Assembly: GCA_016180945.1 (NCBI GenBank) | Contig: JACPAG010000003.1 | Location: forward strand, 107,394 to 171,393 | Source: Candidatus Aenigmatarchaeota archaeon | Lineage (GTDB): Archaea > Aenigmatarchaeota > Aenigmatarchaeia > GW2011-AR5 | DNA: 64,000 bases | Reading direction: 5' to 3' | Shown: positions 1-64,000 of the stretch, one piece after another | How the letters are laid out: each line of letters begins with the position of its first letter | Position numbering within the stretch: the first letter of the stretch is position 1 | Translations under genes and position numbers: made by a program | The notes under the pieces: generated by a model | What the model was told of the DNA's origin: nothing | Database searches by the model: none | Seen by the model: the letters and a program-made list of their open reading frames with translations, nothing else

Positions 1-20
1 TAGGGGTATGGTTTTCTAAA

Positions 21-1418
21 ATGAAATATTCAATATCCGTCAAACAGTTCCTGGAAGAAAGCGCGGCAGGAAATATTAATTACGAGGATTTTACAGCCCG
101 GTTAAAAGCAGAACTGCAAAAGCTGCAAAGAAAATACAATCTTTTTCAATGCATAAGCAACATGAAAAGCGCACCTTCGCCTCCCTTATTTGGCTTACCC
201 ATTTCTGTGAAGGACAACATTTGCACTAAAGGCATACAAAGCTCTGCAGGTTCGCGCATACTTCAAGGTTATGTTCCTCCTTTCGATGCGACGTGCGTTT
301 CCCGCCTTAAAAGCGAGTCAGCCCTGATAATAGGAAAAACAAACCAGGACGAGTTCGGCTTCGGCACGTTTTCCGTCAACAGCGGTTACGGCATTCCTAA
401 AAATCCGCTGGATATAACGCGCGCATGCGGCGGCTCTTCCGGCGGTGCAGCCGGGGTGACAGCCGCATTGCAGATGCCCCATATTGCGTTAGCCGAATCT
501 ACGGGCGGCTCTATCAGTTGTCCTGCCGCATTTTGCTCTGTTGTCGGCTTAACGCCTACCTATGGATTGGTTTCAAGATACGGTCTTATAGATTATGCAA
601 ACTCGCTGGACAAGATAGGCCCTATAGGAAGAAGCGTTTACGATATCGCTCTCGCACTTTCCAGGATTGCCGGGCACGATAAAAATGATTCCACGTCAAT
701 CAGAAAAGAAACCTACAGTTATACGAAGCACGTTTCCAGAAGGAAAGACCTGAAAGGAATAAGGATAGGAATACCAAAAGAATATTTCAAAAATGTCGAC
801 AGGAAGATAGAAAAGTCCGTGCGGGCTGCGATAAATAAGATGGAAAGCCTTGGGGCCGTATGCAAGGAAATATCGCTGCCCAACACGAAATATGCCCTGT
901 CGTCTTATTACATCATAGCAACAGCCGAAGCGTCAACCAACCTGGCCAGGTACTGCGGTCTCCGTTACGGCCTTCACCAAGAGTTAGAAGGCTCGTTCAA
1001 CGAATATTTCTCCCGCGTGCGAAGCGCCGGCTTTGGCGAAGAGGCAAAGCGGCGAATAATTCTGGGCACGTTTGCAAGGATGTCCGGCTACAGGGATGCC
1101 TATTATCTTAAGGCGATGAAGGTCAGGACGCTGGTAATAAACGAATTCAAGAAGGCATTCAAAAGTTTTGATGTCCTTGCGGCGCCGACGATGCCCATGC
1201 TGCCGCCAAAGTTTTCCCAAATCAAGAAGCTTACTCCGTCGCAGGTTTACCAGATGGACATCCTGACCGTCCCGCCAAACCTCGCCGGCATCCCGATGAT
1301 ATCAGTGCCCGCAGAAAAGAACAGGCCCATCGGCCTGCACCTGATGGCCAACCATTTGGAAGAGGCGAAGCTCATAGAAGTAGCTGGCGTTTTCGAGAGG
1401 AATTCAACAAAGTCATAG
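21..1418 (+). CDS. gatA: Glu/Asp-tRNA amidotransferase subunit A (amidase family)
   Basis: 465-aa ORF. Amidase signature stretch ACGGSSGGAAGVTAA and ISVKDNICTKG. gatB lies 2 kb downstream on the same strand. Confidence 0.9.
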   Translation: MKYSISVKQFLEESAAGNINYEDFTARLKAELQKLQRKYNLFQCISNMKSAPSPPLFGLPISVKDNICTKGIQSSAGSRILQGYVPPFDATCVSRLKSESALIIGKTNQDEFGFGTFSVNSGYGIPKNPLDITRACGGSSGGAAGVTAALQMPHIALAESTGGSISCPAAFCSVVGLTPTYGLVSRYGLIDYANSLDKIGPIGRSVYDIALALSRIAGHDKNDSTSIRKETYSYTKHVSRRKDLKGIRIGIPKEYFKNVDRKIEKSVRAAINKMESLGAVCKEISLPNTKYALSSYYIIATAEASTNLARYCGLRYGLHQELEGSFNEYFSRVRSAGFGEEAKRRIILGTFARMSGYRDAYYLKAMKVRTLVINEFKKAFKSFDVLAAPTMPMLPPKFSQIKKLTPSQVYQMDILTVPPNLAGIPMISVPAEKNRPIGLHLMANHLEEAKLIEVAGVFERNSTKS

Positions 1419-1437
1419 TCGGAAAGCGGTTTTAGTT

Positions 1438-2235
1438 ATGGGCGCTGCACTACCAAAACTAGGAAACAGCACAAATCCACGGAAAGAAATAGTCGGCGAT
1501 ATAGAAACCATAGCCGGAATGGGCTTCGATTTCGCAGAACTGGTCATGGAAGCGCCCCAGGGAAGTGCCGAAATTCTTAACAAAAAGGCCAACAGCGTAA
1601 GGAAAACAATAGAAAAGAACAGCCTCTTTGCAACCGCCCACGCCCCTGCCTCCGCGGACCTGGGCCATTTTTACCAGCCGGTACGGGATGCATGGATTGA
1701 ACAGTCCAAGAAAATTGTTTTGTTGTCGGACAAAATAGGCGTAAAGAAGCTCAACTTCCACGCCAACTACTCGTCCCTGATAGTGAAAAACTCCGATTTG
1801 AAGGAAATAATTTTAGACAACCATGTGGAAAGCTTCAGTGCAATTGTGCACTACGCCAGGAAGTTCGGCATAGAAATATTGCTGGAGAATACAATAGAAA
1901 CCGCAAAAGATGTAGCGTATATAGCAGAAAGGGTGAAAGGGCTTCGTATCAATGTCGATGTAGGCCATGCGTTCATCGGAGGCGGAAACAAGGCGGTTAT
2001 AAATTTCATAAAGACGTTTCGTGACAATTTGAGCCATCTGCATTTTCACGATAACAACGGCAGGAGAGACGACCACCTCTCTATAGGCCAGGGGAAGATA
2101 AATTTCCCGCTTATCGTCAAGGAATTGCAGAAAACAGATTACAGTAACACGATAAACTTCGAGGTCTTCACAAAAAACCGGGCATATGCAAAGCATTCTA
2201 TGAACATATTCAAGAAAATGTGGTCCTCTGAATAG
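1438..2235 (+). CDS. sugar phosphate isomerase/epimerase (xylose-isomerase-like TIM barrel)
   Basis: 265-aa ORF. C-terminal block LSHLHFHDNNGRRDDHLSIGQGKINF is typical of the AP-endonuclease-2/xylose-isomerase-like TIM barrel family. Confidence 0.65.
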   Translation: MGAALPKLGNSTNPRKEIVGDIETIAGMGFDFAELVMEAPQGSAEILNKKANSVRKTIEKNSLFATAHAPASADLGHFYQPVRDAWIEQSKKIVLLSDKIGVKKLNFHANYSSLIVKNSDLKEIILDNHVESFSAIVHYARKFGIEILLENTIETAKDVAYIAERVKGLRINVDVGHAFIGGGNKAVINFIKTFRDNLSHLHFHDNNGRRDDHLSIGQGKINFPLIVKELQKTDYSNTINFEVFTKNRAYAKHSMNIFKKMWSSE

Positions 2236-2448
2236 ACTCATGAAATGAGGGTATGGAGGTAGGGGATACATTCGAAAAGCAAAGCTTTTCGATATGGCAA
2301 AGAATCTTGGATTCTTTGAGCACGACTGGAAGGAGCAAGAATTGTAATACAATCGAAGAACAAAGTTCTTCGATGCATGGAAGGACTGAGCTCAGTCCTT
2401 CGAATGTGGCGCTCGACTTTTTGTCGCAGCAAAAAGGGGAGAGGGATA

Positions 2449-3213
2449 ATGAAAACAGAAACAAAAGCGGCAATACAGGCCGCAAAAGCTGCCGGGCGGA
2501 TAGCAAAAAAATATTTCCGGAAAAAGCTCCTTATAGAAAAAAAGACAGACGATACGCCCGTTACCATAGCCGACCGCGAATGCGAGAAAAAAATAGTCGG
2601 CGTCTTGAAAGAACAATTCCCTGGTTACAGCATACTTGGCGAAGAGTCGGGTTTTACGGACAACAGATCTGAATGCAAATGGATAATAGACCCTATTGAC
2701 GGCACCAAAGAGTTCATAGCCGGATTGCCGTTCTTCGGCACGCTGATAGCCCTGGAAAAGAAGGGAAAAATAGTTTCAGGGGTGGCGTATATGCCTCTTT
2801 TCAACACGCTGGCTTTTGCCGAAAGGGGAAAAGGCGCATACGTCAACGGCAAAAAGGCAGGCGTCTCAAAAAGGGATAAGATAGAAAATTCTCTTGTTAT
2901 GTACGGTTCTATCAAAACCTTTTTCAAAAAAGGAGTCGGGGAAAAGGTTTTGAATATACTGAAAATTGCCCGGTCAAAAAGCATCGGCTCTGTATATGGC
3001 GATATTCTTGTGGCCCAGGGCATCGCCGATGCGTCCGTCGAAGCAGCAGCCCATCCCTGGGATATCGCCGCTGCAAAAATAATTGTAGAAGAGGCCGGCG
3101 GGAAGGTGACAGACTTTTCAGGCAATGACACCATTCATGGCGGCAATGCCGTTGTGTCAAACGGCAGGATACACGAAAAGATTATAGAAATTCTGAATAG
3201 AGGAAGAGAATGA
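2449..3213 (+). CDS. inositol monophosphatase / fructose-1,6-bisphosphatase family protein (SuhB-like)
   Basis: Motifs WIIDPIDGTKEF and HPWDIAAA. The ORF-track start (2377) lies inside a hairpin array. The ATG at 2449 follows the conserved leader cassette ending GGGGAGAGGGATA. Confidence 0.85.
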   Translation: MKTETKAAIQAAKAAGRIAKKYFRKKLLIEKKTDDTPVTIADRECEKKIVGVLKEQFPGYSILGEESGFTDNRSECKWIIDPIDGTKEFIAGLPFFGTLIALEKKGKIVSGVAYMPLFNTLAFAERGKGAYVNGKKAGVSKRDKIENSLVMYGSIKTFFKKGVGEKVLNILKIARSKSIGSVYGDILVAQGIADASVEAAAHPWDIAAAKIIVEEAGGKVTDFSGNDTIHGGNAVVSNGRIHEKIIEILNRGRE

Positions 3214-3429
3214 GATTTAAAGAAGGAAAGTTCGGCAATAAATATCTTGACGAAGTAATACTTCACAAGATTGTGAAGAAAAATAATATGGGATACATTC
3301 GAAAAGCATGGCTTTTCGATGCAAGAAGGACTGAAAGTCCTTCTGCACAGAAGGAGCAAAGTTCCTTCTTGTGTGCCAAAAACCTACGGTTTTTGAGCAC
3401 GACTTGCGACTGAAAGGAGTAAGGGGTAT

Positions 3430-4809
3430 ATGAAGATAGGATTAGAAGTGCACGTGGCTTTGACCACGGAAACAAAGCTTTTTTGCGGCTGCCCGAACAA
3501 AGTCGTCAAAGAACCAAATACAGAGACATGTGAATATTGCATCGGCCTGCCGGGAAGTAAGCCGCAGCTCAACGCAAAGGCCGTGGAATGCGGCATCAAA
3601 ATAGGGCTTGCGCTCAATTGTAAATTCCCGCCAGAAATGTTCTTCTCCCGCAAGTCTTATTTCTATCCCGACATGGGAAAGAATTTCCAGATAACGCAAT
3701 ACGAGATTCCGATAGCCAGCGGCGGCGTTATGCATGTAAATAAAAAACCGATAAGAATAACGCGCATAAACCTCGAAGAGGATCCTGCCCGCATAGTTCA
3801 TGTAGGGACGATAACTAAAGCTGAATACGTGCTGCTTGATTACAACCGGTCAGGGGTGCCGTTATGCGAGATAGTGACTGCCCCGGATTTTGCCGGCACG
3901 AAAGAAGTCCGTAATTTTCTTCAGGAATTGTCAAGCATTCTGGAATATCTTGGCGTTTACGATCCCAACATAGAAGGGTCGATGAGGATTGATGCAAATA
4001 TTTCCGTTGCTGAAACGCGCGTCGAAGTGAAGAATATATCGGGCTTCAGGGACGTGGAAAAGGCATTGTCGTACGAGATAGTAAGGCAGCAGAACATGGT
4101 GCGGCTGGGCGAACAAATAGTCCGCGAAACCAGGGGATGGGACGCTGTTTCCGGAGTCACGAGGTCTCTGAGAGCAAAAGAAGGGGAGGAAGATTACGGC
4201 TATATTTTCGAATCCGACCTGCCGCGCATAGTTCTGGAAAAAGGAAAGATAGGGCATATCAGAAAACAGCTGCCGGAGCTTGCAGCCCAGAAGATAAGGC
4301 GTTACCAGCGCATGGGAATAGCCGAAGAGTTGGCTGTTGCCATAACAACCGAGCCCTCGCTGGCTGACATGTTTGAGCGCGTTTCAAGAGAGGTTGATAC
4401 CCAGCTTGCCGCCAGATGGTTTGCCGGCGAAATAAAAAAGACCCTGAATTACAGCAACCTGAGGATGAAAGAGACAGGAATGAAGCCTGAATACTTGGTC
4501 AAGTTGCTTAAGTTTATAGAAACAGGAAAGCTGACGGAAAGGACGGCCGAAATCATGCTTCGCGAAATCGTAAAAAGGCCCGAGGACCCCGAAGCCATCC
4601 TTAAAGGCAAAGACATAGTAAGGATAGTTGATGAAACCGCTCTCATGGAAATGATAAAAGCCGTTCTCAACGAGAATGCCCAGGCGATTATCGATTACAA
4701 ATCCGGCAAAAAAGAGGCGTTCAACTTTTTGGTCGGCCAGGTAATGAAAAAAAGTCAGGGCCGCGGCGACCCCGAGACGATAAGGAAGTTATTAAGGAGT
4801 AAGTTGTAG
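3430..4809 (+). CDS. gatB: Asp/Glu-tRNA amidotransferase subunit B
   Basis: 459 aa. N-terminal IGLEVHVAL...KLFCGCP and C-terminal tail NFLVGQVMKKSQGRGDP are typical of GatB. The size fits GatB rather than GatE. Confidence 0.9.
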   Translation: MKIGLEVHVALTTETKLFCGCPNKVVKEPNTETCEYCIGLPGSKPQLNAKAVECGIKIGLALNCKFPPEMFFSRKSYFYPDMGKNFQITQYEIPIASGGVMHVNKKPIRITRINLEEDPARIVHVGTITKAEYVLLDYNRSGVPLCEIVTAPDFAGTKEVRNFLQELSSILEYLGVYDPNIEGSMRIDANISVAETRVEVKNISGFRDVEKALSYEIVRQQNMVRLGEQIVRETRGWDAVSGVTRSLRAKEGEEDYGYIFESDLPRIVLEKGKIGHIRKQLPELAAQKIRRYQRMGIAEELAVAITTEPSLADMFERVSREVDTQLAARWFAGEIKKTLNYSNLRMKETGMKPEYLVKLLKFIETGKLTERTAEIMLREIVKRPEDPEAILKGKDIVRIVDETALMEMIKAVLNENAQAIIDYKSGKKEAFNFLVGQVMKKSQGRGDPETIRKLLRSKL

Positions 4810-5127
4810 CGAATAACCTTTTGCAGGTTCTTCAGGCTTGCACATTTCTCTTTTAAACTGCGCAACGTATTCGTGTATCCACCCATTTCCAGAAGGATAT
4901 GTTATTGTGCCGCCACGGATAACCCCATCATGAGTGGATATCTCTGCTCTTATACTAATCGACGCTGCAAACGGAAACGTAGACCTTCGAACTATGAACT
5001 CTCCAGGATACGGCTGTTGTATTACTAATCGGATTTTTCCATCCGCCATCTCAACAGAAGAAGGTGGATAAAAACCACTATGAAGAACTGGCTTACGAAG
5101 TGTATACAGCTCAGAAACCTTTGCCAT
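4792..5127 (-). CDS. hypothetical protein
   Basis: 111-aa ORF occupying an otherwise empty gap between gatB and the tRNA. No motif recognised. Overlaps the gatB end by 18 nt. Confidence 0.35.
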   Translation of the reverse strand: MAKVSELYTLRKPVLHSGFYPPSSVEMADGKIRLVIQQPYPGEFIVRRSTFPFAASISIRAEISTHDGVIRGGTITYPSGNGWIHEYVAQFKREMCKPEEPAKGYSLQLTP

Positions 5128-5167
5128 TTTAAAACTTATACCCCAAAATCCTTTTAACCTTTCTAAG

Positions 5168-5272
5168 CGGGCGCGACGGGATTCGAACCCGCAGCATCTT
5201 GGTCCGAAGCTTCGTTTTCTATTCGCGAAGCGAATAGAATCAAGCGCTCTATCCGGGTTGAGCTACGCGCCC
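5168..5272 (-). tRNA. tRNA-Arg (anticodon TCG) with a ~30-nt intron at non-canonical position 30/31
   Basis: Reverse complement reads GGGCGCG-TA-GCTC-AACCCGGATA-GAGC-G-CTTG[ATTCTATTCGCTTCGCGAATAGAAAACGAA]G-CTTCGGA-CCAAG-ATGCT-GCGGG-TTCGAAT-CCCGT-CGCGCCC-G. The acceptor stem is a perfect 7 bp. A perfect 5-bp anticodon stem forms only after the bracketed insert is removed. No CCA is encoded. Confidence 0.8.
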
Positions 5273-5285
5273 TCACAATATCATA

Positions 5286-5333
5286 ATAATATGGCAATCG
5301 ACTTTTTGTAACAACAAAAAGGGGATTATGTAA
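5286..5333 (+). promoter_or_regulatory. orphan copy of the conserved leader cassette, ending in a start-stop (ATG TAA)
   Basis: AATAATATGGCAATCGAC + hairpin CTTTTTG-TAACAA-CAAAAAG + GGGGATT-ATG-TAA. Same architecture as the cassettes at 2400, 25671 and 27151. Confidence 0.4.
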
Positions 5334-5358
5334 GTAATCTAATTCATTCCAAAGATTT

Positions 5359-6000
5359 ATGTATTTTAGAATAAGTTATAAAGTCATGCTGATGGAGGTC
5401 TACGATACATTATTAAAAGAACACGGTCGCCAGAACTGGTGGCCGTGCAAAACAGGCAATAAGTTCGAGATATGCATAGGCGCCATCCTGACACAGAACA
5501 CGAACTGGGCAAACGCCGAGAAGGCGATAGATAACCTGATAAAAGCCAAGTGCATGGCCCCAAAAAAGATTGCAGAGATGGACGTCAGAAAATTGCAGTC
5601 ATTAATTAGGTCCTCTGGATTCTTCAGGCAGAAAGCCCGGCGATTGAAAGAATTTTCTCATTTTGTCCTTACCTTTGGCAGCGCCAAGCAATTTCTCAAG
5701 AACGTAACAAGAGATGAACTGCTCAATATAAACGGCATAGGCCCTGAAACTGCAGATTCCATCTTACTTTACGCCTGCGGAAAACCCTTTTTCGTTGTTG
5801 ATGCGTATACAAAAAGAATGTTTACGGCGTTGGGCATGGTTGAAGGTACTATGGACTACGAAGGCATGCGGGGTTTTTTTGAAGGGAAAATAATAAAAGA
5901 CATCGCCCTCTACAGGGAATTCCACGCCCTTATAGTGAAGCACTCAAAGACGTGCTGCAAAGGCTTTGTCACGGAGAAATGTATTCTGCGCAATTTATAA
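5359..6000 (+). CDS. endonuclease III-related HhH-GPD family protein
   Basis: GRQNWWP, ILTQNTNW and helix-hairpin-helix INGIGPETADSILLY followed by VVDAYTKR. The true start is probably the ATG at 5386 or 5392. Confidence 0.7.
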   Translation: MYFRISYKVMLMEVYDTLLKEHGRQNWWPCKTGNKFEICIGAILTQNTNWANAEKAIDNLIKAKCMAPKKIAEMDVRKLQSLIRSSGFFRQKARRLKEFSHFVLTFGSAKQFLKNVTRDELLNINGIGPETADSILLYACGKPFFVVDAYTKRMFTALGMVEGTMDYEGMRGFFEGKIIKDIALYREFHALIVKHSKTCCKGFVTEKCILRNL

Positions 6001-6044
6001 ACAGAAATCGACATATAATTATAAATTCATTGGCGGATGGTTTG

Positions 6045-6773
6045 ATGGCGCTTCTCTATATAATCTCAGCAGTAATAGTGGTCAGCCTTATATCGCTTGT
6101 TGGCGCGTTGACAATAGCCGTCAACAAGAGACTTCTCAAAAAAGTGCTGTTCACCTTTGTAAGCTTCGCCGTAGGCACTTTGCTTGGCGTCTCTTTTCTG
6201 GATTTGCTCCCGGAAGCAATGGGGTACGGCATAAAAAGCGTTTTTATATTCCCCCTCTTGGGAATAATATCCTTTTTTATCTTGGAGAAGTTCATATTCT
6301 GGCACCACAGGCACGAAGAAAAAGAAATACACTCGTTTACTTATATGAATCTCATCGGCGACGGCCTGCATAATTTCATAGATGGCGCCGTCATAGCTGC
6401 AAGCTTTTTGCACAGCATCCCGTTAGGCGTAGCGACCACGATAGCTATAGCTTTTCACGAGATTCCGCAGGAGATAGGCGATTTTGGCGTTTTAATTTAC
6501 GGCGGCTTCTCCAGAACAAGAGCGTTATTTTTCAACTTTCTTTCCGCCCTTACGGCGATAATCGGAGCATTTGTAGGATTTCTATTCCTCAGCCATTTCA
6601 ACAATTTGCTGCCTTTTCTCTTGGCATTTACAGCCGGTAATTTCATTTACATCGCCGGCGTGGACCTGCTGCCGGAATTGAGAAAAGAGAGGGGCGCCAG
6701 AACGTCTTTAGTCCAGCTCATTTCTATCATTGTCGGCATCCTTGTCGTGATGCAGATAAATACTGTGGTCTGA
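6045..6773 (+). CDS. ZIP family metal (zinc) transporter
   Basis: Polytopic membrane protein with the HEIPQEIGDFGVLI signature. The ORF-track start 5952 overlaps the previous gene, so Met at 6045 (MALLYII...) is preferred. Confidence 0.8.
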   Translation: MALLYIISAVIVVSLISLVGALTIAVNKRLLKKVLFTFVSFAVGTLLGVSFLDLLPEAMGYGIKSVFIFPLLGIISFFILEKFIFWHHRHEEKEIHSFTYMNLIGDGLHNFIDGAVIAASFLHSIPLGVATTIAIAFHEIPQEIGDFGVLIYGGFSRTRALFFNFLSALTAIIGAFVGFLFLSHFNNLLPFLLAFTAGNFIYIAGVDLLPELRKERGARTSLVQLISIIVGILVVMQINTVV

Positions 6774-6787
6774 AGACCACAGTATTC

Positions 6788-6850
6788 TCGTAGGAATTAA
6801 GAATATTATAAACTACCTGAAGGTCGTAGTGTTAAACTTAATTCCTACGA
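6788..6850 (+). repeat. nested hairpin (14-bp outer stem enclosing an inner hairpin)
   Basis: TCGTAGGAATTAAG (6788-6801) pairs perfectly with CTTAATTCCTACGA (6837-6850). Preceded by the hairpin ACTGTGGTC-TGA-AGACCACAGT that overlaps the ZIP gene stop. Confidence 0.6.
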
Positions 6851-6853
6851 TAA

Positions 6854-7405
6854 TTACGCTATTCCCTGAATAAGCGCCAGAACAAATATCCCGAAAGGAT
6901 ACCCTGCAAGCATGTTGAATACCACGCTTGTCACAGCGCTTAAAATATCCACGGGCTTTGAAATCATGAATTTCTCGGCGAATGCAAAAAAGACGTCCTT
7001 TGCCACGGCCGTTATGAACACCTTTATGAGAAATGAAAACGGCGTCAGGAAGCCAGCCACTAATGCCCCTAATGCATCAACAACATTATAAGGCGAAGGC
7101 ACGAACAACGGCCATTCCGGCTGCGGCAGCGGCAGGAAAAGATACTTGAGACCGTGAAGAATTGGAATCAAAACCAGTAAAAAAAAGAAGGCGAACCACG
7201 GCCCGTACAGCATAGCCAGTATGACGCTCAGGACTGTTGTCAGTTCGACGCCAAAATACCGCACCGCCCCGAAGGCGCTTATTATTGTTTTGTCTATCCA
7301 CAAGAAAACAAAAAGTATCGCCAGCCTGAAATCGAGAACGGCGAAAATAACAAAGCCGGCTATTAAAGTCAGGATAAGGAACGCTACCCCTTTTAAAAAG
7401 TCCAT
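6854..7405 (-). CDS. polytopic membrane protein, unknown function
   Basis: 183 aa, several hydrophobic spans, no recognised motif. Confidence 0.5.
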   Translation of the reverse strand: MDFLKGVAFLILTLIAGFVIFAVLDFRLAILFVFLWIDKTIISAFGAVRYFGVELTTVLSVILAMLYGPWFAFFFLLVLIPILHGLKYLFLPLPQPEWPLFVPSPYNVVDALGALVAGFLTPFSFLIKVFITAVAKDVFFAFAEKFMISKPVDILSAVTSVVFNMLAGYPFGIFVLALIQGIA

Positions 7406-7475
7406 GCAGCAATCACACCTTCTATTATTGCAATACCTGACGCAAGATGAACCCTATTCTTTTTCCTTTGCTTGC

Positions 7476-7494
7476 CGAATGCTCCCTAGGCGAA
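7476..7494 (+). repeat. putative attL core
   Basis: 18/19 identity with 19453-19471. Forms the 5' arm of a 12-bp inverted repeat (CCGAATGCTCCC / GGGAGCATTCGG at 7524-7535). Confidence 0.5.
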
Positions 7495-7619
7495 GCCAAT
7501 CTGAAACGTCATTCCCCGCATTTTGGGAGCATTCGGATTGAATTTATAGCGTGTGATAAGAATTTGAATGCGTAGAGATGTTCGAAGCACTTGATGGAAT
7601 GCAGATAAAAGATATGAAA

Positions 7620-8789
7620 TTATCTGTTAAATTCACTCCAAACATAGTTGCCAGATTTGTCAAAAAGATGGCAGTTCCAGCAGTTATAGTGATTGAATAT
7701 TTCATTCATGATAGATGCAGATATTCTGCTAAAATCTTGTTCCACAGTTGCTAGCGAGAACTCTCTGTCAACTTTTATTATATCTTCATCATTGGGATGT
7801 AACGTAGAAAATGAGTTAGGCAATTTAATAAATGTTCTATTGTAGTTAGTTTTCAAATAAACCTGTATTCTAACATCACCAAAATAATTGTATCGACTTA
7901 GGACATCTGTAGCAAACTGCAAAGTGTGTAATATTTTGATAGCTAATTTTTCATGGATTAGTTTTATACCATTAGCGTGTGCACCAAATTCTTTAGTGTA
8001 CTGTATACAACCATTCCTATGTATTTTAAGAGCCTCGTTGAATTGTACTCCAGCTGGGTGTCTTTTACATGTTATTCCAAATCCAAATGGTTGAGGAAAG
8101 CTTGGTAAATAATCTTTACTGGGAGCTATGAGTGACCCTGAAGGTTTGGGATCTATTAAACTTGGATCTAGCCATGAAAAATCACGAATATCATCAGTAT
8201 TAATTAGTCTTCTATCTAGTATACTCGGTATAACTATTATGTTCCCGAGAATTAGTGCATTTTCTTCTTTCGCTGTAAGATTGTTGATGTACGTTTCTAC
8301 CTCTTCTGCAGTGTAGAACCTCCCCTTATATGCATCAGATATCTCCTGTTCTGTCATTTCAGCAGATTGAAATTCAAACCTTTTATGGAATTTTTTAGTT
8401 CGATTATTATAATGCGGTTTATATTGACTATCTGGGATTTGTAATAAGAGAAATACATTACCATTTATAGCATGATTAACTACGTGAATTCTGGTATGTA
8501 ACCTTGGGGAGACATTCGAAAGTATTAACTGTTCCATTCTTTCCTTGTTCACATTGGATGGGTGAATACCATCTATAGCTACGGGGTATCCACCACGCCC
8601 TGATTCTTGCACGCCAAAAACAACAGTTCCTCCACGTGTATTAGCAAATGCACACACGTCTTTTACAAGATCATCATCGTTAATCGCTTGTTGCTTATAA
8701 TCAAGTATATCACTTTCTGGTATTTTTTGATTAAGAAGAAATTCTATATCATCGTAATTTACATCTGAAAGATTCTTTCTAAATACCAT
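7620..8789 (-). CDS. AlbA_2 (Schlafen-like, divergent AAA-4) domain protein
   Basis: N-terminal block ESDILDYKQQ...VKDVCAFANTRGGTVVFGVQE matches the AlbA_2 putative DNA-binding domain pattern. The C-terminal ~250 aa are unassigned. Confidence 0.6.
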   Translation of the reverse strand: MVFRKNLSDVNYDDIEFLLNQKIPESDILDYKQQAINDDDLVKDVCAFANTRGGTVVFGVQESGRGGYPVAIDGIHPSNVNKERMEQLILSNVSPRLHTRIHVVNHAINGNVFLLLQIPDSQYKPHYNNRTKKFHKRFEFQSAEMTEQEISDAYKGRFYTAEEVETYINNLTAKEENALILGNIIVIPSILDRRLINTDDIRDFSWLDPSLIDPKPSGSLIAPSKDYLPSFPQPFGFGITCKRHPAGVQFNEALKIHRNGCIQYTKEFGAHANGIKLIHEKLAIKILHTLQFATDVLSRYNYFGDVRIQVYLKTNYNRTFIKLPNSFSTLHPNDEDIIKVDREFSLATVEQDFSRISASIMNEIFNHYNCWNCHLFDKSGNYVWSEFNR

Positions 8790-8922
8790 GAGATATTTTG
8801 CTCAGAGAAAACTCTTAAATCATTGGTTGAGCCTTTGGCTCCTTTTTGAAACTTACCAAATGATATGTTTCGGATGCACTCTGAAAAATTGTATATAAAG
8901 GGTAGATTATCGTATATTTGTC

Positions 8923-10539
8923 ATGACAGTGCAAATTTCATTTGAAAAAATTGTTAAAATTTTAAGGCTACACTTCGATGGTGTCCCTCAGGAAAAGATT
9001 GCAAAAATAGTCAAAGTGTCTCAAAGCACAGTCGCCGAAACGATAATCAGGTTTGAAGAAGATGTGAGAAAATATGGAATGAAAGCAGCTTCCGAGAAGT
9101 ACGGAATTTATGACCAAATTGAAGCACTAGCCAGATTAAGTGCCGAATTGAGAAAAAACAAGATTGTAGTGGAAGAAGCAAAAGATGGTTCTAAACTGTT
9201 GGCTGAAATGTCAAAAATAGGAATCGAATCATCAGAAGTAAAAAATTTTTTAATGGCTTGTAAATCTGCCAAAAACAAAGAATTTATGAGGTGTGCCATT
9301 AAACTGACTGATTTACAGATTAGAAATGACATGTCTTATGACGAAGTTGTGACAGACTATCAAAATAAAGCTCTGCAAAAGAAGAATTTAGGTGCGGATA
9401 TTGAAAATTTGAAAGCCGAAAAGGCTCATCTGAACACTGGTATTAAAAAACTAAAGAGTAGTTTTAATAAAAGGCTCACTGAACACAATTTGAGTATTAG
9501 AAAACTCGATTATATTCTAGAAATTATACCGAAGGAAATGAAAAAGGGTGGGCTGAATTCTCAAGAAATACAGGAACTGCTGAGAGCTATACGTGATGCC
9601 ACAGGTCTTTCTGAATACTTGAAACAGGCAAGAAGAAGCAAAATCTATCTTGATTACCAAATCAATGAATCAAGAAATACCGAAAAAAGATTGTATATCG
9701 TCATTGAAAATTTGTATCGAACCAGAAACGAGTATACTGCAGAAATAAGGGAAAAAGAATCTAAGTTGGAAGGTCTTATCGCAAGAATAGAATACGCCAA
9801 CAAAAAACTGGCGCAAATGTCAAAGGCAGAAGAAAGAAAAAAAGAAAACATCATGGTAAGTAAAGCTATTCTGTCTTTCCTAGCGAGCAAAGATTCTCAG
9901 GCATGGCATATAGATGATATAATTACAACCCTGCAGGCTGCAAAATATTCGAAGAACATAAAAATGGAAGGACAATCGGTAGAGCTAATAGAATCTGCCA
10001 GAATAAAACTTGCCAGAATTATACTTCCGCTTGTTGAAAATGAACTGGTAAGCAAATCCATCTTGAATTCAAAAGAAACTGAAATCGAAACGCTAAAACA
10101 AGATATAGCCAGCAATTACGTTCTCAGGTCAGAAGTTGATGATGTTAAATCAGAGTTGGAGAAGATTAAAGAACATTCAGATAAGATCGAAGAGTCGTCA
10201 AAGAGCACTTACAAGCTTTACGAAGATAGCATAAATAAATTCACAGAATTGAATAATCAAGTAAGCGGAACGATAACGAAGTTAAAAGAGGACACTTCAA
10301 AAATTGAGTCGGAACGGGATGAATTACAAAGAAAGCTGGCTGAATTGGCTAATTCTACGGAGCAACCGCTTTTATGGTACAAGGCAAATATCAAACCTGA
10401 AGAACTTGCTTATGAGAATCTAGAAAAACTTGAGAATATAATCAAGGATGTTAGGCAAAAGAAACTTCCAACAAAAGTCCTGTCGGATGCTCTTGACCTA
10501 TTTGCAAAGCTCTATCTAAAAAATAGACTAGAAAGGTAA
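8923..10539 (+). CDS. HTH plus long coiled-coil protein
   Basis: N-terminal HTH-like QEKIAKIVKVSQSTVAETIIRF, followed by ~450 aa of heptad-like K/E/L-rich sequence. Confidence 0.5.
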   Translation: MTVQISFEKIVKILRLHFDGVPQEKIAKIVKVSQSTVAETIIRFEEDVRKYGMKAASEKYGIYDQIEALARLSAELRKNKIVVEEAKDGSKLLAEMSKIGIESSEVKNFLMACKSAKNKEFMRCAIKLTDLQIRNDMSYDEVVTDYQNKALQKKNLGADIENLKAEKAHLNTGIKKLKSSFNKRLTEHNLSIRKLDYILEIIPKEMKKGGLNSQEIQELLRAIRDATGLSEYLKQARRSKIYLDYQINESRNTEKRLYIVIENLYRTRNEYTAEIREKESKLEGLIARIEYANKKLAQMSKAEERKKENIMVSKAILSFLASKDSQAWHIDDIITTLQAAKYSKNIKMEGQSVELIESARIKLARIILPLVENELVSKSILNSKETEIETLKQDIASNYVLRSEVDDVKSELEKIKEHSDKIEESSKSTYKLYEDSINKFTELNNQVSGTITKLKEDTSKIESERDELQRKLAELANSTEQPLLWYKANIKPEELAYENLEKLENIIKDVRQKKLPTKVLSDALDLFAKLYLKNRLER

Positions 10540-10544
10540 TAAAA

Positions 10545-10640
10545 AGTAAAAAATATCGAGTGTATCGTCCAATATCGAATGAATAGGCGTCTATGCCGTA
10601 TATCTGGTGTATCGAGTATATCGAGTGTTGCATCAAGCGA
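10545..10640. repeat. iteron-like short direct repeats (candidate element origin or partition site)
   Basis: ATCGAGT at 10555, 10611 and 10620, plus variants ATCGAAT (10574) and ATCGTCC (10564). They lie at the start of a ~450-bp AT-rich non-coding gap. Confidence 0.35.
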
Positions 10641-10994
10641 ACTACTAAGAAGACGGTATTTAGAGTCTCTTAGGTGCTAATGTAGTGCCCTTATAGCTTG
10701 CTATCATAAGCCATCCTAATTACTCATCAATAATCATCACAGTTTATCAACATTTATAAGATTTACGTGAGTTTAGAAAGAAAACAGCTTGTATTCATTG
10801 TTTGGAAGCAAAGACTGCATTAAAAGAGTGCGTTACATAAAATATTGATGAATACTAAATCAAAGAAGAAACTCGAAAGAGAAGAAAGAGTAGAAGAATT
10901 TAATAAGTACCCAGAAAATTTTAATATACGACATAGACGTGATTCCAGATTACTTTGGATTCAGAGAAAAAGGAAAAAGCAATAATTACTGGCA

Positions 10995-12131
10995 TTATAT
11001 CCTTTGTTCTAGAAAATCCAATATTTTGTCCAGCTCCAAATTTGTAATATCCCTAACAAGCTTGGTAATCGAATGCGAATTTGACTTGGTAATCTCTAGC
11101 AGTTCGGGTACGGTCAGATTGCAAGCCAGTTGGTGCTTCACAGAAATCTCAATCCAGCCCAAGAGCTGGCTTCTCAGTTCTTCGTTATAGCAGTGCCTAG
11201 TCTGCTCGAATCCTTTTATAGTAAGTTTGCCATCGGGCTCAAATGATATCAGCCCTTTATTTCCGTCAGTAAAATCTCTGTGCGGTACTATGTCAAAACC
11301 TAAGTCAAATAGTCTAGTTCCCAAGTATTTATCTATCTGGGTATATCTTGCAGAAGTTTTCGCCTCAAAAACTATTGTTTCGTTATTACCATCAACTTTT
11401 TTCGTGTCCTTTACTTTTCCAAATATTTTCAACAATTGGAGCTCCCTAAGAAACCCTCCAGAAGAAATAAACTTTCTCTCTACGAGCTTGTTTATTAATT
11501 CTACATGTTTATAGGCGGCGGCATCTGGAACACCCTTGGTGCTCCACTGTATCTGATTTTCCACAAGATAACCGAGATTCTTGAACCAGTTGCATGCTAC
11601 AAATTCGCAGAACGGCTCCATACTTCCTCCTTTTGCACTTACACTGATAGGGGAGAATATAAAATTTTGAATTTCTTTGCCAGAGTCTTTAATTTTCCTT
11701 ATTACTTCGCTCAATTCCTTTCTGGTTTTTCTTTCATCATTGTAAACAAAAAGCGGAACTATAAATTTCGTACCGTGAAATAAGTCTGGATATGATTCTG
11801 AAAGTTGCAAAGCTGTGGAACCCATCAGAGGCGTTAATATGCTGGGCACCAGAACTTCATAATTTCTGAGCAGATAATCTTTTTCCAGATATTTTTCTGT
11901 ATACCTGAAATCCCGTACATAAAATCCTGTTTTTTCTGTGGAAGCTGGTGTAAGTTTTTTCTCCTCATCCAGCATGACAAAATCTCCAGTACAGTCCATA
12001 AACAAAAAAGCAGTTCTGACATCAGTTTTGATAATTTGTCCTAAGAACTCGTCATTCACCATTTCAAATTGGTCTGGAAAATTGGTCGTTAGTATTTTTA
12101 TGAACTCTTCTTTGCCAATATTCGGAATCAC
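10995..12131 (-). CDS. hypothetical protein, possible PD-(D/E)xK nuclease fold
   Basis: 378 aa. EFVACNWF...GVPDAAAYK...IVFEAKTS resembles an E...PD...ExK arrangement, but the spacer is long, so the call is weak. Confidence 0.35.
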   Translation of the reverse strand: MIPNIGKEEFIKILTTNFPDQFEMVNDEFLGQIIKTDVRTAFLFMDCTGDFVMLDEEKKLTPASTEKTGFYVRDFRYTEKYLEKDYLLRNYEVLVPSILTPLMGSTALQLSESYPDLFHGTKFIVPLFVYNDERKTRKELSEVIRKIKDSGKEIQNFIFSPISVSAKGGSMEPFCEFVACNWFKNLGYLVENQIQWSTKGVPDAAAYKHVELINKLVERKFISSGGFLRELQLLKIFGKVKDTKKVDGNNETIVFEAKTSARYTQIDKYLGTRLFDLGFDIVPHRDFTDGNKGLISFEPDGKLTIKGFEQTRHCYNEELRSQLLGWIEISVKHQLACNLTVPELLEITKSNSHSITKLVRDITNLELDKILDFLEQRI

Positions 12132-12146
12132 GATGTATCACCTAAA

Positions 12147-12365
12147 TCACCCCAAGCTCCTGTTCAACTGCTCTAGTGCGCCTTTAATGTTCATTATGTC
12201 GCTGGTAACATTCTGCTGAATCTTATTGGCGTCTACATCACTTGTAACTTTGACAGGCTGCGTAACTTTTGTCGGGTAAACGCTGACATAAGCAAATGCA
12301 AGCAATAGGACTATGATTATCCCAATCAAAATGTACATCGTCTTCTTGTCTTTCTTTTTAGCCAC
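12147..12365 (-). CDS. small single-pass membrane protein
   Basis: 72 aa. Basic N-terminus, then the hydrophobic span MYILIGIIIVLLLAFAYV. Overlaps the end of the upstream LamG gene. Confidence 0.5.
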   Translation of the reverse strand: MAKKKDKKTMYILIGIIIVLLLAFAYVSVYPTKVTQPVKVTSDVDANKIQQNVTSDIMNIKGALEQLNRSLG

Positions 12366-13674
12366 CTAAAATCACCCTAACAATAGCATCTACTACGAGG
12401 AGAATATTGCCAATCCGATTCTTTATTTCAATTATGTCAAGCTGTGTTGGTGCATCCTTTACAGAATTTATGTAATTCTCTGTCTGTGTAATATTGGCTA
12501 GTCCGTAGCCAAAGTGCATCATAACAGCAGACCATTTTCCTGCATTGTTTGTATCGTTTATAGAATCGTAATAATTGAACAGACCTGCCGCAGAATTGTT
12601 TAGAGAGACAAAAGACGTTTTCAACGTTTCCATCTGAATCAATATTCCAAGAAGAACTGTCTTATCTACTAACTTTGCTCCGCATTGGCAGATATTGGTT
12701 ATGCATCTTTCAGTATCGTTTCCTATTATTTGTGGGCATGTTATTTTTCCTGCACACTCAGAATCTAGAGCGCACGACAGATTTTGTGTTGCAGGCACTG
12801 TAGTTGTTGTAGTAGAAGGCGGAACTGTCGTTGAGGATGAAGCTATAGTAGTAGGTATAGTTTGAGGAATTGTTGTCGTTGTGGTTTGATTCGTCTGATT
12901 CAGTGATATTGTTGTTGTAGTTGCTGTAGTAACTGTTATAGTCGTGGTAGTTTGATTTGTCTGGTTTGTTGGTATTGTTGTTGTAGTAGTTTGATTAACA
13001 GGAATTGTAGTTGTGGTAGTTGTTGGTGACGGCATTGCAGTAGTAATTCGCACTTCATCAATTATACCGCCAAAAGCCACATCAGAATAGCCATCGTTTC
13101 CTATAATAAGCGGAGCTGTAACTGCTTTGATATTTCCCAAATTCAGGCTTTTTGTCGAGTCTAGAACATCATTTATGTAGAACTTTACTGTCGAACCGTC
13201 ATAAGTGGCTGCTATATGAGTCCATGCATTTAACGGCACAGTGCCATCGCTCCTAGCTGCATTTCCAGAAGATGGGCTATTTATGTAAAGGGCTAGTCCA
13301 GCTCCTTCAAAAGTAAGTAAATACGAAAGCGAGCCAGAACCGTATCTGCCAATAATTCTGCCATATTTAGTCGGATAAACCCACGCTTCTAAAGTTATCT
13401 GGTTAGTTATTCCTTCCGTGCTGCTGGACGATACAACCACAGCATCATTAACGCCGTCAAAGCTCAATGCATTGCCATACTTTCCTGTCGTCCATGTAGC
13501 CCCATCGACTGTTCCGTTAAACCTGCCAGTCTCATCTTTGGCAAGACTACCAGAGCCTTCGTTAAAGTGCCATAAGGCTACTGTGTTGCTATTTACAGTG
13601 TATTCTTGGGCATAGGAGAGGGTAGAAAATAATGTAAAGGTTAGGATGAGAAGCAGAATAGGTGTATGTTTCAT
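12358..13674 (-). CDS. secreted LamG (concanavalin-A-like lectin) domain protein with Thr-rich linker
   Basis: Signal peptide MKHTPILLLILTFTLFSTLSYAQE from the ATG at 13674. LamG_3-like blocks LWHFNEGSG...GNALSFDG...LEAWVYP...WTHIAATYDG...FGGIIDEVRI. Then a T-rich linker and a Cys-containing C-terminal domain. Confidence 0.75.
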   Translation of the reverse strand: MKHTPILLLILTFTLFSTLSYAQEYTVNSNTVALWHFNEGSGSLAKDETGRFNGTVDGATWTTGKYGNALSFDGVNDAVVVSSSSTEGITNQITLEAWVYPTKYGRIIGRYGSGSLSYLLTFEGAGLALYINSPSSGNAARSDGTVPLNAWTHIAATYDGSTVKFYINDVLDSTKSLNLGNIKAVTAPLIIGNDGYSDVAFGGIIDEVRITTAMPSPTTTTTTIPVNQTTTTTIPTNQTNQTTTTITVTTATTTTISLNQTNQTTTTTIPQTIPTTIASSSTTVPPSTTTTTVPATQNLSCALDSECAGKITCPQIIGNDTERCITNICQCGAKLVDKTVLLGILIQMETLKTSFVSLNNSAAGLFNYYDSINDTNNAGKWSAVMMHFGYGLANITQTENYINSVKDAPTQLDIIEIKNRIGNILLVVDAIVRVILGG

Positions 13675-13789
13675 ATAAAATTCATTATTCTCCACTCCTT
13701 TTAAATCTATTTCTTTCGGATAGTTTATCAACTGATAGATTAGTATATCGCTTAAAAGGAGTTTCCCTATATTTGAATAGGGAATACTC

Positions 13790-14107
13790 ATGCGATATGC
13801 ACCAAAGAAGTGGAGTTCGGTAGCGATACTTATGCGTGACTCAACTTATTCTGTGCTCGAGACACTTGTAGAGAAGCCGAAAGGCTGGAAAGAGTTAAAA
13901 GACGCTACTGGCTTGACAGATGGTGGTTTGCAAAAGGTTCTGAAGGAATTAGTAAAAAGTAATGTCGTGGAGGAGGTACTTGTCGAGAATCCATATGGTC
14001 TCAAGCAGAAAAAGTATGTCATTACTTCGAAAGCGAAGAAAGAGAGGATATTCGAAAAGGCGAAGGAATTGAAAGAGGCACTTGAAAGGTTATCAAAAAA
14101 AGGTTAA
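13790..14107 (+). CDS. winged-HTH transcriptional regulator (ArsR/MarR-like)
   Basis: 105 aa. YSVLETLVEKPKGWKELKDATGLTDGGLQKVLKELVKSNVVEE is a typical wHTH pattern. Confidence 0.6.
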   Translation: MRYAPKKWSSVAILMRDSTYSVLETLVEKPKGWKELKDATGLTDGGLQKVLKELVKSNVVEEVLVENPYGLKQKKYVITSKAKKERIFEKAKELKEALERLSKKG

Positions 14108-14111
14108 AATA

Positions 14112-15122
14112 ATGGAAGCTACAAGTTTGGTCGAGAATAAAGAAAAATTACTTGCGTTTTTAATCAATAATTCTGAAGACATATTTAAAAAAATTTATGA
14201 GTTAAAGAAAAATAACATAGGTAGTATTCTATCAGAATTTTATATTTCTAGAGGATTCTGGGAAGACTATAGAAATTTTGAAAAGGTTTTACTTTTCATT
14301 AAAAGCAGCAGAGAAAAAGATTTATTGGAAAAACTGGAAAATAACTTATTACCCAATTATGTTAAAGAATTAATTGAATATTTTGAACTATTCAAAGAAG
14401 GTTGTAAAAAATATCCAAATGTGGAAAAATTAATACTATTCGAATGTAAAGTGAATGTGGACAAAGGATTTGAAAATCTTATAAACTTTTTAACAGAAAA
14501 TCCTAAATTTCAAAAATTTCTTCCAGAAACAAAATTAATCCAATGTTATTTCTTTTCAAAGAAAACTTTTATCCTCAAAAATTGGTTTGGATTTTATTAT
14601 AAGGAAGAATTACAAGAAGATGTTGCTAGATACATGATGAGAATTTTTGATTATTATTTTTCATCTTTAGACAACATTTTCTTTTTATACGCTAAAATTT
14701 TTAAAATTCCAACTGTTGAGCATACAATAAAAATTATTGAAAAAGATTTCATTCCTAAAAATTATGATATTTTGCCAAAAAGAGAGCAAATTTTATATTC
14801 TGAATGCTTGAATAGTATGAAATCAGGTTTAAGTAATTCTACGGTTTTGCTTAGTGGAGTTATTATTGAATCTTTACTTAAGAAAATACATAAAGAAGTA
14901 GAAAGACAGGAATTTAAGAGTAATTTTGAAGATTTAATTAAATGGATGAAAAACAAACTTGGAGTGAAAACAGACCCATTTGCTGACGGTTTAAGAAAAA
15001 TTAATAACTATGCAAAACATGATGTAGATTTTTTGGCTGGTGTTGATGAAGCTAAACTCTCTCTATTAACATTAAAGTATGTTGTTGAGAATCTAAAATC
15101 ATATTTAGATGAATTGGAATGA
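14112..15122 (+). CDS. protein with C-terminal DUF4145-type HEPN-like domain
   Basis: C-terminal ~110 aa read ...LLSGVIIESLLKKI...GLRKINNYAKHD...EAKLSLLTLKYVVENL. The R-x3-N-x3-H spacing is as in the DUF4145/Abi-type HEPN motif. Start taken at Met 14112, after the upstream stop. Confidence 0.5.
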   Translation: MEATSLVENKEKLLAFLINNSEDIFKKIYELKKNNIGSILSEFYISRGFWEDYRNFEKVLLFIKSSREKDLLEKLENNLLPNYVKELIEYFELFKEGCKKYPNVEKLILFECKVNVDKGFENLINFLTENPKFQKFLPETKLIQCYFFSKKTFILKNWFGFYYKEELQEDVARYMMRIFDYYFSSLDNIFFLYAKIFKIPTVEHTIKIIEKDFIPKNYDILPKREQILYSECLNSMKSGLSNSTVLLSGVIIESLLKKIHKEVERQEFKSNFEDLIKWMKNKLGVKTDPFADGLRKINNYAKHDVDFLAGVDEAKLSLLTLKYVVENLKSYLDELE

Positions 15123-15178
15123 ATTAAGTTGAACTGTGGCGGTAAATAATTAGTGCTGGTCATCCGCTCTCTGTAAAA

Positions 15179-15547
15179 TTATAAGTTTCTAATTTCTTCT
15201 ACTGTCATATAACCTTCTGTTAGAGTCTTTTCTGGCATAAAGTATGAGAGTCTCTTAGGGTCTAAACAATAACCCTTGTACCATGCATAATGCACTTTCC
15301 TTGTAACGTCTTTTATCTTTGATGGGTTTGAACCAGAAACAGTACCGACTGCAATCATTTCCTCATCTGGTGTTTTTTGCCTGTCTTGTTTAACAATTTT
15401 TGAATACAGCTTCTTTGCGATAGCCTGTAATTCATTCTTCATTTGTTGTGGATTATCCTTACTTACATCGTACCATTTTGTAACTTCAAAAGATTCATTA
15501 GGAGAATTTATCACAACAATCAATTGAATTAAATTAATCTTACTCAT
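15179..15547 (-). CDS. hypothetical protein
   Basis: 122-aa ORF with no recognised motif. Divergent from the 15604 gene. Confidence 0.45.
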   Translation of the reverse strand: MSKINLIQLIVVINSPNESFEVTKWYDVSKDNPQQMKNELQAIAKKLYSKIVKQDRQKTPDEEMIAVGTVSGSNPSKIKDVTRKVHYAWYKGYCLDPKRLSYFMPEKTLTEGYMTVEEIRNL

Positions 15548-15603
15548 TTAATCACCTATAATTAAACATTACTTTAGCATACATTTTAATATTCTTGAAA
15601 TAG

Positions 15604-16746
15604 ATGATCCTTATGCAAGACGAGAAACTCAAAGAACGTATATCTTTATTAATGCGATTCTTCTGGTTAGATGACTTATTCAAAATTGGAAAAGAGTTAA
15701 ATCTACTATTCTTTGAAAAGATACAAAATTATTGGGAAATGAATCAGTATCAAGCTGCTACTGAGATAGCAAGAAACATTGACGATACTAAACTGCTTGA
15801 ACTTACAAAGAAGTATATTCCTAAGTATGGATTACAATTAGGCGGATTTCATGGAAAATACTATACTACAACAGAGACTGGTGAAATTAGATTTGAAGAC
15901 TCAAGTAACCTCATAAAGACAAATGTTCAGAAAGCTCTTAAAAAATGGGGAGACAGAGCATACGGGTTACTTCAAGCAATGGTAAATAAAAATGGTCATG
16001 TTACATACTTTGACCTTATAGATGAAATTGAAAAGGTATTAGGCTACGAATTTATTCCATCTTATCTTCTTTCAAGATTTGCACCATTAAACCTTGTGTT
16101 CAAAACAGGTAGCAATAAATACCCAGACTGGACAATGCCAAGTGAGATAATTCCAATAGTTCAAGAAGAATTAAGGAATTTCAAACGTCCTGCACGTCGA
16201 TACCTCACTAAAGAAACACCTGATATACATTTACTAAAAATTGAAAAAGAAACTAGTAGTATTGTTGATAAAATTGTTGAATTTAGACGAAATATCAATC
16301 TTCTCTTTGAACAAAAATTTAAGACTAAGTTTTTTAAACAAAATGAAATGGCAATTAATGATATACGCAAACCGTGTAGCAACGAAGAAGAGTTTAATAA
16401 TAGAATTATGAGCCTCGCACTTTTAATAGACGAAATAGAAACTGAAAGTATTTTGAAGCTCGTTACAAGTAAGCCGCAATATGGTTCTATAAATATACTT
16501 GAGAGTTTTCTAAATGAGAAATATCCTAATTACAATAAAACTATTATCAAAAATTTGAGATTTATAATGACTCTAAGAAGTAAAAAGTATCCAGTTCATC
16601 GTGATGATGTGGCTTTGATAGATGCATTGGGCTATTTTGGTTTTACAGAATTGCCTCCTGACTGGCAAGAATTATGGGAAGCTTGTCTAAAAAGATACTT
16701 GGATAGTATCCAAGGTCTAATATCCATTCTTATAGCAACTAGTTGA
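15604..16746 (+). CDS. hypothetical protein with central wHTH-like segment and C-terminal HEPN-like R-x6-H motif
   Basis: 380 aa. C-terminal helical region contains NLRFIMTLRSKKYPVHRDD (R-x6-H). Lies 22 nt upstream of the cyclase gene on the same strand. Confidence 0.4.
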   Translation: MILMQDEKLKERISLLMRFFWLDDLFKIGKELNLLFFEKIQNYWEMNQYQAATEIARNIDDTKLLELTKKYIPKYGLQLGGFHGKYYTTTETGEIRFEDSSNLIKTNVQKALKKWGDRAYGLLQAMVNKNGHVTYFDLIDEIEKVLGYEFIPSYLLSRFAPLNLVFKTGSNKYPDWTMPSEIIPIVQEELRNFKRPARRYLTKETPDIHLLKIEKETSSIVDKIVEFRRNINLLFEQKFKTKFFKQNEMAINDIRKPCSNEEEFNNRIMSLALLIDEIETESILKLVTSKPQYGSINILESFLNEKYPNYNKTIIKNLRFIMTLRSKKYPVHRDDVALIDALGYFGFTELPPDWQELWEACLKRYLDSIQGLISILIATS

Positions 16747-16786
16747 TAGACATCAAAATAAAAAACTTTTGTATAATTATATTACT

Positions 16787-17737
16787 ATGCCTACCAAAGA
16801 CAATATATTCAGAATGGATTTTATACAGGAAATAGAAAGTGTGGATGAAGAAAAAAGAACATTCAGAGCAAGACTTATACCTAATCCAGAAAGATATGAA
16901 GTCAAGGAAATAAATGGAGAAAAAGGTTATTATGATAAATTTGACAACTTTTTCATATCTCTTAAAGAAATAGAAAAGGGGCTTAAGAAAAGTATAGGAG
17001 CACCGATTTTTTATACCCCACCTAAAATAAGAGATAGTTTGGAGTATACAAAATCACGAATACCAGAAATAAAAAGGCATTTTGAAGAAGACACAGAAGA
17101 TTACGTATTCTCTGATGCTTCAGAAGAATTCCTAGAAACTTTGCCGCAAGGTGAAAAAACATTTGTAATTTTGAATATAGATTTAATGGGTTCTACAAAA
17201 ATGAGCCAAGAACTTGAAAGTGAAGAGAATGCAAAAGTTATTTCATTATTCTCAAAAGAAATGGCACTCCTTGTTCATGCATTTAATGGTTATGTGTTGA
17301 AGTATTTAGGTGATGGACTTATAGCTTATTTTCCAGAACCAAATTTTAATGGAATGAATGATAATGCACTAGACTGTGCATCTTCAATGAAATTGTTAAT
17401 ACTTTGCGGAATAAATCCTGTGTTAAAAGAAAAGGGTCTGCTAGAGTTGAGTTTTAGAATAGGACTTGATTCTGGCGAAGCAACGGTAGTTATAGTTGGT
17501 GCTGACAGAATCAAAAAACATAAAGATTTAATAGGAGAAACTATAAATTTGGCGTCTAAAATTCAGAGTATAGCTGAGAAAAATCAAATACTAATTGGTG
17601 ATGCTACTGCAAGAAATGTTCATACTTTTTGGAGAAAATTACTTATAAAAAAAGAGCTTCTTCCAAATTGGGAGTATACAGTTAGAAATACAAAGGAATT
17701 CTATCCACTATATTTTTTGAAAGAACCTAACATATAA
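16787..17737 (+). CDS. class III nucleotidyl (adenylate/guanylate-type) cyclase domain protein with unknown N-terminal domain
   Basis: Cyclase homology blocks FVILNIDLMGSTKMS, GYVLKYLGDGLIAYFPEP, SFRIGLDSGEATVVIVG and DLIGETINLASKIQSIAEKNQILIGD. Both metal-binding Asp positions are present. The ORF track starts at TTG 16769; the first ATG is at 16787. Confidence 0.75.
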   Translation: MPTKDNIFRMDFIQEIESVDEEKRTFRARLIPNPERYEVKEINGEKGYYDKFDNFFISLKEIEKGLKKSIGAPIFYTPPKIRDSLEYTKSRIPEIKRHFEEDTEDYVFSDASEEFLETLPQGEKTFVILNIDLMGSTKMSQELESEENAKVISLFSKEMALLVHAFNGYVLKYLGDGLIAYFPEPNFNGMNDNALDCASSMKLLILCGINPVLKEKGLLELSFRIGLDSGEATVVIVGADRIKKHKDLIGETINLASKIQSIAEKNQILIGDATARNVHTFWRKLLIKKELLPNWEYTVRNTKEFYPLYFLKEPNI

Positions 17738-17845
17738 GAATTTTATTTAAGCTTTCTTTATCCTTGTCACAAGATTAATTTACACTTGTAGTAAGAATTA
17801 CAGAGAAAATAAGAAGAATGTAAAAATAATAAAACTAACGCTTTT

Positions 17846-18007
17846 CTACTTCCTTATGAACGCCATCGACCCAACAGCCACTGCAAATCCGCCTGCAAAC
17901 ATGGCGTCCAGTACAGGATACATGGCTGGGCTTGCTGTCAAGTTCAGGAAGAAACCCGACAAAGCTGCCACAATGCCTATAGACCCGACTGTTCTCCAGA
18001 AATCCAT
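17846..18007 (-). CDS. 53-aa predicted two-TM protein (below the ORF-track cutoff)
   Basis: Manual translation: MDFWRTVGSIGIVAALSGFFLNLTASPAMYPVLDAMFAGGFAVAVGSMAFIRK. Lies downstream of the integrase on the same strand and is convergent with the cyclase. Confidence 0.4.
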   Translation of the reverse strand: MDFWRTVGSIGIVAALSGFFLNLTASPAMYPVLDAMFAGGFAVAVGSMAFIRK

Positions 18008-18082
18008 TTTTACCACCTCTTTTGTTTATAGCCCTCTACATATAGGGTATGTAAAAAAGAAAATAATGACAGTGCTTTCACC

Positions 18083-19399
18083 TCATTTTTCCGCCTTTAA
18101 CATCTCAATCCAGTTCTTCATTCTTTCAAATTTCTCTAAAAGTTCCTCTTCATCGGCTGGATTCCTGCCGCCGCTTATGGTAACTTTTGCCTCTTTCATG
18201 CCCGTCTTTTTCAGCTTTTCGTTAGCCACGTAATCGAAAAATCTCTTCTGGTAATTTCTGTCCTGTTTCAGCATAAAATCGCCCATCGTTTCTTTCATTT
18301 CTTTGATGGCGAGCTCCCTCTCTCTTTTCTTCTCGTCCAGTATGAGACCACAGCGACCACAGAAATCTACAGTGGCAGGGTTCTGCATCCTGCATCTGAT
18401 ACATACTTTCGGTTTTAATTTTGACTTTTCTTTTTCCGTTTCCTCTTTCTTTATGCCGTATACGTTGAGCAGCGCATTATCAACGTCCCTGCCTGACAGA
18501 TGAACGTAAGTGGCTGCCTGACTTGAACGCTGCGTCCATCCGAATATTTCCTTAAGCTGTGCTTCTGTCAGCTTGTTCGCCAGCTCTGTTGCTCTGGAAT
18601 GCCTGAACAGATGCGGGTGTATCTTCTTTTTTATCCCAGCCTTCTCGCCTAGATTTTTCAGCATCATGGCTATTGCGCCGTAGCTCATCATTTTGTTCTT
18701 GTTCTTTGTGCCGATGCCCAGCCACAGAAAAGCGTCTGGATTGTCTTTCTCTGGATGGATGCTGACCCATGACCACAAAGAAGGAGATGATGCGATTAAT
18801 CTAACCCTTCTGTCGCCTGTCTTTCCGCTGACATGGATAACTGCCCCGTATTCGTCTGATTCGAGATTTTTCAATTTCAGCGTTGCCATCTCTCCGATTC
18901 TGCAACCAGATTCGTACAAACAGAAAACCAGTGCTTTATCTCTGGGATGGTCTGCGACATTAACCATCGTTATTATTTCGTCCTGCGTGAGCATGTCGTC
19001 TGGAAGCTTGTGGCTGTTGTTTCTTAACGTGGCTTTCAGCCATCTGACTTCTGGCGGATATTCATCGCTTTTTCTCAGCCATCTGTAAAATCTTTTGCAG
19101 ATTACACGGTAATCTTTTTTCGTGTAGTCCGCAAGAGGAGAAGTTTCTATAGTCCTGAAAATTCTTTCAATGCCTTCCCTGTCAGCATCTTCAAAATCCT
19201 TTTTGACAAGCTCGGAAATTTTTTTCAGGTGAGAAATATATTTTATGACTCTTGCCCTGCTGAGACCTTCAGAAAAAAGATAATCGCAGAATTTCAGGAT
19301 TGTTTTTTTATTCTGTTCCGAAGTTTTAAAATTGCCGATTCTTTTCAGCGTGGATTTCAGTCCCTGCTCGTAATTATGGAAATCCACTTTCACGCCCAT
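18083..19399 (-). CDS. tyrosine recombinase / integrase (XerC/D-like) with C-terminal zinc-ribbon extension
   Basis: Catalytic blocks SGCRIGEMATLK (Arg), HPHLFRHSRATELA (H-x-x-R) and AATYVHL (Tyr). Extra C-terminal CIRCRMQNPATVDFCGRCG, then a helical tail. Confidence 0.85.
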   Translation of the reverse strand: MGVKVDFHNYEQGLKSTLKRIGNFKTSEQNKKTILKFCDYLFSEGLSRARVIKYISHLKKISELVKKDFEDADREGIERIFRTIETSPLADYTKKDYRVICKRFYRWLRKSDEYPPEVRWLKATLRNNSHKLPDDMLTQDEIITMVNVADHPRDKALVFCLYESGCRIGEMATLKLKNLESDEYGAVIHVSGKTGDRRVRLIASSPSLWSWVSIHPEKDNPDAFLWLGIGTKNKNKMMSYGAIAMMLKNLGEKAGIKKKIHPHLFRHSRATELANKLTEAQLKEIFGWTQRSSQAATYVHLSGRDVDNALLNVYGIKKEETEKEKSKLKPKVCIRCRMQNPATVDFCGRCGLILDEKKRERELAIKEMKETMGDFMLKQDRNYQKRFFDYVANEKLKKTGMKEAKVTISGGRNPADEEELLEKFERMKNWIEMLKAEK

Positions 19400-19452
19400 A
19401 GATTATTTATGCCCCGCCTAGTATTTAAAGGCGGAGCATCTCGATTGCATTT

Positions 19453-19471
19453 GAATGCTCCCTAGGGGAAG
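19453..19471 (+). repeat. putative attR core
   Basis: 18/19 identity with 7476-7494. Preceded by the hairpin GGAGCAT...ATGCTCC. Confidence 0.5.
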
Positions 19472-19625
19472 TTCCCAGCTTTTCCGCCAGCGCTTTTCAG
19501 CAGAAAAGGGCTGTTTTGAACCCCTGTTTCAAGCTGCTTCCGTTTCTTTCCAGGGTTTCTTCCTAAGAAAGCCTCGAGAAGCTCGCATCCTTGACCGGAC
19601 TAGACGAAGGGAGCTTTCTAATTAA

Positions 19626-19754
19626 TACCACACATACCACCAATCTTTAGATGGTGGTAGTATCAGTGGTATGTGGAGTGTAAAAAACACTGCTATAGTA
19701 TCAGTGGCATCAGATCTAATAGATGTCACTGCATTTATGCAGTGGTTTTTCACA
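19626..19754 (+). repeat. family-B nested-hairpin element, copy 1
   Basis: Upstream hairpin CCACATACC...GGTATGTGG, then outer stem TGTAAAAAACACTGC (19679-19693) / GCAGTGGTTTTTCACA (19739-19754) enclosing an inner hairpin. The same frame occurs at 25210-25287. Confidence 0.6.
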
Positions 19755-19804
19755 AAATTGTCAAATCTTTATACACAAAAAGACTATAAATACAGGATTG
19801 TGGT

Positions 19805-20440
19805 ATGGCACCCGGTTCAAAAATAACACAGCAAGAGGTATGGGGCTCAATAGCCGAGCCATGGCACCGGGCAAGAACAAGAATGTATGACGACCTGAAG
19901 GAGTTTCTAAGAAACAACACCGGCAGAAATTTTGTGCTGGATTTGGGCTGCGGCTCCGGCCGCAGTTTTATGGCAGGCAAAAAATACGTAGGCGTGGATT
20001 TTTCTGAAAATATGTTAAGGCATGCGAAACAGAATGCAGAGAAAAATGGAATAGAAGCTCACTTGGTTAAGGCTGATGTATGCCACCTGCCTTTCAAATC
20101 AAATTCATTCAATACGGCCCTGCTTGTTGCCACCCTCCATTCAATGGAAGACCGTGCCATGTGCTTGGAAGAAATGAAAAGGGTTATGGAAAAAGGCAGC
20201 GAAGCCTTCGTAACCGTCTGGAACAAAAACCAGCCAAGATTTTTAATGTCAAAAAAAGAAAGCTATGTGCCTTGGAAAGTAAGCGGCAAGATTTATTGGA
20301 GATATTATTATCTTTTTGCCGAAGGGGAATTAAGAAAACTTCTCTCCGCCTACTTTAACGTCAAAAAAATATACGGCGGCAGGGAGAGGGTTTTAAAGTT
20401 ATTCCCGAAGAATATTATCGCTATCGTGAAGAAGATGTGA
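19805..20440 (+). CDS. class I SAM-dependent methyltransferase
   Basis: Motif I VLDLGCGSGR, then a post-I acidic residue and Methyltransf_11-like layout. Confidence 0.8.
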   Translation: MAPGSKITQQEVWGSIAEPWHRARTRMYDDLKEFLRNNTGRNFVLDLGCGSGRSFMAGKKYVGVDFSENMLRHAKQNAEKNGIEAHLVKADVCHLPFKSNSFNTALLVATLHSMEDRAMCLEEMKRVMEKGSEAFVTVWNKNQPRFLMSKKESYVPWKVSGKIYWRYYYLFAEGELRKLLSAYFNVKKIYGGRERVLKLFPKNIIAIVKKM

Positions 20441-20475
20441 TTTTCCAGTTTTTTAGCCTATATTTAGAGATTCAT

Positions 20476-20578
20476 GCGGGGGTACCCAAGTGGCCAAAGG
20501 GGCTAGATATCTGAAAATAGGCCATGCTTAGGACCTAGTGGCTTAGTGCCTTCGCAGGTTCGAATCCTGCCTCCCGCA
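20476..20578 (+). tRNA. tRNA-Leu (anticodon TAG) with a 19-nt intron at position 30/31
   Basis: GCGGGGG-TA-CCC-AAGTGGCCAAA-GGG-G-CTAG[ATATCTGAAAATAGGCCAT]G-CTTAGGA-CCTAG-TGGCTTAGTGCCTTC-GCAGG-TTCGAAT-CCTGC-CTCCCGC-A. The long variable arm indicates a class II tRNA. Confidence 0.8.
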
Positions 20579-20603
20579 TTTTTAAGACTTATGGATAAAA
20601 TAG

Positions 20604-20696
20604 CTTTGTTGAAAAAGTCGTGTGCATCTGTTTGATGCACACATACGGGTAACCCATTGGCGTCAAAACAGCCAATGGGTTTCTTTTTCAACAAAG
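20604..20696 (+). repeat. nested hairpin element between the two tRNA-Leu genes
   Basis: 14-bp outer stem CTTTGTTGAAAAAG / CTTTTTCAACAAAG encloses two perfect hairpins (GTGTGCATC...GATGCACAC and AACCCATTGGC...GCCAATGGGTT). Flanked by GGATAAAAT direct repeats. Confidence 0.6.
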
Positions 20697-20717
20697 CAGG
20701 ATAAAATGTATCAAGTC

Positions 20718-20836
20718 GCGAGAGTAGCCAAGTCAGCCCGGCATCTTAGAAGATGCCGTTCCTTGATTGGTCAAAGGCGCAAGGTTCAGGGCCTTGTCCC
20801 TTAGTGGGTTCGTCGGTTCAAATCCGGCCTCTCGCA
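20718..20836 (+). tRNA. tRNA-Leu (anticodon CAG) with a ~35-nt intron in the D-loop
   Basis: GCGAGAG-TA-GCC-AAGT[CAGCCCGGCATCTTAGAAGATGCCGTTCCTTGATT]GGTCAAA-GGC-G-CAAGG-TTCAGGG-CCTTG-TCCCTTAGTGGGTTC-GTCGG-TTCAAAT-CCGGC-CTCTCGC-A. Without the insert the D-loop (AAGTGGTCAAA) matches that of the neighbouring tRNA-Leu. Confidence 0.8.
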
Positions 20837-20838
20837 TC

Positions 20839-20993
20839 AATTATCGGATTTCCGTGAAGAAAATAATTTTCTTCAGGATGCCAAAGAACTTTTAGTTCTT
20901 TGAGCATGAACCTCGGTTCATCTTCGGCTGAGCGAAGCTCGCCGAGACCTCAAAGAAGCTCTGCTTCTTTGCAGGAATCCGGCCCTTCGCATC
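20839..20993 (+). repeat. hairpin array bracketed by a duplicated tRNA-Leu(CAG) 3' end
   Basis: AATCCGGCCTCTCGCATC (20821-20838, tRNA 3' end) recurs as AATCCGGCCCTTCGCATC (20976-20993). The 137 bp between them are consecutive hairpins. Confidence 0.55.
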
Positions 20994-21035
20994 TGCTTTC
21001 TTTAAAAAGAAAGTAGCCAAAGAAATTCATTAATT

Positions 21036-21452
21036 ATGTACCGAAAAGGAGTTCTTGGAATAGTAATAGACAAACGCAAGAGATTTCTTATTCTGTGCCG
21101 TGTCCTTCACTGGCGCGGCTGGGAATTCCCGAAAGGCGGCATAGATAAAGGCGAGACCGCCGAAGAAGCGCTGCTTAGGGAAGTAAAAGAAGAAACCGGG
21201 CTGGATGCAAAAATTATCTGCAGAATGCCATACGTAATTACTTATGATTACCCTGAAAGTTTCATAAAAAAGACAAAAACAAAATATGCCGGTGCAAAGC
21301 AGACGGTCTATCTTCTTTTAGCTGGCGGCAGTGTAAAGTTGTCCAAAGAACACAAAAAATTCAGGTGGGCCTCTTACAAGCAGGCAAGAAAGCTGTTGAA
21401 ACACGAAAGCCAGAAGAAAGCTCTTGATGCCGCTTACCAGTATGTTATCTAA
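21036..21452 (+). CDS. Nudix hydrolase
   Basis: Nudix box GGIDKGETAEEALLREVKEETGL. Confidence 0.85.
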   Translation: MYRKGVLGIVIDKRKRFLILCRVLHWRGWEFPKGGIDKGETAEEALLREVKEETGLDAKIICRMPYVITYDYPESFIKKTKTKYAGAKQTVYLLLAGGSVKLSKEHKKFRWASYKQARKLLKHESQKKALDAAYQYVI

Positions 21453-21566
21453 GAAGACATTGAAAACTGCCGTCTTTAGACGGCAGATGAAATACAATGT
21501 CTTCTGGATCCCATCTTCTCACAAACCACCGACTTTAGTCGGTGGTATATAAAGAAGATGTGATTT
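21447..21566 (+). repeat. family-A modular nested-hairpin element, copy 1 (120 nt)
   Basis: Frame ATCTAAGAAGACATTG...CAATGTCTTCTGGATCCCATCTTCTCAC...ACCACCGACTTTAGTCGGTGGT...AAGAAGATGTGATT, with one extra hairpin (CTGCCGTCTTTAGACGGCAG). Its TAA supplies the Nudix gene stop codon. Confidence 0.8.
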
Positions 21567-21570
21567 AGAA

Positions 21571-22668
21571 TCAGGCTCCGTTAAAGTGGCAGCGGATGAA
21601 AAGTTTCATATGCTGTATAATGTTTCTGCTCTCGGCAAATTGAAGTCGTGAATCTTTTGCTGAAACAGTCAGCATCTTCATATCTTCCGGCTTTTCGTAG
21701 TCTAGTTTTTTCAGCCTTCCTTTCGACTTAAAAAATCCAGAAACCGCCCCTTTTACTATTGCAGCGATGTGTTTGTTTGCACCTTCCTTGATTAAGTAAG
21801 CCCTGTTTATTCTTAAATCGCCTGCAATCACCGAAGAGATAAACTTTTTCGATTGAAAATAAGTTTTTCTGATGGCATCAAAAAAATCAAAATGCCTGAG
21901 AAACAGAATCGTCGTGTTCCTGAAATACCAGTAAAGGAAATGGGCCATTGTAGATATGTCTCTGGTGCCGCCGTCTTTTGCTGTATTGTGATAAGCAATT
22001 GCTCTGGGCTCAAATATTATTTTGCCTTTTTTTGACACACGCAGGCATATGTCCGTTTCTTCCCTGTACGCATTGCCCTTGAACCGCGTGTCAAAGCCGT
22101 GCAACCTTATAAGAGCATCCCTCCTGAACGACATATTCCCGCCCATGAGAAATTTGACAGGCGACGGCTTCATAAGCCGCGCGTCCTTTGCATATTTTAT
22201 TCTGTAGTTATGGGATATATCCCCTTCAGGCGTAATCCTGCCTTTCCATTTCCGGTTTATGCCCGCCGCTCTTTTAGATTCGACCACCGGCCCGCCTGCG
22301 CCGCCAACAGATTTGCTTCTGTAATGTTTTGCCAGGTTACGCAGCCAGTGCCTGTGGGCATAACCATCGTCATCTACAAAAGCAACAACCTCGCCTGAAG
22401 AAACAGCAATGCCCAGATTCCTGGATTTTGTTACGCCCTGTCTTTTTTTGTTTCTTAGATAAATTATGCTGGCGTCTTTTATTGTATTTTTACAGTTAAT
22501 GGATACGGAGTTCATAGCATTAACAAAATCTTTTTCTTCAGAGGCATCGTCTACCACTATAATTTCTTTTGGTTTGAGTGACTGGCTCAATAAGGAAGCT
22601 ATGCATTTCTGGAGATGCGCCGCCCTGTTCCTCGTGCAGACGACTACGGATATAGAAGGGAAGGACAT
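21571..22668 (-). CDS. glycosyltransferase family 2
   Basis: GT-A N-terminus ISVVVCTRNRAAHLQKCIASLLSQ, IIVVDDASE and DxD-like VAFVDDDG. Confidence 0.8.
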   Translation of the reverse strand: MSFPSISVVVCTRNRAAHLQKCIASLLSQSLKPKEIIVVDDASEEKDFVNAMNSVSINCKNTIKDASIIYLRNKKRQGVTKSRNLGIAVSSGEVVAFVDDDGYAHRHWLRNLAKHYRSKSVGGAGGPVVESKRAAGINRKWKGRITPEGDISHNYRIKYAKDARLMKPSPVKFLMGGNMSFRRDALIRLHGFDTRFKGNAYREETDICLRVSKKGKIIFEPRAIAYHNTAKDGGTRDISTMAHFLYWYFRNTTILFLRHFDFFDAIRKTYFQSKKFISSVIAGDLRINRAYLIKEGANKHIAAIVKGAVSGFFKSKGRLKKLDYEKPEDMKMLTVSAKDSRLQFAESRNIIQHMKLFIRCHFNGA

Positions 22669-22690
22669 AATAATAAATGTCTCTTGAATG

Positions 22691-23443
22691 TTATAAACAT
22701 TTTTTAGTACCGCAGGCTAAATAAGACTCTGAAACTATTAAAGCAATTGGCATTAGATTATCGGGAAATTTTCTTGAAATTTTAGTTACTCTACCAAAAA
22801 TGTTTAAAAAATATTTCTGAAGCGGCTTGGGTACAAGAGGCAATTCGTCGTTGCCCTCTGTGAAAATAGGCAGGCGAATAATCGCGGGTTTTAAGGTTAC
22901 GTCATCAAAAAACTGTGAGAATAGCCTGCGAAGCACTCTATAAGACACCTTTTCCTGACAGAACTTTTCTTTCTTCCATTTTTGCATATAGACAAAATCC
23001 CAGAAGCACGGCTTTGACTTTGTTACGACAACTAGCTTGCCGTTATCCCTTAATAGATTGTTGAACCGTTCGATTGCCGCCGCCTTGTCCTTTATGTATT
23101 CAAAAGAGCGCACAGCAAAAATCTTGTCGAATTTGAAGTCAGTTTGTGAAAAGGAATCGGATAATAAGAATTTTACATTTTTTCTATTTACATACCTTTT
23201 TGCCCGTTTCAGCATATCTTTTGATATGTCTATGGCAATTAATTTTTTGCATTTTTCGGCTATTAATTTTGTCCATACGCCAGGGCCGCAGCCAACCTCT
23301 AGAATTACATCATTTTCTTTGGGCTCCAAGTATTCCAGCAGGATGCTTTTGGTAAGGGAATAATCTGACCTCGCAACAGCCGACTTAAGCCATTGGCTAT
23401 AGGCATACGTTTTCGATAGAATATCCCAGTAATGAGCCTTCAT
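22691..23443 (-). CDS. class I SAM-dependent methyltransferase
   Basis: Motif I ILEVGCGPGVW, followed by LIAIDIS. Confidence 0.8.
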   Translation of the reverse strand: MKAHYWDILSKTYAYSQWLKSAVARSDYSLTKSILLEYLEPKENDVILEVGCGPGVWTKLIAEKCKKLIAIDISKDMLKRAKRYVNRKNVKFLLSDSFSQTDFKFDKIFAVRSFEYIKDKAAAIERFNNLLRDNGKLVVVTKSKPCFWDFVYMQKWKKEKFCQEKVSYRVLRRLFSQFFDDVTLKPAIIRLPIFTEGNDELPLVPKPLQKYFLNIFGRVTKISRKFPDNLMPIALIVSESYLACGTKKCL

Positions 23444-23446
23444 AAT

Positions 23447-23536
23447 TATCTAAGAAGACATTGAAAATGTCTTCTGGATCCCATCTTCTCACAAACCACC
23501 GACTTTAGTCGGTGGTATAATAAGGAAGATGTGATT
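23447..23536 (+). repeat. family-A element, copy 2 (minimal 90-nt frame)
   Basis: TATCTAAGAAGACATT-GAA-AATGTCTTCT-GGATCCCATCTTCTCACAA-ACCACCGACTTTAGTCGGTGGT-ATAATAAGGAAGATGTGATT. Fills the spacer between the methyltransferase start and the lysS stop. Confidence 0.8.
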
Positions 23537-23537
23537 A

Positions 23538-25124
23538 TCAGCTACCCGCTGTAAGCCTGTCCAGCATCTTCGCAACCTTCTTCTGCCCAAGCGCTATGAT
23601 AAACTGCGCCAGCCTCGGCCCCAGGCGGTTGTTCAGCAGAACGACATACGCCGCCTCAAAGAACTCCCTCGGCTGCAGATTGTTTTCTTTCGCTATTTCA
23701 AACAATCTCGATGAAAGCTCCTCTTCAGTAAATGTTTTTGACTTCAGCTCTGCTGCCAGCTGAACAAGCGAGCGTTTCTGGCTTTCTGACAGCGCGTATT
23801 CAATCTTTTCCTCAGGTATCGTATCCCTGACCCAGTTCTCGGCGTATTTTATCCTTTTTTTAATTTCTGTTTCATCGTTCTTGCCAACTTCTTTTGGCAT
23901 GTGCCCAGTTCTTTTCAGCATGTCCACGATTATCTTCTTGTTTTTCGCAATCCTGAAAAGAGTTGTCAGCATTCCGTACTGGACCATTGCCGTCGGCTCT
24001 TTCGGCTTCAGGAAATTCACGTATTCGTGCAGCCTTTTCATGTGTTCCAGTTCCTTCTCATTTCCAACCTTCACCTTTCCGGAATACACCCTTGCAAGTT
24101 CGTCGACCTCGTCCATGTAAGCCGGTATGGCATCCGGGTCTACGACGCGCGATGTTCCTAACCGTTTCAGGAACAGCAGCCGCAGGCTTGCAGGGCTTGC
24201 GTATCTTAGCCATCTTTCAGGCGTGAATATATTTCCCGCGCTCTTGGAAATCTTTTTGCCGTTGCGTTCCGTGAACATCTCATAGAACGAATGCAGGGGC
24301 GGCTCATAGTTTAATATTTCCTTGCATATGGCATCATTGCAGCGGACGCTGTCCAGAATGTCTTTGCCGTACGCCTCGTAATTTATTTTTAGCGCGCGCC
24401 AGCGCGCTGCAAACTCTACCTTCCAGACAAGCTTCCCGTCTCTTATGCCGGCTTCGCTCTCGATGCCGCAGCCCTTTATCACTATTTCCTTTCCCGTCGA
24501 CGAATTTTTCCCCACGAACTCCAAATCACATTTGTACAATATTTTCCCGTCAACGAATTTGTACGCGCGCGTCGTGTATATCCGTCCGCAGTTTTTGCAT
24601 ATCGGCAGGAACGGCAGCTGCGTCAGGTATTTGTCCTGGCCGGTTACACGCTTGATTATTTCTCCCGCCTGCTGCCATTTCGAGAGTATTTCCGTGATTT
24701 CTTTGTCCAGCGTCCCTTTTGCGTACTCTTCGTTCGCGCGTTTCAGACGGAATTTTACATCAACCATCCTGAAAGCTCTTATCAGCAGGGACGATATGTG
24801 GTAGGCATAACTTTTGTGGCACCCGAAGGGGTCGTCAATCATCGAGACAGGCTTTCCAACATCCTTTTCCAGGGAATCCGGCATGCCGGCCGGTATTTTT
24901 CTTAACCCATCGCGATCGTCAGAAAACGCAATGAATTCGCTCTTCTCGCCCAGCCCTTTCAGCGCGATGCTTACGACATACGAGCGCACGCCGTCGCCCA
25001 GCGAGCCGACATGCGGTATGCCCGAAGCTCCCAGACCCATTTCAGTCCGCAGTTTTTTCGTCCTTCCGCCAAACCTCTCAGCAACCTCTTTCGCCGTCTG
25101 GTCAACCCAGAATAAATTATTCAT
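23538..25124 (-). CDS. lysS: class I lysyl-tRNA synthetase
   Basis: HIGH-type SGIPHVGSLGD and KMSKS-type KISKSAGN. The size and layout are those of archaeal class I LysRS. The ORF track starts 9 nt upstream at 25133. Confidence 0.9.
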   Translation of the reverse strand: MNNLFWVDQTAKEVAERFGGRTKKLRTEMGLGASGIPHVGSLGDGVRSYVVSIALKGLGEKSEFIAFSDDRDGLRKIPAGMPDSLEKDVGKPVSMIDDPFGCHKSYAYHISSLLIRAFRMVDVKFRLKRANEEYAKGTLDKEITEILSKWQQAGEIIKRVTGQDKYLTQLPFLPICKNCGRIYTTRAYKFVDGKILYKCDLEFVGKNSSTGKEIVIKGCGIESEAGIRDGKLVWKVEFAARWRALKINYEAYGKDILDSVRCNDAICKEILNYEPPLHSFYEMFTERNGKKISKSAGNIFTPERWLRYASPASLRLLFLKRLGTSRVVDPDAIPAYMDEVDELARVYSGKVKVGNEKELEHMKRLHEYVNFLKPKEPTAMVQYGMLTTLFRIAKNKKIIVDMLKRTGHMPKEVGKNDETEIKKRIKYAENWVRDTIPEEKIEYALSESQKRSLVQLAAELKSKTFTEEELSSRLFEIAKENNLQPREFFEAAYVVLLNNRLGPRLAQFIIALGQKKVAKMLDRLTAGS

Positions 25125-25162
25125 AGATATCATTTAGAAAGAGAAAATTAAAAGATATGGAA

Positions 25163-25287
25163 ATCTGGCATTCCACTGTTTTAAAACAGCGGTGGAGTGG
25201 AATGCTGGCTGTAAAAAACACTGCATTAATATCCGTGGCTTCAGTAATCGTAAAGAAGCCACTGCCTTTAGGCAGTGGTTTTTCACA
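25163..25287 (+). repeat. family-B nested-hairpin element, copy 2
   Basis: Upstream hairpin CTGGCATTCCAC...GTGGAATGCTGG, then TGTAAAAAACACTGC (25210-25224) / GCAGTGGTTTTTCACA (25272-25287) enclosing GTGGCTTC...GAAGCCAC and CACTGCCTTTAGGCAGTG. Confidence 0.6.
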
Positions 25288-25557
25288 TTATCGCGGCTGG
25301 TAAAACGGGCAATCTAGGCAGTCGGTCTGAGGATTTATTTTCAATTGATACCCATCCTTGTTAAGGACCCAGTTATCAGTACCAAGTCGTTCTTTCTTTG
25401 TGCCACCCGGTGCGGGATAACCCCTCCTTTTGCCGTTACTTGTGCAGTACGATACGTCTTCAACTCTGTCCCTTAATCCGCTGAATCGAGTTCTGCCTGC
25501 AAATATGCACTCCCCGTTCGGCCATATGTGCCCTGATCGTTGTGCAACAAGCGTCAT
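25288..25557 (-). CDS. hypothetical small protein
   Basis: 89-aa ORF in an otherwise unassigned gap. No motif recognised. Confidence 0.3.
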   Translation of the reverse strand: MTLVAQRSGHIWPNGECIFAGRTRFSGLRDRVEDVSYCTSNGKRRGYPAPGGTKKERLGTDNWVLNKDGYQLKINPQTDCLDCPFYQPR

Positions 25558-25670
25558 CTATCCCACCCCTGTCCCACTTTTATGTGGCAAATTATTTAAA
25601 GTTATGTTATACGTAAATTTATTACGAAATTCGGAATCATGTATAATTTGAGGCGAGGAACAAATTTTAT

Positions 25671-25705
25671 AATATGGCGCTCGACTAACCGGAGGTTAGG
25701 GGAGT
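25671..25705 (+). promoter_or_regulatory. conserved leader cassette upstream of the lrp-like gene
   Basis: AATATGGCGCTCGA + hairpin CTAACC-GGA-GGTTAG + GGGAGT + ATG. Confidence 0.5.
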
Positions 25706-26095
25706 ATGGACGAAACGGATTTTAAAATTATAAACATCCTGAGAAAGGATTCAAGGGAGAGTTTTGTTTATATAGCCAAGGCGCTCGGCGTGACAGAGGG
25801 CACCGTAAGAAACCGCGTCAAAAGGCTTGCCAGGGAAGGCGTGATAAAGGGGTTTACAATCGATTATCAGGCGCCTGTAGAAGGACTTGTTATCTTGAAG
25901 AGCAGTCTGAAAAACAGCAAGGCGTTGCTTGCAAAACTGAAAGAATTTTCGACTAATATATTTGAAATCTCAGGCGAATATGACATAGCCGCAATCGTAG
26001 AAGCGCAGAATATAAAAGAACTGAATAAAAAGGTCGACAGGATAAGGGCGTTGAAAGGCGTGTCGGGCACGAACACGGCAATAAAGCTGCACTGA
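25706..26095 (+). CDS. Lrp/AsnC family transcriptional regulator
   Basis: HTH SFVYIAKALGVTEGTVRNRVKRLAREGVIKGFT plus a C-terminal AsnC-type ligand-binding domain. Heads the lysine gene cluster. Confidence 0.85.
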   Translation: MDETDFKIINILRKDSRESFVYIAKALGVTEGTVRNRVKRLAREGVIKGFTIDYQAPVEGLVILKSSLKNSKALLAKLKEFSTNIFEISGEYDIAAIVEAQNIKELNKKVDRIRALKGVSGTNTAIKLH

Positions 26096-26151
26096 TTATC
26101 CTCATCATCGTGTTAAATACTTTCCTGAAATAAATCCTATGGGGTGGGAGT

Positions 26152-27036
26152 ATGGAACTTAGTGGATGCATAACAGCATTAGTAACGCCCTTTGACAAAA
26201 ATCTCCAGATAGACTATGCCGGCCTAAGAGAAAACGTCCGATTCCAGATAAAAAATGGCGTCTCTGGCTTGGTGCCGCTGGGCACGACTGGCGAATCGCC
26301 TACGGTGACTGACGACGAAAGGGACAAAATTATTTCTGCAGTAGTTGAGGAAACCAATGACAAGGTCCCTGTGATTGTAGGTACAGGTACGAACTCGACG
26401 GAAAAAACGATAAAATATACAAAGCATGCCAAAGAACTGGGCGCAGATGCCGTGCTGATAGTTTCGCCATACTATAACAAACCAACGCAGGAAGGCCTCT
26501 ACAGGCATTTCAAAGCCGTTAGCGATTCAGTGGATATACCGATAATAGTTTACAACATTCAGGGCAGGACGGGCGTAAACATAGAAACGCCAACGCTTCT
26601 GAGGATGAGCGAACTGGAAAATATTGTTGCAGTCAAGGAGGCGTCCGGCAGCATCGCCCAGATGATGGACGTCATCGACCAGCTGGCTGGCTTCACTGTC
26701 CTAAGCGGGGATGACAACATGACGCTGCCGCTGATTGCGGCAGGCGGAAAAGGCATTATTTCTGTTGTCAGCAACCTTCTGCCGCGGCTGGTTTCTGATA
26801 TGGTTGCCGCAGCATTGAAAGGCGACTTCGCTAACGCCAGGGCGCTGCATTACAGGCTGATGCCTATTTTCAAAGGCGCTTTCATAGAAACAAATCCTAT
26901 ACCGATCAAAACAGCCATGCAACTGGCTGGCATGGCCGCAGGGCCGTGCAGATTGCCATTGTGCGAGATGCTTCCGCAGAATCTGGAGAAACTGAAGGGC
27001 GTACTTAAGAAATACGAGGAATTAAAGATAAGTTGA
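26152..27036 (+). CDS. dapA: 4-hydroxy-tetrahydrodipicolinate synthase
   Basis: TALVTPF, GTTGES, YNIQGRTG and VAVKEASG blocks. Confidence 0.9.
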   Translation: MELSGCITALVTPFDKNLQIDYAGLRENVRFQIKNGVSGLVPLGTTGESPTVTDDERDKIISAVVEETNDKVPVIVGTGTNSTEKTIKYTKHAKELGADAVLIVSPYYNKPTQEGLYRHFKAVSDSVDIPIIVYNIQGRTGVNIETPTLLRMSELENIVAVKEASGSIAQMMDVIDQLAGFTVLSGDDNMTLPLIAAGGKGIISVVSNLLPRLVSDMVAAALKGDFANARALHYRLMPIFKGAFIETNPIPIKTAMQLAGMAAGPCRLPLCEMLPQNLEKLKGVLKKYEELKIS

Positions 27037-27150
27037 AAATAGGTATCAAAATAATATGGCAATCAACTTGCGAAGTGTAGCGACCAAACCTTACAAACGA
27101 ATGCCATAAGAATTCGTTACATCGAAGAACCGTTTACGGTTCTTCGAATG

Positions 27151-27186
27151 TAATATGGCGCTCGACTTTGCGGAGCAAAGGGGAGT
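27151..27186 (+). promoter_or_regulatory. conserved leader cassette upstream of dapB
   Basis: TAATATGGCGCTCGA + hairpin CTTTGC-GGA-GCAAAG + GGGGAGT + ATG. Preceded by a hairpin array (27068-27150). Confidence 0.5.
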
Positions 27187-27933
27187 ATGAAGATAGCTAT
27201 CATAGGCTACGGAAAAATGGGGCATGAGATTGAACGGCTTGCAAAGACAAAAGGCATAGAAGTAGCCGCCGTTATAGACCCGACGGACAGCAGCGCTGCT
27301 TTCAAAGAAATAAACAAAGAGGCGTTGTCACAAGCAGACGTTGTCATAGATTTCTCTGTCCCTGATGCTGTAGCAGAGAATGTTCGCCGTGTTTCCAGCC
27401 TCGGCAAGAATATGGTTGTCGGCACGACAGGCTGGTACAACTCTCTTAATGATGTCAAAGACCTCGTTAAGAAAAGCAATATAGGGTTTATTTATAGCCC
27501 GAATTTTTCCATAGGCGTAAACCTGTTTTTCAGGATTGTTGACGAATCCTCGAAGTTGGTAAACAAAATCAGCGACTACGACGTTTTTGTTTACGAAGGG
27601 CATCACAATCAGAAAGCAGATTCGCCTTCCGGCACGGCTAGGGCGCTGGGCGATATAATTCTCAGGAATGTTAAGAGGAAGAAAAGGCTCGTCTTTGACA
27701 AACTGGACAGGAAAATCCTGCCGGAAGAGCTGCACGTTGCAAGCTTCCGCGCCGGCTTTATTCCCGGAACCCATGTCGTAGGTTTTGACAGCGAAGCCGA
27801 CACAATAGAGCTAAAGCATACGGCGAGGAGCAGAGCCGGCTTTGCGCTGGGCGCCCTGCTCGCAGCCCAGTGGCTAAAAGGCAAAACAGGATTTTTCACC
27901 ATGGATGATTTCATAAGCGATTTTTTCAAGTAG
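27187..27933 (+). CDS. dapB: 4-hydroxy-tetrahydrodipicolinate reductase
   Basis: KIAIIGYGKMG Rossmann start and EGHHNQKADSPSGTA signature. Confidence 0.9.
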   Translation: MKIAIIGYGKMGHEIERLAKTKGIEVAAVIDPTDSSAAFKEINKEALSQADVVIDFSVPDAVAENVRRVSSLGKNMVVGTTGWYNSLNDVKDLVKKSNIGFIYSPNFSIGVNLFFRIVDESSKLVNKISDYDVFVYEGHHNQKADSPSGTARALGDIILRNVKRKKRLVFDKLDRKILPEELHVASFRAGFIPGTHVVGFDSEADTIELKHTARSRAGFALGALLAAQWLKGKTGFFTMDDFISDFFK

Positions 27934-27967
27934 CAATCCTTTGGATGTATCAGAGGGAGAGGGGATT

Positions 27968-29284
27968 ATGATAGTAATGAAATTTGGCGGCACTTCTGTT
28001 GGCGACGCAGAGAGAATTAAAACCGTTGCCGAAATTGTTAAATCACAAATTGACAGAGACCCTGTAGTCGTTGTCTCCGCCTTTAGCGGCGTTACCGACG
28101 GCCTTATAAGACTGGCAAATGACGCAGTAAATAAAAACTCTAGTCTGGAAGAAATAAGAAATAGGCATTTTGATGTCATGAAAGACCTTGGGCTCGACGC
28201 ATCTTTGATACGGCACGAACTGGAAGAACTGGAAATTATAATCAGGGGTATTTCGCTCCTGAAAGAGCTTACGCCAAGAAGTCTTGATCTGGCCATATCC
28301 TTTGGCGAGCGGATGTCGTCTAAAATACTTGCAGCGTACATGTCTAAACTGGGTTTGGATGCAAAGCCGTACAATGCATACGACATCGGCTTTGTCACGG
28401 ATTCCAATTTCGGCAACGCTGAAATACTGGAAGAAACAGAAACTAACATACGAGAATTTTTCAATAACGTCAAGAGTCCTGTGACCGTGGTTGCCGGTTT
28501 CATAGCAAAAGACAAGCAGGGAGAAATAACGACCCTGGGAAGAGGCGGCAGCGATTATACAGCTTCCGTAATAGGCGCTGCTCTCGATGCAGAAGAAGTG
28601 CAGATATGGACAGATGCAGACGGAATAATGACAGCAGACCCGAAAATTGTTAAGGGCGCAAAAACCATCGATTATGTCTCTTATGACGAGGCTTCGGAGC
28701 TTGCATTTCTCGGCGCAAAAGTCCTGCACCCGAAAACCATACTGCCTGCCGTAAAGAAAAACATACCTGTTAAAACATTGAACACCTACAACCCAACGCA
28801 TAGAGGAACGACTATTTTGGAAAAGGTAGATAAGCAAAGCGGCATAATCTCAATAGCGTCCAAGAAGAACATTAAGGTCATAAATATCCGCTCCCCAAAA
28901 ATGTTTCTTGCGTACGGCTTTATAGCAAGAATATTCGATATCTTTGCCAATCTAAGAATACCTGTTGACTTGGTTTCAACATCAGAAGTGAACATCTCTG
29001 TTACAATCGATGGAAAATACGATACCGAAAGGCTGGTAGAAGAATTGAGAAGGCTTGGCGATGTCGAGATTAGAAATAACAGGGCAAGCATTTCAGTAGT
29101 GGCAACAAGGCTTGCTTCCACCCCGGGCATAGCTGGAAAGGTATTCTCATCTTTGGGAGATAACAAAATAAACGTAGAGATGATATCTTCAGGGGCCTCG
29201 AAAATAAACGAAAGCTTCGTTGTGAAGGAAGAGGACGCGGACGACGCCGTAAGGATACTTCATGAGGCGTTCTTTGGTGAGTGA
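27968..29284 (+). CDS. lysC: aspartate kinase
   Basis: VMKFGGTSVGD, GRGGSDYTAS and C-terminal ACT repeats. The ATG at 27968 is preceded by GAGGGAGAGGGGATT. Confidence 0.9.
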   Translation: MIVMKFGGTSVGDAERIKTVAEIVKSQIDRDPVVVVSAFSGVTDGLIRLANDAVNKNSSLEEIRNRHFDVMKDLGLDASLIRHELEELEIIIRGISLLKELTPRSLDLAISFGERMSSKILAAYMSKLGLDAKPYNAYDIGFVTDSNFGNAEILEETETNIREFFNNVKSPVTVVAGFIAKDKQGEITTLGRGGSDYTASVIGAALDAEEVQIWTDADGIMTADPKIVKGAKTIDYVSYDEASELAFLGAKVLHPKTILPAVKKNIPVKTLNTYNPTHRGTTILEKVDKQSGIISIASKKNIKVINIRSPKMFLAYGFIARIFDIFANLRIPVDLVSTSEVNISVTIDGKYDTERLVEELRRLGDVEIRNNRASISVVATRLASTPGIAGKVFSSLGDNKINVEMISSGASKINESFVVKEEDADDAVRILHEAFFGE

Positions 29285-30349
29285 ATGATTCCCGTAGGCA
29301 TACTTGGCGCAACCGGCATGGTTGGCCAGCGTTTTGTACAACTATTAGAAAACCATCCCTGGTTCGAAGTTAAACATGTAATCGCCAGCCCGGCGTCGGC
29401 AGGGAAAAGCTACAAAGATGCGGTAGCAGGGAGATGGCATATGCCGAAAGATATGCCCGAAGACGTGAAAGACCTTATTGTTCGGCCAGTAGATGATGTC
29501 AAAGGGGCTGGAAAGAACTGCCGGTTTGTATTTTCTGCCCTTGATTCAGACATAGCCAAGGACTGGGAAGAAAAGTATGCAGAGGCAGGCATTCCTGTGG
29601 TTTCCAATTCGTCCGCGCATAGACATACAGACGACGTGCCCATGCTTATTCCCGAGATAAATCACAATCACACTGATATGATACCCATTCAGAAGAAAAA
29701 CCGAGGCTGGCAAGGATTTATTGTCGTGAAACCGAACTGCTCGCTGCAAAGCTATATGACCCCTCTATTCGCGCTGCACAGGAAATTTCAGTTAAAGAAA
29801 GCCGTAATCACCACCATGCAGTCCGTGTCCGGTGCAGGCCATCCCGGCGTTTCATCGTTTGATATAATAGACAACATAATCCCTTACATAAGCGGCGAAG
29901 AACTGAAATCCGAGGTCGAACCGAAAAAAATTCTGGGAAGAATAGAAGGTAGTAAGTTTGTCCATGATAATTCATTCGAGATATCGGCGCACTGCAATAG
30001 GGTAGGAACTGTGGACGGTCATATGGCGTGCGTTTCCGTTGAATTCGAAACCAGGCCTGAAAGGGAAGAAATCCTGAAAATCTGGAAAGAATTCAGGAGC
30101 CTGCCGCAGCAGCTGAAGTTGCCTTCTGCGCCCGAGCAGCCGATAATTTATCGTGAAGAAGAAAACAGGCCGCAGACGCGGCTTGACAGGGATGCGGGCA
30201 AAGGCATGGCCGTGACAGTCGGTAGATTAAGGGAATGCAACGTTCTCCAGTGGAGGTTTGCCGGGCTTAGCCACAACACCATACGCGGGGCAGCAGGCGG
30301 CGGTATATTAAACGCAGAACTGCTTAAAGCAAAAGGATATTTGAATTGA
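29285..30349 (+). CDS. asd: aspartate-semialdehyde dehydrogenase
   Basis: GILGATGMVGQ, active-site Cys context KPNCSLQS and GAAGGGILNAE. Confidence 0.9.
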   Translation: MIPVGILGATGMVGQRFVQLLENHPWFEVKHVIASPASAGKSYKDAVAGRWHMPKDMPEDVKDLIVRPVDDVKGAGKNCRFVFSALDSDIAKDWEEKYAEAGIPVVSNSSAHRHTDDVPMLIPEINHNHTDMIPIQKKNRGWQGFIVVKPNCSLQSYMTPLFALHRKFQLKKAVITTMQSVSGAGHPGVSSFDIIDNIIPYISGEELKSEVEPKKILGRIEGSKFVHDNSFEISAHCNRVGTVDGHMACVSVEFETRPEREEILKIWKEFRSLPQQLKLPSAPEQPIIYREEENRPQTRLDRDAGKGMAVTVGRLRECNVLQWRFAGLSHNTIRGAAGGGILNAELLKAKGYLN

Positions 30350-30382
30350 AACATTTTTTATCACTGCAGAGTGTGAATCATA

Positions 30383-31555
30383 ATGACAAAATATTTTCGT
30401 TCCGGTAGATTGAAACAAATCCCTCCTTATCTATTCGCAGAAATTAGCAGGAAGATTGCCCGGGCAAGGAAATCCGGCATTGATGTCATTAGCCTTGGCA
30501 TCGGCGACCCGGACATGCCGACGCCGAAGCACATTATTGCGGAGCTGGAGAGGGCTGCAAACGACCCAAAGAATCACCGGTACCCTGATTACGAAGGCCT
30601 GCTTTCCTTCCGCCAGGCAGTCTCTGACTGGTACAAGAAAAGGCACAACGTTTCTCTAGACGCTGCCCGTGAAGTTCTTGCTTTGATCGGCTCGAAAGAA
30701 GGCAGCCTTCATTTATCGCTTGCGTTTATTAATCCAGGCGACTATGCGCTTGTTCCGAATCCCTCTTATACGACTTACAGGACAGCCACAATACTGGCAA
30801 ACGGTTTTGTTCATGACATGCCTTTGGTCGAAGACAATGATTTTCTTCCGCAGCTTGATGACGTGCCTAAAGAAATTGCAGAGAAGACAAAGATTCTGTA
30901 CGTCAGCTATCCTAATAATCCCACAACCGCAGTTGCGGAAAAGGAATTTTACAAAGCCGTCATAGACTTTGCAAGGGACAATAACATTATCGTCTGCTCT
31001 GACAACCCGTACAGCGAAATCGCATTCGACGGCTACAGGCCCCTGAGCTTTTTAGAGGTCGAAGGAGCAAAAGATGTCGGCGTTGAGTTCAATTCCCTTT
31101 CAAAACCGTACAACATGACCGGCTGGCGCATCGGAATGGCCGTAGGCAACGAAGAAATAATATCGGCCATCGCTACAGTCAAGAATAACGTCGACTCCGG
31201 CGTCTTTAACGCAGTCCAGTATGCCGGAATAACTGCACTGCTTAATACGCCTGAATCTGACATAGCGGCGCTGAACAGCGTTTACCAGAGAAGGCGCGAC
31301 CTCGCTTATGAAACGCTTACAAGCGTCGGCATAAAAGCCAGAAAACCAAAGGCGACATTCTATATGTGGTGCAGAGTCCCTGAGAACCATACAAGCGCCA
31401 GCTTTGCAACGCTCATGCTTGAAAAGGCAGGCGTTGTTGTTACGCCGGGCAGCGCTTACGGCATCCACGGCGAAGGATACTTCCGCATCTCGCTGACCGT
31501 GCCGGATGCAAGGTTAGAAGAAGCGATGGCAAGGATAAAAAAAACAATGGCGTAA
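30383..31555 (+). CDS. dapL: LL-diaminopimelate aminotransferase (DapL-type class I aminotransferase)
   Basis: IPPYLFAEI, SLGIGDPDMPTP and PLP-Lys context NSLSKPYNMTGWRIG. Sits between asd and dapF. No dapD/dapE-type genes are seen in the window. Confidence 0.7.
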   Translation: MTKYFRSGRLKQIPPYLFAEISRKIARARKSGIDVISLGIGDPDMPTPKHIIAELERAANDPKNHRYPDYEGLLSFRQAVSDWYKKRHNVSLDAAREVLALIGSKEGSLHLSLAFINPGDYALVPNPSYTTYRTATILANGFVHDMPLVEDNDFLPQLDDVPKEIAEKTKILYVSYPNNPTTAVAEKEFYKAVIDFARDNNIIVCSDNPYSEIAFDGYRPLSFLEVEGAKDVGVEFNSLSKPYNMTGWRIGMAVGNEEIISAIATVKNNVDSGVFNAVQYAGITALLNTPESDIAALNSVYQRRRDLAYETLTSVGIKARKPKATFYMWCRVPENHTSASFATLMLEKAGVVVTPGSAYGIHGEGYFRISLTVPDARLEEAMARIKKTMA

Positions 31556-31589
31556 AAAGAAGTATTGACAGTACCCTTTAGTCCATATC

Positions 31590-31877
31590 ATCTAAGAAGA
31601 CATTGAAAACTCCTACCTTTAGGTAGGAGATGCAAGCAAAAGCAAAGCTTTTGCTGCACAGAAAGACCTGAAGGGTCTTTCTTGTGAAATACAATGCAAG
31701 CAGAAAGCAAAGCTTTCTGATGCTACAGAAAACAAGGTTTTCTGTATGTCTTCTGGATCCCATCTTCTCACACAAGAAGGAACCGTGTTCCTTCTGTGCA
31801 GACAACGAAGAACCTTTTGTTCTTCGATGTCTTGCAAACCACCGACTTTAGTCGGTGGTATACAAAGAAGATGTGAT
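31590..31877 (+). repeat. family-A element, copy 3 (expanded, 288 nt)
   Basis: Same frame as the other copies, plus seven additional perfect hairpins: five inside helix 1 and two inside helix 2. Confidence 0.8.
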
Positions 31878-31910
31878 AACCTTTAATATTTTAACATTTA
31901 TTTTGAGAGC

Positions 31911-32732
31911 ATGGATATTCAAATCACAAAAATGCACGGCATAGGCAACAGCTATGTGATTATAGAAGATATCGATAGGGCATTGGAACCGAAATATACT
32001 GCATTGGCAAAACTGATTTCTGACAAAAATTTTGGTATCGGCTCTGACGGGATTCTTGTTGTAAACAAAGGCAGGCTGGCAAAATACTGGATGCGTGTTT
32101 TTAATCCGGACGGTTCCGAGGCCGAGAAGAGCGGCAATGGCATCAGGATGTTTGCACGGTATCTCTATGACAAAAAATTAATCAGCAACGAATCCGATAT
32201 AGAGGTCGGTGGCCGCCACGGCGGGCAGATTGTACGGCCGAGGATAACCAGCGATAAGTCCGTAACAGTCAATATGGGAAAAGGCGAAATACTGGAAAAG
32301 GAGATCATAGTAGTAGAGGAAATGGAGTTCAATGGTATTCGCGTCTCTGTCGGCAACCCGCATTTTGTCATATTTGCAAAAAATGAAAAAGAAGCCGATG
32401 CCTATGCAAAAAAGTACGGCTCCGCAATCGAGAATCATGGTGCATTCAGTCCTGCAAGAACCAACGTAGAATTTGTATCAGTTCCGGATAAAAGGAAAAT
32501 TTTCGTGAGTGTATGGGAAAGAGGAGCCGGATTAACGCTTTCATCGGGAACCGGCTCCTGCGCGGCAGCTTTTGCAGCGTTTAAAGAAAATAGAATAGAA
32601 AACAAAGTAACCGTCAAGCTTGCAGGCGGCGATCTTATGATAGAAATTAGAAACGATGATTCTGTTTTGATGACGGGGCCGGCAGAATACATTTTTTCCG
32701 GCGCCGTTGATTTGGATAAATTGCTGAAGTGA
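31911..32732 (+). CDS. dapF: diaminopimelate epimerase
   Basis: HGIGNSYV, NPDGSEAEKSGNGIR, VGNPHFV and SGTGSCAAA (the two catalytic Cys contexts). Confidence 0.9.
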   Translation: MDIQITKMHGIGNSYVIIEDIDRALEPKYTALAKLISDKNFGIGSDGILVVNKGRLAKYWMRVFNPDGSEAEKSGNGIRMFARYLYDKKLISNESDIEVGGRHGGQIVRPRITSDKSVTVNMGKGEILEKEIIVVEEMEFNGIRVSVGNPHFVIFAKNEKEADAYAKKYGSAIENHGAFSPARTNVEFVSVPDKRKIFVSVWERGAGLTLSSGTGSCAAAFAAFKENRIENKVTVKLAGGDLMIEIRNDDSVLMTGPAEYIFSGAVDLDKLLK

Positions 32733-32767
32733 ATGGTTCTGATGGTGAGAAACCGCAGGTGTCTTAT

Positions 32768-33985
32768 ATGTGGTGGGAGAGTCCAGGGCATCTTGATGTG
32801 AAGAACGGCCGGCTTTACATAGCCGGCATGTCCGCCATTGACATAGCCAACAAATTCAAAACGCCATTGTATGTTTATGATGGAAATCGTATCATGGATA
32901 TTTACAGAAAATTCTACAGTACAGTAAAGAAGCATACAGATTTAGAAGTCCGTCTGCATTATGCAATGAAAACCAATTCGAACAGAAAAATCCTTCAACT
33001 GCTTCTTAAAGAAGGCGCGTGGATAGACGCCGTTTCGCCGGAAGAGTGCAAAGCGGCTTTGGAAGCCGGCTTCCTGAAAGAAAAAATACTGTTCACAGGC
33101 ACTAGTGTTAGCAGCGAGGACATGAAACAGCTCGTCGGCATGGATGTAAGAATTAATATCGATTCATTGTCGCAGCTAAAGAGACTCGGTAAAATAACAA
33201 CAGATGCGGAAATCTCGCTGCGAATGGACCCCGGCATAGCCGGAGCCGGCCACAGCTGGCGGACAATGACAGCCGGCAAAGAGTCGCATGGCGTGCCGAT
33301 AAAATTTTCTATCCCCGAAAACCAAATAGTGGAAGCTGCAAAGCTAGCAAAGGATTACGGCTTTAACGTAGTAGGCCTCCACGAACACATAGGCTCTGGA
33401 TGGCGTACCAGTGAAGAGGTAAACGAGTTTCTGCAAACAGTTGATATAGTATTGGACAAAGCAAAGCAGATAAGCGAGTTCTGCAATTTAGAGTTCATAA
33501 ACTTCGGCGGCGGGCCCGGCGTTAGGTACCAGGAAAACCATCCGGAATTTCCTTTAGAAAGATATGCAGAGGAAACATGCAGAAAAGTAAAAGAGTCTGG
33601 AGTTGAAATAAATGCGTTATGTTTCGAGCCCGGACGATATATTGTTGCTGATTCAGGTCTGCTGTTAGTCGAAGTAGTCGACGTAAAGGAAAGATACGGC
33701 GACATCATAGCCGGCGTCAACAGCGGCTTCAACCATCTTATTCGTCCCGTAATGTACGGCTCTTACCACGAGATAATAAACTGCTCTAAAGCGGACGCAA
33801 AACCAGAAGCAGAAGTAACGGTAGCCGGAAACCTATGCGAAACCGGCGACGTATTCGCAGCAAAAAGGATGATGCCGATGCCGGAAGAAGGCGACGTTCT
33901 TGCCATACACAGCGCAGGCGCATACGGTTTTACGATGGCATCGCGATACAATATGCGAAGCCTGCCGAAGGAAGTTTTGTTGTAA
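32768..33985 (+). CDS. lysA: diaminopimelate decarboxylase
   Basis: HYAMKTNSN (PLP Lys), HEHIGSG and EPGRYIVADSG. The ATG at 32768 follows the shared leader GAGAAACCGCAGGTGTCTTAT. Confidence 0.9.
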   Translation: MWWESPGHLDVKNGRLYIAGMSAIDIANKFKTPLYVYDGNRIMDIYRKFYSTVKKHTDLEVRLHYAMKTNSNRKILQLLLKEGAWIDAVSPEECKAALEAGFLKEKILFTGTSVSSEDMKQLVGMDVRINIDSLSQLKRLGKITTDAEISLRMDPGIAGAGHSWRTMTAGKESHGVPIKFSIPENQIVEAAKLAKDYGFNVVGLHEHIGSGWRTSEEVNEFLQTVDIVLDKAKQISEFCNLEFINFGGGPGVRYQENHPEFPLERYAEETCRKVKESGVEINALCFEPGRYIVADSGLLLVEVVDVKERYGDIIAGVNSGFNHLIRPVMYGSYHEIINCSKADAKPEAEVTVAGNLCETGDVFAAKRMMPMPEEGDVLAIHSAGAYGFTMASRYNMRSLPKEVLL

Positions 33986-33998
33986 GGATAAATTATTT

Positions 33999-35288
33999 TT
34001 ATTCTTCTATTCTCAGGTAAACAGGCTTCCCATGAACACCATCGCATGTAGCTAATTCTCTCATCGCCTCTTTTACAAAACTATCATTTGTCGGCTCTAT
34101 AGTTATAATGTCAGGAATTACAGTCTTACCATCACCGTCCTCATATCCAAATGTGCGTCTCTGAAGAGAATCCATTACATTTATTCCATGACGGCCTAAG
34201 ATATCAAAAACTTTCGCTGCAGTTCCAGGAACGTGTTCCAGACTTGCTCTTATATACCCGCCACTTACAGGGTTCTGAACTAATTCAACGTGCCCGTCCA
34301 GAGTAGGCAAATCATCACGAACATCAGTTCTAAGATTTCTTGCAAGGCGTCTGATATCCGCAACTACGGCACTTGTCGTAGGATATCGCCCGGCTCCTCT
34401 TCCATAGTACAATTGAGGGCCGCACAAATCGCCTTCGAGATAAATTGCATTGAATTCGTCTCTTACTCCTGATAATGGATGAGGGCCTGATGGATGAGAA
34501 GTACCTCTTATTAGAGCAGGGTTCACCCTTACTTCCAGCTTGCCGTCATGAGTTCTGGCGGTTGCCAGCAATTTAATCGTATAGCCAACATCGCCTGCGT
34601 AATCAAAATCCTGCGGAGTTATTTCTGGTATACCCTCACACGATATGGAAGCCGGATTAATCCACGCATTCCATGCCAGAGATGAAAGTATTGCCAGCTT
34701 GTATCTTGCATCCTCCCCGCTTACATCCGAAGTAGGGTCCGTTTCAGCGAAACCTTTTTGCTGCGCTATCTCCAATGCATCCTCATATTTCATGCCTTCG
34801 CCCATTCTTGTCAGGATATAGTTTGTTGTGCCATTCACTATTCCCCTAATCACAGAGATTTTGTTTCCAGCAAGGTCTTCCCTTAATGTCTGAACTATAG
34901 GTATGCCGCCGCCAACCGACGCCTCAAAGCCGACATCAACGCCTTTTCTCCTTGCTGCTTCAAAGATTTGCGGTGCATACCTAGCTATAACAAGCTTGTT
35001 GGCTGTGACGAGAGATTTTCCTTTTTCTATAGCTTCCATGTGGTATTCTAAGGCTTGTTCTCCACCGACAAGCTCTACGAGTATCTGCACATCAGGGTCT
35101 CTTATTACCCTGTAAGCATCGTCTGTAACATACGGAACGGAGGTGTCTCTTGGTTTTGACAGGTCCTTAACAGCGGCGCCTACCAAACGCAAACCTCCGG
35201 AATCGCCGTGCTTATGCAGATATTCTGCTACCCCGCCCCCGACATTCCCAAGACCGAGCAAACCGACACCTATAGGCGAACCTGTCAT
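33999..35288 (-). CDS. hom: homoserine dehydrogenase with C-terminal ACT domain
   Basis: GLLGLGNVGGGV NAD-binding start, a central homoserine dehydrogenase catalytic region and an ACT-like tail. Confidence 0.85.
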   Translation of the reverse strand: MTGSPIGVGLLGLGNVGGGVAEYLHKHGDSGGLRLVGAAVKDLSKPRDTSVPYVTDDAYRVIRDPDVQILVELVGGEQALEYHMEAIEKGKSLVTANKLVIARYAPQIFEAARRKGVDVGFEASVGGGIPIVQTLREDLAGNKISVIRGIVNGTTNYILTRMGEGMKYEDALEIAQQKGFAETDPTSDVSGEDARYKLAILSSLAWNAWINPASISCEGIPEITPQDFDYAGDVGYTIKLLATARTHDGKLEVRVNPALIRGTSHPSGPHPLSGVRDEFNAIYLEGDLCGPQLYYGRGAGRYPTTSAVVADIRRLARNLRTDVRDDLPTLDGHVELVQNPVSGGYIRASLEHVPGTAAKVFDILGRHGINVMDSLQRRTFGYEDGDGKTVIPDIITIEPTNDSFVKEAMRELATCDGVHGKPVYLRIEE

Positions 35289-35292
35289 AATC

Positions 35293-36675
35293 TCACCTCA
35301 CTGCAAACAGCTCTGCTGTTAATGCTTCAACAGACGATTCTAATTTATCAGGGTCGACTTCAAGTGTTATGCTGGTAGACGGTATAACCTGTTCATTGCC
35401 CTGAAGAGCAAAGAGTACAGATATGCCTTTTTTGCCCAATAAACCAGCCAAGTAAGAAAATGTGTTCTGTCTTCCCCGCATTCTGTCGCCTACTACAGTA
35501 ATCACGCCTACTCCTTGCCCCTGAACAGTCGGTCTATAGCCCTTTTCGTGAAGGTAACCAGTTAATTTTTCTAGATGCTCCATGAACAACGCTGCTGTAT
35601 CCGCAGGATTTTTCCTATCACCTACTATTACTCTGTAAGAAATCCATCCTGAATCAGCTACAGGCGGGGTAAATCCATTTGCTCCACACCCTTTTTGAAA
35701 CTGAGCCATTGTCGAAGGATAATCCACGCCTTCTGGCGTGTCTATTAACGGGTCCTGCACAATTACCTCGTACACCCTTTCAGCTACAAGTGCAGCAACA
35801 AATCTTTCATCCGTTGTTTCAGATTCATCGGATATAAGCGTTCCTATACTATCTATATCTTTGACAATTAGCGGCATGCCTTTAGCTCTCGCTATCTGTA
35901 TTGCAGAAGGGTGCACAACAGCAGGCCCCCTTCGTGTCATTCTTCCCGACTCATCGTAACTTAGCTTTCTTAATAAACCATAATCACCAAATCCAGGAGT
36001 CACACGGAAAACGCCAGGCACATTTTTTATAATTTCAACCACACCCCCGTCTAGTGCATCACCAAGAGCAACTGCACATGCATCATTGCTATCCCTTCCA
36101 GCTAGCTTGTATTCTCGGGGTCTTCGATAATGCCTTCCCAGAAAACCGCTGGCGACAGCTATTCGCCCTCTGCTTAAAATACCGCCTACATTAACTCTAA
36201 GAAGTTCCCTGCTCGCTTCCATGTCTATCAGTCCATGGTCGTTGATGCGAAAGCCGGCATCAGGTCCAAATATATATTCAGCATCTCCGCCTTGCGCTAT
36301 GAGGTGATAATTTTCTAATATCGCTGAATGCCCTTCTGGTGAACCTACAAAAGCATCCCTATTCCCAGCTTCCAAGAATGTTTGTGCTCTTTTCATATCG
36401 TCTGTTATTCTGTCCATTGCCTCGTCGTGAAATTGGCGTGGAAGAGCTTTGGCAACTGGCCGGTATACAGTGTCACGTACAACCAGCAGTTCTTTTTCAT
36501 CTTCTGCGTCGTATATCCTCCCGAACCTGTTTGTTAATCCGCTCATTGCAGAAGGAACGACAACAACCTTCCCATTGCCACGAGTCTTACCTAAAGCATA
36601 AGAAGCGGCAGCCCTAAAAGCTTCCGGACCGGTAAGAACGCTCCCGCCATATTTGACAACAGACAAGTCTGGCAT
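35293..36675 (-). CDS. amino-acid-kinase family protein (divergent aspartate kinase-like) with ACT-like C-terminus
   Basis: VVKYGGSVL start. The canonical GRGGSD block is replaced by GRDSNDACAVALGDAL. Lies 4 nt upstream of hom on the same strand. Confidence 0.6.
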   Translation of the reverse strand: MPDLSVVKYGGSVLTGPEAFRAAASYALGKTRGNGKVVVVPSAMSGLTNRFGRIYDAEDEKELLVVRDTVYRPVAKALPRQFHDEAMDRITDDMKRAQTFLEAGNRDAFVGSPEGHSAILENYHLIAQGGDAEYIFGPDAGFRINDHGLIDMEASRELLRVNVGGILSRGRIAVASGFLGRHYRRPREYKLAGRDSNDACAVALGDALDGGVVEIIKNVPGVFRVTPGFGDYGLLRKLSYDESGRMTRRGPAVVHPSAIQIARAKGMPLIVKDIDSIGTLISDESETTDERFVAALVAERVYEVIVQDPLIDTPEGVDYPSTMAQFQKGCGANGFTPPVADSGWISYRVIVGDRKNPADTAALFMEHLEKLTGYLHEKGYRPTVQGQGVGVITVVGDRMRGRQNTFSYLAGLLGKKGISVLFALQGNEQVIPSTSITLEVDPDKLESSVEALTAELFAVR

Positions 36676-36827
36676 AAGAATCTTAAACTACTTTTCAGCA
36701 GCATTTTTAAATGCATGTATTTCAGAAGAATGTAATTGAATCGTAATTTCCATGTGCTTCGAACAAAGAATAATTTTATCAGCAACCTAACATAACTTTT
36801 ATTAACCTTTGCCCCTATGATTAGAGC

Positions 36828-38060
36828 ATGCTCTTTGCAGTCGCGATTTTCGCTACACTAATAACATTATTTGGCATAGGTCTTCTTTCCTTTGATCTGC
36901 TCCTGTTTCTCGCATTCATTTCATTTCTGGGCATACTTATCTATTGTGACAGGAGAAAAATAAAACTGGAGGGCATCATCCTTATCCGCCGGACTGCAAA
37001 AGGACGGAAAACTATAGACAGGATAGCCAACAGCCACAGAAGTTTCTGGAAATTCATGTCCATAGCCGGCATAATAATAGCAGTCCCTGCCCTGCTGATA
37101 ATCTCCGCGTTTCTCATCAACAATTCTTACCTGCTTGTTACAAAGCAGACAGAGGAAGGGGCAGCTCGCTTGCTGTTGCCGGCGCCTGTGGCTTCTCCGA
37201 CAAGCGCGCCCGGCATATTCTTCGTGCCATGGTGGATATGGGTTGTCGGCGTCGCCGTCGTCGTTGTCCCGCACGAGCTTTTCCACGGGATAATGTGCAG
37301 GCTGGAAAAGATAAGGATAAAGTCTGTCGGCTGGATTCTTTTGCTGTTCATACCCGGCGCGTTCGTCGAGCCTGATGAAAATCAGCTGAAGAAAGCAAGA
37401 CGCTTGGTCAAGCTGAAGGTATACGCAGCCGGCAGCTTTGCAAATATCGTCGTCGGTTTTACAGCTCTTATAGTGCTTTTGTTTTCCGCCTCATCGTTCA
37501 GTCAAGTCGGCTCTTCATTCTTGGTCATAAAAGACTCGCCTGCCGACATGGCCAACCTGTCCGGCTCGATAGCGGAAATTGACGGAATGAAAATATCTTC
37601 CCTGAAGGATTTGCAAATAGCGTTAGCCGATAAAAAGCCTGGCGACATAATTGTTGTAAAAGCGCTGAAAAACAAAGATGTCGTGCCTGTATTTTCAGGC
37701 GTCACGCCAAAGGCTTCAGTAATTGTTTCTGGTGAGAATACTTATTCCATCAATCTAACTCAGCGTCCGGACAACAACACCCGCGCATACTTTGGCATAG
37801 ACGGCTCTTCGTTTATTCCAGCCGTAACATTTCTGCCCGGTATTCAATTCCTGTTCCTTTACCACCTGCTTTTCTGGATTTTCCTCTTCAGCATCGGCAT
37901 CGGCTTGGTCAACCTGCTGCCTATAAAGCCGCTCGACGGCGGCTTGGTTTTCGAAGAGCTTTTAGGACACACAAAAAAGACAAAAACCATAGTGAAAGGC
38001 ATTTCAACGGTTATGCTGCTGCTCCTTATATTCAACTTAGTCGGGCCATTTTTCTTGTAA
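36828..38060 (+). CDS. site-2 protease (M50 family) with PDZ domain
   Basis: HELFHG zinc motif, NLLPIKPLDGG second motif, polytopic membrane topology and a central PDZ-like segment. Confidence 0.85.
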   Translation: MLFAVAIFATLITLFGIGLLSFDLLLFLAFISFLGILIYCDRRKIKLEGIILIRRTAKGRKTIDRIANSHRSFWKFMSIAGIIIAVPALLIISAFLINNSYLLVTKQTEEGAARLLLPAPVASPTSAPGIFFVPWWIWVVGVAVVVVPHELFHGIMCRLEKIRIKSVGWILLLFIPGAFVEPDENQLKKARRLVKLKVYAAGSFANIVVGFTALIVLLFSASSFSQVGSSFLVIKDSPADMANLSGSIAEIDGMKISSLKDLQIALADKKPGDIIVVKALKNKDVVPVFSGVTPKASVIVSGENTYSINLTQRPDNNTRAYFGIDGSSFIPAVTFLPGIQFLFLYHLLFWIFLFSIGIGLVNLLPIKPLDGGLVFEELLGHTKKTKTIVKGISTVMLLLLIFNLVGPFFL

Positions 38061-38215
38061 GAAATACCCAGAGATTGCAAAGGAACGAGAGAAGAAAAGG
38101 CAGCTCATCTGGAAAGGAGTACATTAGAAAGTATGGCATCAGAAACCTGTGGAAATACAACTTACCTAATGCATGGCGACTGATGTATTCCATAGTACTG
38201 ATAAATGTTTTCGAC

Positions 38216-39901
38216 TTACTTCTGGCTTACTCTGAAAAACGCGTAGTCGTGGTTGTCGACCTTTATCGCCGTGAGCTGCGTTATATTGAATTTGCCTTCG
38301 AACGTATCCCTGCACACGGATGTTTTATACGGCTCTATGTTGCACCAGAAGCCGTCGTCAAATATAACGCAGCCTTGGAGAAGCGTATCCATTCTTTCCT
38401 TGTTGTTCACGTTCCATGTCTGCAGCGAATTCACGCCATACATCAGATAAATGCTGGACACATGAGACATTACATAGCAGCCTTTGAGGCTGGGCATATT
38501 GTCCAGAACAAATTTATGGTAGGTTCTCGCCTGGCGAGCTTCTTCTATCTTTTCCGTAGGCGTTGATATGCTGGGCAGGTAAAACAGAAAAGAAATTATT
38601 ATCAGTGCTGCAGCAACCATGAACGATTTATCCTTCAGTAAAGGGGCAATTCTGCCCAGTGATTGCGAAGCAGACAGCACTCCAAAGCCGGCAGCAATCG
38701 CAAAAGGCACGTAGTTGCTTAGTATATACCTTACATCCACGCCAAACCGCACGCTTCCCGCGTAGAAGAAACTGTACAGAGAGAAGAAAGAAAAAAACCA
38801 GACGCCTAGGAAAAGCAGAAGCCGCCTTTCTTTTTTCGCCAAATATCCGATTCCCATGAGGGCAAATATCGTGAACAGGACAGGGTGCTCTATCGTCGGA
38901 TAACCGAAGACCCAGAAACCGAGATTTTCAGGTACGTTTTTGGCAGCGTGATCTAAACTGAATTTGTCTCCGCTGCTGCCGAACTGGTCGTAGAGGAACG
39001 CATAAAATATATGCGTCAGAAACGGCGCAATAAGAACGAACAGCGCAATCCATAGAAAACAGAACCTGTAGCTGGATAATTTTTTCAGCAGATTTTTATC
39101 GAACAGGATTACAAGCAAAGCCGCAACCGGTAACAGAAGAACGCCTTCTGTTTTGGTTTGCATTGCGTACGCTAGCGCAGCTATTGCCAGTGCATACATC
39201 TTTAACGAATCCGATTTTGCCGCCAGAGAAAAAAACGAAATCGCCAGCAGCGAAAAGAAAACCAGAACAGGCTCGGCAGCTGCAGTAGCCGACCACATTA
39301 TGTGAATAGGAATAAGAGAAAACAGCAAAGCAGCGAAGAGCGATATTTTTTCGTTTTTCGAGAATACGTAAGACAGAAGAAAGATTAGAACGACGGATAA
39401 GCTTCCAAGCAGCGTTACAAGACCAAACCCAACCCCTTCAGAAGCGCCGAAAAACATATAGGAGATAGCAAGCAAAAACGGATAGCCGTTGGGCCACTTC
39501 ATAAACGCATATTCCCTGCACGGCTCGCCGTAGTTGCACAAAGCCGCTTTTCCGTTCACGAGTATCTCTTTTCCTATGTCCAGATATATGTCCTCGTCAA
39601 AATATACGCGGTGCGTCTGCGGAGCCGCAAACGCCCTCAGAAAAACTGCAAGTATAAAAATAGAAAGCAGAATAATCCACGTTCCGCGGCTTATTTTTTT
39701 GAAATGTTCTTTTATGTTCCGAAAATTTAATGCGAACAAGGCCAGCATCGATAAAAATATGACAGTCAGAACTATCGGTTCTGTCTCCCTGAGGCCGTTT
39801 TCAACGGCGCCCCTGTCGGTTTTTGTGTCTGTGTAGTAGACAGCGTAGCCTATTGCAGCCGCAGAAATAAGAAGTATAGCCAGCGGAAGGAATTTTTTCA
39901 T
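38216..39901 (-). CDS. polytopic membrane glycosyltransferase (GT39/ArnT/PMT-like)
   Basis: ~12 hydrophobic spans plus a soluble C-terminal domain. Paralogue of 42489..44132 (similar C-terminal tails AIKVDN... / VVKVIN...). Start taken at MKKFLPLAILL (39901), downstream of the duplicated leader. Confidence 0.65.
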   Translation of the reverse strand: MKKFLPLAILLISAAAIGYAVYYTDTKTDRGAVENGLRETEPIVLTVIFLSMLALFALNFRNIKEHFKKISRGTWIILLSIFILAVFLRAFAAPQTHRVYFDEDIYLDIGKEILVNGKAALCNYGEPCREYAFMKWPNGYPFLLAISYMFFGASEGVGFGLVTLLGSLSVVLIFLLSYVFSKNEKISLFAALLFSLIPIHIMWSATAAAEPVLVFFSLLAISFFSLAAKSDSLKMYALAIAALAYAMQTKTEGVLLLPVAALLVILFDKNLLKKLSSYRFCFLWIALFVLIAPFLTHIFYAFLYDQFGSSGDKFSLDHAAKNVPENLGFWVFGYPTIEHPVLFTIFALMGIGYLAKKERRLLLFLGVWFFSFFSLYSFFYAGSVRFGVDVRYILSNYVPFAIAAGFGVLSASQSLGRIAPLLKDKSFMVAAALIIISFLFYLPSISTPTEKIEEARQARTYHKFVLDNMPSLKGCYVMSHVSSIYLMYGVNSLQTWNVNNKERMDTLLQGCVIFDDGFWCNIEPYKTSVCRDTFEGKFNITQLTAIKVDNHDYAFFRVSQK

Positions 39902-39903
39902 CT

Positions 39904-39963
39904 TAATCCTCCTTTCTTTATCAAGGTAAGACATAATCCTCCTTTCTTTATCAAGGTAAGACA
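39904..39963 (-). repeat. perfect 30-bp tandem duplication of the SD-containing leader
   Basis: Plus strand reads TAATCCTCCTTTCTTTATCAAGGTAAGACA twice (39904-39933 and 39934-39963). On the coding strand each unit carries AAAGGAGGATTA. Confidence 0.9.
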
Positions 39964-40085
39964 ACAACACAAGCTTCGTTGTCTAACAGTTTCCTTATGG
40001 TATGCATTTTCATCTTCCTAGCTAACAGTTGCATACACATCCACCATAACATAGCTTCAGACAATAAACATCTTTTTTACGCAAC

Positions 40086-41777
40086 CTACTTCTTGTTTTC
40101 AACAAAGAAATTTCCCATTGCCATATATCTGGTATTTGTCTTGAGCATTGTATCTATCGCGTCCGCCGGCGTTAATACTATCGGAAATCCGTGCAGATTA
40201 AAGCTTGTGTTGAGCACGATTCCGTTCCCGGTATTTTTCTTCACCTGTCTTAGTAGCCTTCTGTAACCCTTATTCTCGTCCTGAAGCATCTGCGGCCTTG
40301 ATGAGCCGTCTACATTAATGACGCTTTTTATCCCGTCCACCTTGTCCTCTTTGGCCATGTAAGCCATTGTCATGAAGCTGTCAACGCCGTTGACGTCTTT
40401 AAACAGCCTGCGGCTTTCAGTATCCAGCACAGACGGGCAGAACGGCTGGTACCATTCCCGCTTCTTTACTTTTATGTTCAGCAGGTCCTTTATTCTTTCC
40501 GAGCCCGCAGGCGCAAGAATGCTTCTGTTGCCTAATGCCCTCGGACCGAATTCCATGCGTCCCTGAAACCAGAAAACATAATTTTCTTTTGAAATAATGT
40601 CAGCGGCATGCTCAGCTATGTCACCCCCCTCTTCATATTTTAATTTATTCTTCTTTATTTCATCCTCAATCTCATCATCCGAATACTCCGGACCTAGATA
40701 CGCATCTGCCATCCTATACGGTTTCGTTCCCTCGACAAGATTGCTTACATAAAGCGCCGCTCCGGCTGCCAGCCCGCCGTCCCCCATGTGCGGGAACACG
40801 AACCAGTTTTTTATCTGCGGCAGAAGCCTTATTCTCATATTTGCCTTTACGTTCGCCGCAACCCCGCCTGCCCAGCAGACATTCCGCAATCCTGTCTCTT
40901 CTAATGTATTCTCAAATAACTTTGTAAGATTCTTTTCCAGTACCCGCTGCGCCATATATGCCACCTGTTCTCGCGGATGGTTCCACACAATCCTGTTTAT
41001 GTGCGAATACATCTTTGTTGCAGGAAACCTGGCCTTTAATTTCAGGCCGTCAACAGAAAAAAAATCCATCATCCTGTTTTTTTCGTCTTCGATAGGATAC
41101 GAATAGTCAGCCATGCACATGACCTTGCCCTCGTCCTCCAGCTCCCGGAAGCCGAGCAATGTCGTAACCTGCTCGAAGAAAATGCCTATCGAATCCCTTG
41201 CAGGTATTTCAGCTATTCTTTTTATCGCGCCGTTCTCGAAAATGTTCACGGAGCCGGACAATGCATCGCCTACGCCGTCCAGCGTCAGGCATAACGCCTT
41301 GCTAAAGCCGGACGCATAGCAGGCACCGGCAGCATGCGCCAGATGATGGTCAACAATGTACAGCTTGCCGGCCAATCCAAGATTCTTCAACTCCTTTTTC
41401 AGGTAGTATTCGCTTATCCTTTTGCAGATGCCATGCAGGTTACCTGTCGTAGTTGTATTGTATTTGAAAGCCCGTCGCAACCCGACAAATCTTGGCTTTT
41501 CTATCTTGCGACGCCTGAACAGATAGTAAGATTCCTTCAGAGAGGGGAAAATTCTTGTCAGTGTCTTGGAAAAATCGCTCGTCGAAGCGGCAACTATATT
41601 TATGTCCGTAGGCTTCAGCCCCAGATAATTAAGGCAGGCTTGTATAGAAAGTCTTGGAAATCCAACATCAAGCTTTCTCTTGCTGAGGCGCTCTTCGTTG
41701 ATAGCTACTTTAATTACACCACCCTCTGCTATAGCCGCACCGGCGTCGTGCCCGTCCCAGATGCCGAGTATGTACAT
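40086..41777 (-). CDS. carbamoyltransferase (NodU/CmcH family)
   Basis: 563 aa. N-terminal YILGIWDGHDAGAAI, and the overall size and blocks are typical of carbamoyltransferase N+C domains. Confidence 0.8.
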   Translation of the reverse strand: MYILGIWDGHDAGAAIAEGGVIKVAINEERLSKRKLDVGFPRLSIQACLNYLGLKPTDINIVAASTSDFSKTLTRIFPSLKESYYLFRRRKIEKPRFVGLRRAFKYNTTTTGNLHGICKRISEYYLKKELKNLGLAGKLYIVDHHLAHAAGACYASGFSKALCLTLDGVGDALSGSVNIFENGAIKRIAEIPARDSIGIFFEQVTTLLGFRELEDEGKVMCMADYSYPIEDEKNRMMDFFSVDGLKLKARFPATKMYSHINRIVWNHPREQVAYMAQRVLEKNLTKLFENTLEETGLRNVCWAGGVAANVKANMRIRLLPQIKNWFVFPHMGDGGLAAGAALYVSNLVEGTKPYRMADAYLGPEYSDDEIEDEIKKNKLKYEEGGDIAEHAADIISKENYVFWFQGRMEFGPRALGNRSILAPAGSERIKDLLNIKVKKREWYQPFCPSVLDTESRRLFKDVNGVDSFMTMAYMAKEDKVDGIKSVINVDGSSRPQMLQDENKGYRRLLRQVKKNTGNGIVLNTSFNLHGFPIVLTPADAIDTMLKTNTRYMAMGNFFVENKK

Positions 41778-41779
41778 AT

Positions 41780-42472
41780 TTATCTCTCTTGAAATCTAAG
41801 TTTTAATAACGAAAATAAAAGTCTTGGAGAATTCCTTAGGTATGTCTTTGACTGTTTTCCATGAGACCAAACTATTGGAATCTCTTTTATTTTATAACCG
41901 TTCCGCTTTAATCTCCATAATAGTTCTACGTCAAACTCGAAAAATGTGAGTTTTAGCTTATTTTTTATTTTATTGTAAGTCTCTTTTTTCAAAACCTTCG
42001 CCCCACATTGAGTATCCTTTACGCCTAGATTAAACATAAGGTTTACTAACTTGTTGAAAACAACGCTCGCGACACGTATACTTAAGGGACGATTTGTTGA
42101 TATTTTAGACCCTATTGCTCTTCTGGAGGCAATGGCGCAATCGTGCCCGTTGATGGTTTTTATTAGTTTAAAGTAATCTTCTGGGCTTACGCTTAGATCG
42201 GCATCAGTAAATCCTATTATTGACCCCTTGGCTGCATTAAAGCCCGCATAAACAGCACCGCCTTTTCCGAGTCTTTTATTAAATACCAGAAGACGAATCT
42301 TTCTGTTTCCTCTCTTGATATCCCGTACTATATCCACAGTTTTATCTGCGCCATCACAGACGACTATTATTTCATAATTAGTAAGGTGCTTTTTGAAATA
42401 TTTGCTATAGTTGGTTAGAATCTTTCGTATACCATCTTCTTCGTTGTATGCGGGAATTATTAATGAAAACAT
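41780..42472 (-). CDS. glycosyltransferase family 2 (dolichyl-phosphate sugar synthase-like)
   Basis: FSLIIPAYNEEDGI, IIVVCDGADKT and GFTDADLS. Confidence 0.8.
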   Translation of the reverse strand: MFSLIIPAYNEEDGIRKILTNYSKYFKKHLTNYEIIVVCDGADKTVDIVRDIKRGNRKIRLLVFNKRLGKGGAVYAGFNAAKGSIIGFTDADLSVSPEDYFKLIKTINGHDCAIASRRAIGSKISTNRPLSIRVASVVFNKLVNLMFNLGVKDTQCGAKVLKKETYNKIKNKLKLTFFEFDVELLWRLKRNGYKIKEIPIVWSHGKQSKTYLRNSPRLLFSLLKLRFQER

Positions 42473-42488
42473 CGTCTCAATATTTTCC

Positions 42489-44132
42489 TTATTTTGAAGA
42501 GTATATAATCAAATCTTTATAGTTTTTGGCAAACTTCTTTGAAGGATTGTTTATCACTTTAACTACCATCCATTCGTTTGTCGCATTTCTCAGATATTTT
42601 GGCCTTATAGATTCTATAGCCTGAGGGCTAATATCCATACCTCTGCTTCCATAGTCCACAATATACGCATCCTTTATAGCAGTTTCATCAGATGGAAATC
42701 CAGAAATACGTTTTTTATTTCCTAGATAAACCTCCAGCATCCCCGCAGCCATATGGTCAGCATAAATAGATCTATCCGGTTGTGTCTCCAAAAAGTTAGC
42801 AGCTTCTTTAATGGATGAAACGCCAGAAACAAAAAAGTCTCTGGTCGTATTGATGGCTATCAGAGAAGACAGAAAAAGTATAAGTATCATCATAGTAGAA
42901 ATTTTGTATTTCAGTTTTGTTAAGAATAAAGACACTAAAATTAGAGCAGGGGTGGTTAATGCCATTAAAATTCTGGCCTTTTTGAGTATTAGAAAGTTGA
43001 TTAGGCTACCATGCTCGAAAAATCTCAGAAATGTGGGGCCTAATTCAAGATATAGAAAAATTGAAATTAGAGAGAGGACGAGCAAATAAGATCTTTTCAC
43101 CTTCTTGCATAATAAGAATGCAACAGAAAAGAATACAAGATAATAAAATAAGCCAAAATAATTCATGCTATTTAGTGCTTCCCCGCGCAGGGCCAAAATA
43201 CCTAAAACTGTCGGCAAATAAAATATTTGTGTCGAGCCGTCCAAATACCATATTCGCAGAATATTCGGTATTAAGTTGATGTTATCTATATTATCGTATT
43301 TTATTTTGTTATCATACACCCCATTCGATATATGGTAGTTTAAGAAAAAATCTCCAGTAGAAGCAGCAAAATAAAGTCCTTCAGAGATAAAGACAGCCAA
43401 AAAACCCAAGAGCACAAAAAGTTGGACAAATTTTACTTTGCGAGTATAAAAGAAATAAGCAACAAATAAGATTAGAACCAAGAAAATAGATATTTTTGCT
43501 AAGTATCCTAAGCCAAAAGACAAGCCCGAAAGGAAGTATAAAAGTATATTTTTCTTATACCAATGACTTTTATTTCCTTTGATTTTCTCGGCAATGAAAA
43601 ATAGCAGCATGCCGAGCCACATGTAAAATGAAACTACTATATCTGGCATCAATCTGGTGCTAAACAGAACATCTAAAGGAAAGAACGATAAAAGAAAAGC
43701 GGCTAGCAATCCTACCTTTTCATTAAAAAATAGCTTTGCTATATAAAAAATTACTATTATGCCAAGCAAAGAATAAACGAGAGAAAAAAAGATGGCAGAA
43801 AATTCGTTTAAACCGAAAAGCCTAAACATAATCGAAGGCGGATAGTAAACCATGGTTCTGAAATCGAACGCCTCAGACGGATTTGGAAGAAAGCTTTTTG
43901 GCAGATTTGCATATTTTGAGAAATCCATTCTCCCTTCTGATGTAGTCAAAGCAGTCCGCAGATAAATTCCCTCATCCTGCTCATCAGTATAAACTAAACC
44001 AACAAAAAACCACAGCCTCAGCGCCAGCGCAAACAGCACAATCAGAAGCAGCCAGAACTCCGCCTTGTATTTTCCTTTTTTGTCTTTCGGATTCAGTTTC
44101 TTTAGTAACTGAAGCTTTGGAATATTGAACAT
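42489..44132 (-). CDS. polytopic membrane glycosyltransferase (GT39/ArnT/PMT-like)
   Basis: 547 aa with many TM spans. Paralogous to 38216..39901. Confidence 0.6.
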   Translation of the reverse strand: MFNIPKLQLLKKLNPKDKKGKYKAEFWLLLIVLFALALRLWFFVGLVYTDEQDEGIYLRTALTTSEGRMDFSKYANLPKSFLPNPSEAFDFRTMVYYPPSIMFRLFGLNEFSAIFFSLVYSLLGIIVIFYIAKLFFNEKVGLLAAFLLSFFPLDVLFSTRLMPDIVVSFYMWLGMLLFFIAEKIKGNKSHWYKKNILLYFLSGLSFGLGYLAKISIFLVLILFVAYFFYTRKVKFVQLFVLLGFLAVFISEGLYFAASTGDFFLNYHISNGVYDNKIKYDNIDNINLIPNILRIWYLDGSTQIFYLPTVLGILALRGEALNSMNYFGLFYYLVFFSVAFLLCKKVKRSYLLVLSLISIFLYLELGPTFLRFFEHGSLINFLILKKARILMALTTPALILVSLFLTKLKYKISTMMILILFLSSLIAINTTRDFFVSGVSSIKEAANFLETQPDRSIYADHMAAGMLEVYLGNKKRISGFPSDETAIKDAYIVDYGSRGMDISPQAIESIRPKYLRNATNEWMVVKVINNPSKKFAKNYKDLIIYSSK

Positions 44133-44214
44133 TACAAGCTAATTGTAAGTTCTTCCTTAAATTATTTAATGAGAACTAACCTAAAGGAAGTAAGCTCAAA
44201 GAAATGGCATATAG

Positions 44215-44436
44215 CTATAGAAGCATTCTCAACTCATCATCGCTTATTTCAGCATCTCTGATTATGCTCTTCAGAACTTTTGGATGAAGAATCTTCCCAG
44301 AATGATAAGGGACAGTTACCCTTTTTCCTTCCATATTTTTGTAAATTTTGTGACTACCGGACTGCCTTGCAAGTCGGAAGCCTTTCTTTTCCAGAATTTT
44401 AATAATTTCATTTGCCGTAACCCTCGGCAACTTCAT
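44215..44436 (-). CDS. hicA: HicA toxin
   Basis: KLPRVTANEIIKILEKKGFRLARQSGSHKIYKN...VTVPYHSGKIL, the classic HicA pattern. Overlaps hicB by 4 nt. Confidence 0.85.
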   Translation of the reverse strand: MKLPRVTANEIIKILEKKGFRLARQSGSHKIYKNMEGKRVTVPYHSGKILHPKVLKSIIRDAEISDDELRMLL

Positions 44437-44666
44437 ACAGCAACCTCTATGGTGGTAAGGCTTGTCATTTCAACTTGCGGTACCTCCTCGCCGCTAGCTT
44501 TTCTCTCCTCCAGATGCAATTTTATTGCATCTTTTATGTTTTTTATAGCCTCTTCGTACGTTTCTCCTTGTGTATAGCATCCTTGCAATTCTGGACAGTA
44601 AGCATAATAACCATTCTTATCTTTTTCAATTACTACGGACAACTTATAACTTTTCATTGAAAGCAC
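44433..44666 (-). CDS. hicB: HicB antitoxin
   Basis: YKLSVVIEKDKNGYYAYCPELQGCYTQGETYEEAIKNIKDAIKLHLE. Confidence 0.85.
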   Translation of the reverse strand: MLSMKSYKLSVVIEKDKNGYYAYCPELQGCYTQGETYEEAIKNIKDAIKLHLEERKASGEEVPQVEMTSLTTIEVAV

Positions 44667-44725
44667 CCTTAAACTAATTAGAATGAAAAATATTTATATG
44701 TTCTTTTACTCAGCCACGCTCGCCA

Positions 44726-44810
44726 CCATAACTTTGTTCTTCTCGGCCACAGAACCGCTCTTCGTCCAGTTGCTCAGTATCAGCTGGTGCGCCTCGCATG
44801 GCGTCCAGCA
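44726..44810 (-). pseudogene. displaced duplicate of the radical-SAM gene 3' end
   Basis: 79/85 nt identical (by-eye alignment) to 45704-45788, the true 3' coding end of the radical-SAM gene. Would encode ...WTKSGSVAEKNKVMVASVAE*. Confidence 0.7.
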
Positions 44811-44816
44811 CTAAGT

Positions 44817-45128
44817 TCACTGCATATACTTTTTTGCCGCCTTTCTGCTCTTCATACCCTGCTCAACGGTACCGCCAAGTTTCACGCCATGCTTCTCAGC
44901 AAGCTTGCATACGTCGTACACTGAGACTTTTAGCAGTTCTGCTGCCTTTCCTATAGAGATTCTCCCCAAAGAAACAATCTCCAGTACATATTCTTCAGCG
45001 CCCAAGTGCAGAAGCTGCCTCAATGCTGTAGACTGATCTACGTATTCTTCTTTGCTTCTTAGGGCTGCCAATTCTACAATCTCCTTAGGTATTCTTAATG
45101 GATACGATACAGTTTTCATTTTAATCAC
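44817..45128 (-). CDS. UPF0175-family putative antitoxin
   Basis: 103 aa. LRIPKEIVELAALRSKEEYVDQSTALRQLLHLGAEEYV...GKAAELLKVSVYDV. Overlaps the upstream PIN gene. Confidence 0.6.
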   Translation of the reverse strand: MIKMKTVSYPLRIPKEIVELAALRSKEEYVDQSTALRQLLHLGAEEYVLEIVSLGRISIGKAAELLKVSVYDVCKLAEKHGVKLGGTVEQGMKSRKAAKKYMQ

Positions 45129-45600
45129 CTATTTCGTTTTTAGCTTTTGTATAAAGCTCTTCTCTGATGAATAGCTTCATTTTTTCTAGCGCTTCAAACG
45201 CCATCTTTGTTGTTATCTTCCGTCTCTTCAAAAGACCAAGTATTACATCTACGGGCATTATGAATGGGATTCTCTGTTCTTCCAACACAGACAAAAATTT
45301 TCTATCATCGGTTATAATGGCGTTGCATCTCTTTTTCTTGTAAATCGCCAATGAAGATGCTTCACCTTTTCCTAAATTATTTATTTCTTCAAAGTTAATC
45401 TTCTCAACCGACAATAATTTTCTATCTATCAGATCTTCTATCGCATACGCGTCTTCGTAAAGTCTTTCTTTTCCTTGTTTTACGGCTTCGTTAAAAACGT
45501 CCTGCGTAATTAAGCATTTCCTGTACTTTGCTAATTCCTCCATTACCCCTGATTTTGTTAGTTTAATTAATCCATCCGTGTCTAAAACGAATGTTATCAT
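45121..45600 (-). CDS. PIN-like (DUF3368-type) putative toxin
   Basis: ITFVLDTDGLIKL N-terminus and AIITDDRKF. Paired with the UPF0175 gene. Confidence 0.6.
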   Translation of the reverse strand: MITFVLDTDGLIKLTKSGVMEELAKYRKCLITQDVFNEAVKQGKERLYEDAYAIEDLIDRKLLSVEKINFEEINNLGKGEASSLAIYKKKRCNAIITDDRKFLSVLEEQRIPFIMPVDVILGLLKRRKITTKMAFEALEKMKLFIREELYTKAKNEIGD

Positions 45601-45695
45601 TCTTATACAATTGTATACACTAATTATTTAAGGTTTGCGTGCAGCTTGGAACGAATCAAGATTTCGAGAAATCGAATAAGCTTTGGCACTTTCAA

Positions 45696-46772
45696 TTATT
45701 CCGCCATAACTTTGTTCTTCTCAGCCACAGAACCGCTCTTCATCCAGTTGCTTAATATCAGTTGGTGCGCCTCGCAAGGCGTCCAGCAGTTGGGGCACTG
45801 CAGCTTTTCCGTCTTTTCCTTTGTTATTCTTGTCTGTTCCGACCCAAGTATTTTCCTCAGGTCATAATCCGTTTCTCGTAAATTTCCTACTTTCTCGTTG
45901 AAGATTATGCACGGAAATACGTTTCCCCAGGGGTCGACGAAGCAGGACATGTCCATTATGTTGCACGGCATCGGCGTCTTGCCTTGCTGCAGGTATTGGA
46001 TGCCCATCTGCAGGTACCTGTTTTCAATGGTTCCGATTATCCCTTTTTTCTGCCGCATTGAAAGTATGGACTCAATCTCCTTTATCGCCTTTGCTGCATA
46101 GCCGTCCGGCAGCTGCGCTCCGCCAGTATGGAAATATGTTTCCGATGTCTGGTAGATATTGACATGAAAATCATTGACGGTTATTTCTGGCATTATTTCC
46201 TTTATACCAGAGAGCATTTTGCTGAAGACGCCCACGTTTTCAGGATACATCGTATAGCCGAAGAACACGCCGAAATTTTTATGGTCTTTTTTCAATGCCC
46301 GCAGCTTCTGGTAAAGACTTATTGCCCGGTCCCAGTTGCCAGGAACCCCCCTGACTCTGTCGTGCGTCTCCTTGTCGCCGTCCAGGCTGACAGTGATCAC
46401 GTATTTCTTGTCAAAGAACTCCAGCACTTGGCAGATTTTCTTGTATATGTCATCAGGCATGATAGAGTTCGTCGGCGTCGTTACTACGTATAGGTTTGGC
46501 AATTTGCTGAAAGCCCTTACTATCTCAACATAATCCTTTCTCAGCGTCGGCTCGCCGCCCGTTAGCCGGACCCACTGGATGAACGGAATCTTGCTGACGA
46601 ATTTTTCTATCTCTTCAAGCGTTAGCTCGTTTTGCGGTTTCAGCTCCCATATCTTGCAAAAAGTACAACGCGAGTTGCACCAGTAGGTGATTGCAAAATT
46701 AAGCTGGTAAGGCATTGAAAAGCCCAGGTTTGTCGCAGCGATTTTATAGCCGAGTTTTATTTGCGATAGCAT
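45696..46772 (-). CDS. radical SAM protein with Cys-rich (SPASM-like) C-terminus
   Basis: CNSRCTFC (CxxxCxxC) near the N-terminus. C-terminal ...MPCNIMDMSCFVDPWGNVFPC...CPNCWTPCEA. Confidence 0.8.
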   Translation of the reverse strand: MLSQIKLGYKIAATNLGFSMPYQLNFAITYWCNSRCTFCKIWELKPQNELTLEEIEKFVSKIPFIQWVRLTGGEPTLRKDYVEIVRAFSKLPNLYVVTTPTNSIMPDDIYKKICQVLEFFDKKYVITVSLDGDKETHDRVRGVPGNWDRAISLYQKLRALKKDHKNFGVFFGYTMYPENVGVFSKMLSGIKEIMPEITVNDFHVNIYQTSETYFHTGGAQLPDGYAAKAIKEIESILSMRQKKGIIGTIENRYLQMGIQYLQQGKTPMPCNIMDMSCFVDPWGNVFPCIIFNEKVGNLRETDYDLRKILGSEQTRITKEKTEKLQCPNCWTPCEAHQLILSNWMKSGSVAEKNKVMAE

Positions 46773-46798
46773 TTATCTTATCCCCAAAGTTTTTGTTT

Positions 46799-47039
46799 AT
46801 CTAAGATGAACATTGAAAACCATGGTCTTTAGGCCATGGATAAAATACAATGTTCATCTGGATCCCATCTTCTCACACAAGAAGGAACCGTGTTCCTTCT
46901 GTGCAGACAACGAAGAACCTTTTGTTCTTCGATGTCTTGCAAACCACCGACTTTCCGTCAGAAACCAGAGGTTTCTGCGGAATTCAGGAAAGCTCTGCTC
47001 TCCGTGAATTAGTCGGTGATATATAAGGAAGATGTGATT
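46799..47039 (+). repeat. family-A element, copy 4 (241 nt)
   Basis: Helix 1 is changed on both arms (GATGAACATTG / CAATGTTCATC). Carries a 56-nt two-hairpin insert inside the CTTTAG loop (46954-47009). Confidence 0.8.
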
Positions 47040-47077
47040 AAAGTATCTTGACTTACTTCAATACAGCGGATGACGGC

Positions 47078-47752
47078 TTACCCGCCTACCTCCTTCAGTA
47101 TCGTCTTCAGTATAACCCACCCGTCGCGGAACGTTCTTAATTTGCCAGCCCCGCTGTTCCTTGCCTTTTCGAAACTGGGAACTTCCAGTATTCTTAGTTT
47201 GCTTTTAGCCGCCTTTATGGCAATCTCGGCCTCTATCCCGAAGCCCTCTGATTCCGTTTCAAGCAGCTTCACGCCTTTTTTAGAGAAAGACCGGTAGCCG
47301 TAGCACAAATCCGAATATTTCGTCTTCCAGAACAGGTTTACAAGCCTGACAAAAAACTTGTTGCCCAGCCTGCGGTAGAACGGCATGTCAGCCGTTCCGC
47401 CCCCCTGAAGGAATCGAGACCCCATGCAGACGTCGAATCCTGCTTCTATCCCTTCTATCAGCAGCCCCATTTCTTTCGCCGTGTGGGAACAGTCCGCGTC
47501 CATTGTTATGACTATGCTCCCCTTCGCATGGTTCATGCCCTTTTTCAGCGCAGAGCCCTTGCCCTTGTCGTCGAAAATTATTTTGGCGCCGTGTTTTTTT
47601 GCTATTTCAACCGTTTTATCGGCAGAATAGCCGTCCACGATTATTATCTCATAATCGTATCTTCTTTTATTCAGAAAATCAGCCGTATCCCTCACGACTG
47701 TTCCTATGTTCTTCTCCTCGTTCAGCGTCGGTATCACGACAGAAACAAGCAT
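47078..47752 (-). CDS. glycosyltransferase family 2
   Basis: VSVVIPTLNEEKNI, IIIVDGYSADKT and ITMDADCSH. Confidence 0.8.
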   Translation of the reverse strand: MLVSVVIPTLNEEKNIGTVVRDTADFLNKRRYDYEIIIVDGYSADKTVEIAKKHGAKIIFDDKGKGSALKKGMNHAKGSIVITMDADCSHTAKEMGLLIEGIEAGFDVCMGSRFLQGGGTADMPFYRRLGNKFFVRLVNLFWKTKYSDLCYGYRSFSKKGVKLLETESEGFGIEAEIAIKAAKSKLRILEVPSFEKARNSGAGKLRTFRDGWVILKTILKEVGG

Positions 47753-47840
47753 ATGTTAGATTATTATAGCAATTGTTATGTAAAGTTAACGGCTTCCTTT
47801 TTACGCCTATCAATCTTCTAATTTATCAAATTCCTGAGTA

Positions 47841-48419
47841 ATGACAAGATATATAAATCGTACTTCCTATACATTACTTATGGCAGCGGCAATAAACTTC
47901 GACCGTATCTTCTTCCACCGACGTCATTACGGCGTTATGCTGTCCGTGATATTTCTCGTTCTGTTAGTCGGGCTGGCCATGCTTTACCAGTACCAGAGAC
48001 CAAAGCATCAAGCGTCGCAAGACACCCCCTCAATCAGCAGAGAGGAAGCTGAAAACATAAAAATGCAGCAATACGGCGGTAATAAACCACAGCGCATTGA
48101 TTTGCCCAGTTTTTCTGCTGCTTCTTTATGCAAAGAATTTGGTAACATTTCAAGTGAAATTAGCTGCGAAAAGGCCGCAGAGGCTGCCCTGATAAATTAT
48201 AGCGGGGATATTTTATCTATAAGCAAAAAGGAGAATTCTATAGTTGGCATATCGCGCAACGGGTCTACGGCGCAAATCAAAAGCACCATCTGGATTATCC
48301 AGATGAATTTGTACGAGTCCAAGGAAGTAAAACTGCCGGATGGCAGCTCAGAGTTCAGGTATAGGGCATCTATAGCAGTCGATGCCAAAAAAGGTAACGC
48401 ATATCTGTATGGTGTTTGA
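47841..48419 (+). CDS. membrane-anchored hypothetical protein
   Basis: 192 aa. One TM span (VMLSVIFLVLLVGLAMLY) and a ~130-aa ectodomain. Its stop overlaps the start of the next gene. Confidence 0.45.
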   Translation: MTRYINRTSYTLLMAAAINFDRIFFHRRHYGVMLSVIFLVLLVGLAMLYQYQRPKHQASQDTPSISREEAENIKMQQYGGNKPQRIDLPSFSAASLCKEFGNISSEISCEKAAEAALINYSGDILSISKKENSIVGISRNGSTAQIKSTIWIIQMNLYESKEVKLPDGSSEFRYRASIAVDAKKGNAYLYGV

Positions 48420-48424
48420 TAAGT

Positions 48425-50584
48425 ATGAAAATACATTCTTTTGTTTTTCCTGTAGCAATGTTGGCTTTCTTGATTGTCAACACTGGCATTTCATTGGCAA
48501 GCGTTTGTTACGGGCCTGTTGATGGGTGCTATGCCTCTGGGGTTTGTAGTAGCAATTGTGATGCGTGGTGTCAAGGTCAGGGATATACAGGGGGTGCATG
48601 CCAAGGTTCAACATCTTCCTGTGGTGACACGAATTATCCTGAATCATGCAATTGTTATAATAGTCTGACATGCCCTGCCAGCTGCAGCGCAACTTCCGCA
48701 GCATGCAATCCAACGCCGTCATGCTGGACATGCACGAGCGATAACAGTTACACCAATTGGATAGGCGACGCAGCCTGTGATGATTTCTGCGGCGAAACCT
48801 CAGGTCCTGGTTCATGTCATTCTGCTGCATGCGTGACATCAACTACAACCTCAACATCTACGAGTACAAGCACCAGTACTTCCACATCTACCAGCACTTC
48901 TACTTCCACCACCTCTACGTCCACCTCGACATCAACATCCACTTCAACATCAACAAGCACATCGACATCAACGAGCACTACTAGTACTTCAACATCCACC
49001 ACCTCAACCTCCACAAGCACTTCAACCAGCACGACGACTACGGCGCCTGGAGGTTGCCCGGCACCTACAATTCGCGATTTCTCTCATACGGAGAACACCT
49101 TGCTTATAGCACTTAACAAAGTGTCTCAGGCAGACCATTACGAGGCTCAATGGTGCATGAACGAGCACGGCGTATCCTCTTTCACCGATCCTCTATGCTG
49201 TAGCAATCCTAATGGTTGCTCCAAAACCGTTGCAGTTGGAAGCTCTCCTTGGGATGTGACCGTTCCTGCATACCATCATATTGATATAGAAAACTATGTT
49301 GATACGTCATCAACACCAAATGCACTTTTCTCGAAAACGAAATATAACATGCGGGTAAGGTCGATATGTGGCACCTTGCAAAGTGGATGGACGCCAGCGG
49401 ACAATGACTGGCTTGGTTGCACCGTTTTGGGCTTCTGCTACGGCACAGGAGATACGACATGCTCGAATCTAGTGAAGACAGGAACCCCATCCTCAGAGTC
49501 TGTACAATTTGGCCCACCTGGTTCGTGTTCTGTTAGCGTCGCACCATACGCGCAGAAAACAGGCGCGCCAATAGGCGCATATGGAAATACTTTCGTATCT
49601 ACATCAGGCGTCTTAACCGTGAAAAAATTTGAATTTGACGATCAGGACGGCGGAAGCTGCGACATAGACTACGGATTTACAAATAGTTGGTCAAAACCGC
49701 AGACAGACTGGCTAGACGTGCATGCAAAAGTCTACAGGAAAGACGGCGGCAGCAATCAGCAGGAAATAGGCTTCAGGGTATGGACGATATCATCAAACTG
49801 TGGAATAAGGAAATGGAACGGAGTAACTTCAACTTGGGGAGACTGCCTATCAACAACTGACCTGTCAAAATTATCGCCAAACGCCGTTCCTGGAAACGAC
49901 ATAGGCTCGACTTATAACATAGAATATTGCGGCGACGGGACTGTAACCAGCGGCTTGGCAGGCTGCACTGCATCGGGAGTTAACGAGATCTGCGACCCGC
50001 CTGGGAGCTGGCGCGGAACTTGCAGCGTGGGGAATACAAGAACAGAGGACCAGTGCAACAGCGCCTGCACTGGAAATGCTGATACGAACTCCTGTGAATC
50101 AGACTGTGGAGCCGAAGTTGCATGCGATGAAAAGAACATAGGAGATCTGTGTATAACTGGAAACGGGGATAATGGAACGTGTACTAGCTTATGCGAATGT
50201 AGGGCTAGCTGCACTAGAAATGCAGACTGTGGTGCAGGCAGATGCTGCCTTGGTCATACAGCGCCGCCAGAAGCCGCTGGACCTCTATACGGAACAGGAG
50301 ACCGGGCTGCTGCCACTTGTGTTAGCAAACAGGTGTATGCTGCAAATTCCGCTTATCTCTGCGACCCTGGAACATGGATTGTATGCGACGAAAGCAAAGT
50401 AGGTATCAAGAAGGAATTTGATAATCGTGTTTTCGTTTGTATCAAAGAAAACGAAACTTACAAATGGATTGAAACGACAGCCACTCAGTTACCGCAGCCA
50501 ACCAAAAGCGAAGAATTTGTTATAGATTTGCCGAATATCTTCTCAGAGATAATAAAGCTGTTCGCAATGATGTTTGTACTCTAA
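48425..50584 (+). CDS. large secreted Cys-rich protein with (Thr-Ser)n linker
   Basis: Signal peptide MKIHSFVFPVAMLAFLIVNTGISLASV, a ~110-aa Cys-rich head, a ~65-aa TSTSTS linker, then a ~500-aa Cys-containing body. Confidence 0.7.
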   Translation: MKIHSFVFPVAMLAFLIVNTGISLASVCYGPVDGCYASGVCSSNCDAWCQGQGYTGGACQGSTSSCGDTNYPESCNCYNSLTCPASCSATSAACNPTPSCWTCTSDNSYTNWIGDAACDDFCGETSGPGSCHSAACVTSTTTSTSTSTSTSTSTSTSTSTSTTSTSTSTSTSTSTSTSTSTSTSTTSTSTSTTSTSTSTSTSTTTTAPGGCPAPTIRDFSHTENTLLIALNKVSQADHYEAQWCMNEHGVSSFTDPLCCSNPNGCSKTVAVGSSPWDVTVPAYHHIDIENYVDTSSTPNALFSKTKYNMRVRSICGTLQSGWTPADNDWLGCTVLGFCYGTGDTTCSNLVKTGTPSSESVQFGPPGSCSVSVAPYAQKTGAPIGAYGNTFVSTSGVLTVKKFEFDDQDGGSCDIDYGFTNSWSKPQTDWLDVHAKVYRKDGGSNQQEIGFRVWTISSNCGIRKWNGVTSTWGDCLSTTDLSKLSPNAVPGNDIGSTYNIEYCGDGTVTSGLAGCTASGVNEICDPPGSWRGTCSVGNTRTEDQCNSACTGNADTNSCESDCGAEVACDEKNIGDLCITGNGDNGTCTSLCECRASCTRNADCGAGRCCLGHTAPPEAAGPLYGTGDRAAATCVSKQVYAANSAYLCDPGTWIVCDESKVGIKKEFDNRVFVCIKENETYKWIETTATQLPQPTKSEEFVIDLPNIFSEIIKLFAMMFVL

Positions 50585-50598
50585 ATAGTATAAGAAAT

Positions 50599-51720
50599 TT
50601 ATGCAAACTGTTCGTAATAAGTCCGTATATAAACTGGTGTATTGAGGCCAGGATTTTCTTCTAAAATTCCCGCCAGCGCAACACTCCTGTCATTGATAAC
50701 GGCGCTAGTTTTTTTACGCCCCTCTCTGAAACCTTTGACTCCGTAGTCTATTCTATCAAGCGCACTCAAATGCCTGCCGGCTACTGCATCCGCTTCAGCT
50801 TTGAACTGTTCCCATCTGGCTTTCTTGCCTTCCAGCCTTTGGGCCAATTGCGTTATTTGCTGTTCTGTGAAGCCTTCGAGATATAAGGATGCATAGATGC
50901 CCACTCCTATTGCTTGTTGTTCGAATGGTGCTCTATCATAATGTTTTAAATCATCCATGGTACTTTCTTTTTTAGGTCCTCCAAGCCACAAGCTTGAATT
51001 GCGCATGCCCCAGAATTCAGAAAGAAATACTTCACCAGTATAACCTAATGCATCATCGAAAGCACCTGTCATCTCATATACCATCTGCCCGAAATCTTTG
51101 TTGACATGCCAAGGGAAGGACTTATCTTTGTCTCTTCTAGTCGGCCTGTCGTAGAAATCTATTGCAGCGCGCCCTATGTCTCCGTCCTTTGCAACGTTGT
51201 TTACAGTAATGAACAGCTTAGGTCTCCTGGAAACCCCCTGCTTGTCCGCTATGAAATTGTAGGCTTCCTGTAATTTTGAATCTATCCAATACATCGTTTC
51301 GTTGTCGCAGGGGGGACACTGCAACTCTAATCTTCGCTCATCCGTATCCGTATAGCGCCACAACTGCTTTTCCGGAGTGAGAACAGCATTAAACTTCGCA
51401 TTTTCACGAAGAGCTTGCTGATGGGCGCTTTCAAGATAAGGCTTCGCTTCTGCCTCAGTCAATCCAGGAAATTCTATCCTTGCCAGTCCGTCAGCGGTTT
51501 CAATAAAGTTTTCAATAAAGTATTTGGGCGCAGGCGTGGCAGTTGCAGGCGCCGCTGCTGGCGGCCTTTCAGGATAAGTAGGCACTGTTGCCTGCCCGCC
51601 TCCGGTAAGGGCTTTAACAGCCAGATAGGCAGCAAGACCCAATCCAGCCATACCCGTAAGTACATAAGGCAATACGCTTCTTCTTTCACTTCCTGTTACA
51701 ATTCCGTGCTTCGGCTGCAT
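50599..51720 (-). CDS. N-terminally anchored hypothetical protein with Pro/Ala-rich linker
   Basis: 373 aa. TM span VLPYVLTGMAGLGLAAYLAV, then the PERPPAAAPATATPAP linker. No motif recognised. Confidence 0.5.
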   Translation of the reverse strand: MQPKHGIVTGSERRSVLPYVLTGMAGLGLAAYLAVKALTGGGQATVPTYPERPPAAAPATATPAPKYFIENFIETADGLARIEFPGLTEAEAKPYLESAHQQALRENAKFNAVLTPEKQLWRYTDTDERRLELQCPPCDNETMYWIDSKLQEAYNFIADKQGVSRRPKLFITVNNVAKDGDIGRAAIDFYDRPTRRDKDKSFPWHVNKDFGQMVYEMTGAFDDALGYTGEVFLSEFWGMRNSSLWLGGPKKESTMDDLKHYDRAPFEQQAIGVGIYASLYLEGFTEQQITQLAQRLEGKKARWEQFKAEADAVAGRHLSALDRIDYGVKGFREGRKKTSAVINDRSVALAGILEENPGLNTPVYIRTYYEQFA

Positions 51721-51831
51721 GCCTTCACCTACTTACATTTACACCTGAAACTACTTGTCTTTTTGAGCCTGCAAATATAGTTACTGCTTGGTAGTATATA
51801 AAGGTTGCGGTGAAGGTATTTATAGGATGAA

Positions 51832-52080
51832 TTGAAAATATCTCACAGGGTGTTAAAAATGAGCGAGATAGTGTTTAATCCTAAAATATTGGGCGGCAAG
51901 CCTGTAATAAAAGGAACGAGGATTTCAGTAGACTTTATTCTGGAACTTTTATCTTCAGGCATGTCCGTCGACGACATTATAAGAGAATATCCCCACCTTA
52001 AGAGACAGGATATTTTGGCTGCGCTGAATTACGCAGCAAAAGCGATCAAAAAGGAAGAGATTATATCGCCCTTAAAGTAG
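51832..52080 (+). CDS. DUF433-family putative antitoxin
   Basis: PKILGGKPVIKGTRISVDFILELLSSGMSVDDIIREYPHLKRQDILAALNYA. The likely start is the Met at 51859. Confidence 0.7.
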   Translation: MKISHRVLKMSEIVFNPKILGGKPVIKGTRISVDFILELLSSGMSVDDIIREYPHLKRQDILAALNYAAKAIKKEEIISPLK

Positions 52081-52091
52081 TGGGTTTTGAA

Positions 52092-52445
52092 ATGAAATTA
52101 AAGCTTCTTACAGACGAAAATATAGCGAAGTCTGTGGTTAACGCCCTGCGCAGAACAGGCTACGATGTTAAGGATGTAAAGGAAGAAAAACTTTTTGGAA
52201 TAAGTGACGAAGAAGTACTCGAGCTTGCGAACAAAGAAAATAGGGTAATTATTACCCACGACAAAGATTTTGCAAATCTGATTAACAACCCGAATCAAAA
52301 GCATTCTGGCATTGTGTTAGTGCGATTTTCTGACCAGACTCCAGAAAATGTAATAAACAAACTTCTGCCTTTGTTGAAGAAGTTAAGGGACAAGATAAAA
52401 AATGCATTTTTACTAGTTGCCGACGATATGGCAAGAATTATTTGA
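52092..52445 (+). CDS. DUF5615 / Mut7-C-like PIN-type putative toxin
   Basis: MKLKLLTDENI... and VIITHDKDF. The usual partner of DUF433 genes. Confidence 0.65.
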   Translation: MKLKLLTDENIAKSVVNALRRTGYDVKDVKEEKLFGISDEEVLELANKENRVIITHDKDFANLINNPNQKHSGIVLVRFSDQTPENVINKLLPLLKKLRDKIKNAFLLVADDMARII

Positions 52446-52657
52446 GTCGTATATAAAAGTTGCGATGAAATTTATCTGCAACGTCATTGAAAACTACTAT
52501 GCTGAAAAAGACCTGAAGGAAGAACAAAGAAGCTGATTTAGCATTTATGCGGTTGAATTGTCCCAGCGAGCCAGCGAATTCTTAGAAAGGGCTTTTGCAA
52601 AAGTCTTATGCCAGTGGTATCCGCCAGCTTTAAATAGCACTGGTATACTAATACTAC

Positions 52658-52906
52658 TTGGTGGAAAAAGTGGAAAAAACTATTAAAGTAAGCGAAAAAA
52701 CCTATAGGAGGATAAACGAACTCGTAGGAGCATTGAGGGAAAAGAAAGGAAAGCCCGTTTCCATTAATGAGGCACTTTCAGAAGTATTGACTGAAATGAA
52801 AAAGTCTAAACCGTCCGATTTCGCGGGGAGCTGGAAGATGAGCGACAAAGAAGCGGCCAATTTAAAGAAGGAAATAAGAGAATTGTGGAAATCATGGAAA
52901 ATATAG
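52658..52906 (+). CDS. putative VapB-type antitoxin
   Basis: 82-aa ORF overlapping the downstream PIN gene by 22 nt. Non-ATG start in the ORF track. Confidence 0.5.
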   Translation: MVEKVEKTIKVSEKTYRRINELVGALREKKGKPVSINEALSEVLTEMKKSKPSDFAGSWKMSDKEAANLKKEIRELWKSWKI

Positions 52907-53295
52907 TTTTCGATTCGGATATACTGATAGATTTGGTTAAGGGCGCACCAAAAGTAGTGGAGACTGTAAAAAAGTTAGAGGTCGAGAATGAACTGTATAC
53001 GACAGACATAAACGCCTTTGAACTTTACTGGGGAGCCTATAAAAGCAAATATCATGAAAAAGAGCTCGCATCTGTAAAAGGTTTATTGAATACGTTTCGT
53101 TTAATAGGCACAAACGAAAATTCAATGGAAGTTGCGGCAAAAATTATAGCTGATCTGGAAAAGAAAGGCAAGCCAGTAGCATTGAGGGATTTATTCATCG
53201 GCGCTATGTGTCTTGCTAATTCTTTCAGGCTTTTCACAAGAAACACAAAGCATTTCAAAAATATGGAAGGATTAAAAATTATTGAGGTCGAATGA
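52885..53295 (+). CDS. vapC: PIN-domain toxin
   Basis: IVFDSDILIDLVKG (first acidic residue) ... LFIGAMCLANSFRLFTRNTKHF. Confidence 0.8.
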   Translation: MEIMENIVFDSDILIDLVKGAPKVVETVKKLEVENELYTTDINAFELYWGAYKSKYHEKELASVKGLLNTFRLIGTNENSMEVAAKIIADLEKKGKPVALRDLFIGAMCLANSFRLFTRNTKHFKNMEGLKIIEVE

Positions 53296-53338
53296 TGTTC
53301 ATGAAAATCTTTATATTTTCCCATCGTCAACTACTTTC

Positions 53339-53851
53339 ATGAAAAGCGCCCTCATCCTTGTTCTCATGCTTTTTGTTGCAGGATGCGTCACTACGGATTA
53401 TGGGTCTCAGAAAACAGTACAGACAACAGCGCCGGCAACCGTAGCAACAACTGTGCAGGCATCGGATGTGAGCATTTCTTTTGTTGAATTGCCGGATTCC
53501 ATAAAACCGAACAGCAAATTTGTCGTCAAATGGAAAGTCGATTCTAATCAAGGGAAAAACATAACGCATACGGCTGTGCACTACGGTTATGAATCCAGGC
53601 CAGGCGAATTTTCTCTGGAAAAAACGCCACAAGAAACCGGATATGCAGAGCTTACTCAAGAATTTGCTTCCGGCAAACATATAATACCAGCCATTTTTAA
53701 TTCAACAATTTCGCCTAAACAAAGCCCGATATATCTGAGAGCCCATGTCATAATAGACGGGAAAAATTATTGGACGCCGGAAAAACAAATTAAAGAGGTA
53801 ATGGCAGAGGCTGCCACAACTACAACAGGCAGCAAGCCTCGGGCTCCATGA
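53339..53851 (+). CDS. secreted/lipobox-like protein, unknown function
   Basis: MKSALILVLMLFVAGC signal with a Cys, followed by a beta-rich ~150-aa domain. Start moved from 53282 to the Met at 53339. Confidence 0.5.
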   Translation: MKSALILVLMLFVAGCVTTDYGSQKTVQTTAPATVATTVQASDVSISFVELPDSIKPNSKFVVKWKVDSNQGKNITHTAVHYGYESRPGEFSLEKTPQETGYAELTQEFASGKHIIPAIFNSTISPKQSPIYLRAHVIIDGKNYWTPEKQIKEVMAEAATTTTGSKPRAP

Positions 53852-53913
53852 TTCTGTTCTGCGCATTTGAGCAGTTCTAAATCTTTAAGTCGCAGAAATA
53901 ACAAAGTTTAATC

Positions 53914-56880
53914 ATGCGTATATCGGCAATCTTAATAGTTGTTACAATATTTGCAGTCTTGTTATCTAACACTTCTTATGCCGCTTTAGCTGATGCTTGG
54001 AATATTTGTAAGTCATCAGCTAGTGCCTGTCCTGATACAAATACGCGCGACTACGCAGTAGGGTGCTTTTACAATGACCCACAAGATACAGTAGACTCAT
54101 ACTGTTGCTCATATCCGAATACCGATGACCTAACGAGTCCTGCTGCCTCGACGTATATACCTTATAAATGGAAACTTGGTGGTGCAACGCAAGGTGCCGG
54201 CTGCAGCTGCGCAGTTGATGACGGCTTCGTCATCCCGAATACTGGCGTCTGGCATTACGCAGACGAATCAAGCGGAGGCAGCAGAAAAGGTGTCCACAGC
54301 CCTCGTCCAGACGACTCCTATACATTCTACGAAACGCCACATAGATATTCTAGATACATGTCATGCGGCGAAAGCGGCTTGTTTACATGCCCTGCAGGAA
54401 GCACTGGCATAAAATTCTGGGTTAGGGCTCAGACAGAAAATGGCCCAGACAAGTTAGAAATTAAAAACAGTGCCGGCACAGTTTATGCAACTTTGACTGG
54501 TCAATATGATCCAGATGGTGACGATGACGTTACCGAATACTTTTCGACAGACGTTTATCCGCAAACCACAGCAAAATTCCTATTCACCTCTGATGTGAGC
54601 TATCAAACCTGGGGCGTTGATGTTTATGGCATAAAGTGCATGGGAGGGGATTCCACATCCACCAGCACATCAACATCTACTTCAACAAGCACTAGTACTT
54701 CCACTTCAACTTCTACGTCCACCAGCACGTCATCAACATCCACAAGCACCTCAACATCTACGTCCAGCACAAGTACTTCATCCACCAGCACATCCACTTC
54801 AACAAGTACTTCAACGTCAACCACAAGTACAAGCACGTCTACAACCACAACCATCCCTTGCGTCCATGCGAATCCTTCTGTGACTATAACCCCTTCGCCG
54901 CAGAATGACGTAGCCGGCTCGGCGCTGGCATATACCGTCGCGGTGACAAACAACGATGCAAGCTGCGGCTCGGAAACGTACAGCTTACGCAGTTCAGGAA
55001 CAGCCTGCACCGCTCCCTGGTCCTGCTCATTAGCTTCATCGTTGGGGCCAATTGCATCAGGCTCTTCTGGTTCGACTGCAATAACCGTTACATCGCCTGC
55101 CGCTGCTGCCACAGGCAGCTACCTATTTTCAGTGACCGCCTCTATTGCATCGCCTGCACATACAGGAACCGGCTCTGCAACTTACGTAGTCAGCGACTTT
55201 AGTGTTGTCGCAACATCAGCCATTTTTGTAACAAAGCCGCAGACCGTCTCAAGGGACGGCACAGGCACGATAACCGTAGGCTCTGTCAACAGCTTTAGTT
55301 CGCCTGTAGCGCTGTCTGGAGCCTGGTTTGATTTAATCGGTAATCCTATTGCAGCCCCGTCTGGTGTTTCAACAACCTATAATCCTTTATCAGTTACCCC
55401 ATCTGCCGGCGGCTCGGCTGCATCAACATTGACAATTACCGTTCCATCAACAGCCGCTACAGGAACATTTATTCTCAGGACAACAGGCACTCGGAACAGT
55501 ACAACACACGCGTTTGATACGAAGGTTATTATAAGCTCTTACGGTCTGGAATTTAAGCCGAAAAGCAAGACCTACGTAGGTAACGATTATGTCTGGGGTG
55601 ACGGTGATGTGGACAAATGCGACCTCCCTGATGCTGGAAAATGTATAAACGTGACAGACAAATCCGAACTTCCCGGTAATCCGCAGATAACATATGGCAT
55701 TGCATCCAAAACCCGCACCGGAGCATGTGATGCCGCCAACACAGACATATTTGACGCTGACGGCGTGGTCGTAACCCAGTTCAAAATCCAGAAAGGCACT
55801 ACAATAACCAATCCTTTCAACATAAGGGTCAAGGCAACGGACGATACGTTCTGCACGCTTTCATTCAAAGTAGTCGCCCCTGACAGCGCCGAAGTCGACC
55901 CAAGCTTCACCGTTAACCCTGCTGGTCCGCTGCCGCCTCCTGGCCCTGTCGGGATGAGTATAGAAGTCAAGTACCCGTTCGCCGAGAAGAAGCTTATACC
56001 GCTGACTGGCGGAAAGCCGGATTTCACCAAATCAATGCCTATAGGGTTTTTAATAAAGGCAAGGTCACTTGACCTGCTGCCAGTAGACTGCACCTTTGAT
56101 AACTGCGAGGTCAAATACGGCATAAAGGAAAAAGACGGCACGCCGGCCGTTCCGGACGGCGCAGTTTTCCCTGCGTGCGCCGGCAACGAGTATAAACCCG
56201 GCCAGTGCGCAGCCTTTGACAAGTTCACGCCCATAGGCCCTGCATGGAAGGCCCAGCGGCCGAGCAAAGACCTGTTAAGCGGCGTTATAGACCTGGCATG
56301 CGATGCTGATTATACGCTTGTTATAAAAACCAGAATAACATCCGGCCTTGGTGTCGGCGCATCCGGCTCGCTGGAAACGCCAATCCACATAAACTGCAGG
56401 CCGCGCTTAACGGTCGACCCGCCTGAAAAATCTGTCGTTTTGAACCAAAATAACGCAGATGCCTTCACGGTAACCGTCTGGGACCCCCAGACAAGAACTT
56501 ATGCATTGGGCATGACAAATGCAAAACCAGAGCATACATTCCTGGCAGGCGCCGACAGGTGGATAGAATTTGTATGTCCTTCGGCTCCTGTATCATGCAG
56601 CGCGGATAAGCTTCAATTAAGCGGCATACAATCCGGCAGCGAAACGCCTCCGCAGTTTACCGTCCGCCTTACAACCAAAGCAGCGGTAAGGGCCGGCAAC
56701 TTCCCGGTGCGCTTCACAGCATCGGCGACAGGCATCACGCCTGCCGAAACAGAAGCGACAATCAAGGTCTTTGCCGAAGGCCTCAATGAATTCGCATTAT
56801 GGCAGCTGGCTGTACTTGTTATTCTGAGCACAGCATTTGTTTACAGGCAGAGCATTGGAAAAAAGCGGAATAGTACCTAA
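53914..56880 (+). CDS. giant cell-surface protein (signal peptide, Cys-rich head, CUB-like segment, TS linker, Ig-like repeats, C-terminal TM anchor)
   Basis: 988 aa. N-terminal signal ILIVVTIFAVLLSNTSYA. KFLFTSDVSYQTWGVDVYGIKC resembles the end of a CUB domain. ~65-aa TSTSTS linker. C-terminal anchor LAVLVILSTAFVY followed by basic residues. Confidence 0.7.
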   Translation: MRISAILIVVTIFAVLLSNTSYAALADAWNICKSSASACPDTNTRDYAVGCFYNDPQDTVDSYCCSYPNTDDLTSPAASTYIPYKWKLGGATQGAGCSCAVDDGFVIPNTGVWHYADESSGGSRKGVHSPRPDDSYTFYETPHRYSRYMSCGESGLFTCPAGSTGIKFWVRAQTENGPDKLEIKNSAGTVYATLTGQYDPDGDDDVTEYFSTDVYPQTTAKFLFTSDVSYQTWGVDVYGIKCMGGDSTSTSTSTSTSTSTSTSTSTSTSTSTSSTSTSTSTSTSSTSTSSTSTSTSTSTSTSTTSTSTSTTTTIPCVHANPSVTITPSPQNDVAGSALAYTVAVTNNDASCGSETYSLRSSGTACTAPWSCSLASSLGPIASGSSGSTAITVTSPAAAATGSYLFSVTASIASPAHTGTGSATYVVSDFSVVATSAIFVTKPQTVSRDGTGTITVGSVNSFSSPVALSGAWFDLIGNPIAAPSGVSTTYNPLSVTPSAGGSAASTLTITVPSTAATGTFILRTTGTRNSTTHAFDTKVIISSYGLEFKPKSKTYVGNDYVWGDGDVDKCDLPDAGKCINVTDKSELPGNPQITYGIASKTRTGACDAANTDIFDADGVVVTQFKIQKGTTITNPFNIRVKATDDTFCTLSFKVVAPDSAEVDPSFTVNPAGPLPPPGPVGMSIEVKYPFAEKKLIPLTGGKPDFTKSMPIGFLIKARSLDLLPVDCTFDNCEVKYGIKEKDGTPAVPDGAVFPACAGNEYKPGQCAAFDKFTPIGPAWKAQRPSKDLLSGVIDLACDADYTLVIKTRITSGLGVGASGSLETPIHINCRPRLTVDPPEKSVVLNQNNADAFTVTVWDPQTRTYALGMTNAKPEHTFLAGADRWIEFVCPSAPVSCSADKLQLSGIQSGSETPPQFTVRLTTKAAVRAGNFPVRFTASATGITPAETEATIKVFAEGLNEFALWQLAVLVILSTAFVYRQSIGKKRNST

Positions 56881-56962
56881 TTAGTCCTTTGCATGACTAT
56901 AAATTCCTTGCCGTTTAATTATAGCCAAAGAAAAAACAAAATTTATTATAGATGTGGGGCAT

Positions 56963-57229
56963 ATGCCAGCACCTTACAGGCGCGGTTATCATCACACAAA
57001 ATCAAAGGGCCACGAATCCATGGTCAGCTGCGGCTTCTGCGGAAAGCAGGTCCCGAGATGGAAGACATTTGCCACATACCGCGGCTTCCGCATAAACGAC
57101 CCGGTGCTTATGAAACAATTAGACAGGCGCCTGATAAGCACCTTCCAGCAGAAGACGTACGCCTGCCCGTCATGCGCGCGTTTCCGCGGCATCGTCAAGA
57201 TTGGAAGAAGCCGCGTCTCGAGAAGATAA
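56963..57229 (+). CDS. rps26e: ribosomal protein eS26
   Basis: SKGHESMVSCGFCGKQVPRWK and YACPSCARFRGIVKIGRSR align with the eS26 pattern GRGH..P..C..C...VPKDK / YCVSCAIH...VR.RSR. ATG at 56963 (the ORF track uses GTG at 56954). Confidence 0.8.
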   Translation: MPAPYRRGYHHTKSKGHESMVSCGFCGKQVPRWKTFATYRGFRINDPVLMKQLDRRLISTFQQKTYACPSCARFRGIVKIGRSRVSRR

Positions 57230-57234
57230 ATTTT

Positions 57235-57274
57235 TGTTACAGATTCTTAGTTATTGTTACAGATTCGCAGTTAT
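57235..57274 (+). repeat. 20-bp tandem direct repeat
   Basis: TGTTACAGATTCTTAGTTAT / TGTTACAGATTCGCAGTTAT. A 12-bp tandem AACTCCAGATGA x2 follows at 57312-57335. Confidence 0.7.
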
Positions 57275-57517
57275 TATCTATATAAAATCGTTTCCACTAG
57301 ATCTCCACTCGAACTCCAGATGAAACTCCAGATGAAGTTTGATTTGTTGTTTCCTGTCCTGCCCAAGAACTGTAGTGGAAATAGGGATATGTGTGTGTCG
57401 TTCCACATGATGAGATTAATACGAAAGCAATAAGAAGTAAGACAAGAATAGAGGTTTCCTTTTCCGTCCTACTTTTATTCCAAAAATGTTATATACTGGA
57501 AAGAGGGATAGATATGT

Positions 57518-59371
57518 ATGCCCGACAAAAAATCCCGTGCGGCGCAGATGCTCGAAATCATGAAAGCCCGCGAAACCGGACGTGCAAAACCTGTTATCCA
57601 GGAGAAGCAGCCGGCGAAACGCATGGAATTTTCAAAAAGCGAAACAGAGGAAAGCGAGATGATGTACCCCTCTGCGTCTGTCTCTTCTGCGTCGTCCCTG
57701 GCCAGTCTGGAAAAATCGCCTGAACCGTCTGCCAAGCCGGAAAAGTTTTCATTTAGGGGCGTGCTTTACAGGAAACTGAAAAACAAGGGCCAGCTAAAGA
57801 TTAAGGAGGCATTCAAGATACCCAAGAGGGTTGCCGCATATCCCAAGTTCACGATAGTCCCGCAGGCCGCGCTGACATCCATCTCATCAATAAAAGAAGC
57901 CCCGGCAAAAACGACCCTCTATCCGCTGATAAAGCCCTATGCGTATGCAAGCATAACGCACGACCCTGTCCAGAACGAGCTTGTCTATCACGTGATAGAG
58001 CCCGAATTAAGCGAGTACGAACGGCATGTTCTGGGAAAACTGAAGGACGGCCTGATGCAGGTGATAAACGTCAGCCTCGAGGACATAAAAAAGCATGACA
58101 AGATGATTGATTTTCTCGAATCCAACGTAAGAATACTTCTCGGCCAGTTTGATTTTCATCTCGACGATAAAAGCTACCTGAAGATAATGTATTACATCTC
58201 CCGCGATTTCATAGGGCTCAATGAAATCGAGCCCCTGCTGAGGGACCCTTACATTGAAGACATCGGCGCAGACGGGATTGGGATTCCTGTTTACGTCGTT
58301 CACCAGCGTTACGGCTCGCTGAGGACAAACATTGTTTACAATGACGAGAAGGAGATGAAAGAGTTCGTGACAAAGCTGGCCGAGCGCAGCGACCGTTACA
58401 TCAGCTATGCAGAGCCGCTGCTGGACGGGACGCTGCCCGACGGAACGCGTGTGCATGCAACGCTTGCAGGAGACGTCACAACGCGGGGCCCGACGTTCTC
58501 GATAAGAAAATTCCGGGAAACCCCGTTCACGCCCGTCGACATAGTCAGGCTCAATACGGCGTCGGCGGAGATGCTTGCTTATCTCTGGTTTTTGGTCGAG
58601 AATGGCGCTAACATTTTAATAACCGGCGGAGTCGCGACCGGAAAGACCAGTTTCCTCAATACTTTGTCCATGTTCATACCGCCCGAGGCAAAGGTCGTGA
58701 GCATAGAAGATACCAGGGAACTTTCATTGCCGCACGAAAACTGGATTCCCGGCGTCGCCAGGGTCGGCTTCACGGGCACCGGTGTCGGCGAGGTTTCAAT
58801 GTTCGACCTCCTCAAGGAATCGTTCCGAGAAAATCCGGATTACCTGATAGTAGGCGAGATCCGCGGCAAGGAAGCGTACGTTATGTTCCAGTCCATGGCA
58901 TCCGGCCATCCGTCAATGAGCACTATGCACGCGGGCAGCGTTGACGACGTTGTCAAAAGGCTGCAGACCGAACCCATAAACATTTCGCCCGGCCTTCTCG
59001 ACGCCCTGGACATGATAATCGTGATGATTCATGCGCGCGAGAAGGGAAAGTCCGCCCGCCGCGTAAAGGAGCTTATAGAAGTGGAAAGCATAGACTCCGA
59101 AACAGGCCGACCGCGCACAAGCAAAGTCTTTGTCTGGCTGCCGTCCGTCGATTCTTTTGAATACCGCGGCGATTCGTGGATTCTGCACAAGCTTTCGACA
59201 GAAAAAGGGATGTCAATGAATCTCGTTATAAGGGAAATAGCAAGAAGGAAAAAGGTTATAAACTGGCTGGTTGAAAACAACATCACGCAGCTCAGCGAAA
59301 TTGTAAAATACACAAACATGTACCACCGTGACCCGGACAGCATGAAGCACATTTTGGGCGAAACGTACTGA
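57518..59371 (+). CDS. type IV pilus/archaellum assembly ATPase (PilB/ArlI/VirB11 superfamily)
   Basis: Walker A GGVATGKTSFLN, EDTRELSL and LIVGEIRGKEA. Has a ~100-aa acidic/Ser-rich N-terminal extension. Confidence 0.85.
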   Translation: MPDKKSRAAQMLEIMKARETGRAKPVIQEKQPAKRMEFSKSETEESEMMYPSASVSSASSLASLEKSPEPSAKPEKFSFRGVLYRKLKNKGQLKIKEAFKIPKRVAAYPKFTIVPQAALTSISSIKEAPAKTTLYPLIKPYAYASITHDPVQNELVYHVIEPELSEYERHVLGKLKDGLMQVINVSLEDIKKHDKMIDFLESNVRILLGQFDFHLDDKSYLKIMYYISRDFIGLNEIEPLLRDPYIEDIGADGIGIPVYVVHQRYGSLRTNIVYNDEKEMKEFVTKLAERSDRYISYAEPLLDGTLPDGTRVHATLAGDVTTRGPTFSIRKFRETPFTPVDIVRLNTASAEMLAYLWFLVENGANILITGGVATGKTSFLNTLSMFIPPEAKVVSIEDTRELSLPHENWIPGVARVGFTGTGVGEVSMFDLLKESFRENPDYLIVGEIRGKEAYVMFQSMASGHPSMSTMHAGSVDDVVKRLQTEPINISPGLLDALDMIIVMIHAREKGKSARRVKELIEVESIDSETGRPRTSKVFVWLPSVDSFEYRGDSWILHKLSTEKGMSMNLVIREIARRKKVINWLVENNITQLSEIVKYTNMYHRDPDSMKHILGETY

Positions 59372-59422
59372 AAGAAAAATGAAACGGAGAACGTTTAAAT
59401 AAACTTAGGGGAGTGTATTGGC

Positions 59423-59632
59423 ATGTCAAGAGAATTTAATGTAATTATAGAAGAGGGCGAAGACGGCTATCTGATTTCTGAAGTAGTAGAATTGCCGGGC
59501 TGTCATACACAGGCAAAAACATTGGATGAACTAATGAAAAGGACAAGAGAAGCAGTTTCCCTTTACTTAAAATCCAAAAGGAATGTAGAAATAACAGAAA
59601 AATTTATAGGGGTACAAAAGATAAGGGTCTAA
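59423..59632 (+). CDS. hicB: HicB-family antitoxin
   Basis: EFNVIIEEGEDGYLISEVVELPGCHTQAKTLDELMKRTREAVSLYL. Confidence 0.8.
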   Translation: MSREFNVIIEEGEDGYLISEVVELPGCHTQAKTLDELMKRTREAVSLYLKSKRNVEITEKFIGVQKIRV

Positions 59633-59867
59633 AGTTATACCTAGTCTGCCGCTTCTAACGGCTAGAGATTTAATCAAAATTCTTCTAAAAATGGGCTTTA
59701 CAAATGTGAGGCAAGAAGGAAGCCATATATTTTTCCGACATCCAGACGGAAGGGCTACGGTCGTTCCATATCATAGCAGAGAAGAAATAGACAGGGGCCT
59801 TTTGAACAAGATTATCAAAAAAGACCTGAAGATTTCAAGAAAGGAATTTGAGAAATTGGCTACTTGA
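59625..59867 (+). CDS. hicA: HicA-like toxin lacking a canonical start codon for its conserved N-terminus
   Basis: The frame open from 59625 reads ...VIPSLPLLTARDLIKILLKMGFTNVRQEGSHIFFRHPDGRATVVPYH.... The first ATG/GTG/TTG is at 59691 (inside the fold). Near-cognate ATA at 59637. Not in the ORF track. Confidence 0.5.
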   Translation, partial: GSKVIPSLPLLTARDLIKILLKMGFTNVRQEGSHIFFRHPDGRATVVPYHSREEIDRGLLNKIIKKDLKISRKEFEKLAT

Positions 59868-59879
59868 TTCGGCTTACTT

Positions 59880-60160
59880 ATCTTAGATTCATTGAAAACA
59901 CACGACTTTAGTCGTGTGATGCAAGCAGAAGCTTCGCTTCTGCTGCACAGAAAGACTCCTAGAGTCTTTCTTGTGAAACACAATGAATCTGGGATCCCAT
60001 CTTCCAACACAAGAAGGAACTATGTTCCTTCTGTGCCGAAGGACTCATAGAGTCCTTCGTGCAAACCACCGACTTTCCGTCAGAAACCAGAGGTTTCTGC
60101 GGAATTCAGGAGAGCTCTGCTCTCCGTGAATTAGTCGGTGGATATAAGGAAGATGTGATT
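59880..60160 (+). repeat. family-A element, copy 5 (281 nt)
   Basis: Helix 1 is changed on both arms (AGATTCATTG / CAATGAATCT). Same 56-nt loop insert as copy 4 (60076-60131). Five additional hairpins. Confidence 0.8.
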
Positions 60161-60201
60161 AATTCTAATTTTTATATACTCCGAAATGCAATTCTATTGT
60201 A

Positions 60202-60912
60202 TTGTCAAGAGGGGGTTTTATCATAAACAGAATAAAAACCGGCGTCAGCGGACTTGACGACCTGATAGAAGGGGGCTTTCCTGAAAAAGATTTGGTCCTG
60301 CTGAGCGGGACATGCGGCGCAGGCAAGACGGTCTTCGGCCTCCAGTTCCTGTATTCCGAAGCTTCCAGAGAGCCGGGCATTTATGTCAGCTTCGAAGAGG
60401 GATTGCCGCAGATATTGGGCACAGCCAAGAATTTCGGCTGGGACACGCAGAAACTGGAGAAAATAAACAAATTGCGCTTCCTTAAATACGACCCGTTCAA
60501 GCTGGAAGATATATTCGAAATAATAGAAAGCAATATACGCGAAATAAATGCAAAGCGCGTTGTTATCGATTCTATATCCGCCTTAGGCATTTACGTGAAG
60601 GATCCGACAGAGCTCAGGCGCATGATTTTGCAGGTCAGCAACATGCTGCGCAAGAATGACTGCACGTCGCTTCTTATATCCGAGATACTGGCCAATGAAA
60701 ATTCCCTTTCCCGCTTCGGCGTCGAGGAATTTGTTACCGACGGCGTCATACTGCTGCATAACGTTCTTGTCGGCGGGGAATACCGCCGCGGCCTGAGCGT
60801 GTGGAAGATGCGCTCCACGGACCATTCAAAAAAAATTCATCCGTACAGGATTTCGCAGAAGGGTTTTGTCGTATACCCCAGCGACACGATTTCTCTGGAA
60901 ATCAGACGATAG
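60202..60912 (+). CDS. KaiC/RecA-superfamily ATPase (ArlH/FlaH-like)
   Basis: IKTGVSGLDDLIEGGFPEKDLVLLSGTCGAGKTVFGLQFL (Walker A). Single KaiC-like domain of 236 aa. TTG start in the ORF track. Confidence 0.75.
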   Translation: MSRGGFIINRIKTGVSGLDDLIEGGFPEKDLVLLSGTCGAGKTVFGLQFLYSEASREPGIYVSFEEGLPQILGTAKNFGWDTQKLEKINKLRFLKYDPFKLEDIFEIIESNIREINAKRVVIDSISALGIYVKDPTELRRMILQVSNMLRKNDCTSLLISEILANENSLSRFGVEEFVTDGVILLHNVLVGGEYRRGLSVWKMRSTDHSKKIHPYRISQKGFVVYPSDTISLEIRR

Positions 60913-61007
60913 TTTTTTTTCAAAAATTTTATATGGGAGCAGGTCAATATAATTACTACTGGTTATGCGGGAAATGAAACCGCAGCTATTATGAGGGAAG
61001 TTGATAA

Positions 61008-61121
61008 GAAACCGTAGGTGTCTTATATGCACTGCAGATTCAGTAAAGGGAAATGAATGAGAAACCGTAGGTGTCTTATATGCACTGCAGATTCAGTAAA
61101 GGGAAGTAGGTGTCTTATATG
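61008..61121 (+). repeat. 53-bp tandem duplication of an SD-ATG leader, creating twin 9-codon uORFs
   Basis: GAAACCGTAGGTGTCTTATATGCACTGCAGATTCAGTAAAGGGAA occurs twice (period 53). uORFs 61027-61056 and 61080-61109 both encode MHCRFSKGK. A third partial unit supplies the ATG at 61119 of the downstream gene. Confidence 0.85.
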
Positions 61122-61985
61122 TACAGGCACATGGTAAAGAAGTTCGGCAACATAGGCATCAGGTACATGCCAAGCTATGTCGAGCCGCTCAAGGCGGAAC
61201 TCTCGAAAGCAAACCTCGGCATTTTGTTCGAAATTTATGTCGGCAGGATGCTCTTCGTTTCTTTTGCGTCTTTCATCGTTACGTTTTCCGTTGTCTTTGC
61301 TATATCGCTTGTTTTCACCCTCCCGTTGATGATAGCCCTCTTCAGCGGCCTGATAGCAGCGGCAACAATTGCGCTTATAGTGTTAACCTTGTACCACTCT
61401 TATCCGTTTCAGCTGCTGACAACAAAGAAGAATATGATAGACACAAACATGCCCTTTGCAATAAACCACATGGCGGCTATCGCATCCGCAGGCGTCCCGC
61501 CTTTCGTCATATTCAGGCTGCTTGGGGATATCAAGGAATACGGAGAAATCAGGCACGAGGCAAAAAGAATTGTCAGGAACATAGAAGTTTTTGGCATGGA
61601 CCTGACGACAGCCATCCAGAACGTTGCGGAAAGAACGCCTTCCGACACCTTCCGCCAGTTCTTGTACGGCATCGTTTCTACCATAAACACAGGAGGCGAC
61701 CTGAAGAAGTTTTTCGAAAATTCTGCAAAAGACGCATTGTTCGATTACCGTCTGAAAAGGGAAAAGTATATGAAGACGCTGGAAACATACGCGGACTTTT
61801 ATACTGCCGTCCTCATCGCCGCTCCTTTGTTTTTCATATCCATACTCGCCGTCATGGCGCTTATCGGCGGCAATGTCTTCGGCCTTAGCATTCCGCTGGC
61901 AATGCGCATAGGAATATTTGTATTGATACCGCTGCTGAACACGGCATTCATAATGTTCATCCACTATACGCAGCCGAAAGTGTAA
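61119..61985 (+). CDS. type II secretion system F-domain membrane protein (TadB/ArlJ-like, N-terminal half)
   Basis: Polytopic, with a cytoplasmic helical domain (AINHMAAIASAGVPPFVIF...IEVFGMDL). Adjacent to a second F-domain gene. Confidence 0.7.
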   Translation: MYRHMVKKFGNIGIRYMPSYVEPLKAELSKANLGILFEIYVGRMLFVSFASFIVTFSVVFAISLVFTLPLMIALFSGLIAAATIALIVLTLYHSYPFQLLTTKKNMIDTNMPFAINHMAAIASAGVPPFVIFRLLGDIKEYGEIRHEAKRIVRNIEVFGMDLTTAIQNVAERTPSDTFRQFLYGIVSTINTGGDLKKFFENSAKDALFDYRLKREKYMKTLETYADFYTAVLIAAPLFFISILAVMALIGGNVFGLSIPLAMRIGIFVLIPLLNTAFIMFIHYTQPKV

Positions 61986-61989
61986 AAAA

Positions 61990-62799
61990 ATGAAAATAAT
62001 AAAATTGAATTTCAAGAGGGTCAGCCTGCTGACAACACTTATAGGCCTGGTTATAATTTATTTTAATTTCACATACGTGCCCAGCTCGTCGCAGGTATTT
62101 TCCCTTATCAATCTCGCAGCAGGGGTAATAGTACTTGGCGTCCCCCTGATTTACAGGTATTCCCAGTATTCCAAAATAAAGACAATCGAGTCATTGTTCC
62201 CGCGTTTTCTGCGCGACATAACGGAAAATATAAATGCGGGCATGACGCTGCCCCAGGCTATCCGCACCTCGACAAACAACGAATACGGGATACTGACGCC
62301 TTACGTGAAGGAGATGAACGCAAAAATTTCCTGGGGCATATCTTTTGAGCGCGTGCTGTCGGATTTCGGAAAGAAAATGGGCAGCGACAGCCTGAACAGG
62401 ACTGTGCAGACAATCATAGAAGCCCATCGTTCCGGCGGCACGATGAACACCGTCCTTGAGGGGGTCGCCGATTCCTTGAAAGAGCTGGAAAAAATAAAGA
62501 AGGAAAGAAGCTCTTCGGTGTACGGCCAGATGATAAACGGCTACCTGATTTACATAGTCTTCCTGGGCGTCATGATAGGCTTGTCGACGTTCCTGATTCC
62601 GACATTCCGCTTTGAGGAAAGCGCCGCCGCCGACCTGCCTAAAGTCTTCCCGGAGCTGTTCCGTTCGCTGATAGTCATACAGGGCTTCTTCGCCGGCATG
62701 GCCGTCGGCAAGATGGCTGAAGGAACGCTTCTTGCCGGCGTGAAGCACTCGCTTGTTCTGGCCACGTTCGGGTATACCGCCTTCCTGTTTTTCGGGTAG
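61990..62799 (+). CDS. type II secretion system F-domain membrane protein (TadC/ArlJ-like, C-terminal half)
   Basis: FLRDITENINAGMTLPQAI...WGISFERVL is typical of T2SSF. Three or four TM spans. Confidence 0.7.
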   Translation: MKIIKLNFKRVSLLTTLIGLVIIYFNFTYVPSSSQVFSLINLAAGVIVLGVPLIYRYSQYSKIKTIESLFPRFLRDITENINAGMTLPQAIRTSTNNEYGILTPYVKEMNAKISWGISFERVLSDFGKKMGSDSLNRTVQTIIEAHRSGGTMNTVLEGVADSLKELEKIKKERSSSVYGQMINGYLIYIVFLGVMIGLSTFLIPTFRFEESAAADLPKVFPELFRSLIVIQGFFAGMAVGKMAEGTLLAGVKHSLVLATFGYTAFLFFG

Positions 62800-62848
62800 A
62801 GGGTATACTTAAATAGTTAGATATAATTAGATTATTATAGGCGATGTT

Positions 62849-63070
62849 ATGAAAGAGTTTGAGGCTAAACCAAAGAAATGGGGGAATTCGCTAGGCATAA
62901 CAATCCCGAAGGAGATTATAGAAAAGGAAGGCATCAAGGAAGGCAAAAATGTTAAGGTCTTCGTCATCGTAGAAAAGAAGAGCACGCTCAAAGAAATGTT
63001 TGGCTCCCTGAAAGGATGGAAAAAACCAACGCAAAAAATAATGAAAGAGATAGACGAAGGGTATGACTGA
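62849..63070 (+). CDS. AbrB/MazE/SpoVT-type antitoxin
   Basis: KKWGNSLGITIPKEIIEKEGIKEGKNVKVFV. Overlaps the downstream PIN gene by 8 nt. Confidence 0.75.
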   Translation: MKEFEAKPKKWGNSLGITIPKEIIEKEGIKEGKNVKVFVIVEKKSTLKEMFGSLKGWKKPTQKIMKEIDEGYD

Positions 63071-63431
63071 AACCTTTTTCTTTGATACCTATGCTTTTAT
63101 CGAAGTAATTAAGGGTAATGAAAATTACAAAAGATACAGTAATAGCAATCCCATAACTGCGATATTCAACATAAAAGAACTCTATTACATTCTGCTGAAA
63201 GACTTCGGAAAAGATATCGCCGATTTGCATGTGGATAAGTATGCTAATTTTGTGGTTGAGGCACCTCTCTGGGTAATAAAGAAGGCGATGGAATTCAAAT
63301 TACTCCATAAGAAGGAAAACTTAAGCTATACGGACTGCATAGGCTATATTCTGGCAATGAAAAGCGGAGTTAAGTTCCTCACAGGTGACAGCAAGTTCAA
63401 AGATAGGCAAAATGTAGAATTCGTCAGGTAG
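63063..63431 (+). CDS. vapC: PIN-domain toxin
   Basis: FFFDTYAFIEVIKGN ... YTDCIGYILAMKSGVKFLTGDSKF. Confidence 0.75.
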   Translation: MTETFFFDTYAFIEVIKGNENYKRYSNSNPITAIFNIKELYYILLKDFGKDIADLHVDKYANFVVEAPLWVIKKAMEFKLLHKKENLSYTDCIGYILAMKSGVKFLTGDSKFKDRQNVEFVR

Positions 63432-63433
63432 CC

Positions 63434-63655
63434 ATTTCTCTTTCTTGTAAATACCAGACCACAATACCTGAGGATGTAAGAAATTTTTTAGGTGTCGAAG
63501 CAGGCAAGGAGGTAGAGTGGGATATAGTTAAGGGTATCGTTATTGTAAGCACCTCGAGAAAAATTAAAAATCCGGTAAAGTTTCTTACTTCTCAGATTAA
63601 ACTCAATATCGATGCCGTTAAGCTGGTGAAAGAATCACGCGAGGACTTTAGATGA
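63434..63655 (+). CDS. AbrB/SpoVT-type antitoxin lacking a canonical start codon
   Basis: The frame open from 63407 reads ...AISLSCKYQTTIPEDVRNFLGVEAGKEVEWDIVKGIVIV.... There is no ATG/GTG/TTG upstream of the fold; ATT at 63434 is the nearest near-cognate codon. Stop overlaps the next PIN ATG (ATGA). Confidence 0.5.
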   Translation: MSLSCKYQTTIPEDVRNFLGVEAGKEVEWDIVKGIVIVSTSRKIKNPVKFLTSQIKLNIDAVKLVKESREDFR

Positions 63656-64000
63656 TTTATCTTGACACAAACGTGATAATTTATGCTATCGAAAATCATC
63701 CAAAATACGGGAAAAAATGCAAACAGATTATGGAAGATATAGAATCAGAGAAACTGAAGGCGCATTGTTCTGTTCTTGTATTGGCAGAAATGTTAAACGT
63801 TATGGAAAAGTTGAATAAGACCCTGAAGGGCCGGAAGGAAAAACCGCTTGACATGAAGAAAAATATTGATGCTCTTTTATCGCTGCCTATAGTATGGCTG
63901 GATTTGGGTTTTGCAGCCATCAAGAGGGCTTCCGAGTACAGCTACAATATTTCAGGAATAGACTATATCCATATAGCAACAATGGAATTGAATTCTGTCA
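63652..64000 (+). CDS. vapC: PIN-domain toxin (3' end beyond the window)
   Basis: MIYLDTNVIIYAIENHPKYG... is a PIN N-terminus. The ORF runs off the window end. Confidence 0.7.
   Translation, partial: MIYLDTNVIIYAIENHPKYGKKCKQIMEDIESEKLKAHCSVLVLAEMLNVMEKLNKTLKGRKEKPLDMKKNIDALLSLPIVWLDLGFAAIKRASEYSYNISGIDYIHIATMELNSV

Follow-up and report, generated by a model that had tools for sequence, protein, structure and literature searches.

Integrated elements that target tRNA genes and carry non-partitioning (pNOB8-type) tyrosine integrases are well known in archaea, and "cryptic integrated elements" have been catalogued in archaeal phyla other than the one studied here. With the pNOB8-type integrases, as with bacterial ones, the integrase gene stays uninterrupted after integration. 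Among more closely described systems, the Thalassapleoviridae proviruses of Archaeoglobi (AvPV1; ThalV2, BK065158; GacPV1, BK065156) are 13-18 kb in size, and AvPV1 is flanked by 27-nt repeats, one lying in a tRNA-Gly gene and the other beside the integrase (PMC10919331). The haloarchaeal pleolipovirus SNJ2 also occupies a tRNA gene as a provirus; its att core measures 14 bp, and small co-transcribed ORFs follow the integrase (PMC5861418). Integrated elements are further recorded in Asgard archaea (PMC11529989).

Here, we describe an element of this known kind in an unusual host, a tiny DPANN archaeon. The window, i.e., the whole stretch of DNA analysed, comprises 64,000 nt of Candidatus Aenigmatarchaeota archaeon (GW2011-AR5; assembly GCA_016180945.1, contig JACPAG010000003.1, positions 107,394-171,393 of the forward strand), whose 84%-complete genome has a size of 987,615 bp (0.99 Mb). 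We conclude, with a probability of about 0.85, that a ~12-kb block in this window (11,976 bp) is a tRNA-targeting integrative element of Aenigmatarchaeota (DPANN) that bears a tyrosine integrase and cargo of the defence-island type; by its identity, it is probably a defence-type island. It shares with other archaeal tRNA-targeting elements the direct repeats of a tRNA 3′ end, the intact integrase beside the tRNA gene, the AT-rich variable cargo and a patchy presence in relatives, and it differs from them in its host with a genome of only ~1 Mb, in the two-intron target tRNA, in the C-terminal zinc ribbon of the integrase, and in the att homology, which extends 3-4 nt into a T-loop intron. With the Thalassapleoviridae it has in common an integrase 39% identical over 84% of the length and a zinc-ribbon tail in both, whereas VP3-like, VP4-like and rolling-circle Rep genes are lacking by sequence and the cargo is of a defence or regulatory type. 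The resemblance to SNJ2 lies in the tRNA-gene site, the 14-nt att core and a small ORF after the integrase; here, however, this ORF reads as a two-helix membrane protein and is conserved in one relative only (G009, 72 aa).

The 19-nt repeat GAATGCTCCCTAGG[C/G]GAAG has its sole copies in the window at 7477-7495 and 19453-19471. Allowing up to 3 mismatches, we found 2 matches in the window vs. 0.03 expected from shuffles, and the exact 14-nt core GAATGCTCCCTAGG has no further copy in the whole genome. An identity of 18/19 was reached by 1 of 1500 random pairs of 400-nt windows lying 12 kb apart in the host genome (empirical p ~7e-4); the flanking direct repeats (the att core) exceed chance. The initial annotation had already reported this pair, and both its existence and the position of the right copy stood, while the left copy had been placed one base off, at 7476-7494.

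It had also been stated that the integration was not into a tRNA gene, and this turned out to be wrong: a tRNA-Glu(CUC) gene read on the minus strand (19614->19456) ends within the right repeat, which consists of the last 13 nt of this gene plus 3 intron nt and 3 trailer nt. No tRNA was reported at the att regions by default ARAGORN or by Rfam (E<=5), and ARAGORN with anticodon introns allowed missed the gene again, because it bears two introns (Table 1). It came to light only when the right flank matched other tRNA loci in BLAST and was then spliced manually. The spliced 75-mer, with intron boundaries chosen by hand to yield a cloverleaf and with splicing predicted from the sequence, was called tRNA-Glu(ctc) and has a perfect cloverleaf. 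Its D-arm is identical to that of tRNA-Glu(UUC) of the same genome, and the acceptor and T stems form in the unconstrained fold of the pre-tRNA-Glu. As judged from this gene model, the target is a tRNA gene whose 3′ end overlaps one of the repeats and which was left intact. The sole mismatch between attL and attR corresponds to tRNA position 62, where the C62-G52 pair is intact in the attR copy and broken in the attL copy, just as expected if the host sequence stayed on the attR side; the C at 7491 in attL would derive from the element.

Inverted repeats had been noted next to both copies of the direct repeat, and they are indeed present (Table 1). We reconstructed a virtual attB as the left flank ...CTTTGCTTGCC + GAATGCTCCCTAGGGGAAG + TTCCCAGC... 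and a virtual attP as ...GATTGCATTT + GAATGCTCCCTAGGCGAAG + CCAATCTG...; the latter, 197 nt long, contains 3 copies of the core half-site ATGCTCC vs. 0.017 expected per 200 nt.

Table 1. Features of the integrated element and its flanks (positions in the window)
Feature	Position	Strand	Remarks
Left host flank, 183-aa membrane protein	6854-7405	-	
attL core GAATGCTCCCTAGGCGAAG	7477-7495	+	minus strand is the displaced, imperfect copy of the tRNA-Glu 3′ end
Inverted pair, left	7477-7486 with 7525-7534		GAATGCTCCC with GGGAGCATTC; by sequence
Integrated element	7496-19471		11,976 bp including one core copy; GC 0.34 for 7540-17860; without host dispersed repeats
GGGAGCATTC	7525-7534	+	the first 10 nt of the core, perfectly inverted; candidate integrase-binding site
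ATTTGAATGC	7562-7571	+	direct copy of 19449-19458, the 10 nt across the left attR core edge; candidate arm site
389-aa protein, N-terminal Schlafen/AlbA_2 domain	7620-8789	-	Pfam PF04326, 7e-20
538-aa protein	8923-10539	+	N-terminal helix-turn-helix; weak HTH_7 / IS630-type HTH matches
378-aa near-orphan (p378)	10995-12131	-	one homologue only; G-x-PD ... E-A-K-T-S motif conserved in both
Secreted LamG-domain protein (477 aa, Thr-rich linker), then 72-aa membrane protein	12147-13791	-	Pfam Laminin_G_3, 2e-25
105-aa winged-helix protein	13790-14107	+	weak wHTH matches
346-aa orphan (p346)	14082-15122	+	one weak relative among 1.84 billion representatives
Divergent pair	15179-16746		122-aa protein (p122) 15179-15547, minus; 380-aa protein (p380) 15604-16746, plus
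322-aa class III nucleotidyl cyclase, PycC-like	16769-17737	+	Pfam Guanylate_cyc, 1e-13; conserved 130-aa N-terminal domain
56-aa ORF	17846-18016	-	two hydrophobic segments, interpreted as two membrane helices; immediately follows the integrase; GC host-like
Tyrosine integrase	18083-19399	-	438 aa; C-terminal CxxC...CxxC zinc ribbon and helical tail; intact; att site outside the gene
TATA-like box TTTAAATA (minus)	19422-19429	-	23-30 nt upstream of the integrase ATG; read from sequence
GGAGCAT	19433-19439	+	inverted core half-site copy; candidate integrase-binding site, attP arm
Inverted pair, right	19433-19439 with 19455-19461		GGAGCAT with ATGCTCC; by sequence
attR core GAATGCTCCCTAGGGGAAG	19453-19471	+	minus strand: CUU (intron 2 end), tRNA positions 61-73, trailer UUC
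tRNA-Glu(CUC), target gene	19456-19614	-	exons 19614-19575, 19535-19514, 19468-19456
Intron 2 of tRNA-Glu(CUC)	19513-19469	-	45 nt, T-loop 60/61
Intron 1 of tRNA-Glu(CUC)	19574-19536	-	39 nt, position 37/38
Host hairpin repeat	~19640-19700		between the tRNA-Glu(CUC) gene and the methyltransferase-like gene
Right host flank, methyltransferase-like	19805-20440	+	beyond the tRNA gene; label of the initial annotation, from sequence alone

The composition of the block clearly sets it apart from the host. A two-step GC model placed the boundaries at 7540 and 17860, with a GC content of 0.340 inside vs. 0.452 outside, and the tetranucleotide distance to the genome mean exceeded the 95th percentile for 2-kb windows at 8-18 kb, reaching the 100th percentile at 14-16 kb. 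Both checks agree with the AT-rich block and the real compositional break proposed earlier. The accompanying claim that the repeats lie exactly at the compositional boundaries was found to be half right: it holds for the left repeat, given the model border at 7540, but the right repeat lies 1.6 kb beyond the border at ~17860, because the GC content of the integrase gene (0.43) is host-like. The related elements show the same pattern, the integrase being richer in GC than the cargo. The host hairpin elements are absent from the block, as had been noticed, since it shares 0 dispersed-repeat matches with the remaining genome vs. 23-84 for host segments (three of equal size and one of 7.5 kb), and this argues for a recent arrival.

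The right-most gene, described earlier as an intact tyrosine integrase reading inward, is just that. Its ORF is whole and matches the Pfam family Phage_integrase (PF00589, 2e-19), and an alignment with five homologues showed conservation of the catalytic residues R (CRIGE), K (GKTG), HxxR (HLFRH), W (GW) and Y (TYVHL). An SSV-type element was considered and rejected, as the integrase ORF is unsplit (18083-19399) and the att core lies 54 nt upstream of the start codon. We also rejected the identification of this protein as the chromosomal XerA, given its score of 113 bits vs. the cut-off of 220 for NCBIfam NF040815. Among 25 relatives, only 4 have a true XerA, and the homologues of the window integrase lie on different contigs in different relatives. 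In the relatives, these homologues are patchy and show 30-50% identity; they border AT-rich blocks and immediately follow tRNA genes that contain introns, and the 3′ ends of these tRNAs recur as repeats of 12-29 nt. One such integrase-bounded island harbours a type I R-M system along with a GmrSD-like protein and a PD-(D/E)XK nuclease.

The gene order in related genera reveals the unoccupied site. In four relatives (G009, G001, G004 and G010), tRNA-Glu(CUC) is found close to a homologue of the left-flank gene, without an element between them; in G010, the membrane gene and the tRNA gene are 195 nt apart in the same orientation as in the window, with no insert. In these genomes of other genera, the empty site is visible by gene order rather than base by base. 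Exact look-ups of the membrane protein and the integrase yielded ten Logan contigs, drawn from the six runs SRR12113383, -384, -385, -422, -424 and -431, and all of them represent the integrated form or host sequence. These contigs are 99.96-100% identical over aligned lengths across both junctions, and such near-identity of independent contigs argues against misassembly. One of them (SRR12113431) breaks off at 7490, precisely where the 14-nt core ends. Neither the Schlafen protein nor the methyltransferase, with either of two start choices, had an exact-protein record among the contigs crossing the junctions. The attB and attP junctions were absent from the JGI metagenome contigs, among which this sample is probably not represented: there were 0 matches to the virtual attB pattern, and the bare 19-mer gave 4 unrelated chance matches with other GC content and dissimilar flanks. 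Taken together, the repeat statistics, the composition, the lack of host repeats, the synteny and the homologous integrases bear out the integrated element with direct repeats and a terminal tyrosine integrase that the initial annotation had put forward, save for its non-tRNA target and its placement of both repeats at the compositional borders.

According to the mechanism that we propose, the tyrosine integrase would have recombined attP of the element with the chromosomal attB, the 3′ end of the tRNA-Glu(CUC) gene, with the crossover most probably located within the stretch of 14 identical bases, equivalent to tRNA positions 63-73 and 3 trailer bases. At attR, next to the integrase, this should leave the tRNA gene intact, and the opposite end of the element, attL, would carry a displaced copy of the tRNA end with one mismatch. 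The integrase gene would remain whole and could be transcribed from its own promoter, for which the TATA-like box between the att site and the start codon is the candidate, while the additional core half-sites in the arms likely serve for integrase binding. The element may still be capable of excision today.

As to the cargo, the earlier impression that no capsid or recognisable replication protein is encoded was confirmed with Pfam, PHROGs and NCBIfam, and conjugation genes were likewise not recognised. The annotatable cargo comprises the Schlafen/AlbA_2 protein, the PycC-like cyclase and DNA-binding proteins, and the remainder includes orphans. The Schlafen gene has weak homologues only, in 3 of 40 relatives. 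Beyond its N-terminal helix-turn-helix, the 538-aa protein looks like a long coiled coil. The motif conserved in the 378-aa protein and its homologue resembles the core of PD-(D/E)xK enzymes, suggesting a putative nuclease; the structure model of this protein was unusable (pLDDT 39.5, alignment of 2 sequences), and no match to it was found in the PDB. The 105-aa winged-helix protein, which has a 60% identical homologue within an integrase-bounded element of another genome (G016), is a candidate regulator or recombination directionality factor; no excisionase was recognised among the element genes. The p380 family shows 47-80% identity across archaeal phyla and is paired with p122 in 2 of 7 loci. 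The p380 model (pLDDT 88.8) has a central winged helix with PDB matches to wHTH only, and the p380 profile had no match among the PDB sequences.

The cyclase matches 13 PADLOC PycC models (best 9.6e-23), and its gene, at 69% amino acid and 73.6% nucleotide identity, adjoins a different integrase in another Aenigmarchaeota element. Its neighbours are p380 (wHTH) and the 56-aa ORF in our element, a secreted protein and a small ORF in the Aenigmarchaeota element L062, and housekeeping genes in the Bathyarchaeia chromosomal locus L066; no cNMP-binding, TM or TIR effector was found beside the cyclase in any of these loci. The likeness to Pycsar is a PycC-type cyclase on a mobile island, and the differences are the lack of an adjacent effector and the cyclase's own conserved N-terminal domain. 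A Pycsar operon was rejected on the grounds that, despite the PycC-type cyclase, p380 is not linked to the cyclase elsewhere and no effector lies nearby. The domain matches point to a possible defence role of the cargo. Given the lack of recognisable virion, replication and conjugation genes along with the presence of Schlafen/AlbA_2, cyclase, putative nuclease, DNA-binding and surface proteins, the block is most readily interpreted as a cryptic integrated element of the defence-island type. The choice between plasmid, provirus and defence island, which had been left open, is narrowed toward a defence-type island by the annotatable cargo and by one related element.

Two readings with other cargo functions have to be weighed against this one. 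Since three sizeable proteins are orphans or near-orphans, the block might be an integrated plasmid whose replication initiator went unrecognised, e.g., the 538-aa HTH coiled-coil, the 378-aa or the 346-aa protein, and the related integrases carried by haloarchaeal plasmids at 37% identity would agree with such an origin. We consider this unlikely, as Pfam, PHROGs, NCBIfam and PADLOC were all negative for Rep, primase, helicase, partition and conjugation domains, and no circular contig or attP junction occurred among the Logan and JGI contigs. Still harder to accept is a provirus of an undescribed DPANN virus, e.g., an enveloped pleomorphic one, whose structural proteins, among them perhaps LamG and the small membrane proteins, would have diverged beyond recognition. 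The closest integrases in phage collections do belong to the pleolipovirus-like proviruses of Archaeoglobi (ThalV2, GacPV1) and share the zinc ribbon; these proviruses measure 13-16 kb and also reside in tRNA genes (PMC10919331), and one secreted protein of 477 aa and two small membrane proteins are indeed encoded by the element. However, tblastn of all element proteins against ThalV2 and GacPV1 returned the integrase only, even at E<=1, and Pfam, PHROGs and NCBIfam gave no VP4-like, VP3-like, Rep or NTPase match. The sole PHROG structural match was the LamG domain, and relatives of this protein (~31% identical) are found in chromosomes of related genera. In addition, 50,697 phage records contain no match to the 538-aa or the 378-aa protein, and it is the type I R-M system that stands in place of virion genes in the related integrase-bounded island.

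Mobility itself could also be called into question, if the block were an assembly artefact or an immobile island that was acquired horizontally long ago, with the 19-mer as a chance match and the recombinase as a domesticated or host gene. The host-like GC content of the integrase, the exclusively integrated forms among the Logan contigs and the fact that no other tyrosine recombinase was found in the 84%-complete genome would all suit this explanation, yet we find it hardly credible. A repeat with a chance of ~7e-4 coincides with a tRNA 3′ end, as in the homologous elements; the integrase falls far short of the XerA cut-off, and most relatives do without XerA; the related elements also have integrase GC above that of the cargo; the Logan contigs from six runs agree across both junctions; and the lack of host repeats inside speaks for a recent arrival rather than an old one.

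Along with the tRNA-targeting integrative element, we tentatively entertain a broader reading, which is possible but rather doubtful. The 45-nt T-loop insert could be a copy of the host dispersed hairpin module ACAGCCCTTTTCTNCTGAAAAGCGCTGGCGGAAAA, which would also occupy anticodon-loop introns of other tRNAs and flank the start codons of protein genes. Such a module might be a mobile intron of the bulge-helix-bulge type, excised by the tRNA-splicing endonuclease wherever it is inserted, and the attP, being homologous into the intron, would have been shaped on the intron-bearing allele. Secondarily, the effector-less PycC-like cyclase, common to unrelated integrase elements, might be part of an undescribed archaeal signalling defence.

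The element itself comes as no surprise, since integrated elements that use tRNA genes are textbook biology. What is now given for an Aenigmatarchaeota element are the exact borders, the target and the integrase family, and few elements have been mapped to the base in these tiny symbiotic archaea. In such archaea, att sites can be mis-scored as "not tRNA" because multi-intron tRNA genes, here with one intron in the T-loop, are missed by standard finders. Even DPANN genomes of 1 Mb acquire 12-kb islands whose cargo is of the defence type, and individual cargo genes, such as that of the cyclase, travel between elements with unrelated integrases.

A pattern search of the window found GAATGCTCCCTAGG[C/G]GAAG at both ends of the block, as attL and attR (the junctions of the occupied form); the left copy starts one base to the right of position 7476, where it had been placed initially. 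No third copy occurred in the window at up to 3 mismatches (0.03 expected from shuffles), and the exact 14-mer of the repeat was unique to these sites in the whole 987,615-bp genome. As a null, 400-nt windows separated by 12 kb were drawn from the same genome in 1500 random pairs and scored for their best 19-nt ungapped match; 18/19 was reached by a single pair (p ~ 7e-4). The best-fitting two-boundary step model set the compositional borders at 7540 and 17860, with a GC content of 0.340 inside vs 0.452 outside. The tetranucleotide distance from the genome mean exceeded the 95th percentile in 2-kb windows from 8 to 18 kb, and at 14-16 kb it was the most extreme in the genome. The initial annotation had put both repeats exactly at the compositional boundaries: this holds for the left one, while the right one lies 1.6 kb outside the break, owing to the host-like GC content (0.43) of the integrase and a small ORF (17846-19399). 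Dispersed-repeat matches to the rest of the genome numbered 0 in the element vs 23-84 in host segments (three of the element's size and one of 7.5 kb), which confirms the reported absence of host hairpin elements from the block.

At the right repeat, neither ARAGORN, with or without anticodon introns, nor Rfam called a tRNA, and BLAST of the right flank against the same genome and its relatives matched several tRNA loci. Manual splicing, with the intron borders placed by hand, gave a 75-mer that ARAGORN calls tRNA-Glu(ctc), in which all 7 bp of the acceptor stem are paired, the T-stem is AGGGG/CCCCU and the anticodon loop reads UUCUCGA; the D-arm matches that of tRNA-Glu(UUC) from the same genome at every position. 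The 159-nt precursor, folded without constraints, forms the acceptor stem and the T stem, and its intron 2 stands out from the T-loop as a hairpin. In our own reading of this fold, the flanks UUC/GAA and the 3-nt bulges AAA and CUU would make a relaxed bulge-helix-bulge shape. The identification of this segment as a two-intron tRNA-Glu(CUC) gene and the target of the element is well supported, though not proven. Integration had earlier been described as not into a tRNA gene; in fact, the right repeat overlaps the 3′ end of this one.

Features of the element and of its junctions (cargo genes in order from attL)
Feature	Position	Strand	Remarks
Membrane protein	6854-7405		host gene next to attL
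attL	7477-7495		19-nt repeat
Cargo 1			Schlafen/AlbA_2 protein
Cargo 2			538 aa; N-terminal HTH, remainder coiled-coil-like as judged from sequence only
Cargo 3			378 aa; near-orphan with conserved PD...EAK motif
Cargo 4			72-aa membrane protein
Cargo 5			secreted LamG protein
Cargo 6			105-aa winged-helix protein; 60% identical copy in an element of a related genus (G016)
Cargo 7			346-aa orphan
Cargo 8, p122	15179-15547		divergent pair with p380
Cargo 8, p380	15604-16746		divergent pair with p122
Cargo 9			322-aa class III cyclase
Cargo 10			56-aa ORF; two hydrophobic stretches, read as two membrane helices
Cargo 11			integrase, last gene
Putative TATA-like box	19422-19429	minus	23-30 nt before integrase start
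attR	19453-19471		19-nt repeat
tRNA-Glu(CUC)	19614-19456	minus	two introns; manual splicing, ARAGORN call on spliced form
Exon 1	19614-19575	minus	
Intron 1		minus	39 nt; canonical 37/38 position
Exon 2	19535-19514	minus	
Intron 2	19469-19513	minus	45 nt; T-loop, between positions 60 and 61
Exon 3	19468-19456	minus	

On the minus strand, the att core comprises CUU from the end of intron 2, then C61-C72, A73 and the trailer UUC. Its sole mismatch falls at tRNA position 62, which is C in attR, where it pairs with G52, and G in attL. A crossover somewhere in the 14 identical bases would be expected to give this pattern: in attR the side of the tRNA body would stem from the host, and in attL the equivalent side from the element. 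In a 197-nt virtual attP (the element's own site), obtained by joining the element-side halves by script, the core half-site ATGCTCC occurs three times, once directly in the core and twice inverted (0.017 expected per 200 nt), and GAATGC four times (0.12 expected per 200 nt). These repeats are candidate integrase-binding sites.

The occupied state was compared with relatives at the level of gene order, because the genus is represented by this species alone among the reference genomes. Two related genomes (G009 and G001) have a ZIP transporter, tRNA-Glu(CUC), the membrane protein and a methyltransferase, in that order, on one strand; in G004, tRNA-Glu(CUC) alone is reversed. G010 has the membrane gene as well as tRNA-Glu(CUC) in reverse orientation, exactly the arrangement of the window, with a spacing of 195 nt and nothing in between (loci compared: L021, L023, L025, L026). 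Judging by these gene orders, the window corresponds to an inverted two-gene block into which 12 kb has been inserted, with the membrane gene on one side and the tRNA 3′ end on the other; virtual excision would leave a gap of ~74 nt. Ten Logan contigs, all from one study (six runs), matched the window at 99.96-100% identity along their aligned lengths. All ten carried attL, attR or host sequence only, and neither attP nor attB, the empty chromosomal site, was among them. Neither junction was found in JGI contigs, a set probably without this sample. One contig (L048, SRR12113431) stops at precisely 7490, where the 14-nt core ends; this offers no more than a hint of an assembly-graph branch between occupied and empty forms.

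Intron 2, in the T-loop of tRNA-Glu(CUC), is one copy of a module dispersed in the host, ACAGCCCTTTTCTNCTGAAAAGCGCTGGCGGAAAA, which is also present elsewhere in the genome (C4:81954-81989, C8:188488-188508, C7:145978-146012, C7:37785-37819 and C5:56558-56592). The module occurs in anticodon-region introns of two other tRNA genes and adjoins ATG/GGGGA start regions of protein genes, suggesting that the host "hairpin mini-inserts" are splicing-endonuclease substrates. A tRNA-Trp(CCA) gene outside the window (C7, ~77300-77800), for which ARAGORN made no call at this place, contains an anticodon intron of ~270 nt and, at the same position in the T-loop, another and shorter insert with the same flanks (UUCAAAA / AAGCCC...GGAAAUU / CCUCC). 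At C7:54712-54867, also outside the window, the intron mode of ARAGORN calls a tRNA-Glu(ctc) with a poor fold (3-bp D stem, a mismatched anticodon stem); this is probably a different tRNA that has a non-canonical intron. Within the window, its tRNA-Pro(agg) call at 20475-20579, directly after a methyltransferase-like gene, may be an intron-bearing tRNA-Leu that was misassigned, since relatives have tRNA-Leu(tag) at the matching place. For this genome, calls made in intron mode require checking by hand.

The 438-aa integrase retains the catalytic R, K, HxxR, W and Y and ends in a CxxC...CxxC zinc ribbon. Its identity as the chromosomal XerA was rejected (113 bits vs a cut-off of 220); just 4 of 25 relatives have a true XerA, and several with near-complete genomes are devoid of any tyrosine recombinase. 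Homologues with 30-50% identity were distributed patchily, in 22 of 41 genomes, on different contigs and with up to 8 matches per genome. Those with a complete context mark the edge of AT-rich blocks and immediately follow intron-bearing tRNA genes (tRNA-Tyr, -Ser, -Met, -Arg and one undetected tRNA 3′ end), and the far side of these elements bears 12-29-nt repeats of the tRNA 3′ end. One such element (G009, ~14.9 kb, in tRNA-Tyr) encodes HsdM, HsdS, HsdR, a GmrSD-like protein and a PD-(D/E)XK nuclease. In related elements, as in the window, the integrase gene is GC-richer than the cargo, which accounts for the displaced compositional border on the right. Outside this lineage, the closest integrases from the phage collection are those of pleolipovirus-like proviruses of Archaeoglobi (39% identity over 84%), which share the zinc ribbon; the nearest plasmid-borne ones are haloarchaeal (37% identity). 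AvPV1, from the virus group of these proviruses, is bordered by 27-nt repeats, of which one lies in tRNA-Gly and the other adjoins the integrase (PMC10919331). SNJ2 has a 14-bp core in tRNA-Met (PMC5861418).

When the element proteins were compared with pleomorphic proviruses, only the integrase was in common. No virion, replication, partition or conjugation genes were recognised among the element genes. The cyclase matches PADLOC PycC models (1e-22). Its membership in a Pycsar system was rejected, as no Pycsar-type effector adjoins it in any of three settings, namely the window, a second Aenigmarchaeota element and a Bathyarchaeia chromosome. This second element (L062; GCA_016193585.1, JACPRW010000002.1, 1-7500) is AT-rich (0.31-0.43, host GC ~0.55) and adjoins an intron-bearing tRNA and three tandem repeats of ~60 nt. 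Here the same cyclase gene (73.6% DNA identity) occupies the same position, beside an integrase that is 25% identical to that of the window. The cyclase is a mobile cargo gene. The p380 family extends with 47-80% identity across at least seven archaeal lineages (Bathyarchaeia, Thermoplasmata, ANME-1, Methanoperedens, Thaumarchaeota, Altiarchaeales and Asgard archaea), and in the confident p380 model (pLDDT 88.8) a central winged helix is the sole recognisable domain. The family is uncharacterised, some members being fused to a Rab-like GTPase or other N-terminal parts; its contexts vary, with divergent pairing with a 120-aa protein in Bathyarchaeia and Thaumarchaeota.

The initial annotation is usefully corrected in its target, a tRNA gene, and in the location of the right compositional border. 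The block, probably an island of the defence type, is an integrative element that targets tRNA-Glu in a DPANN archaeon. It would be mobilised by a tyrosine integrase with a zinc ribbon, from a family that archaeal pleomorphic viruses use as well, and the element belongs to a known kind of mobile element.

Follow-up and report, generated by a model that had tools for sequence, protein, structure and literature searches.

For the closest described systems, we used the features reported for PATEs in Haloquadratum walsbyi (PMC3119063) and for IS200/IS605 transposons, with IS608 as the example (PMC5027513). Elements of this kind share with the repeat family presented here, family A, a non-coding length, the absence of terminal inverted repeats and of any evident target duplication, palindromes near both ends, and a conserved oligonucleotide at the 5' junction with a similar one at the 3' end. 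Single-strand specificity with co-oriented copies, derivatives with internal deletions, and other small elements nested inside are further features in common. In IS200/IS605 the hairpins are conserved in sequence and the cleavage sites lie outside the stems, whereas the hairpins of family A vary freely and its right-hand motif lies inside helix 2, one of the two long-range helices of its frame. Moreover, in family A both termini pair with one internal palindrome, and the host is a DPANN archaeon.

Like family A, REP and BIME sequences are abundant, extragenic, GC-rich hairpins that form mosaics of units of variable composition, with an HUH enzyme acting in trans as the presumed mover (PMC2817692). 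The original prediction had likened family A to bacterial mosaic repeats (BOX, BIME/REP), and this comparison is apt; however, family A does not alternate, has a much longer unit and keeps a fixed outer frame. Membership among the REP/BIME sequences was rejected based on the missing GTAG-type head, the single orientation and the lack of a RAYT in the sequence screened. The hairpin and double-hairpin elements of fungal and sponge mitochondria are likewise short perfect-hairpin units, often paired, that spread into spacers, vary from one close relative to the next and lack a known enzyme, but they belong to organelle genomes, are unrelated in sequence and come without a long-range frame or junction motif (PMC2800124). 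The attC sites resemble family A as folded single strands with a conserved stem imperfection, a variable and sometimes branched interior, several-fold length variation and co-oriented copies; in contrast, their ends pair with each other via RYYYAAC/GTTRRRY and they stand in cassette arrays, neither of which is seen in family A (PMC9668308). The architecture of family A, with termini and junction motif on one palindrome, a fixed frame and interchangeable modules, has not been described for REPs, PATEs, MITEs or attC sites. Literature searches returned no description of it, and the family is thus previously undescribed, new in architecture and host, and kin to other small repeats with a defined structure, such as REPs, PATEs and the hairpin elements of mitochondria.

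Family A was found in a Candidatus Aenigmarchaeota MAG (DPANN archaea), within the window, i.e., the whole stretch of 64,000 nt that was analysed. The window's LysRS and LL-DAP aminotransferase match, at 100% identity, proteins labelled Candidatus Aenigmarchaeota archaeon from an NCBI contig of 182,911 nt. The window contains 43 perfect hairpins of at least 8 bp, compared with 3.9 in shuffled sequences; 36 of the 43 are intergenic (12% of the sequence) and 24 lie in family A. As originally predicted, there are five copies, all on the + strand, with boundaries that moved by no more than 1-2 nt. They measure 88-288 nt, make up ~1.6% of the window and reach a density of 78 copies per Mb. The window contains exactly five instances of the core GGATCCCATCTTC, all in copies, and six of the 3' arm GAAGATGTGAT, of which five lie in copies; the 5' 21-mer motif had 0 matches in shuffles. 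The five copies, the parts of copy 2 and a related element are as follows.

21447-21564, + strand: copy 1, the 118-nt canonical form, consisting of the frame and hairpin P1a (21467-21486); 144.6 bits; an orthologous empty site exists.
23448-23535, + strand: copy 2, the bare frame of 88 nt; 85.7 bits with covariance model R1, E 1e-15.
23450-23535, + strand: mobile unit of copy 2 as it would be under the TNAT model.
23446-23449, + strand: TTAT (TNAT) at the left junction of copy 2, the proposed target and cleavage motif.
23453-23475, + strand: helix 1 hairpin of copy 2, AGAAGACATT / AATGTCTTCT with loop GAA, from predicted folds.
23449-23452 with 23475-23478, + strand: outer extension of helix 1 in copy 2, in which TCT(A) pairs with (T)GGA.
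23476-23481, + strand: central palindrome GGATCC of copy 2; its GGAT pairs with the 5' ATCT and its ATCC with the 3' TGAT.
23478-23488, + strand: 5' arm of helix 2 in copy 2, ATCCCATCTTC.
23495-23516, + strand: hairpin P3 of copy 2, ACCACCGAC-TTTA-GTCGGTGGT.
23525-23535, + strand: 3' arm of helix 2 in copy 2, GAAGATGTGAT, ending in the terminal TGAT, its T opposite C (the conserved mismatch).
31590-31877, + strand: copy 3, 288 nt, the frame with seven extra hairpins; one double-hairpin module is set into the 3' arm of helix 1, dividing it.
46799-47038, + strand: copy 4, 240 nt, with GATGAACATTG as its helix 1 variant; modules in two places, the gap between helix 2 and P3 and the P3 loop.
59880-60159, + strand: copy 5, 280 nt, helix 1 variant AGATTCATTG, seven extra hairpins.
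6754-6851, - strand: family B element, E 0.004, related to family A.

Copy 2 is indeed the bare frame, made of helix 1, helix 2 and the ACCACCGAC hairpin, and copies 3-5 carry five to seven additional perfect hairpins. Two parts of the original description needed qualification. A single frame shared by all five copies holds overall, but the frame of copy 5 deviates (GGGATCCCATCTTCCAAC); likewise, the extra hairpins lie within the helix loops in general, but the double-hairpin module of copy 3 interrupts the 3' arm of helix 1. The copies almost fill their spacers, as had been claimed, with an occupancy of 79-100%, and copy 1 supplies the TAA stop codon of the Nudix gene (ORF 21036-21452). No copy occurs in the 12-kb integrated element, a low-GC island at ~7.4-19.4 kb that houses the sole recombinase of the window. 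The neighbours of family A are ordinary housekeeping genes (Nudix, GT2, methyltransferase, class I LysRS, DapL, DapF, radical SAM, FlaI-like and KaiC-like). An assembly artefact was ruled out: two independent Logan assemblies reproduce the 5' junction of copy 3, and ~30 more copies lie on unrelated public contigs.

Copies 1 and 2 adopt the fold originally described; their z-scores lie between -6.5 and -10 for both strands, whether RNA or DNA parameters are used. Folds and covariation together bear out the two-helix frame with optional perfect hairpins. One strand is folded from the first to the last base: helix 1 begins at base 1-6 and helix 2 finishes at the last base. Helix 1 reaches the first base through pairing of the 5' ATCT with GGAT in the central palindrome GGATCC. 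This pairing includes a conserved T.G wobble, which is replaced by a C-G pair in L032 and in L024 5872. The ATCC of the same palindrome pairs with the terminal TGAT. In this predicted fold, which extends the original description, both termini adjoin on an internal GGATCC splint. When the end ...GTGAT was joined to CT..., a continuous helix ran across the junction in 21 of the 21 distinct copies tested; joined ends would, according to the modelled pairing, form a dumbbell-shaped circle with one uninterrupted helix, whose hypothetical junction sequence is GATGTGAT/CTAAG, the slash marking the join. The C-U (C.T) mismatch in helix 2, said earlier to be kept in all copies, is retained in nearly all. 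It corresponds to the invariant junction T opposite the C of the central ATCC, and it stays in place where the adjacent pairs covary (CATGTTC/GAACATG in L010 and L028). Divergent copies alter the site, with U changed to C in L033 and a second, adjacent C.T in L024 5872.

The sequences that fill this frame vary to different degrees. Helix 1 occurs as at least five unrelated sequences (GAAGACATTG, GATGAACATTG, AGATTCATTG, GAATGCGCC and GAAGGCGTCC) and the last hairpin as at least four (ACCACCGAC, ACCTGCGGT, ACCCACGGC and ACCCACACC); helix 2 is almost invariant and covaries in L010 and L028. Conserved unpaired stretches are GAAAAC, TCACAAACC and GGTATAYAAA, and no conserved reading frame was seen in the elements (88-288 nt). 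The optional parts are double-hairpin modules at four recurrent positions, i.e., the helix 1 loop, the 3' arm of helix 1 (copy 3), the gap between helix 2 and the last hairpin, and the loop of the last hairpin or, in L033, that of the first one. Covariation from copy to copy is also seen in homologous modules.

Covariation, on which the predicted structure had been made to depend, was detected in all four helices. Across 26 distinct sequences, 97.3% of cells hold standard pairs, as compared to 27-53% in a control in which the partners were slid by one to three columns, and 24 of the 37 pairs have changed on both sides. Compensated cells numbered 151 against 42 in shuffles, none of 500 shuffles reaching 151. 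All ten pairs of helix 1 change on both sides across family A, as do six of the nine pairs of P3. Most changes are double transversions, and G.T pairs account for ~1% of the helix cells, without a clear excess over A.C (7-8 vs 4-6, both being sparse counts). Three hairpins show loop flip-flops, in which an identical stem carries a reverse-complement loop, and one such flip (TT to AA, positions 87-88) is the sole difference between two 116-nt copies. T-rich loops are favoured on the + strand (28 vs 3).

Loop flip-flops and perfectly matched arms are typical of DNA palindromes through template switching, a process well documented in quasipalindrome correction and in the small inversions of hairpins in organelle DNA. 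DNA palindromes can keep their arms matched without selection on an RNA; covariation in family A therefore shows that the hairpins form and is no proof of a selected RNA. The rarity of G.U pairs and the flipped loops point to hairpin dynamics at the DNA level. Neither the T.G wobble nor the C.T mismatch has been "corrected", and the same holds for the T-rich loops of the + strand; one strand thus appears to be the active one. Strand asymmetries such as the T-rich loop bias and the T.G wobble are equally met by an RNA.

To examine how widely family A is distributed, an exact two-part pattern was searched in 185,579 species genomes, of which two contain a genuine element. The first is a MAG labelled Methanosarcinales; the second is an Aenigmatarchaeota MAG whose 918-kb scaffold begins within a copy. 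The other two of the four matches in the genome collection (L001, L004) are chance matches in coding MgtE-like sequences. In a scan of JGI and ENA metagenomes with an 18-mer, 25 loci proved genuine, some of them from Hainich groundwater, and four further metagenome matches (L012, L018, L023 and L026) were rejected as chance coding matches. Covariance model R1, built from 11 canonical copies, regained all 18-mer loci and also divergent copies without the 18-mer. Further copies, which the original prediction had called for, thus number ~30 on public contigs from groundwater and sediment metagenomes and two MAGs, and the commonest form is 116-120 nt long. No copy matched any Rfam 15 family at gathering thresholds, in agreement with the initial view that this is no recognised RNA family, and a permissive scan returned only hairpin look-alikes far under threshold, e.g., psRNA14 with 28.8 vs 60 bits. 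ARAGORN reported nothing at the copies, the pattern scan of IMG/VR gave 0 matches, and none was obtained when collections of phages and plasmids were searched with blastn.

We compared 31 distinct 5' flanks. Position -2 is T in all 31, position -1 is T in 24, C in six and G in one, and positions beyond -2 are variable; on the 3' side the flank varies from +1. The element is thus bordered on the left by T-N-A-T and ends on the right in T-G-A-T, and both motifs, of which the original prediction made no mention, are able to pair with the central ATCC. Terminal inverted repeats are absent, the 5' end (AT)CTAAGAAG and the 3' end GAAGATGTGAT being alike only in ATC/GAT. A classical MITE was rejected on this ground, together with the absence of flank duplication beyond a possible AT.

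Comparison with a relative from SRR22387757 (LysRS 86% and rSAM 90% identical) revealed that the spacers corresponding to copy 1 (c1, Nudix-GT2) and copy 4 (c4, GT2-rSAM) are empty in that genome. The empty c1 site (L034) reads CAGTACGTGAT^TTAAG, i.e., GTGAT^TTAAG, in a spacer that has diverged, and the window reads CAGTATGTTAT[CTAAG...GTGAT]TTAG, with the left flank GTTAT. Insertion after (G)T(G/T)AT preserves the Nudix C-terminus V-I-stop in the window and in the relative. The base-level boundary comes from the c1 site alone, the empty c4 site (L040) being too diverged. A 2-nt AT duplication or a crossover fits the junction data equally well, and the conserved junction T could belong to the element. 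A search with R1 of ~70 kb from the closest relatives found no copy.

Additional evidence for mobility comes from identical copies with different flanks (L028 3449-3564 and L030 5308-5423; L010 1573-1740 and L024 5951-6118). Tandem and degenerate copies are present, and the spacer of L029 syntenic to that of copy 5 is occupied by a different, degenerate copy. Between near-identical contigs homology begins or ends exactly at element ends, a pattern that may stem from recombination between copies or from chimeric assembly. The strain of the window itself is represented by two independent assemblies that stop within copy 3, and in this region L039, the nearest relative for which a long contig exists, has another gene order.

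The orientation of the copies is uniform within each contig. On six multi-copy contigs, namely the window (5 copies), Ga0209211_10001939 (2), L010 (2), L024 (3), L028 (3) and L029 (2), 17 of the 17 copies are co-oriented, which would happen by chance with a probability of 2^-11 if copies were independent and of ~1/64 when tandem neighbours are discounted. The claim that the elements keep to one strand whatever the orientation of the genes was upheld, and the flanking genes are found in all four possible arrangements. Genes upstream of an element share its orientation in 22 of 31 cases, and those downstream do so in 20 of 32; this mild bias is expected if genes and elements both follow replication. 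GC skew follows the gene strand and hence is no marker of replication direction.

The original prediction had left open a structured ncRNA, a MITE-like element and a punctuation signal. The empty c1 and c4 sites, the differing flanks, the orientation, the TNAT motif, the scarcity of wobbles and the flipped loops favour MITE-like mobile DNA among these, and family A is in our judgement likely to be a selfish or semi-selfish mobile repeat. For its mode of movement, our leading reading, with a probability of roughly 45%, is that of a non-autonomous, non-coding element that has multiplied between the genes of a single Aenigmatarchaeota lineage and whose transfer would resemble that of the IS200/IS605-derived PATEs or the REPs. 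The element would travel as folded single-stranded DNA after being cut 3' of TNAT at both ends, would exit as a circle and, at the replication fork, would re-insert into a single-stranded DNA target, again 3' of a TNAT. Insertion into single strands at the fork would explain why copies on a contig are co-oriented regardless of the genes. The putative mover is an HUH tyrosine transposase acting in trans, as for IS200/IS605, PATEs and the REPs with their RAYT. The double-hairpin modules may be structural add-ons or nested insertions, gained and lost via hairpin-driven replication errors.

As expected for a PATE, family A has no terminal inverted repeats, carries palindromes near both termini and is too short to encode a transposase. 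Screens for a transposase covered ~0.4 Mb of partial genomes, in which no TnpA- or TnpB-encoding transposon with related ends was seen. Pfam searches of the window's larger ORFs and of ten ORFs near element clusters detected no Y1/HUH, TnpB or other transposase, and none was found among 1203 stop-to-stop ORFs of the window and loci by phmmer with approximate IS200/IS608 TnpA queries and a zinc-finger heuristic; the only weak match was a PIN toxin. No full-length element, with 5' and 3' motifs kilobases apart, was seen in these sequences. Membership among the PATEs is unproven since no transposase was found.

Several other explanations share part of this evidence. The strong covariation in four helices, the conserved unpaired stretches, the conserved T.G wobble and loop-sequence bias of the + strand, the optional arms at fixed positions (as in many large RNAs) and the sharp element end followed by variable sequence would all suit a structured ncRNA family transcribed from the + strand. 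Such an RNA could be a trans-acting small RNA or an omega-RNA-type guide scaffold, with the variable 3' flank as guide and the optional hairpins as expansion arms. We regard this as doubtful: no Rfam family matches, the unrelated flanks offer no common upstream promoter and the copies take all orientations relative to genes, wobbles make up ~1% of cells with mostly transversion-type double changes, and the zero copies in ~70 kb of close relatives would be odd for a functional RNA. Moreover, TnpB/IscB was not found by Pfam on selected ORFs or by the zinc-finger heuristic on the rest, copy 1 overlaps a stop codon, and copy 2 is antisense to both neighbours in a spacer of 94 nt. The antisense position is shared by copy 4 and by the copies in L022 and L032, and it also counts against a cis-acting host element on mRNA or DNA. 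Such an element could be REP-like, stabilising or terminating transcripts at the 3' end, or could be a strand-polar signal of the chromosome that serves replication or segregation. The intergenic, spacer-filling location of all copies, the co-oriented upstream gene in 22 of 31 cases and the single-strand polarity within contigs, as in polar chromosomal signals, speak for this reading. We nevertheless consider it quite improbable, given also that no T-run follows the element, that close relatives manage without copies, that length varies threefold and that tandem and degenerate copies exist.

The breakpoints of homology at element ends are also what a folded single-stranded DNA recombination site would produce. 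Such a site, similar to attC or to that of the CTX phage, would cross over in the shared AT and would let a tyrosine or serine recombinase insert or shuffle accessory genes. AT is present at both ends, the central GGATCC pairs with either, and the joined form resembles a double-stranded core with one conserved mismatch; in addition, attC sites have been reported in Aenigmatarchaeota (PMC9668308). Lineage-specific genes do adjoin elements (MTase at c2, ZIP at family B, HicAB at c5, and PIN or Fic toxins in L024, L028 and L029), but this adjacency may be chance because toxin-antitoxin genes are common in such genomes, and the extra gene is inconsistently placed relative to the element. An attC site in the strict sense was rejected, as the termini of family A pair with the centre and not with each other, no AAC...GTT core is present, and the copies lie 2-15 kb apart among housekeeping genes such as LysRS and those of the DAP pathway, with no cassette arrays. 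Furthermore, the only recombinase of the window belongs to the 12-kb island, and the family A motif is absent from those supplements of PMC9668308 that were examined. This makes a recombination site unlikely in our view. A more radical idea, which we hold to be distinctly unlikely, is that family A might be a self-splinting mobile nucleic acid in which GGATCC aligns the element's own ends and possibly the TNAT target, and host nucleases and ligases, or a class of enzyme so far unconnected with transposition, excise it, close it into a single-stranded dumbbell circle and re-insert it with no transposase of its own family, or else the first abundant structured RNA/DNA family that is specific to DPANN archaea and plays a part in their biology.

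If family A is a mobile repeat, it indicates that structured selfish or semi-selfish repeats can thrive even in very small, streamlined DPANN genomes. The copies are located at gene-order differences between relatives and break metagenome assemblies, and the covariance model can serve as a lineage marker and as an aid for repairing fragmented assemblies. The architecture offers a testable model of how a single-stranded element might expose the sites at which it is cut. Finding the partner enzyme would extend single-strand transposition of the HUH type (or another type) to DPANN archaea and might yield a compact, structure-guided system for DNA insertion.

The sixth GAAGATGTGAT of the window stands alone at 20431-20441 and is probably a chance match, because the L035 orthologue agrees with it in only 7 of 11 bases despite an equal frame and stop position. 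Two further families have ends in common with family A. Family B, found in the window at 6754-6851 (- strand), where it is bordered by TTAT and ends in TTAT, and in L029 at 5291-5390, has the family A layout of a helix 1 around a hairpin followed by a second hairpin, without a conserved helix 2. Family C is located in L028 at 3589-3695, and TNAT at the left junction and at the right end is common to families B and C.

Comparison of gene order with related contigs revealed that the window genes missing from the corresponding position in relatives each adjoin a repeat element:

22691-23443, methyltransferase, beside copy 2 of family A; missing there in the relatives L034 and L035
5952-6773, ZIP transporter, beside a family B element; missing there in L035
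59423-59866, HicB/HicA, beside copy 5 of family A; missing there in L029, a further relative

At the metagenomic loci, PIN and Fic toxins are among the neighbours of the elements. Nearly identical contigs from separate JGI samples (L005/L008, L020 and L027; L006/L014) have one flank and the element in common and differ in the other flank, with the homology breaking exactly at the element ends. The copies may genuinely have recombined, or assembly across the repeat may have produced chimeras. The sister families B and C, which have the layout of family A and its TNAT tetranucleotide at both the left and the right junction, can occupy the strand opposite to family A on one contig. We located them as follows:

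6754-6851 of the window, - strand, sister element
5291-5390 of contig L029, sister element
3589-3695 of contig L028, sister element

Hairpins were also observed in and around two tRNA-like genes that lie upstream of copy 1:

20474-20570, tRNA-like gene 1, with acceptor and T arms and extra inserts
20716-20835, tRNA-like gene 2, with acceptor and T arms and extra inserts

Neither gene was matched by ARAGORN or Rfam, the latter even at E<=0.01. Within the second lies a hairpin, CGGCATCTT-AG-AAGATGCCG, the stem of which repeats the core of helix 2, one of the two long-range helices of the family A frame. In the L035 orthologue of the first, the D-loop region holds an additional hairpin. The 3' end of the second gene is duplicated about 130 nt downstream (20836-20995; GGAATCCGGCCCTTCGCA versus CAAATCCGGCCTCTCGCA), with three perfect hairpins between both copies, and this duplication may be a remnant of integration or of hairpin-module insertion. 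An isolated exact copy of the helix 2 3' arm, GAAGATGTGAT, was found at 20431-20441, overlapping the stop codon of the methyltransferase at 19805-20440. As a family A-related site it was rejected as probably a chance match, because the L035 orthologue, with unchanged frame and stop position, matches only 7 of the 11 bases.

The window includes a low-GC island at 7400-19400 (GC 30-38% versus about 45%), which encodes Schlafen/AlbA_2, LamG-like and adenylate-cyclase-domain genes and has a tyrosine integrase at its end:

18083-19399, - strand, tyrosine integrase

Based on synteny, the related MAG GCA_053537215.1 is without this island (1.4 kb in L035 versus 12.5 kb in the window).

Several other repeats were identified in the window:

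19665-19754 and 25196-25287, hairpin-containing direct repeats of ~90 nt, 80-83% identical and 5.5 kb apart
2260-2374 and 3287-3395, small repeat family with 2-3 perfect hairpins each and purine-rich stems (TCGAAAAG, AGAAGGAC and others)
44723-44824 and 45701-45802, 102-nt direct repeat, 88% identical, a duplicated 3' end of a radical SAM gene
48837-49032 and 54656-54842, degenerate CATCAACATCNAC-like coding repeats of 18-30 nt inside ORFs of 722 and 988 aa

The ~90-nt repeats bracket the segment MTase-tRNAs-Nudix-copy 1-GT2-MTase-copy 2-LysRS, and the stems of the small family are similar to the optional modules, the extra perfect hairpins within family A. Between the two copies of the 102-nt repeat is an insert of 0.9 kb, and neither of its two ORFs (45121-45600 and 44817-45128) has a match in Pfam. 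The CATCAACATCNAC-like repeats are low-complexity stretches, and the proteins that contain them are probably surface proteins. Finally, the motif GAAACCG(C/T)AGGTGTCTTATATG, a possible operator or promoter sequence, occurs three times at 60994-61124, immediately ahead of the gene that starts at 61110 and running into it, and a single time at 32743-32770.

Follow-up and report, generated by a model that had tools for sequence, protein, structure and literature searches.

A covarying hairpin cassette reused at gene starts in a Candidatus Aenigmatarchaeota archaeon: a possible copy-and-paste promoter/start module

The dapB gene of a Candidatus Aenigmatarchaeota archaeon is preceded by a compact cassette in which an A/T-rich head, a short box, a mini-hairpin and a G-rich tail follow one another up to the start codon. 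The question raised by this locus is whether such a cassette (i) supplies a promoter; (ii) acts, once transcribed, as a structured RNA leader; (iii) is a selfish repeat with no role in expression; or (iv) hides a ribosome-binding sequence or binds a neighbouring regulator. The window considered here is a stretch of 64,000 nucleotides (contig C4, 107394-171393) of a genome (G000) of 987,615 bp, with 9 contigs and approximately 45% G+C. The source genome is archaeal and an archaeal 16S rRNA gene is present, the 3' end of which reads GGATCACCTCCA (end: CACCTCCA). This 16S gene (within C8:193777-200723) is stretched to about 4.7 kb by several inserts, and the insert near its 3' end contains an ORF resembling a LAGLIDADG homing endonuclease. 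Intervening sequences are also common among the tRNA genes of this genome.

An earlier note on the window had described five copies of the cassette, and all five are indeed present (Table 1). The copy at the hisN/suhB-like gene carries GAATGT in place of the TAATAT head. A probable sixth copy, long and divergent, was assigned by eye: it contains several nested hairpin modules, and its tail abuts ATG 3430. A repeat search of the window recovers the extended arms CTCGACTTTGC/GCAAAGGGGAG. Hairpins of the TCGAAGAACCGT/ACGGTTCTTCGA family are stacked 5' of many cassette copies. In the spacers 3214-3429 and 27037-27150, nearly all of the sequence is made up of small hairpin modules in stacks (for instance, GCAYCGAAGAAC-N5-GTTCTTCGWRTGT and GAAGGACTGAG/CTCAGTCCTTC), and these other repeat families frequently lie directly 5' of the cassette or are nested within it. 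A tRNA gene with an intervening sequence (5168-5272, minus strand; Rfam, 50.5 bits) has its 5' end 11 nt away from the start of the orphan copy's head; ARAGORN assigns this tRNA to Ala only when introns are allowed, and its own promoter is not obvious. This tRNA is the only Rfam gathering-score match in the window, none having been found for the cassette. As for the gene after dapB, which is aspartokinase-like by eye (N-terminus MIVMKFGGTSVG, 27941-27970), it is preceded by GAGGGAGAGGGGATT-ATG, that is, by a tail-like GGGGAT next to the ATG, with a GGGAG at Shine-Dalgarno (SD) distance; box and hairpin are absent there.

Table 1. Cassette copies and associated features in the window.
Feature	Position	Strand	Details
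dapB copy, head TAATAT	27151-27156	+	TATA-like; part of the conserved TAAYATGG
dapB copy, box GGCGCTCGAC	27157-27166	+	consensus GGC-N-M-TCGAC
dapB copy, hairpin TTTGC-GGA-GCAAA	27167-27179	+	inner mini-hairpin with closing C-G, 27166-27180
dapB copy, tail GGGGAG	27180-27185	+	followed by T, then ATG at 27187
dapB copy, base-helix 5' strand CTC	27161-27163	+	pairs with GAG 27183-27185
dapB copy, unpaired GA	27164-27165	+	opposite GG 27181-27182, 2x2 internal loop
dapB copy, predicted transcription start zone	27176-27180	+	predicted from TATA geometry and profile scan
dapB gene	27187-27933	+	TIGR00036 match, 1.2e-50
Hairpin module TCGAAGAACCGT/ACGGTTCTTCGA	27122-27147	+	separate repeat family; 12-nt perfect inverted repeat
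Degenerate copy TAATAT-GGCAATCAAC-TTGCGAAG	27052-27075	+	box 27058-27067; without 3' arm and without tail
Full copy, LysM-type Lrp/AsnC regulator (lrp)	25665-25705	+	box 25676-25685, TAACC-GGA-GGTTA, tail 25699-25704, ATG 25706
Headless copy, hisN/suhB-like gene	2408-2448	+	box 2408-2417, hairpin 2418-2435, tail 2436-2441, AGGGATA, ATG 2449
Orphan copy	5283-5333	+	box 5293-5302, tail 5321-5326, ATG-TAA 5328-5333
Probable long divergent copy (sixth)	3282-3429	+	head AATAATAT, box-like GGGATAC, tail GGGGTAT; assigned by eye

Genome-wide, the cassette has the consensus TAAWAT-GGCNMTCGAC, followed by a mini-hairpin of 4-8 bp, GGGGAK and, usually, 1-2 nt before the ATG. In the logo built from 107 copies, AWTATAATAT-GGC-N-M-TCGAC-T, the invariance of GGC and TCGAC is imposed by the search pattern, only N and M being free. 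The head values in this logo are T-6 0.97, A-5 0.93, A-4 0.93, A-2 0.89 and T-1 1.0, and an A-rich run lies at -14..-10. Nearly every box is followed by a perfect hairpin and then GGGGA(G/T).

Two pairs link the box to the tail. The first one, M with K, is found in 68 of the 68 simple copies (A-T in 33, C-G in 35; one further copy has G.T), and since the same hairpin sequence occurs with both M-K pair types, this pairing is not merely the mark of two sub-families. The second one emerges from relatives of the same order, the boxes of which read ATGGT[C/A]TAGAC...GGGTA and ATGGCATCGAC...GGGGA: across genomes, TCGAC always goes with GGGGA and TAGAC always with GGGTA. In an alignment of 36 distinct anchored rows, 97.9% of the cells are paired and both sides change in 6 of the 8 pairs, values reached by none of 500 shuffles; when the alignment is slid as a control, pairing drops to 41-68% in all cases. 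The GA and GG columns are invariant while the adjoining pairs covary. Taken together, M-K and TCGAC/GGGGA covariation argue for a 3-bp base helix, a GA/GG mismatch and a GNA-capped hairpin. The whole cassette is thus predicted to fold as a single-stranded head, TAAYATGG(Y)(N), followed by the 3-bp base helix, the 2x2 GA/GG loop, a C-G pair and a stem of 4-8 bp. The interior ranges from 11 to more than 100 nt when inserts are nested in it, and the base helix is retained.

The hairpin itself has a marked composition. Among 91 unique hairpins, 96% of the stem pairs are Watson-Crick and only 5 (about 1%) are G.T, while the loops, on a C-G closure, are mostly GAA (27) or GGA (11). T prevails in the 5' arm and A in the 3' arm (286 T-A pairs vs 41 A-T), and runs of T5-T6 occur in about one fifth of the copies (manual count). 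DNA mini-hairpins such as GCGAAGC and GCGGAGC are extraordinarily stable, whereas their RNA counterparts are far less so (PMC13037366). The GNA triloops on C-G and the scarcity of G.T would therefore suit DNA mini-hairpins and speak for an action at the DNA level.

Some other structural proposals were examined and rejected: (i) a fourth pair between box N and the base after K, which is inconsistent when checked by eye; (ii) a K-turn, as the 3-nt bulge is absent and the 1n position is G and not A; (iii) an upstream ORF from the box ATG, the frame and length of which differ by eye between two copies (it ends in ATGA in the dapB copy and stops after 4 codons in the lysM copy); and (iv) the head ATG as a relic start codon, there being no TATA at -31..-24.

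The earlier note had spoken of a reused expression module with structural covariation. This description is borne out at the scale of the genome, which contains about 110 copies with a covarying hairpin and base helix; the several gene-start copies on which the note had relied are real, and the extent of the reuse was understated. The motif is found far above chance: the pattern GGCN[AC]TCGAC gives 122 matches vs about 15 expected by our own arithmetic, 107 of them with an A/T head, and ATGGCNMTCGAC occurs in 95 copies vs 0 for the reversed control and 0-3 per genome in 69 related species genomes. The exact box is peculiar to this genome among the 70 species genomes of the order. Variant families are patchy: they are present in G049 and G051 and lacking in their congeners G009, G050 and G052, and the same holds for G023, with a variant family, and its congener G029, without one. 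The genomes counted as cassette-rich are G000, G007, G008, G031, G023, G049 and G051. A scan of genome contigs with a 16-base pattern returned only single chance matches, in unrelated bacteria. The cassette family is confined to a small number of lineages, all of them tiny DPANN archaea, and its structure defines it more than its sequence does. On contigs C26 and C29 of G051 (L143 / L265), a 61-nt unit made up of a cassette, ATG-TAA and about 20 nt is repeated in tandem; its cassette has the start-stop ending seen in the orphan copy of the window.

All copies within the genome point toward gene starts, and convergent spacers, which make up about 19% of the intergenic DNA, are essentially empty of them. 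Roughly 70-90 genes have a cassette at their 5' edge, and an ORF start follows in 51 simple and 34 longer copies; approximately 25% of the copies are orphans with no adjacent start, and about 12 are headless, 4 of these lying directly before a gene. A co-directional gene precedes 74 of 102 copies, often within 2-30 nt, and the positions occupied include the interior of the ribosomal protein cluster, the site just 5' of rpoA' and the spacer between dapA and dapB. The genes served, about 70 of them unrelated, encode, among others, RpoA', S9, L14, L1, proteasome alpha, NMNAT, a thiolase, DapB, the LysM-type regulator and a HisN-like phosphatase. Another cassette-preceded gene (C8:161438, +) encodes a CDC48/VCP-like AAA ATPase of 1117 aa whose first Walker A motif is split (GPPG-CLTGEAL...SHN-TGKT), which looks like an intein.

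The dapB locus shows what the site looks like without the cassette. Orthologues of dapB have the same N-terminus and lack the cassette: in G004 (69% identity) the dapA-dapB spacer is only 24 nt long, and in the closest metagenome relative (L150, 72% identity) GGTGAT lies three nt 5' of a GTG start. None of 80 metagenome loci retrieved through DapB (at most 72% identity) contains a cassette, and they serve as empty sites. In the genome studied here the same spacer measures 150 nt, is occupied by stacked hairpin modules and no longer has the GGTGAT SD of the relative. This loss suggests a swap of SD-dependent starts for near-leaderless ones.

The earlier note had read GGGGAG as SD-like. The data do not support that reading: GGGGAK supplies the base helix with its 3' strand and is no SD at working distance, given that (i) it is too near the ATG, mostly at 1-2 nt; (ii) relatives have GGGTAG or GGGTAT, with no pairing with CCUCC; and (iii) it covaries with the box. 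The commonest gap from GGGGA to ATG is 2 nt, in short and long variants alike, while the SD words of this genome start at -12..-8 from the ATG. The four headless copies that stand immediately 5' of a gene (the one at 2408-2448 included) have their tail 7-11 nt from the ATG, at SD distance. A comparison of SD words between cassette classes is confounded, because GGAG or GAGG also arises from the hairpin loops.

Of the two mechanisms put forward in the earlier note, namely (i) a head acting as TATA box and (ii) a 5' UTR whose hairpin abuts an SD, the first one has the better support. TATA words upstream of non-cassette genes cluster sharply at -29..-27 from the ATG, and the logo of these genes displays TTTAAAWA at -29..-22 and an A-rich run at -34..-32; leaderless transcripts are thus predicted to be the default in this organism. 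When a profile made from 557 upstream regions of non-cassette genes, taken without pre-selection, is applied to the cassette heads, they score above the 99th percentile of random windows (mean best scores, 3.6-3.8 bits; 99th percentile, 3.71; canonical mean, 1.22). The best offsets place the start-equivalent at +19 and +21 from G0, the first base of the box, and in the dapB copy +19..+21 corresponds to 27176-27178, the last bases of the 3' arm, at the junction of hairpin and tail. What the TATA reading does not account for is the variable distance from head to ATG.

At C2:202765 the start codon of a divergent pilin-like gene (MKAQAALEY...) lies 33 nt from the G0 of the cassette that serves NMNAT, and the sole TATA of the pilin-like gene (TATATATA, at its -22..-29) is the cassette head. 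With this spacing there is no room for another promoter of NMNAT. Within C2:202732-202775 the two genes share one TATATATA, which is flanked by an inverted GCCAT...ATGGC, and the pilin side reads TATATATGGCTTAGAC, 11 nt, ATG, a box-like head with canonical leaderless spacing.

The reading tentatively favoured here, at somewhat short of an even chance, is that the cassette is a promoter/start module spread by copy-and-paste, with very short leaders as its product and a palindrome that would act at the DNA level. From the patterns described we infer promoter activity, a start position, DNA folding and copying, in the following manner. The A-rich run would act as a BRE-like element and TATAATAT as the TATA box; the spacer of about 21 nt would be taken up by the fixed box together with the mini-hairpin; transcription would start where the A-rich 3' arm meets GGGGAK; and the 5' end of the mRNA would then lie only about 5-13 nt from the ATG. 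Such a near-leaderless start would replace SD-dependent internal initiation, dapB being an example. The complementarity within the sense strand would reflect folding of single-stranded DNA, during copying, insertion or promoter opening, and not an RNA leader.

Several observations count for this promoter/start module. The gene-start orientation with empty convergent spacers, the absence of the cassette from dapB orthologues and the headless copies with their tail at SD distance are all counted in its favour. Archaeal RNA polymerase terminates at oligo-T, so T5-T6 in a 5' arm can be tolerated only where transcription does not pass through that arm. Other observations count against it. The fixed TATA-ATG distance expected of leaderless genes is not found in the cassette copies: the ATG lies at G0+27..+44 in simple copies and as far away as about +140 where inserts are nested, so a start fixed at +21 would give leaders of 6 to more than 100 nt. 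Neither is hairpin length compensated by the spacer between tail and ATG, as a promoter-to-ATG constraint predicts (rho 0.05). What is conserved is the tail-ATG adjacency and the base helix, and a simple promoter needs neither of them, nor the GA/GG loop. The headless copies also weigh against a promoter, as does the less uniform A/T-richness upstream of TAAYATGG in relatives. Nor does this reading explain the GGCNMTCGAC box, and the search for a copying enzyme gave none.

A second reading is a structured RNA leader or punctuation signal, which is possible although somewhat unlikely. The cassette would be transcribed, often from the upstream gene, folded and recognised by a lineage-specific factor, with either a cut just 3' of GGGGAK, leaving a leaderless downstream mRNA, or a helix boundary that presents the AUG. 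A base helix that covaries at two positions around an interior of such variable length counts for this reading, as does the spacing from tail to ATG, which stays constant whatever the distance to the head. The 74 copies behind a co-directional gene, those in the ribosomal protein cluster and 5' of rpoA' included, also count for it, and headless copies need transcription from further upstream. Nevertheless, there is no TATA signal 22-30 nt upstream of the cassette; the NMNAT/pilin pair has no space for an upstream promoter; and archaeal RNA polymerase would terminate at the T5-T6 runs of the 5' arm. Moreover, near-absence of G.U and dominance of GNA triloops are atypical of selected RNA helices, no Rfam family and no nuclease were found, and a hand check of the mRNA context revealed no bulge-helix-bulge (BHB), the loop being a symmetric 2x2 GA/GG.

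In this genome the cassette immediately precedes one tRNA gene and is also present within introns in two others. In tRNA-Glu(UUC) (C8:189501-189621), a 46-nt insert located exactly between positions 37/38 consists of CTTTTG and a complete cassette; the tRNA-Glu(UUC) genes of relatives have no intron at 37/38, some of them having one in the D-loop. When paired by hand, the insert yields an hBHBh' made from the A-run of the cassette and GGGG (CG|C, CUUU/GGGG, AU|A, with h' UUUUG/CAAAA), and the MFE fold pairs somewhat differently. A second tRNA of this genome and one of G051 also carry a cassette in their intervening sequence. The tRNA-Glu insert appears to be a clean case of recent intron gain, and a cassette RNA that forms a splicing motif would be transcribable and foldable, in keeping with an RNA leader.

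The tRNA-Glu gain also belongs to a behaviour resembling that of mobile elements, which the earlier note had missed. Direct repeats of 17, 15 and 6 nt flank three copies, none of which abuts a start codon. In each of these the second repeat follows the tail immediately, and unrelated sequence of 15-26 nt precedes the head. Direct repeats of at least 10 nt flank only 1 of 112 copies in this genome, with two further cases in G051; a general target-site duplication was sought among the 112 copies and not found, most having none. Tandem cassettes and nesting with other hairpin modules occur as well. Patchiness within genera, the 46-nt gain in tRNA-Glu and the flanking repeats are regarded as signs of copy-and-paste. 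As regards candidate enzymes, the Y1 transposase PF01797 gives a weak fragment in this genome and nothing in G007, G031, G049, G051 or G023, while it is common in a cassette-free genus (g17). The reverse transcriptase PF00078 does not track the cassette either: it is present in G000 and G008, absent from 5 other cassette-rich genomes and present in many cassette-free ones, a weak negative given that the MAGs are incomplete. In G000 a reverse-transcriptase gene (C8:273-911, minus strand; PF00078, 1.2e-20) lies at a contig end. A T7-like RNA polymerase (PF00940) was not found in G000, and the control set likewise gave no match anywhere.

Could the cassette, then, be nothing but a selfish miniature repeat of the REP/MITE type, with no role in expression and confined to its present sites because insertions elsewhere are lethal in a genome about 86% covered by ORFs? 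Its patchiness, even within genera, the tandem and nested copies, the direct repeats at three copies, the gain inside a tRNA gene and the quarter of copies that are orphans would all be expected of such a repeat. This reading is nonetheless distinctly improbable: convergent spacers should collect neutral insertions and are essentially empty, orientation is always gene-ward, genes like dapB have lost their SD and now rely on the upstream sequence, no co-occurrence with Y1 transposase or with reverse transcriptase is seen, and most copies lack a target-site duplication.

The remaining idea, in which the cassette would sequester an SD as a riboregulator or RNA thermometer, or else serve the Lrp-family neighbour as operator, is largely excluded and very improbable: GGGGAG does contain GGAG paired with the box, a paired tail does lie at SD distance in four headless copies directly before a gene, and the Lrp/LysM-type gene does adjoin two copies, but the tail of most copies is too close to the ATG, the GGGTAG/GGGTAT of relatives cannot pair with CCUCC, the palindrome varies in sequence and length unlike a protein operator, and the link to the Lrp-family regulator drawn in the earlier note finds no support in some 110 copies that precede about 70 unrelated genes, with three more at or inside tRNA genes.

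Different known systems offer points of comparison. Correia elements (CREE/NEMIS) of Neisseria and promoter-carrying MITEs consist of at least 100 short palindromic copies beside genes. The cassette resembles them in its putative ability to supply promoters and to be co-transcribed as a hairpin, and in its absence from the orthologous sites of relatives. It differs from CREE/NEMIS in being archaeal and about 40 nt long, in having a base helix of 3 bp where those elements have long terminal inverted repeats, in lacking a fixed TA duplication (at most copies there is none, and at three it measures 6-17 nt), and in ending 0-4 nt from start codons while always facing the gene. Terminal inverted repeats and a target-site duplication of fixed length, by which MITEs are recognised, are not found in the cassette. 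REP/REPIN-RAYT elements and the PATEs of IS200/IS605 are likewise short, strand-specific extragenic palindromes in high copy number, probably recognised as single-stranded hairpins; in contrast to them, the cassette shows no co-occurrence with Y1, no GTAG head, no inverted REPIN pairs and a strict gene-start bias.

Compared with archaeal BRE/TATA leaderless promoters, the cassette has a head that fits the profile and a predicted start at a purine about 21 nt downstream, but its spacer holds an invariant box and a palindrome, and its ATG comes 6-20 nt or more past the predicted start. Putative mobile promoters are near-identical upstream sequences before non-homologous genes of one genome (PMC3575422). 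The cassette is reused 5' of non-homologous genes in the same way, and is set apart by its covarying fold with a short invariant box, its lineage-specific variants and its copies in tRNA introns. Finally, the hairpin promoters of the N4 virion RNA polymerase and ssiA of RSF1010 have a 5-7 bp stem with a GGA/GAA triloop (GCGGAGC, CCGAAGG) (PMC13037366). In them, as in the cassette, a capped stem stands next to a conserved single-stranded flank where synthesis starts or, for the cassette, is predicted to start; however, the N4 hairpin is on the template strand and serves a T7-like polymerase, whereas the GNA loop of the cassette is on the sense strand.

A bolder proposal is, in our opinion, unlikely: the cassette may belong, as its cis element, to a hitherto undescribed machinery that generates 5' ends, in which (i) the fold would be cut just after GGGGAK, so that operon transcripts would be divided into leaderless mRNAs; or (ii) a sense-strand DNA mini-hairpin in the opened promoter would set the start. 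Such an element would spread by itself and could create tRNA introns able to splice from the outset.

In any case, the cassette is a compact case for separating DNA-level from RNA-level selection on a covarying hairpin, as it combines within about 40 nt an invariant mismatch and GNA caps. Its copy in tRNA-Glu, where the repeat would have supplied its own splicing motif in a recent gain at the canonical 37/38 position, bears on the origin of archaeal tRNA introns. And should the cassette prove to be a promoter/start module that spreads by itself, it would illustrate the means by which a reduced archaeal genome can split conserved gene clusters into separately started units.
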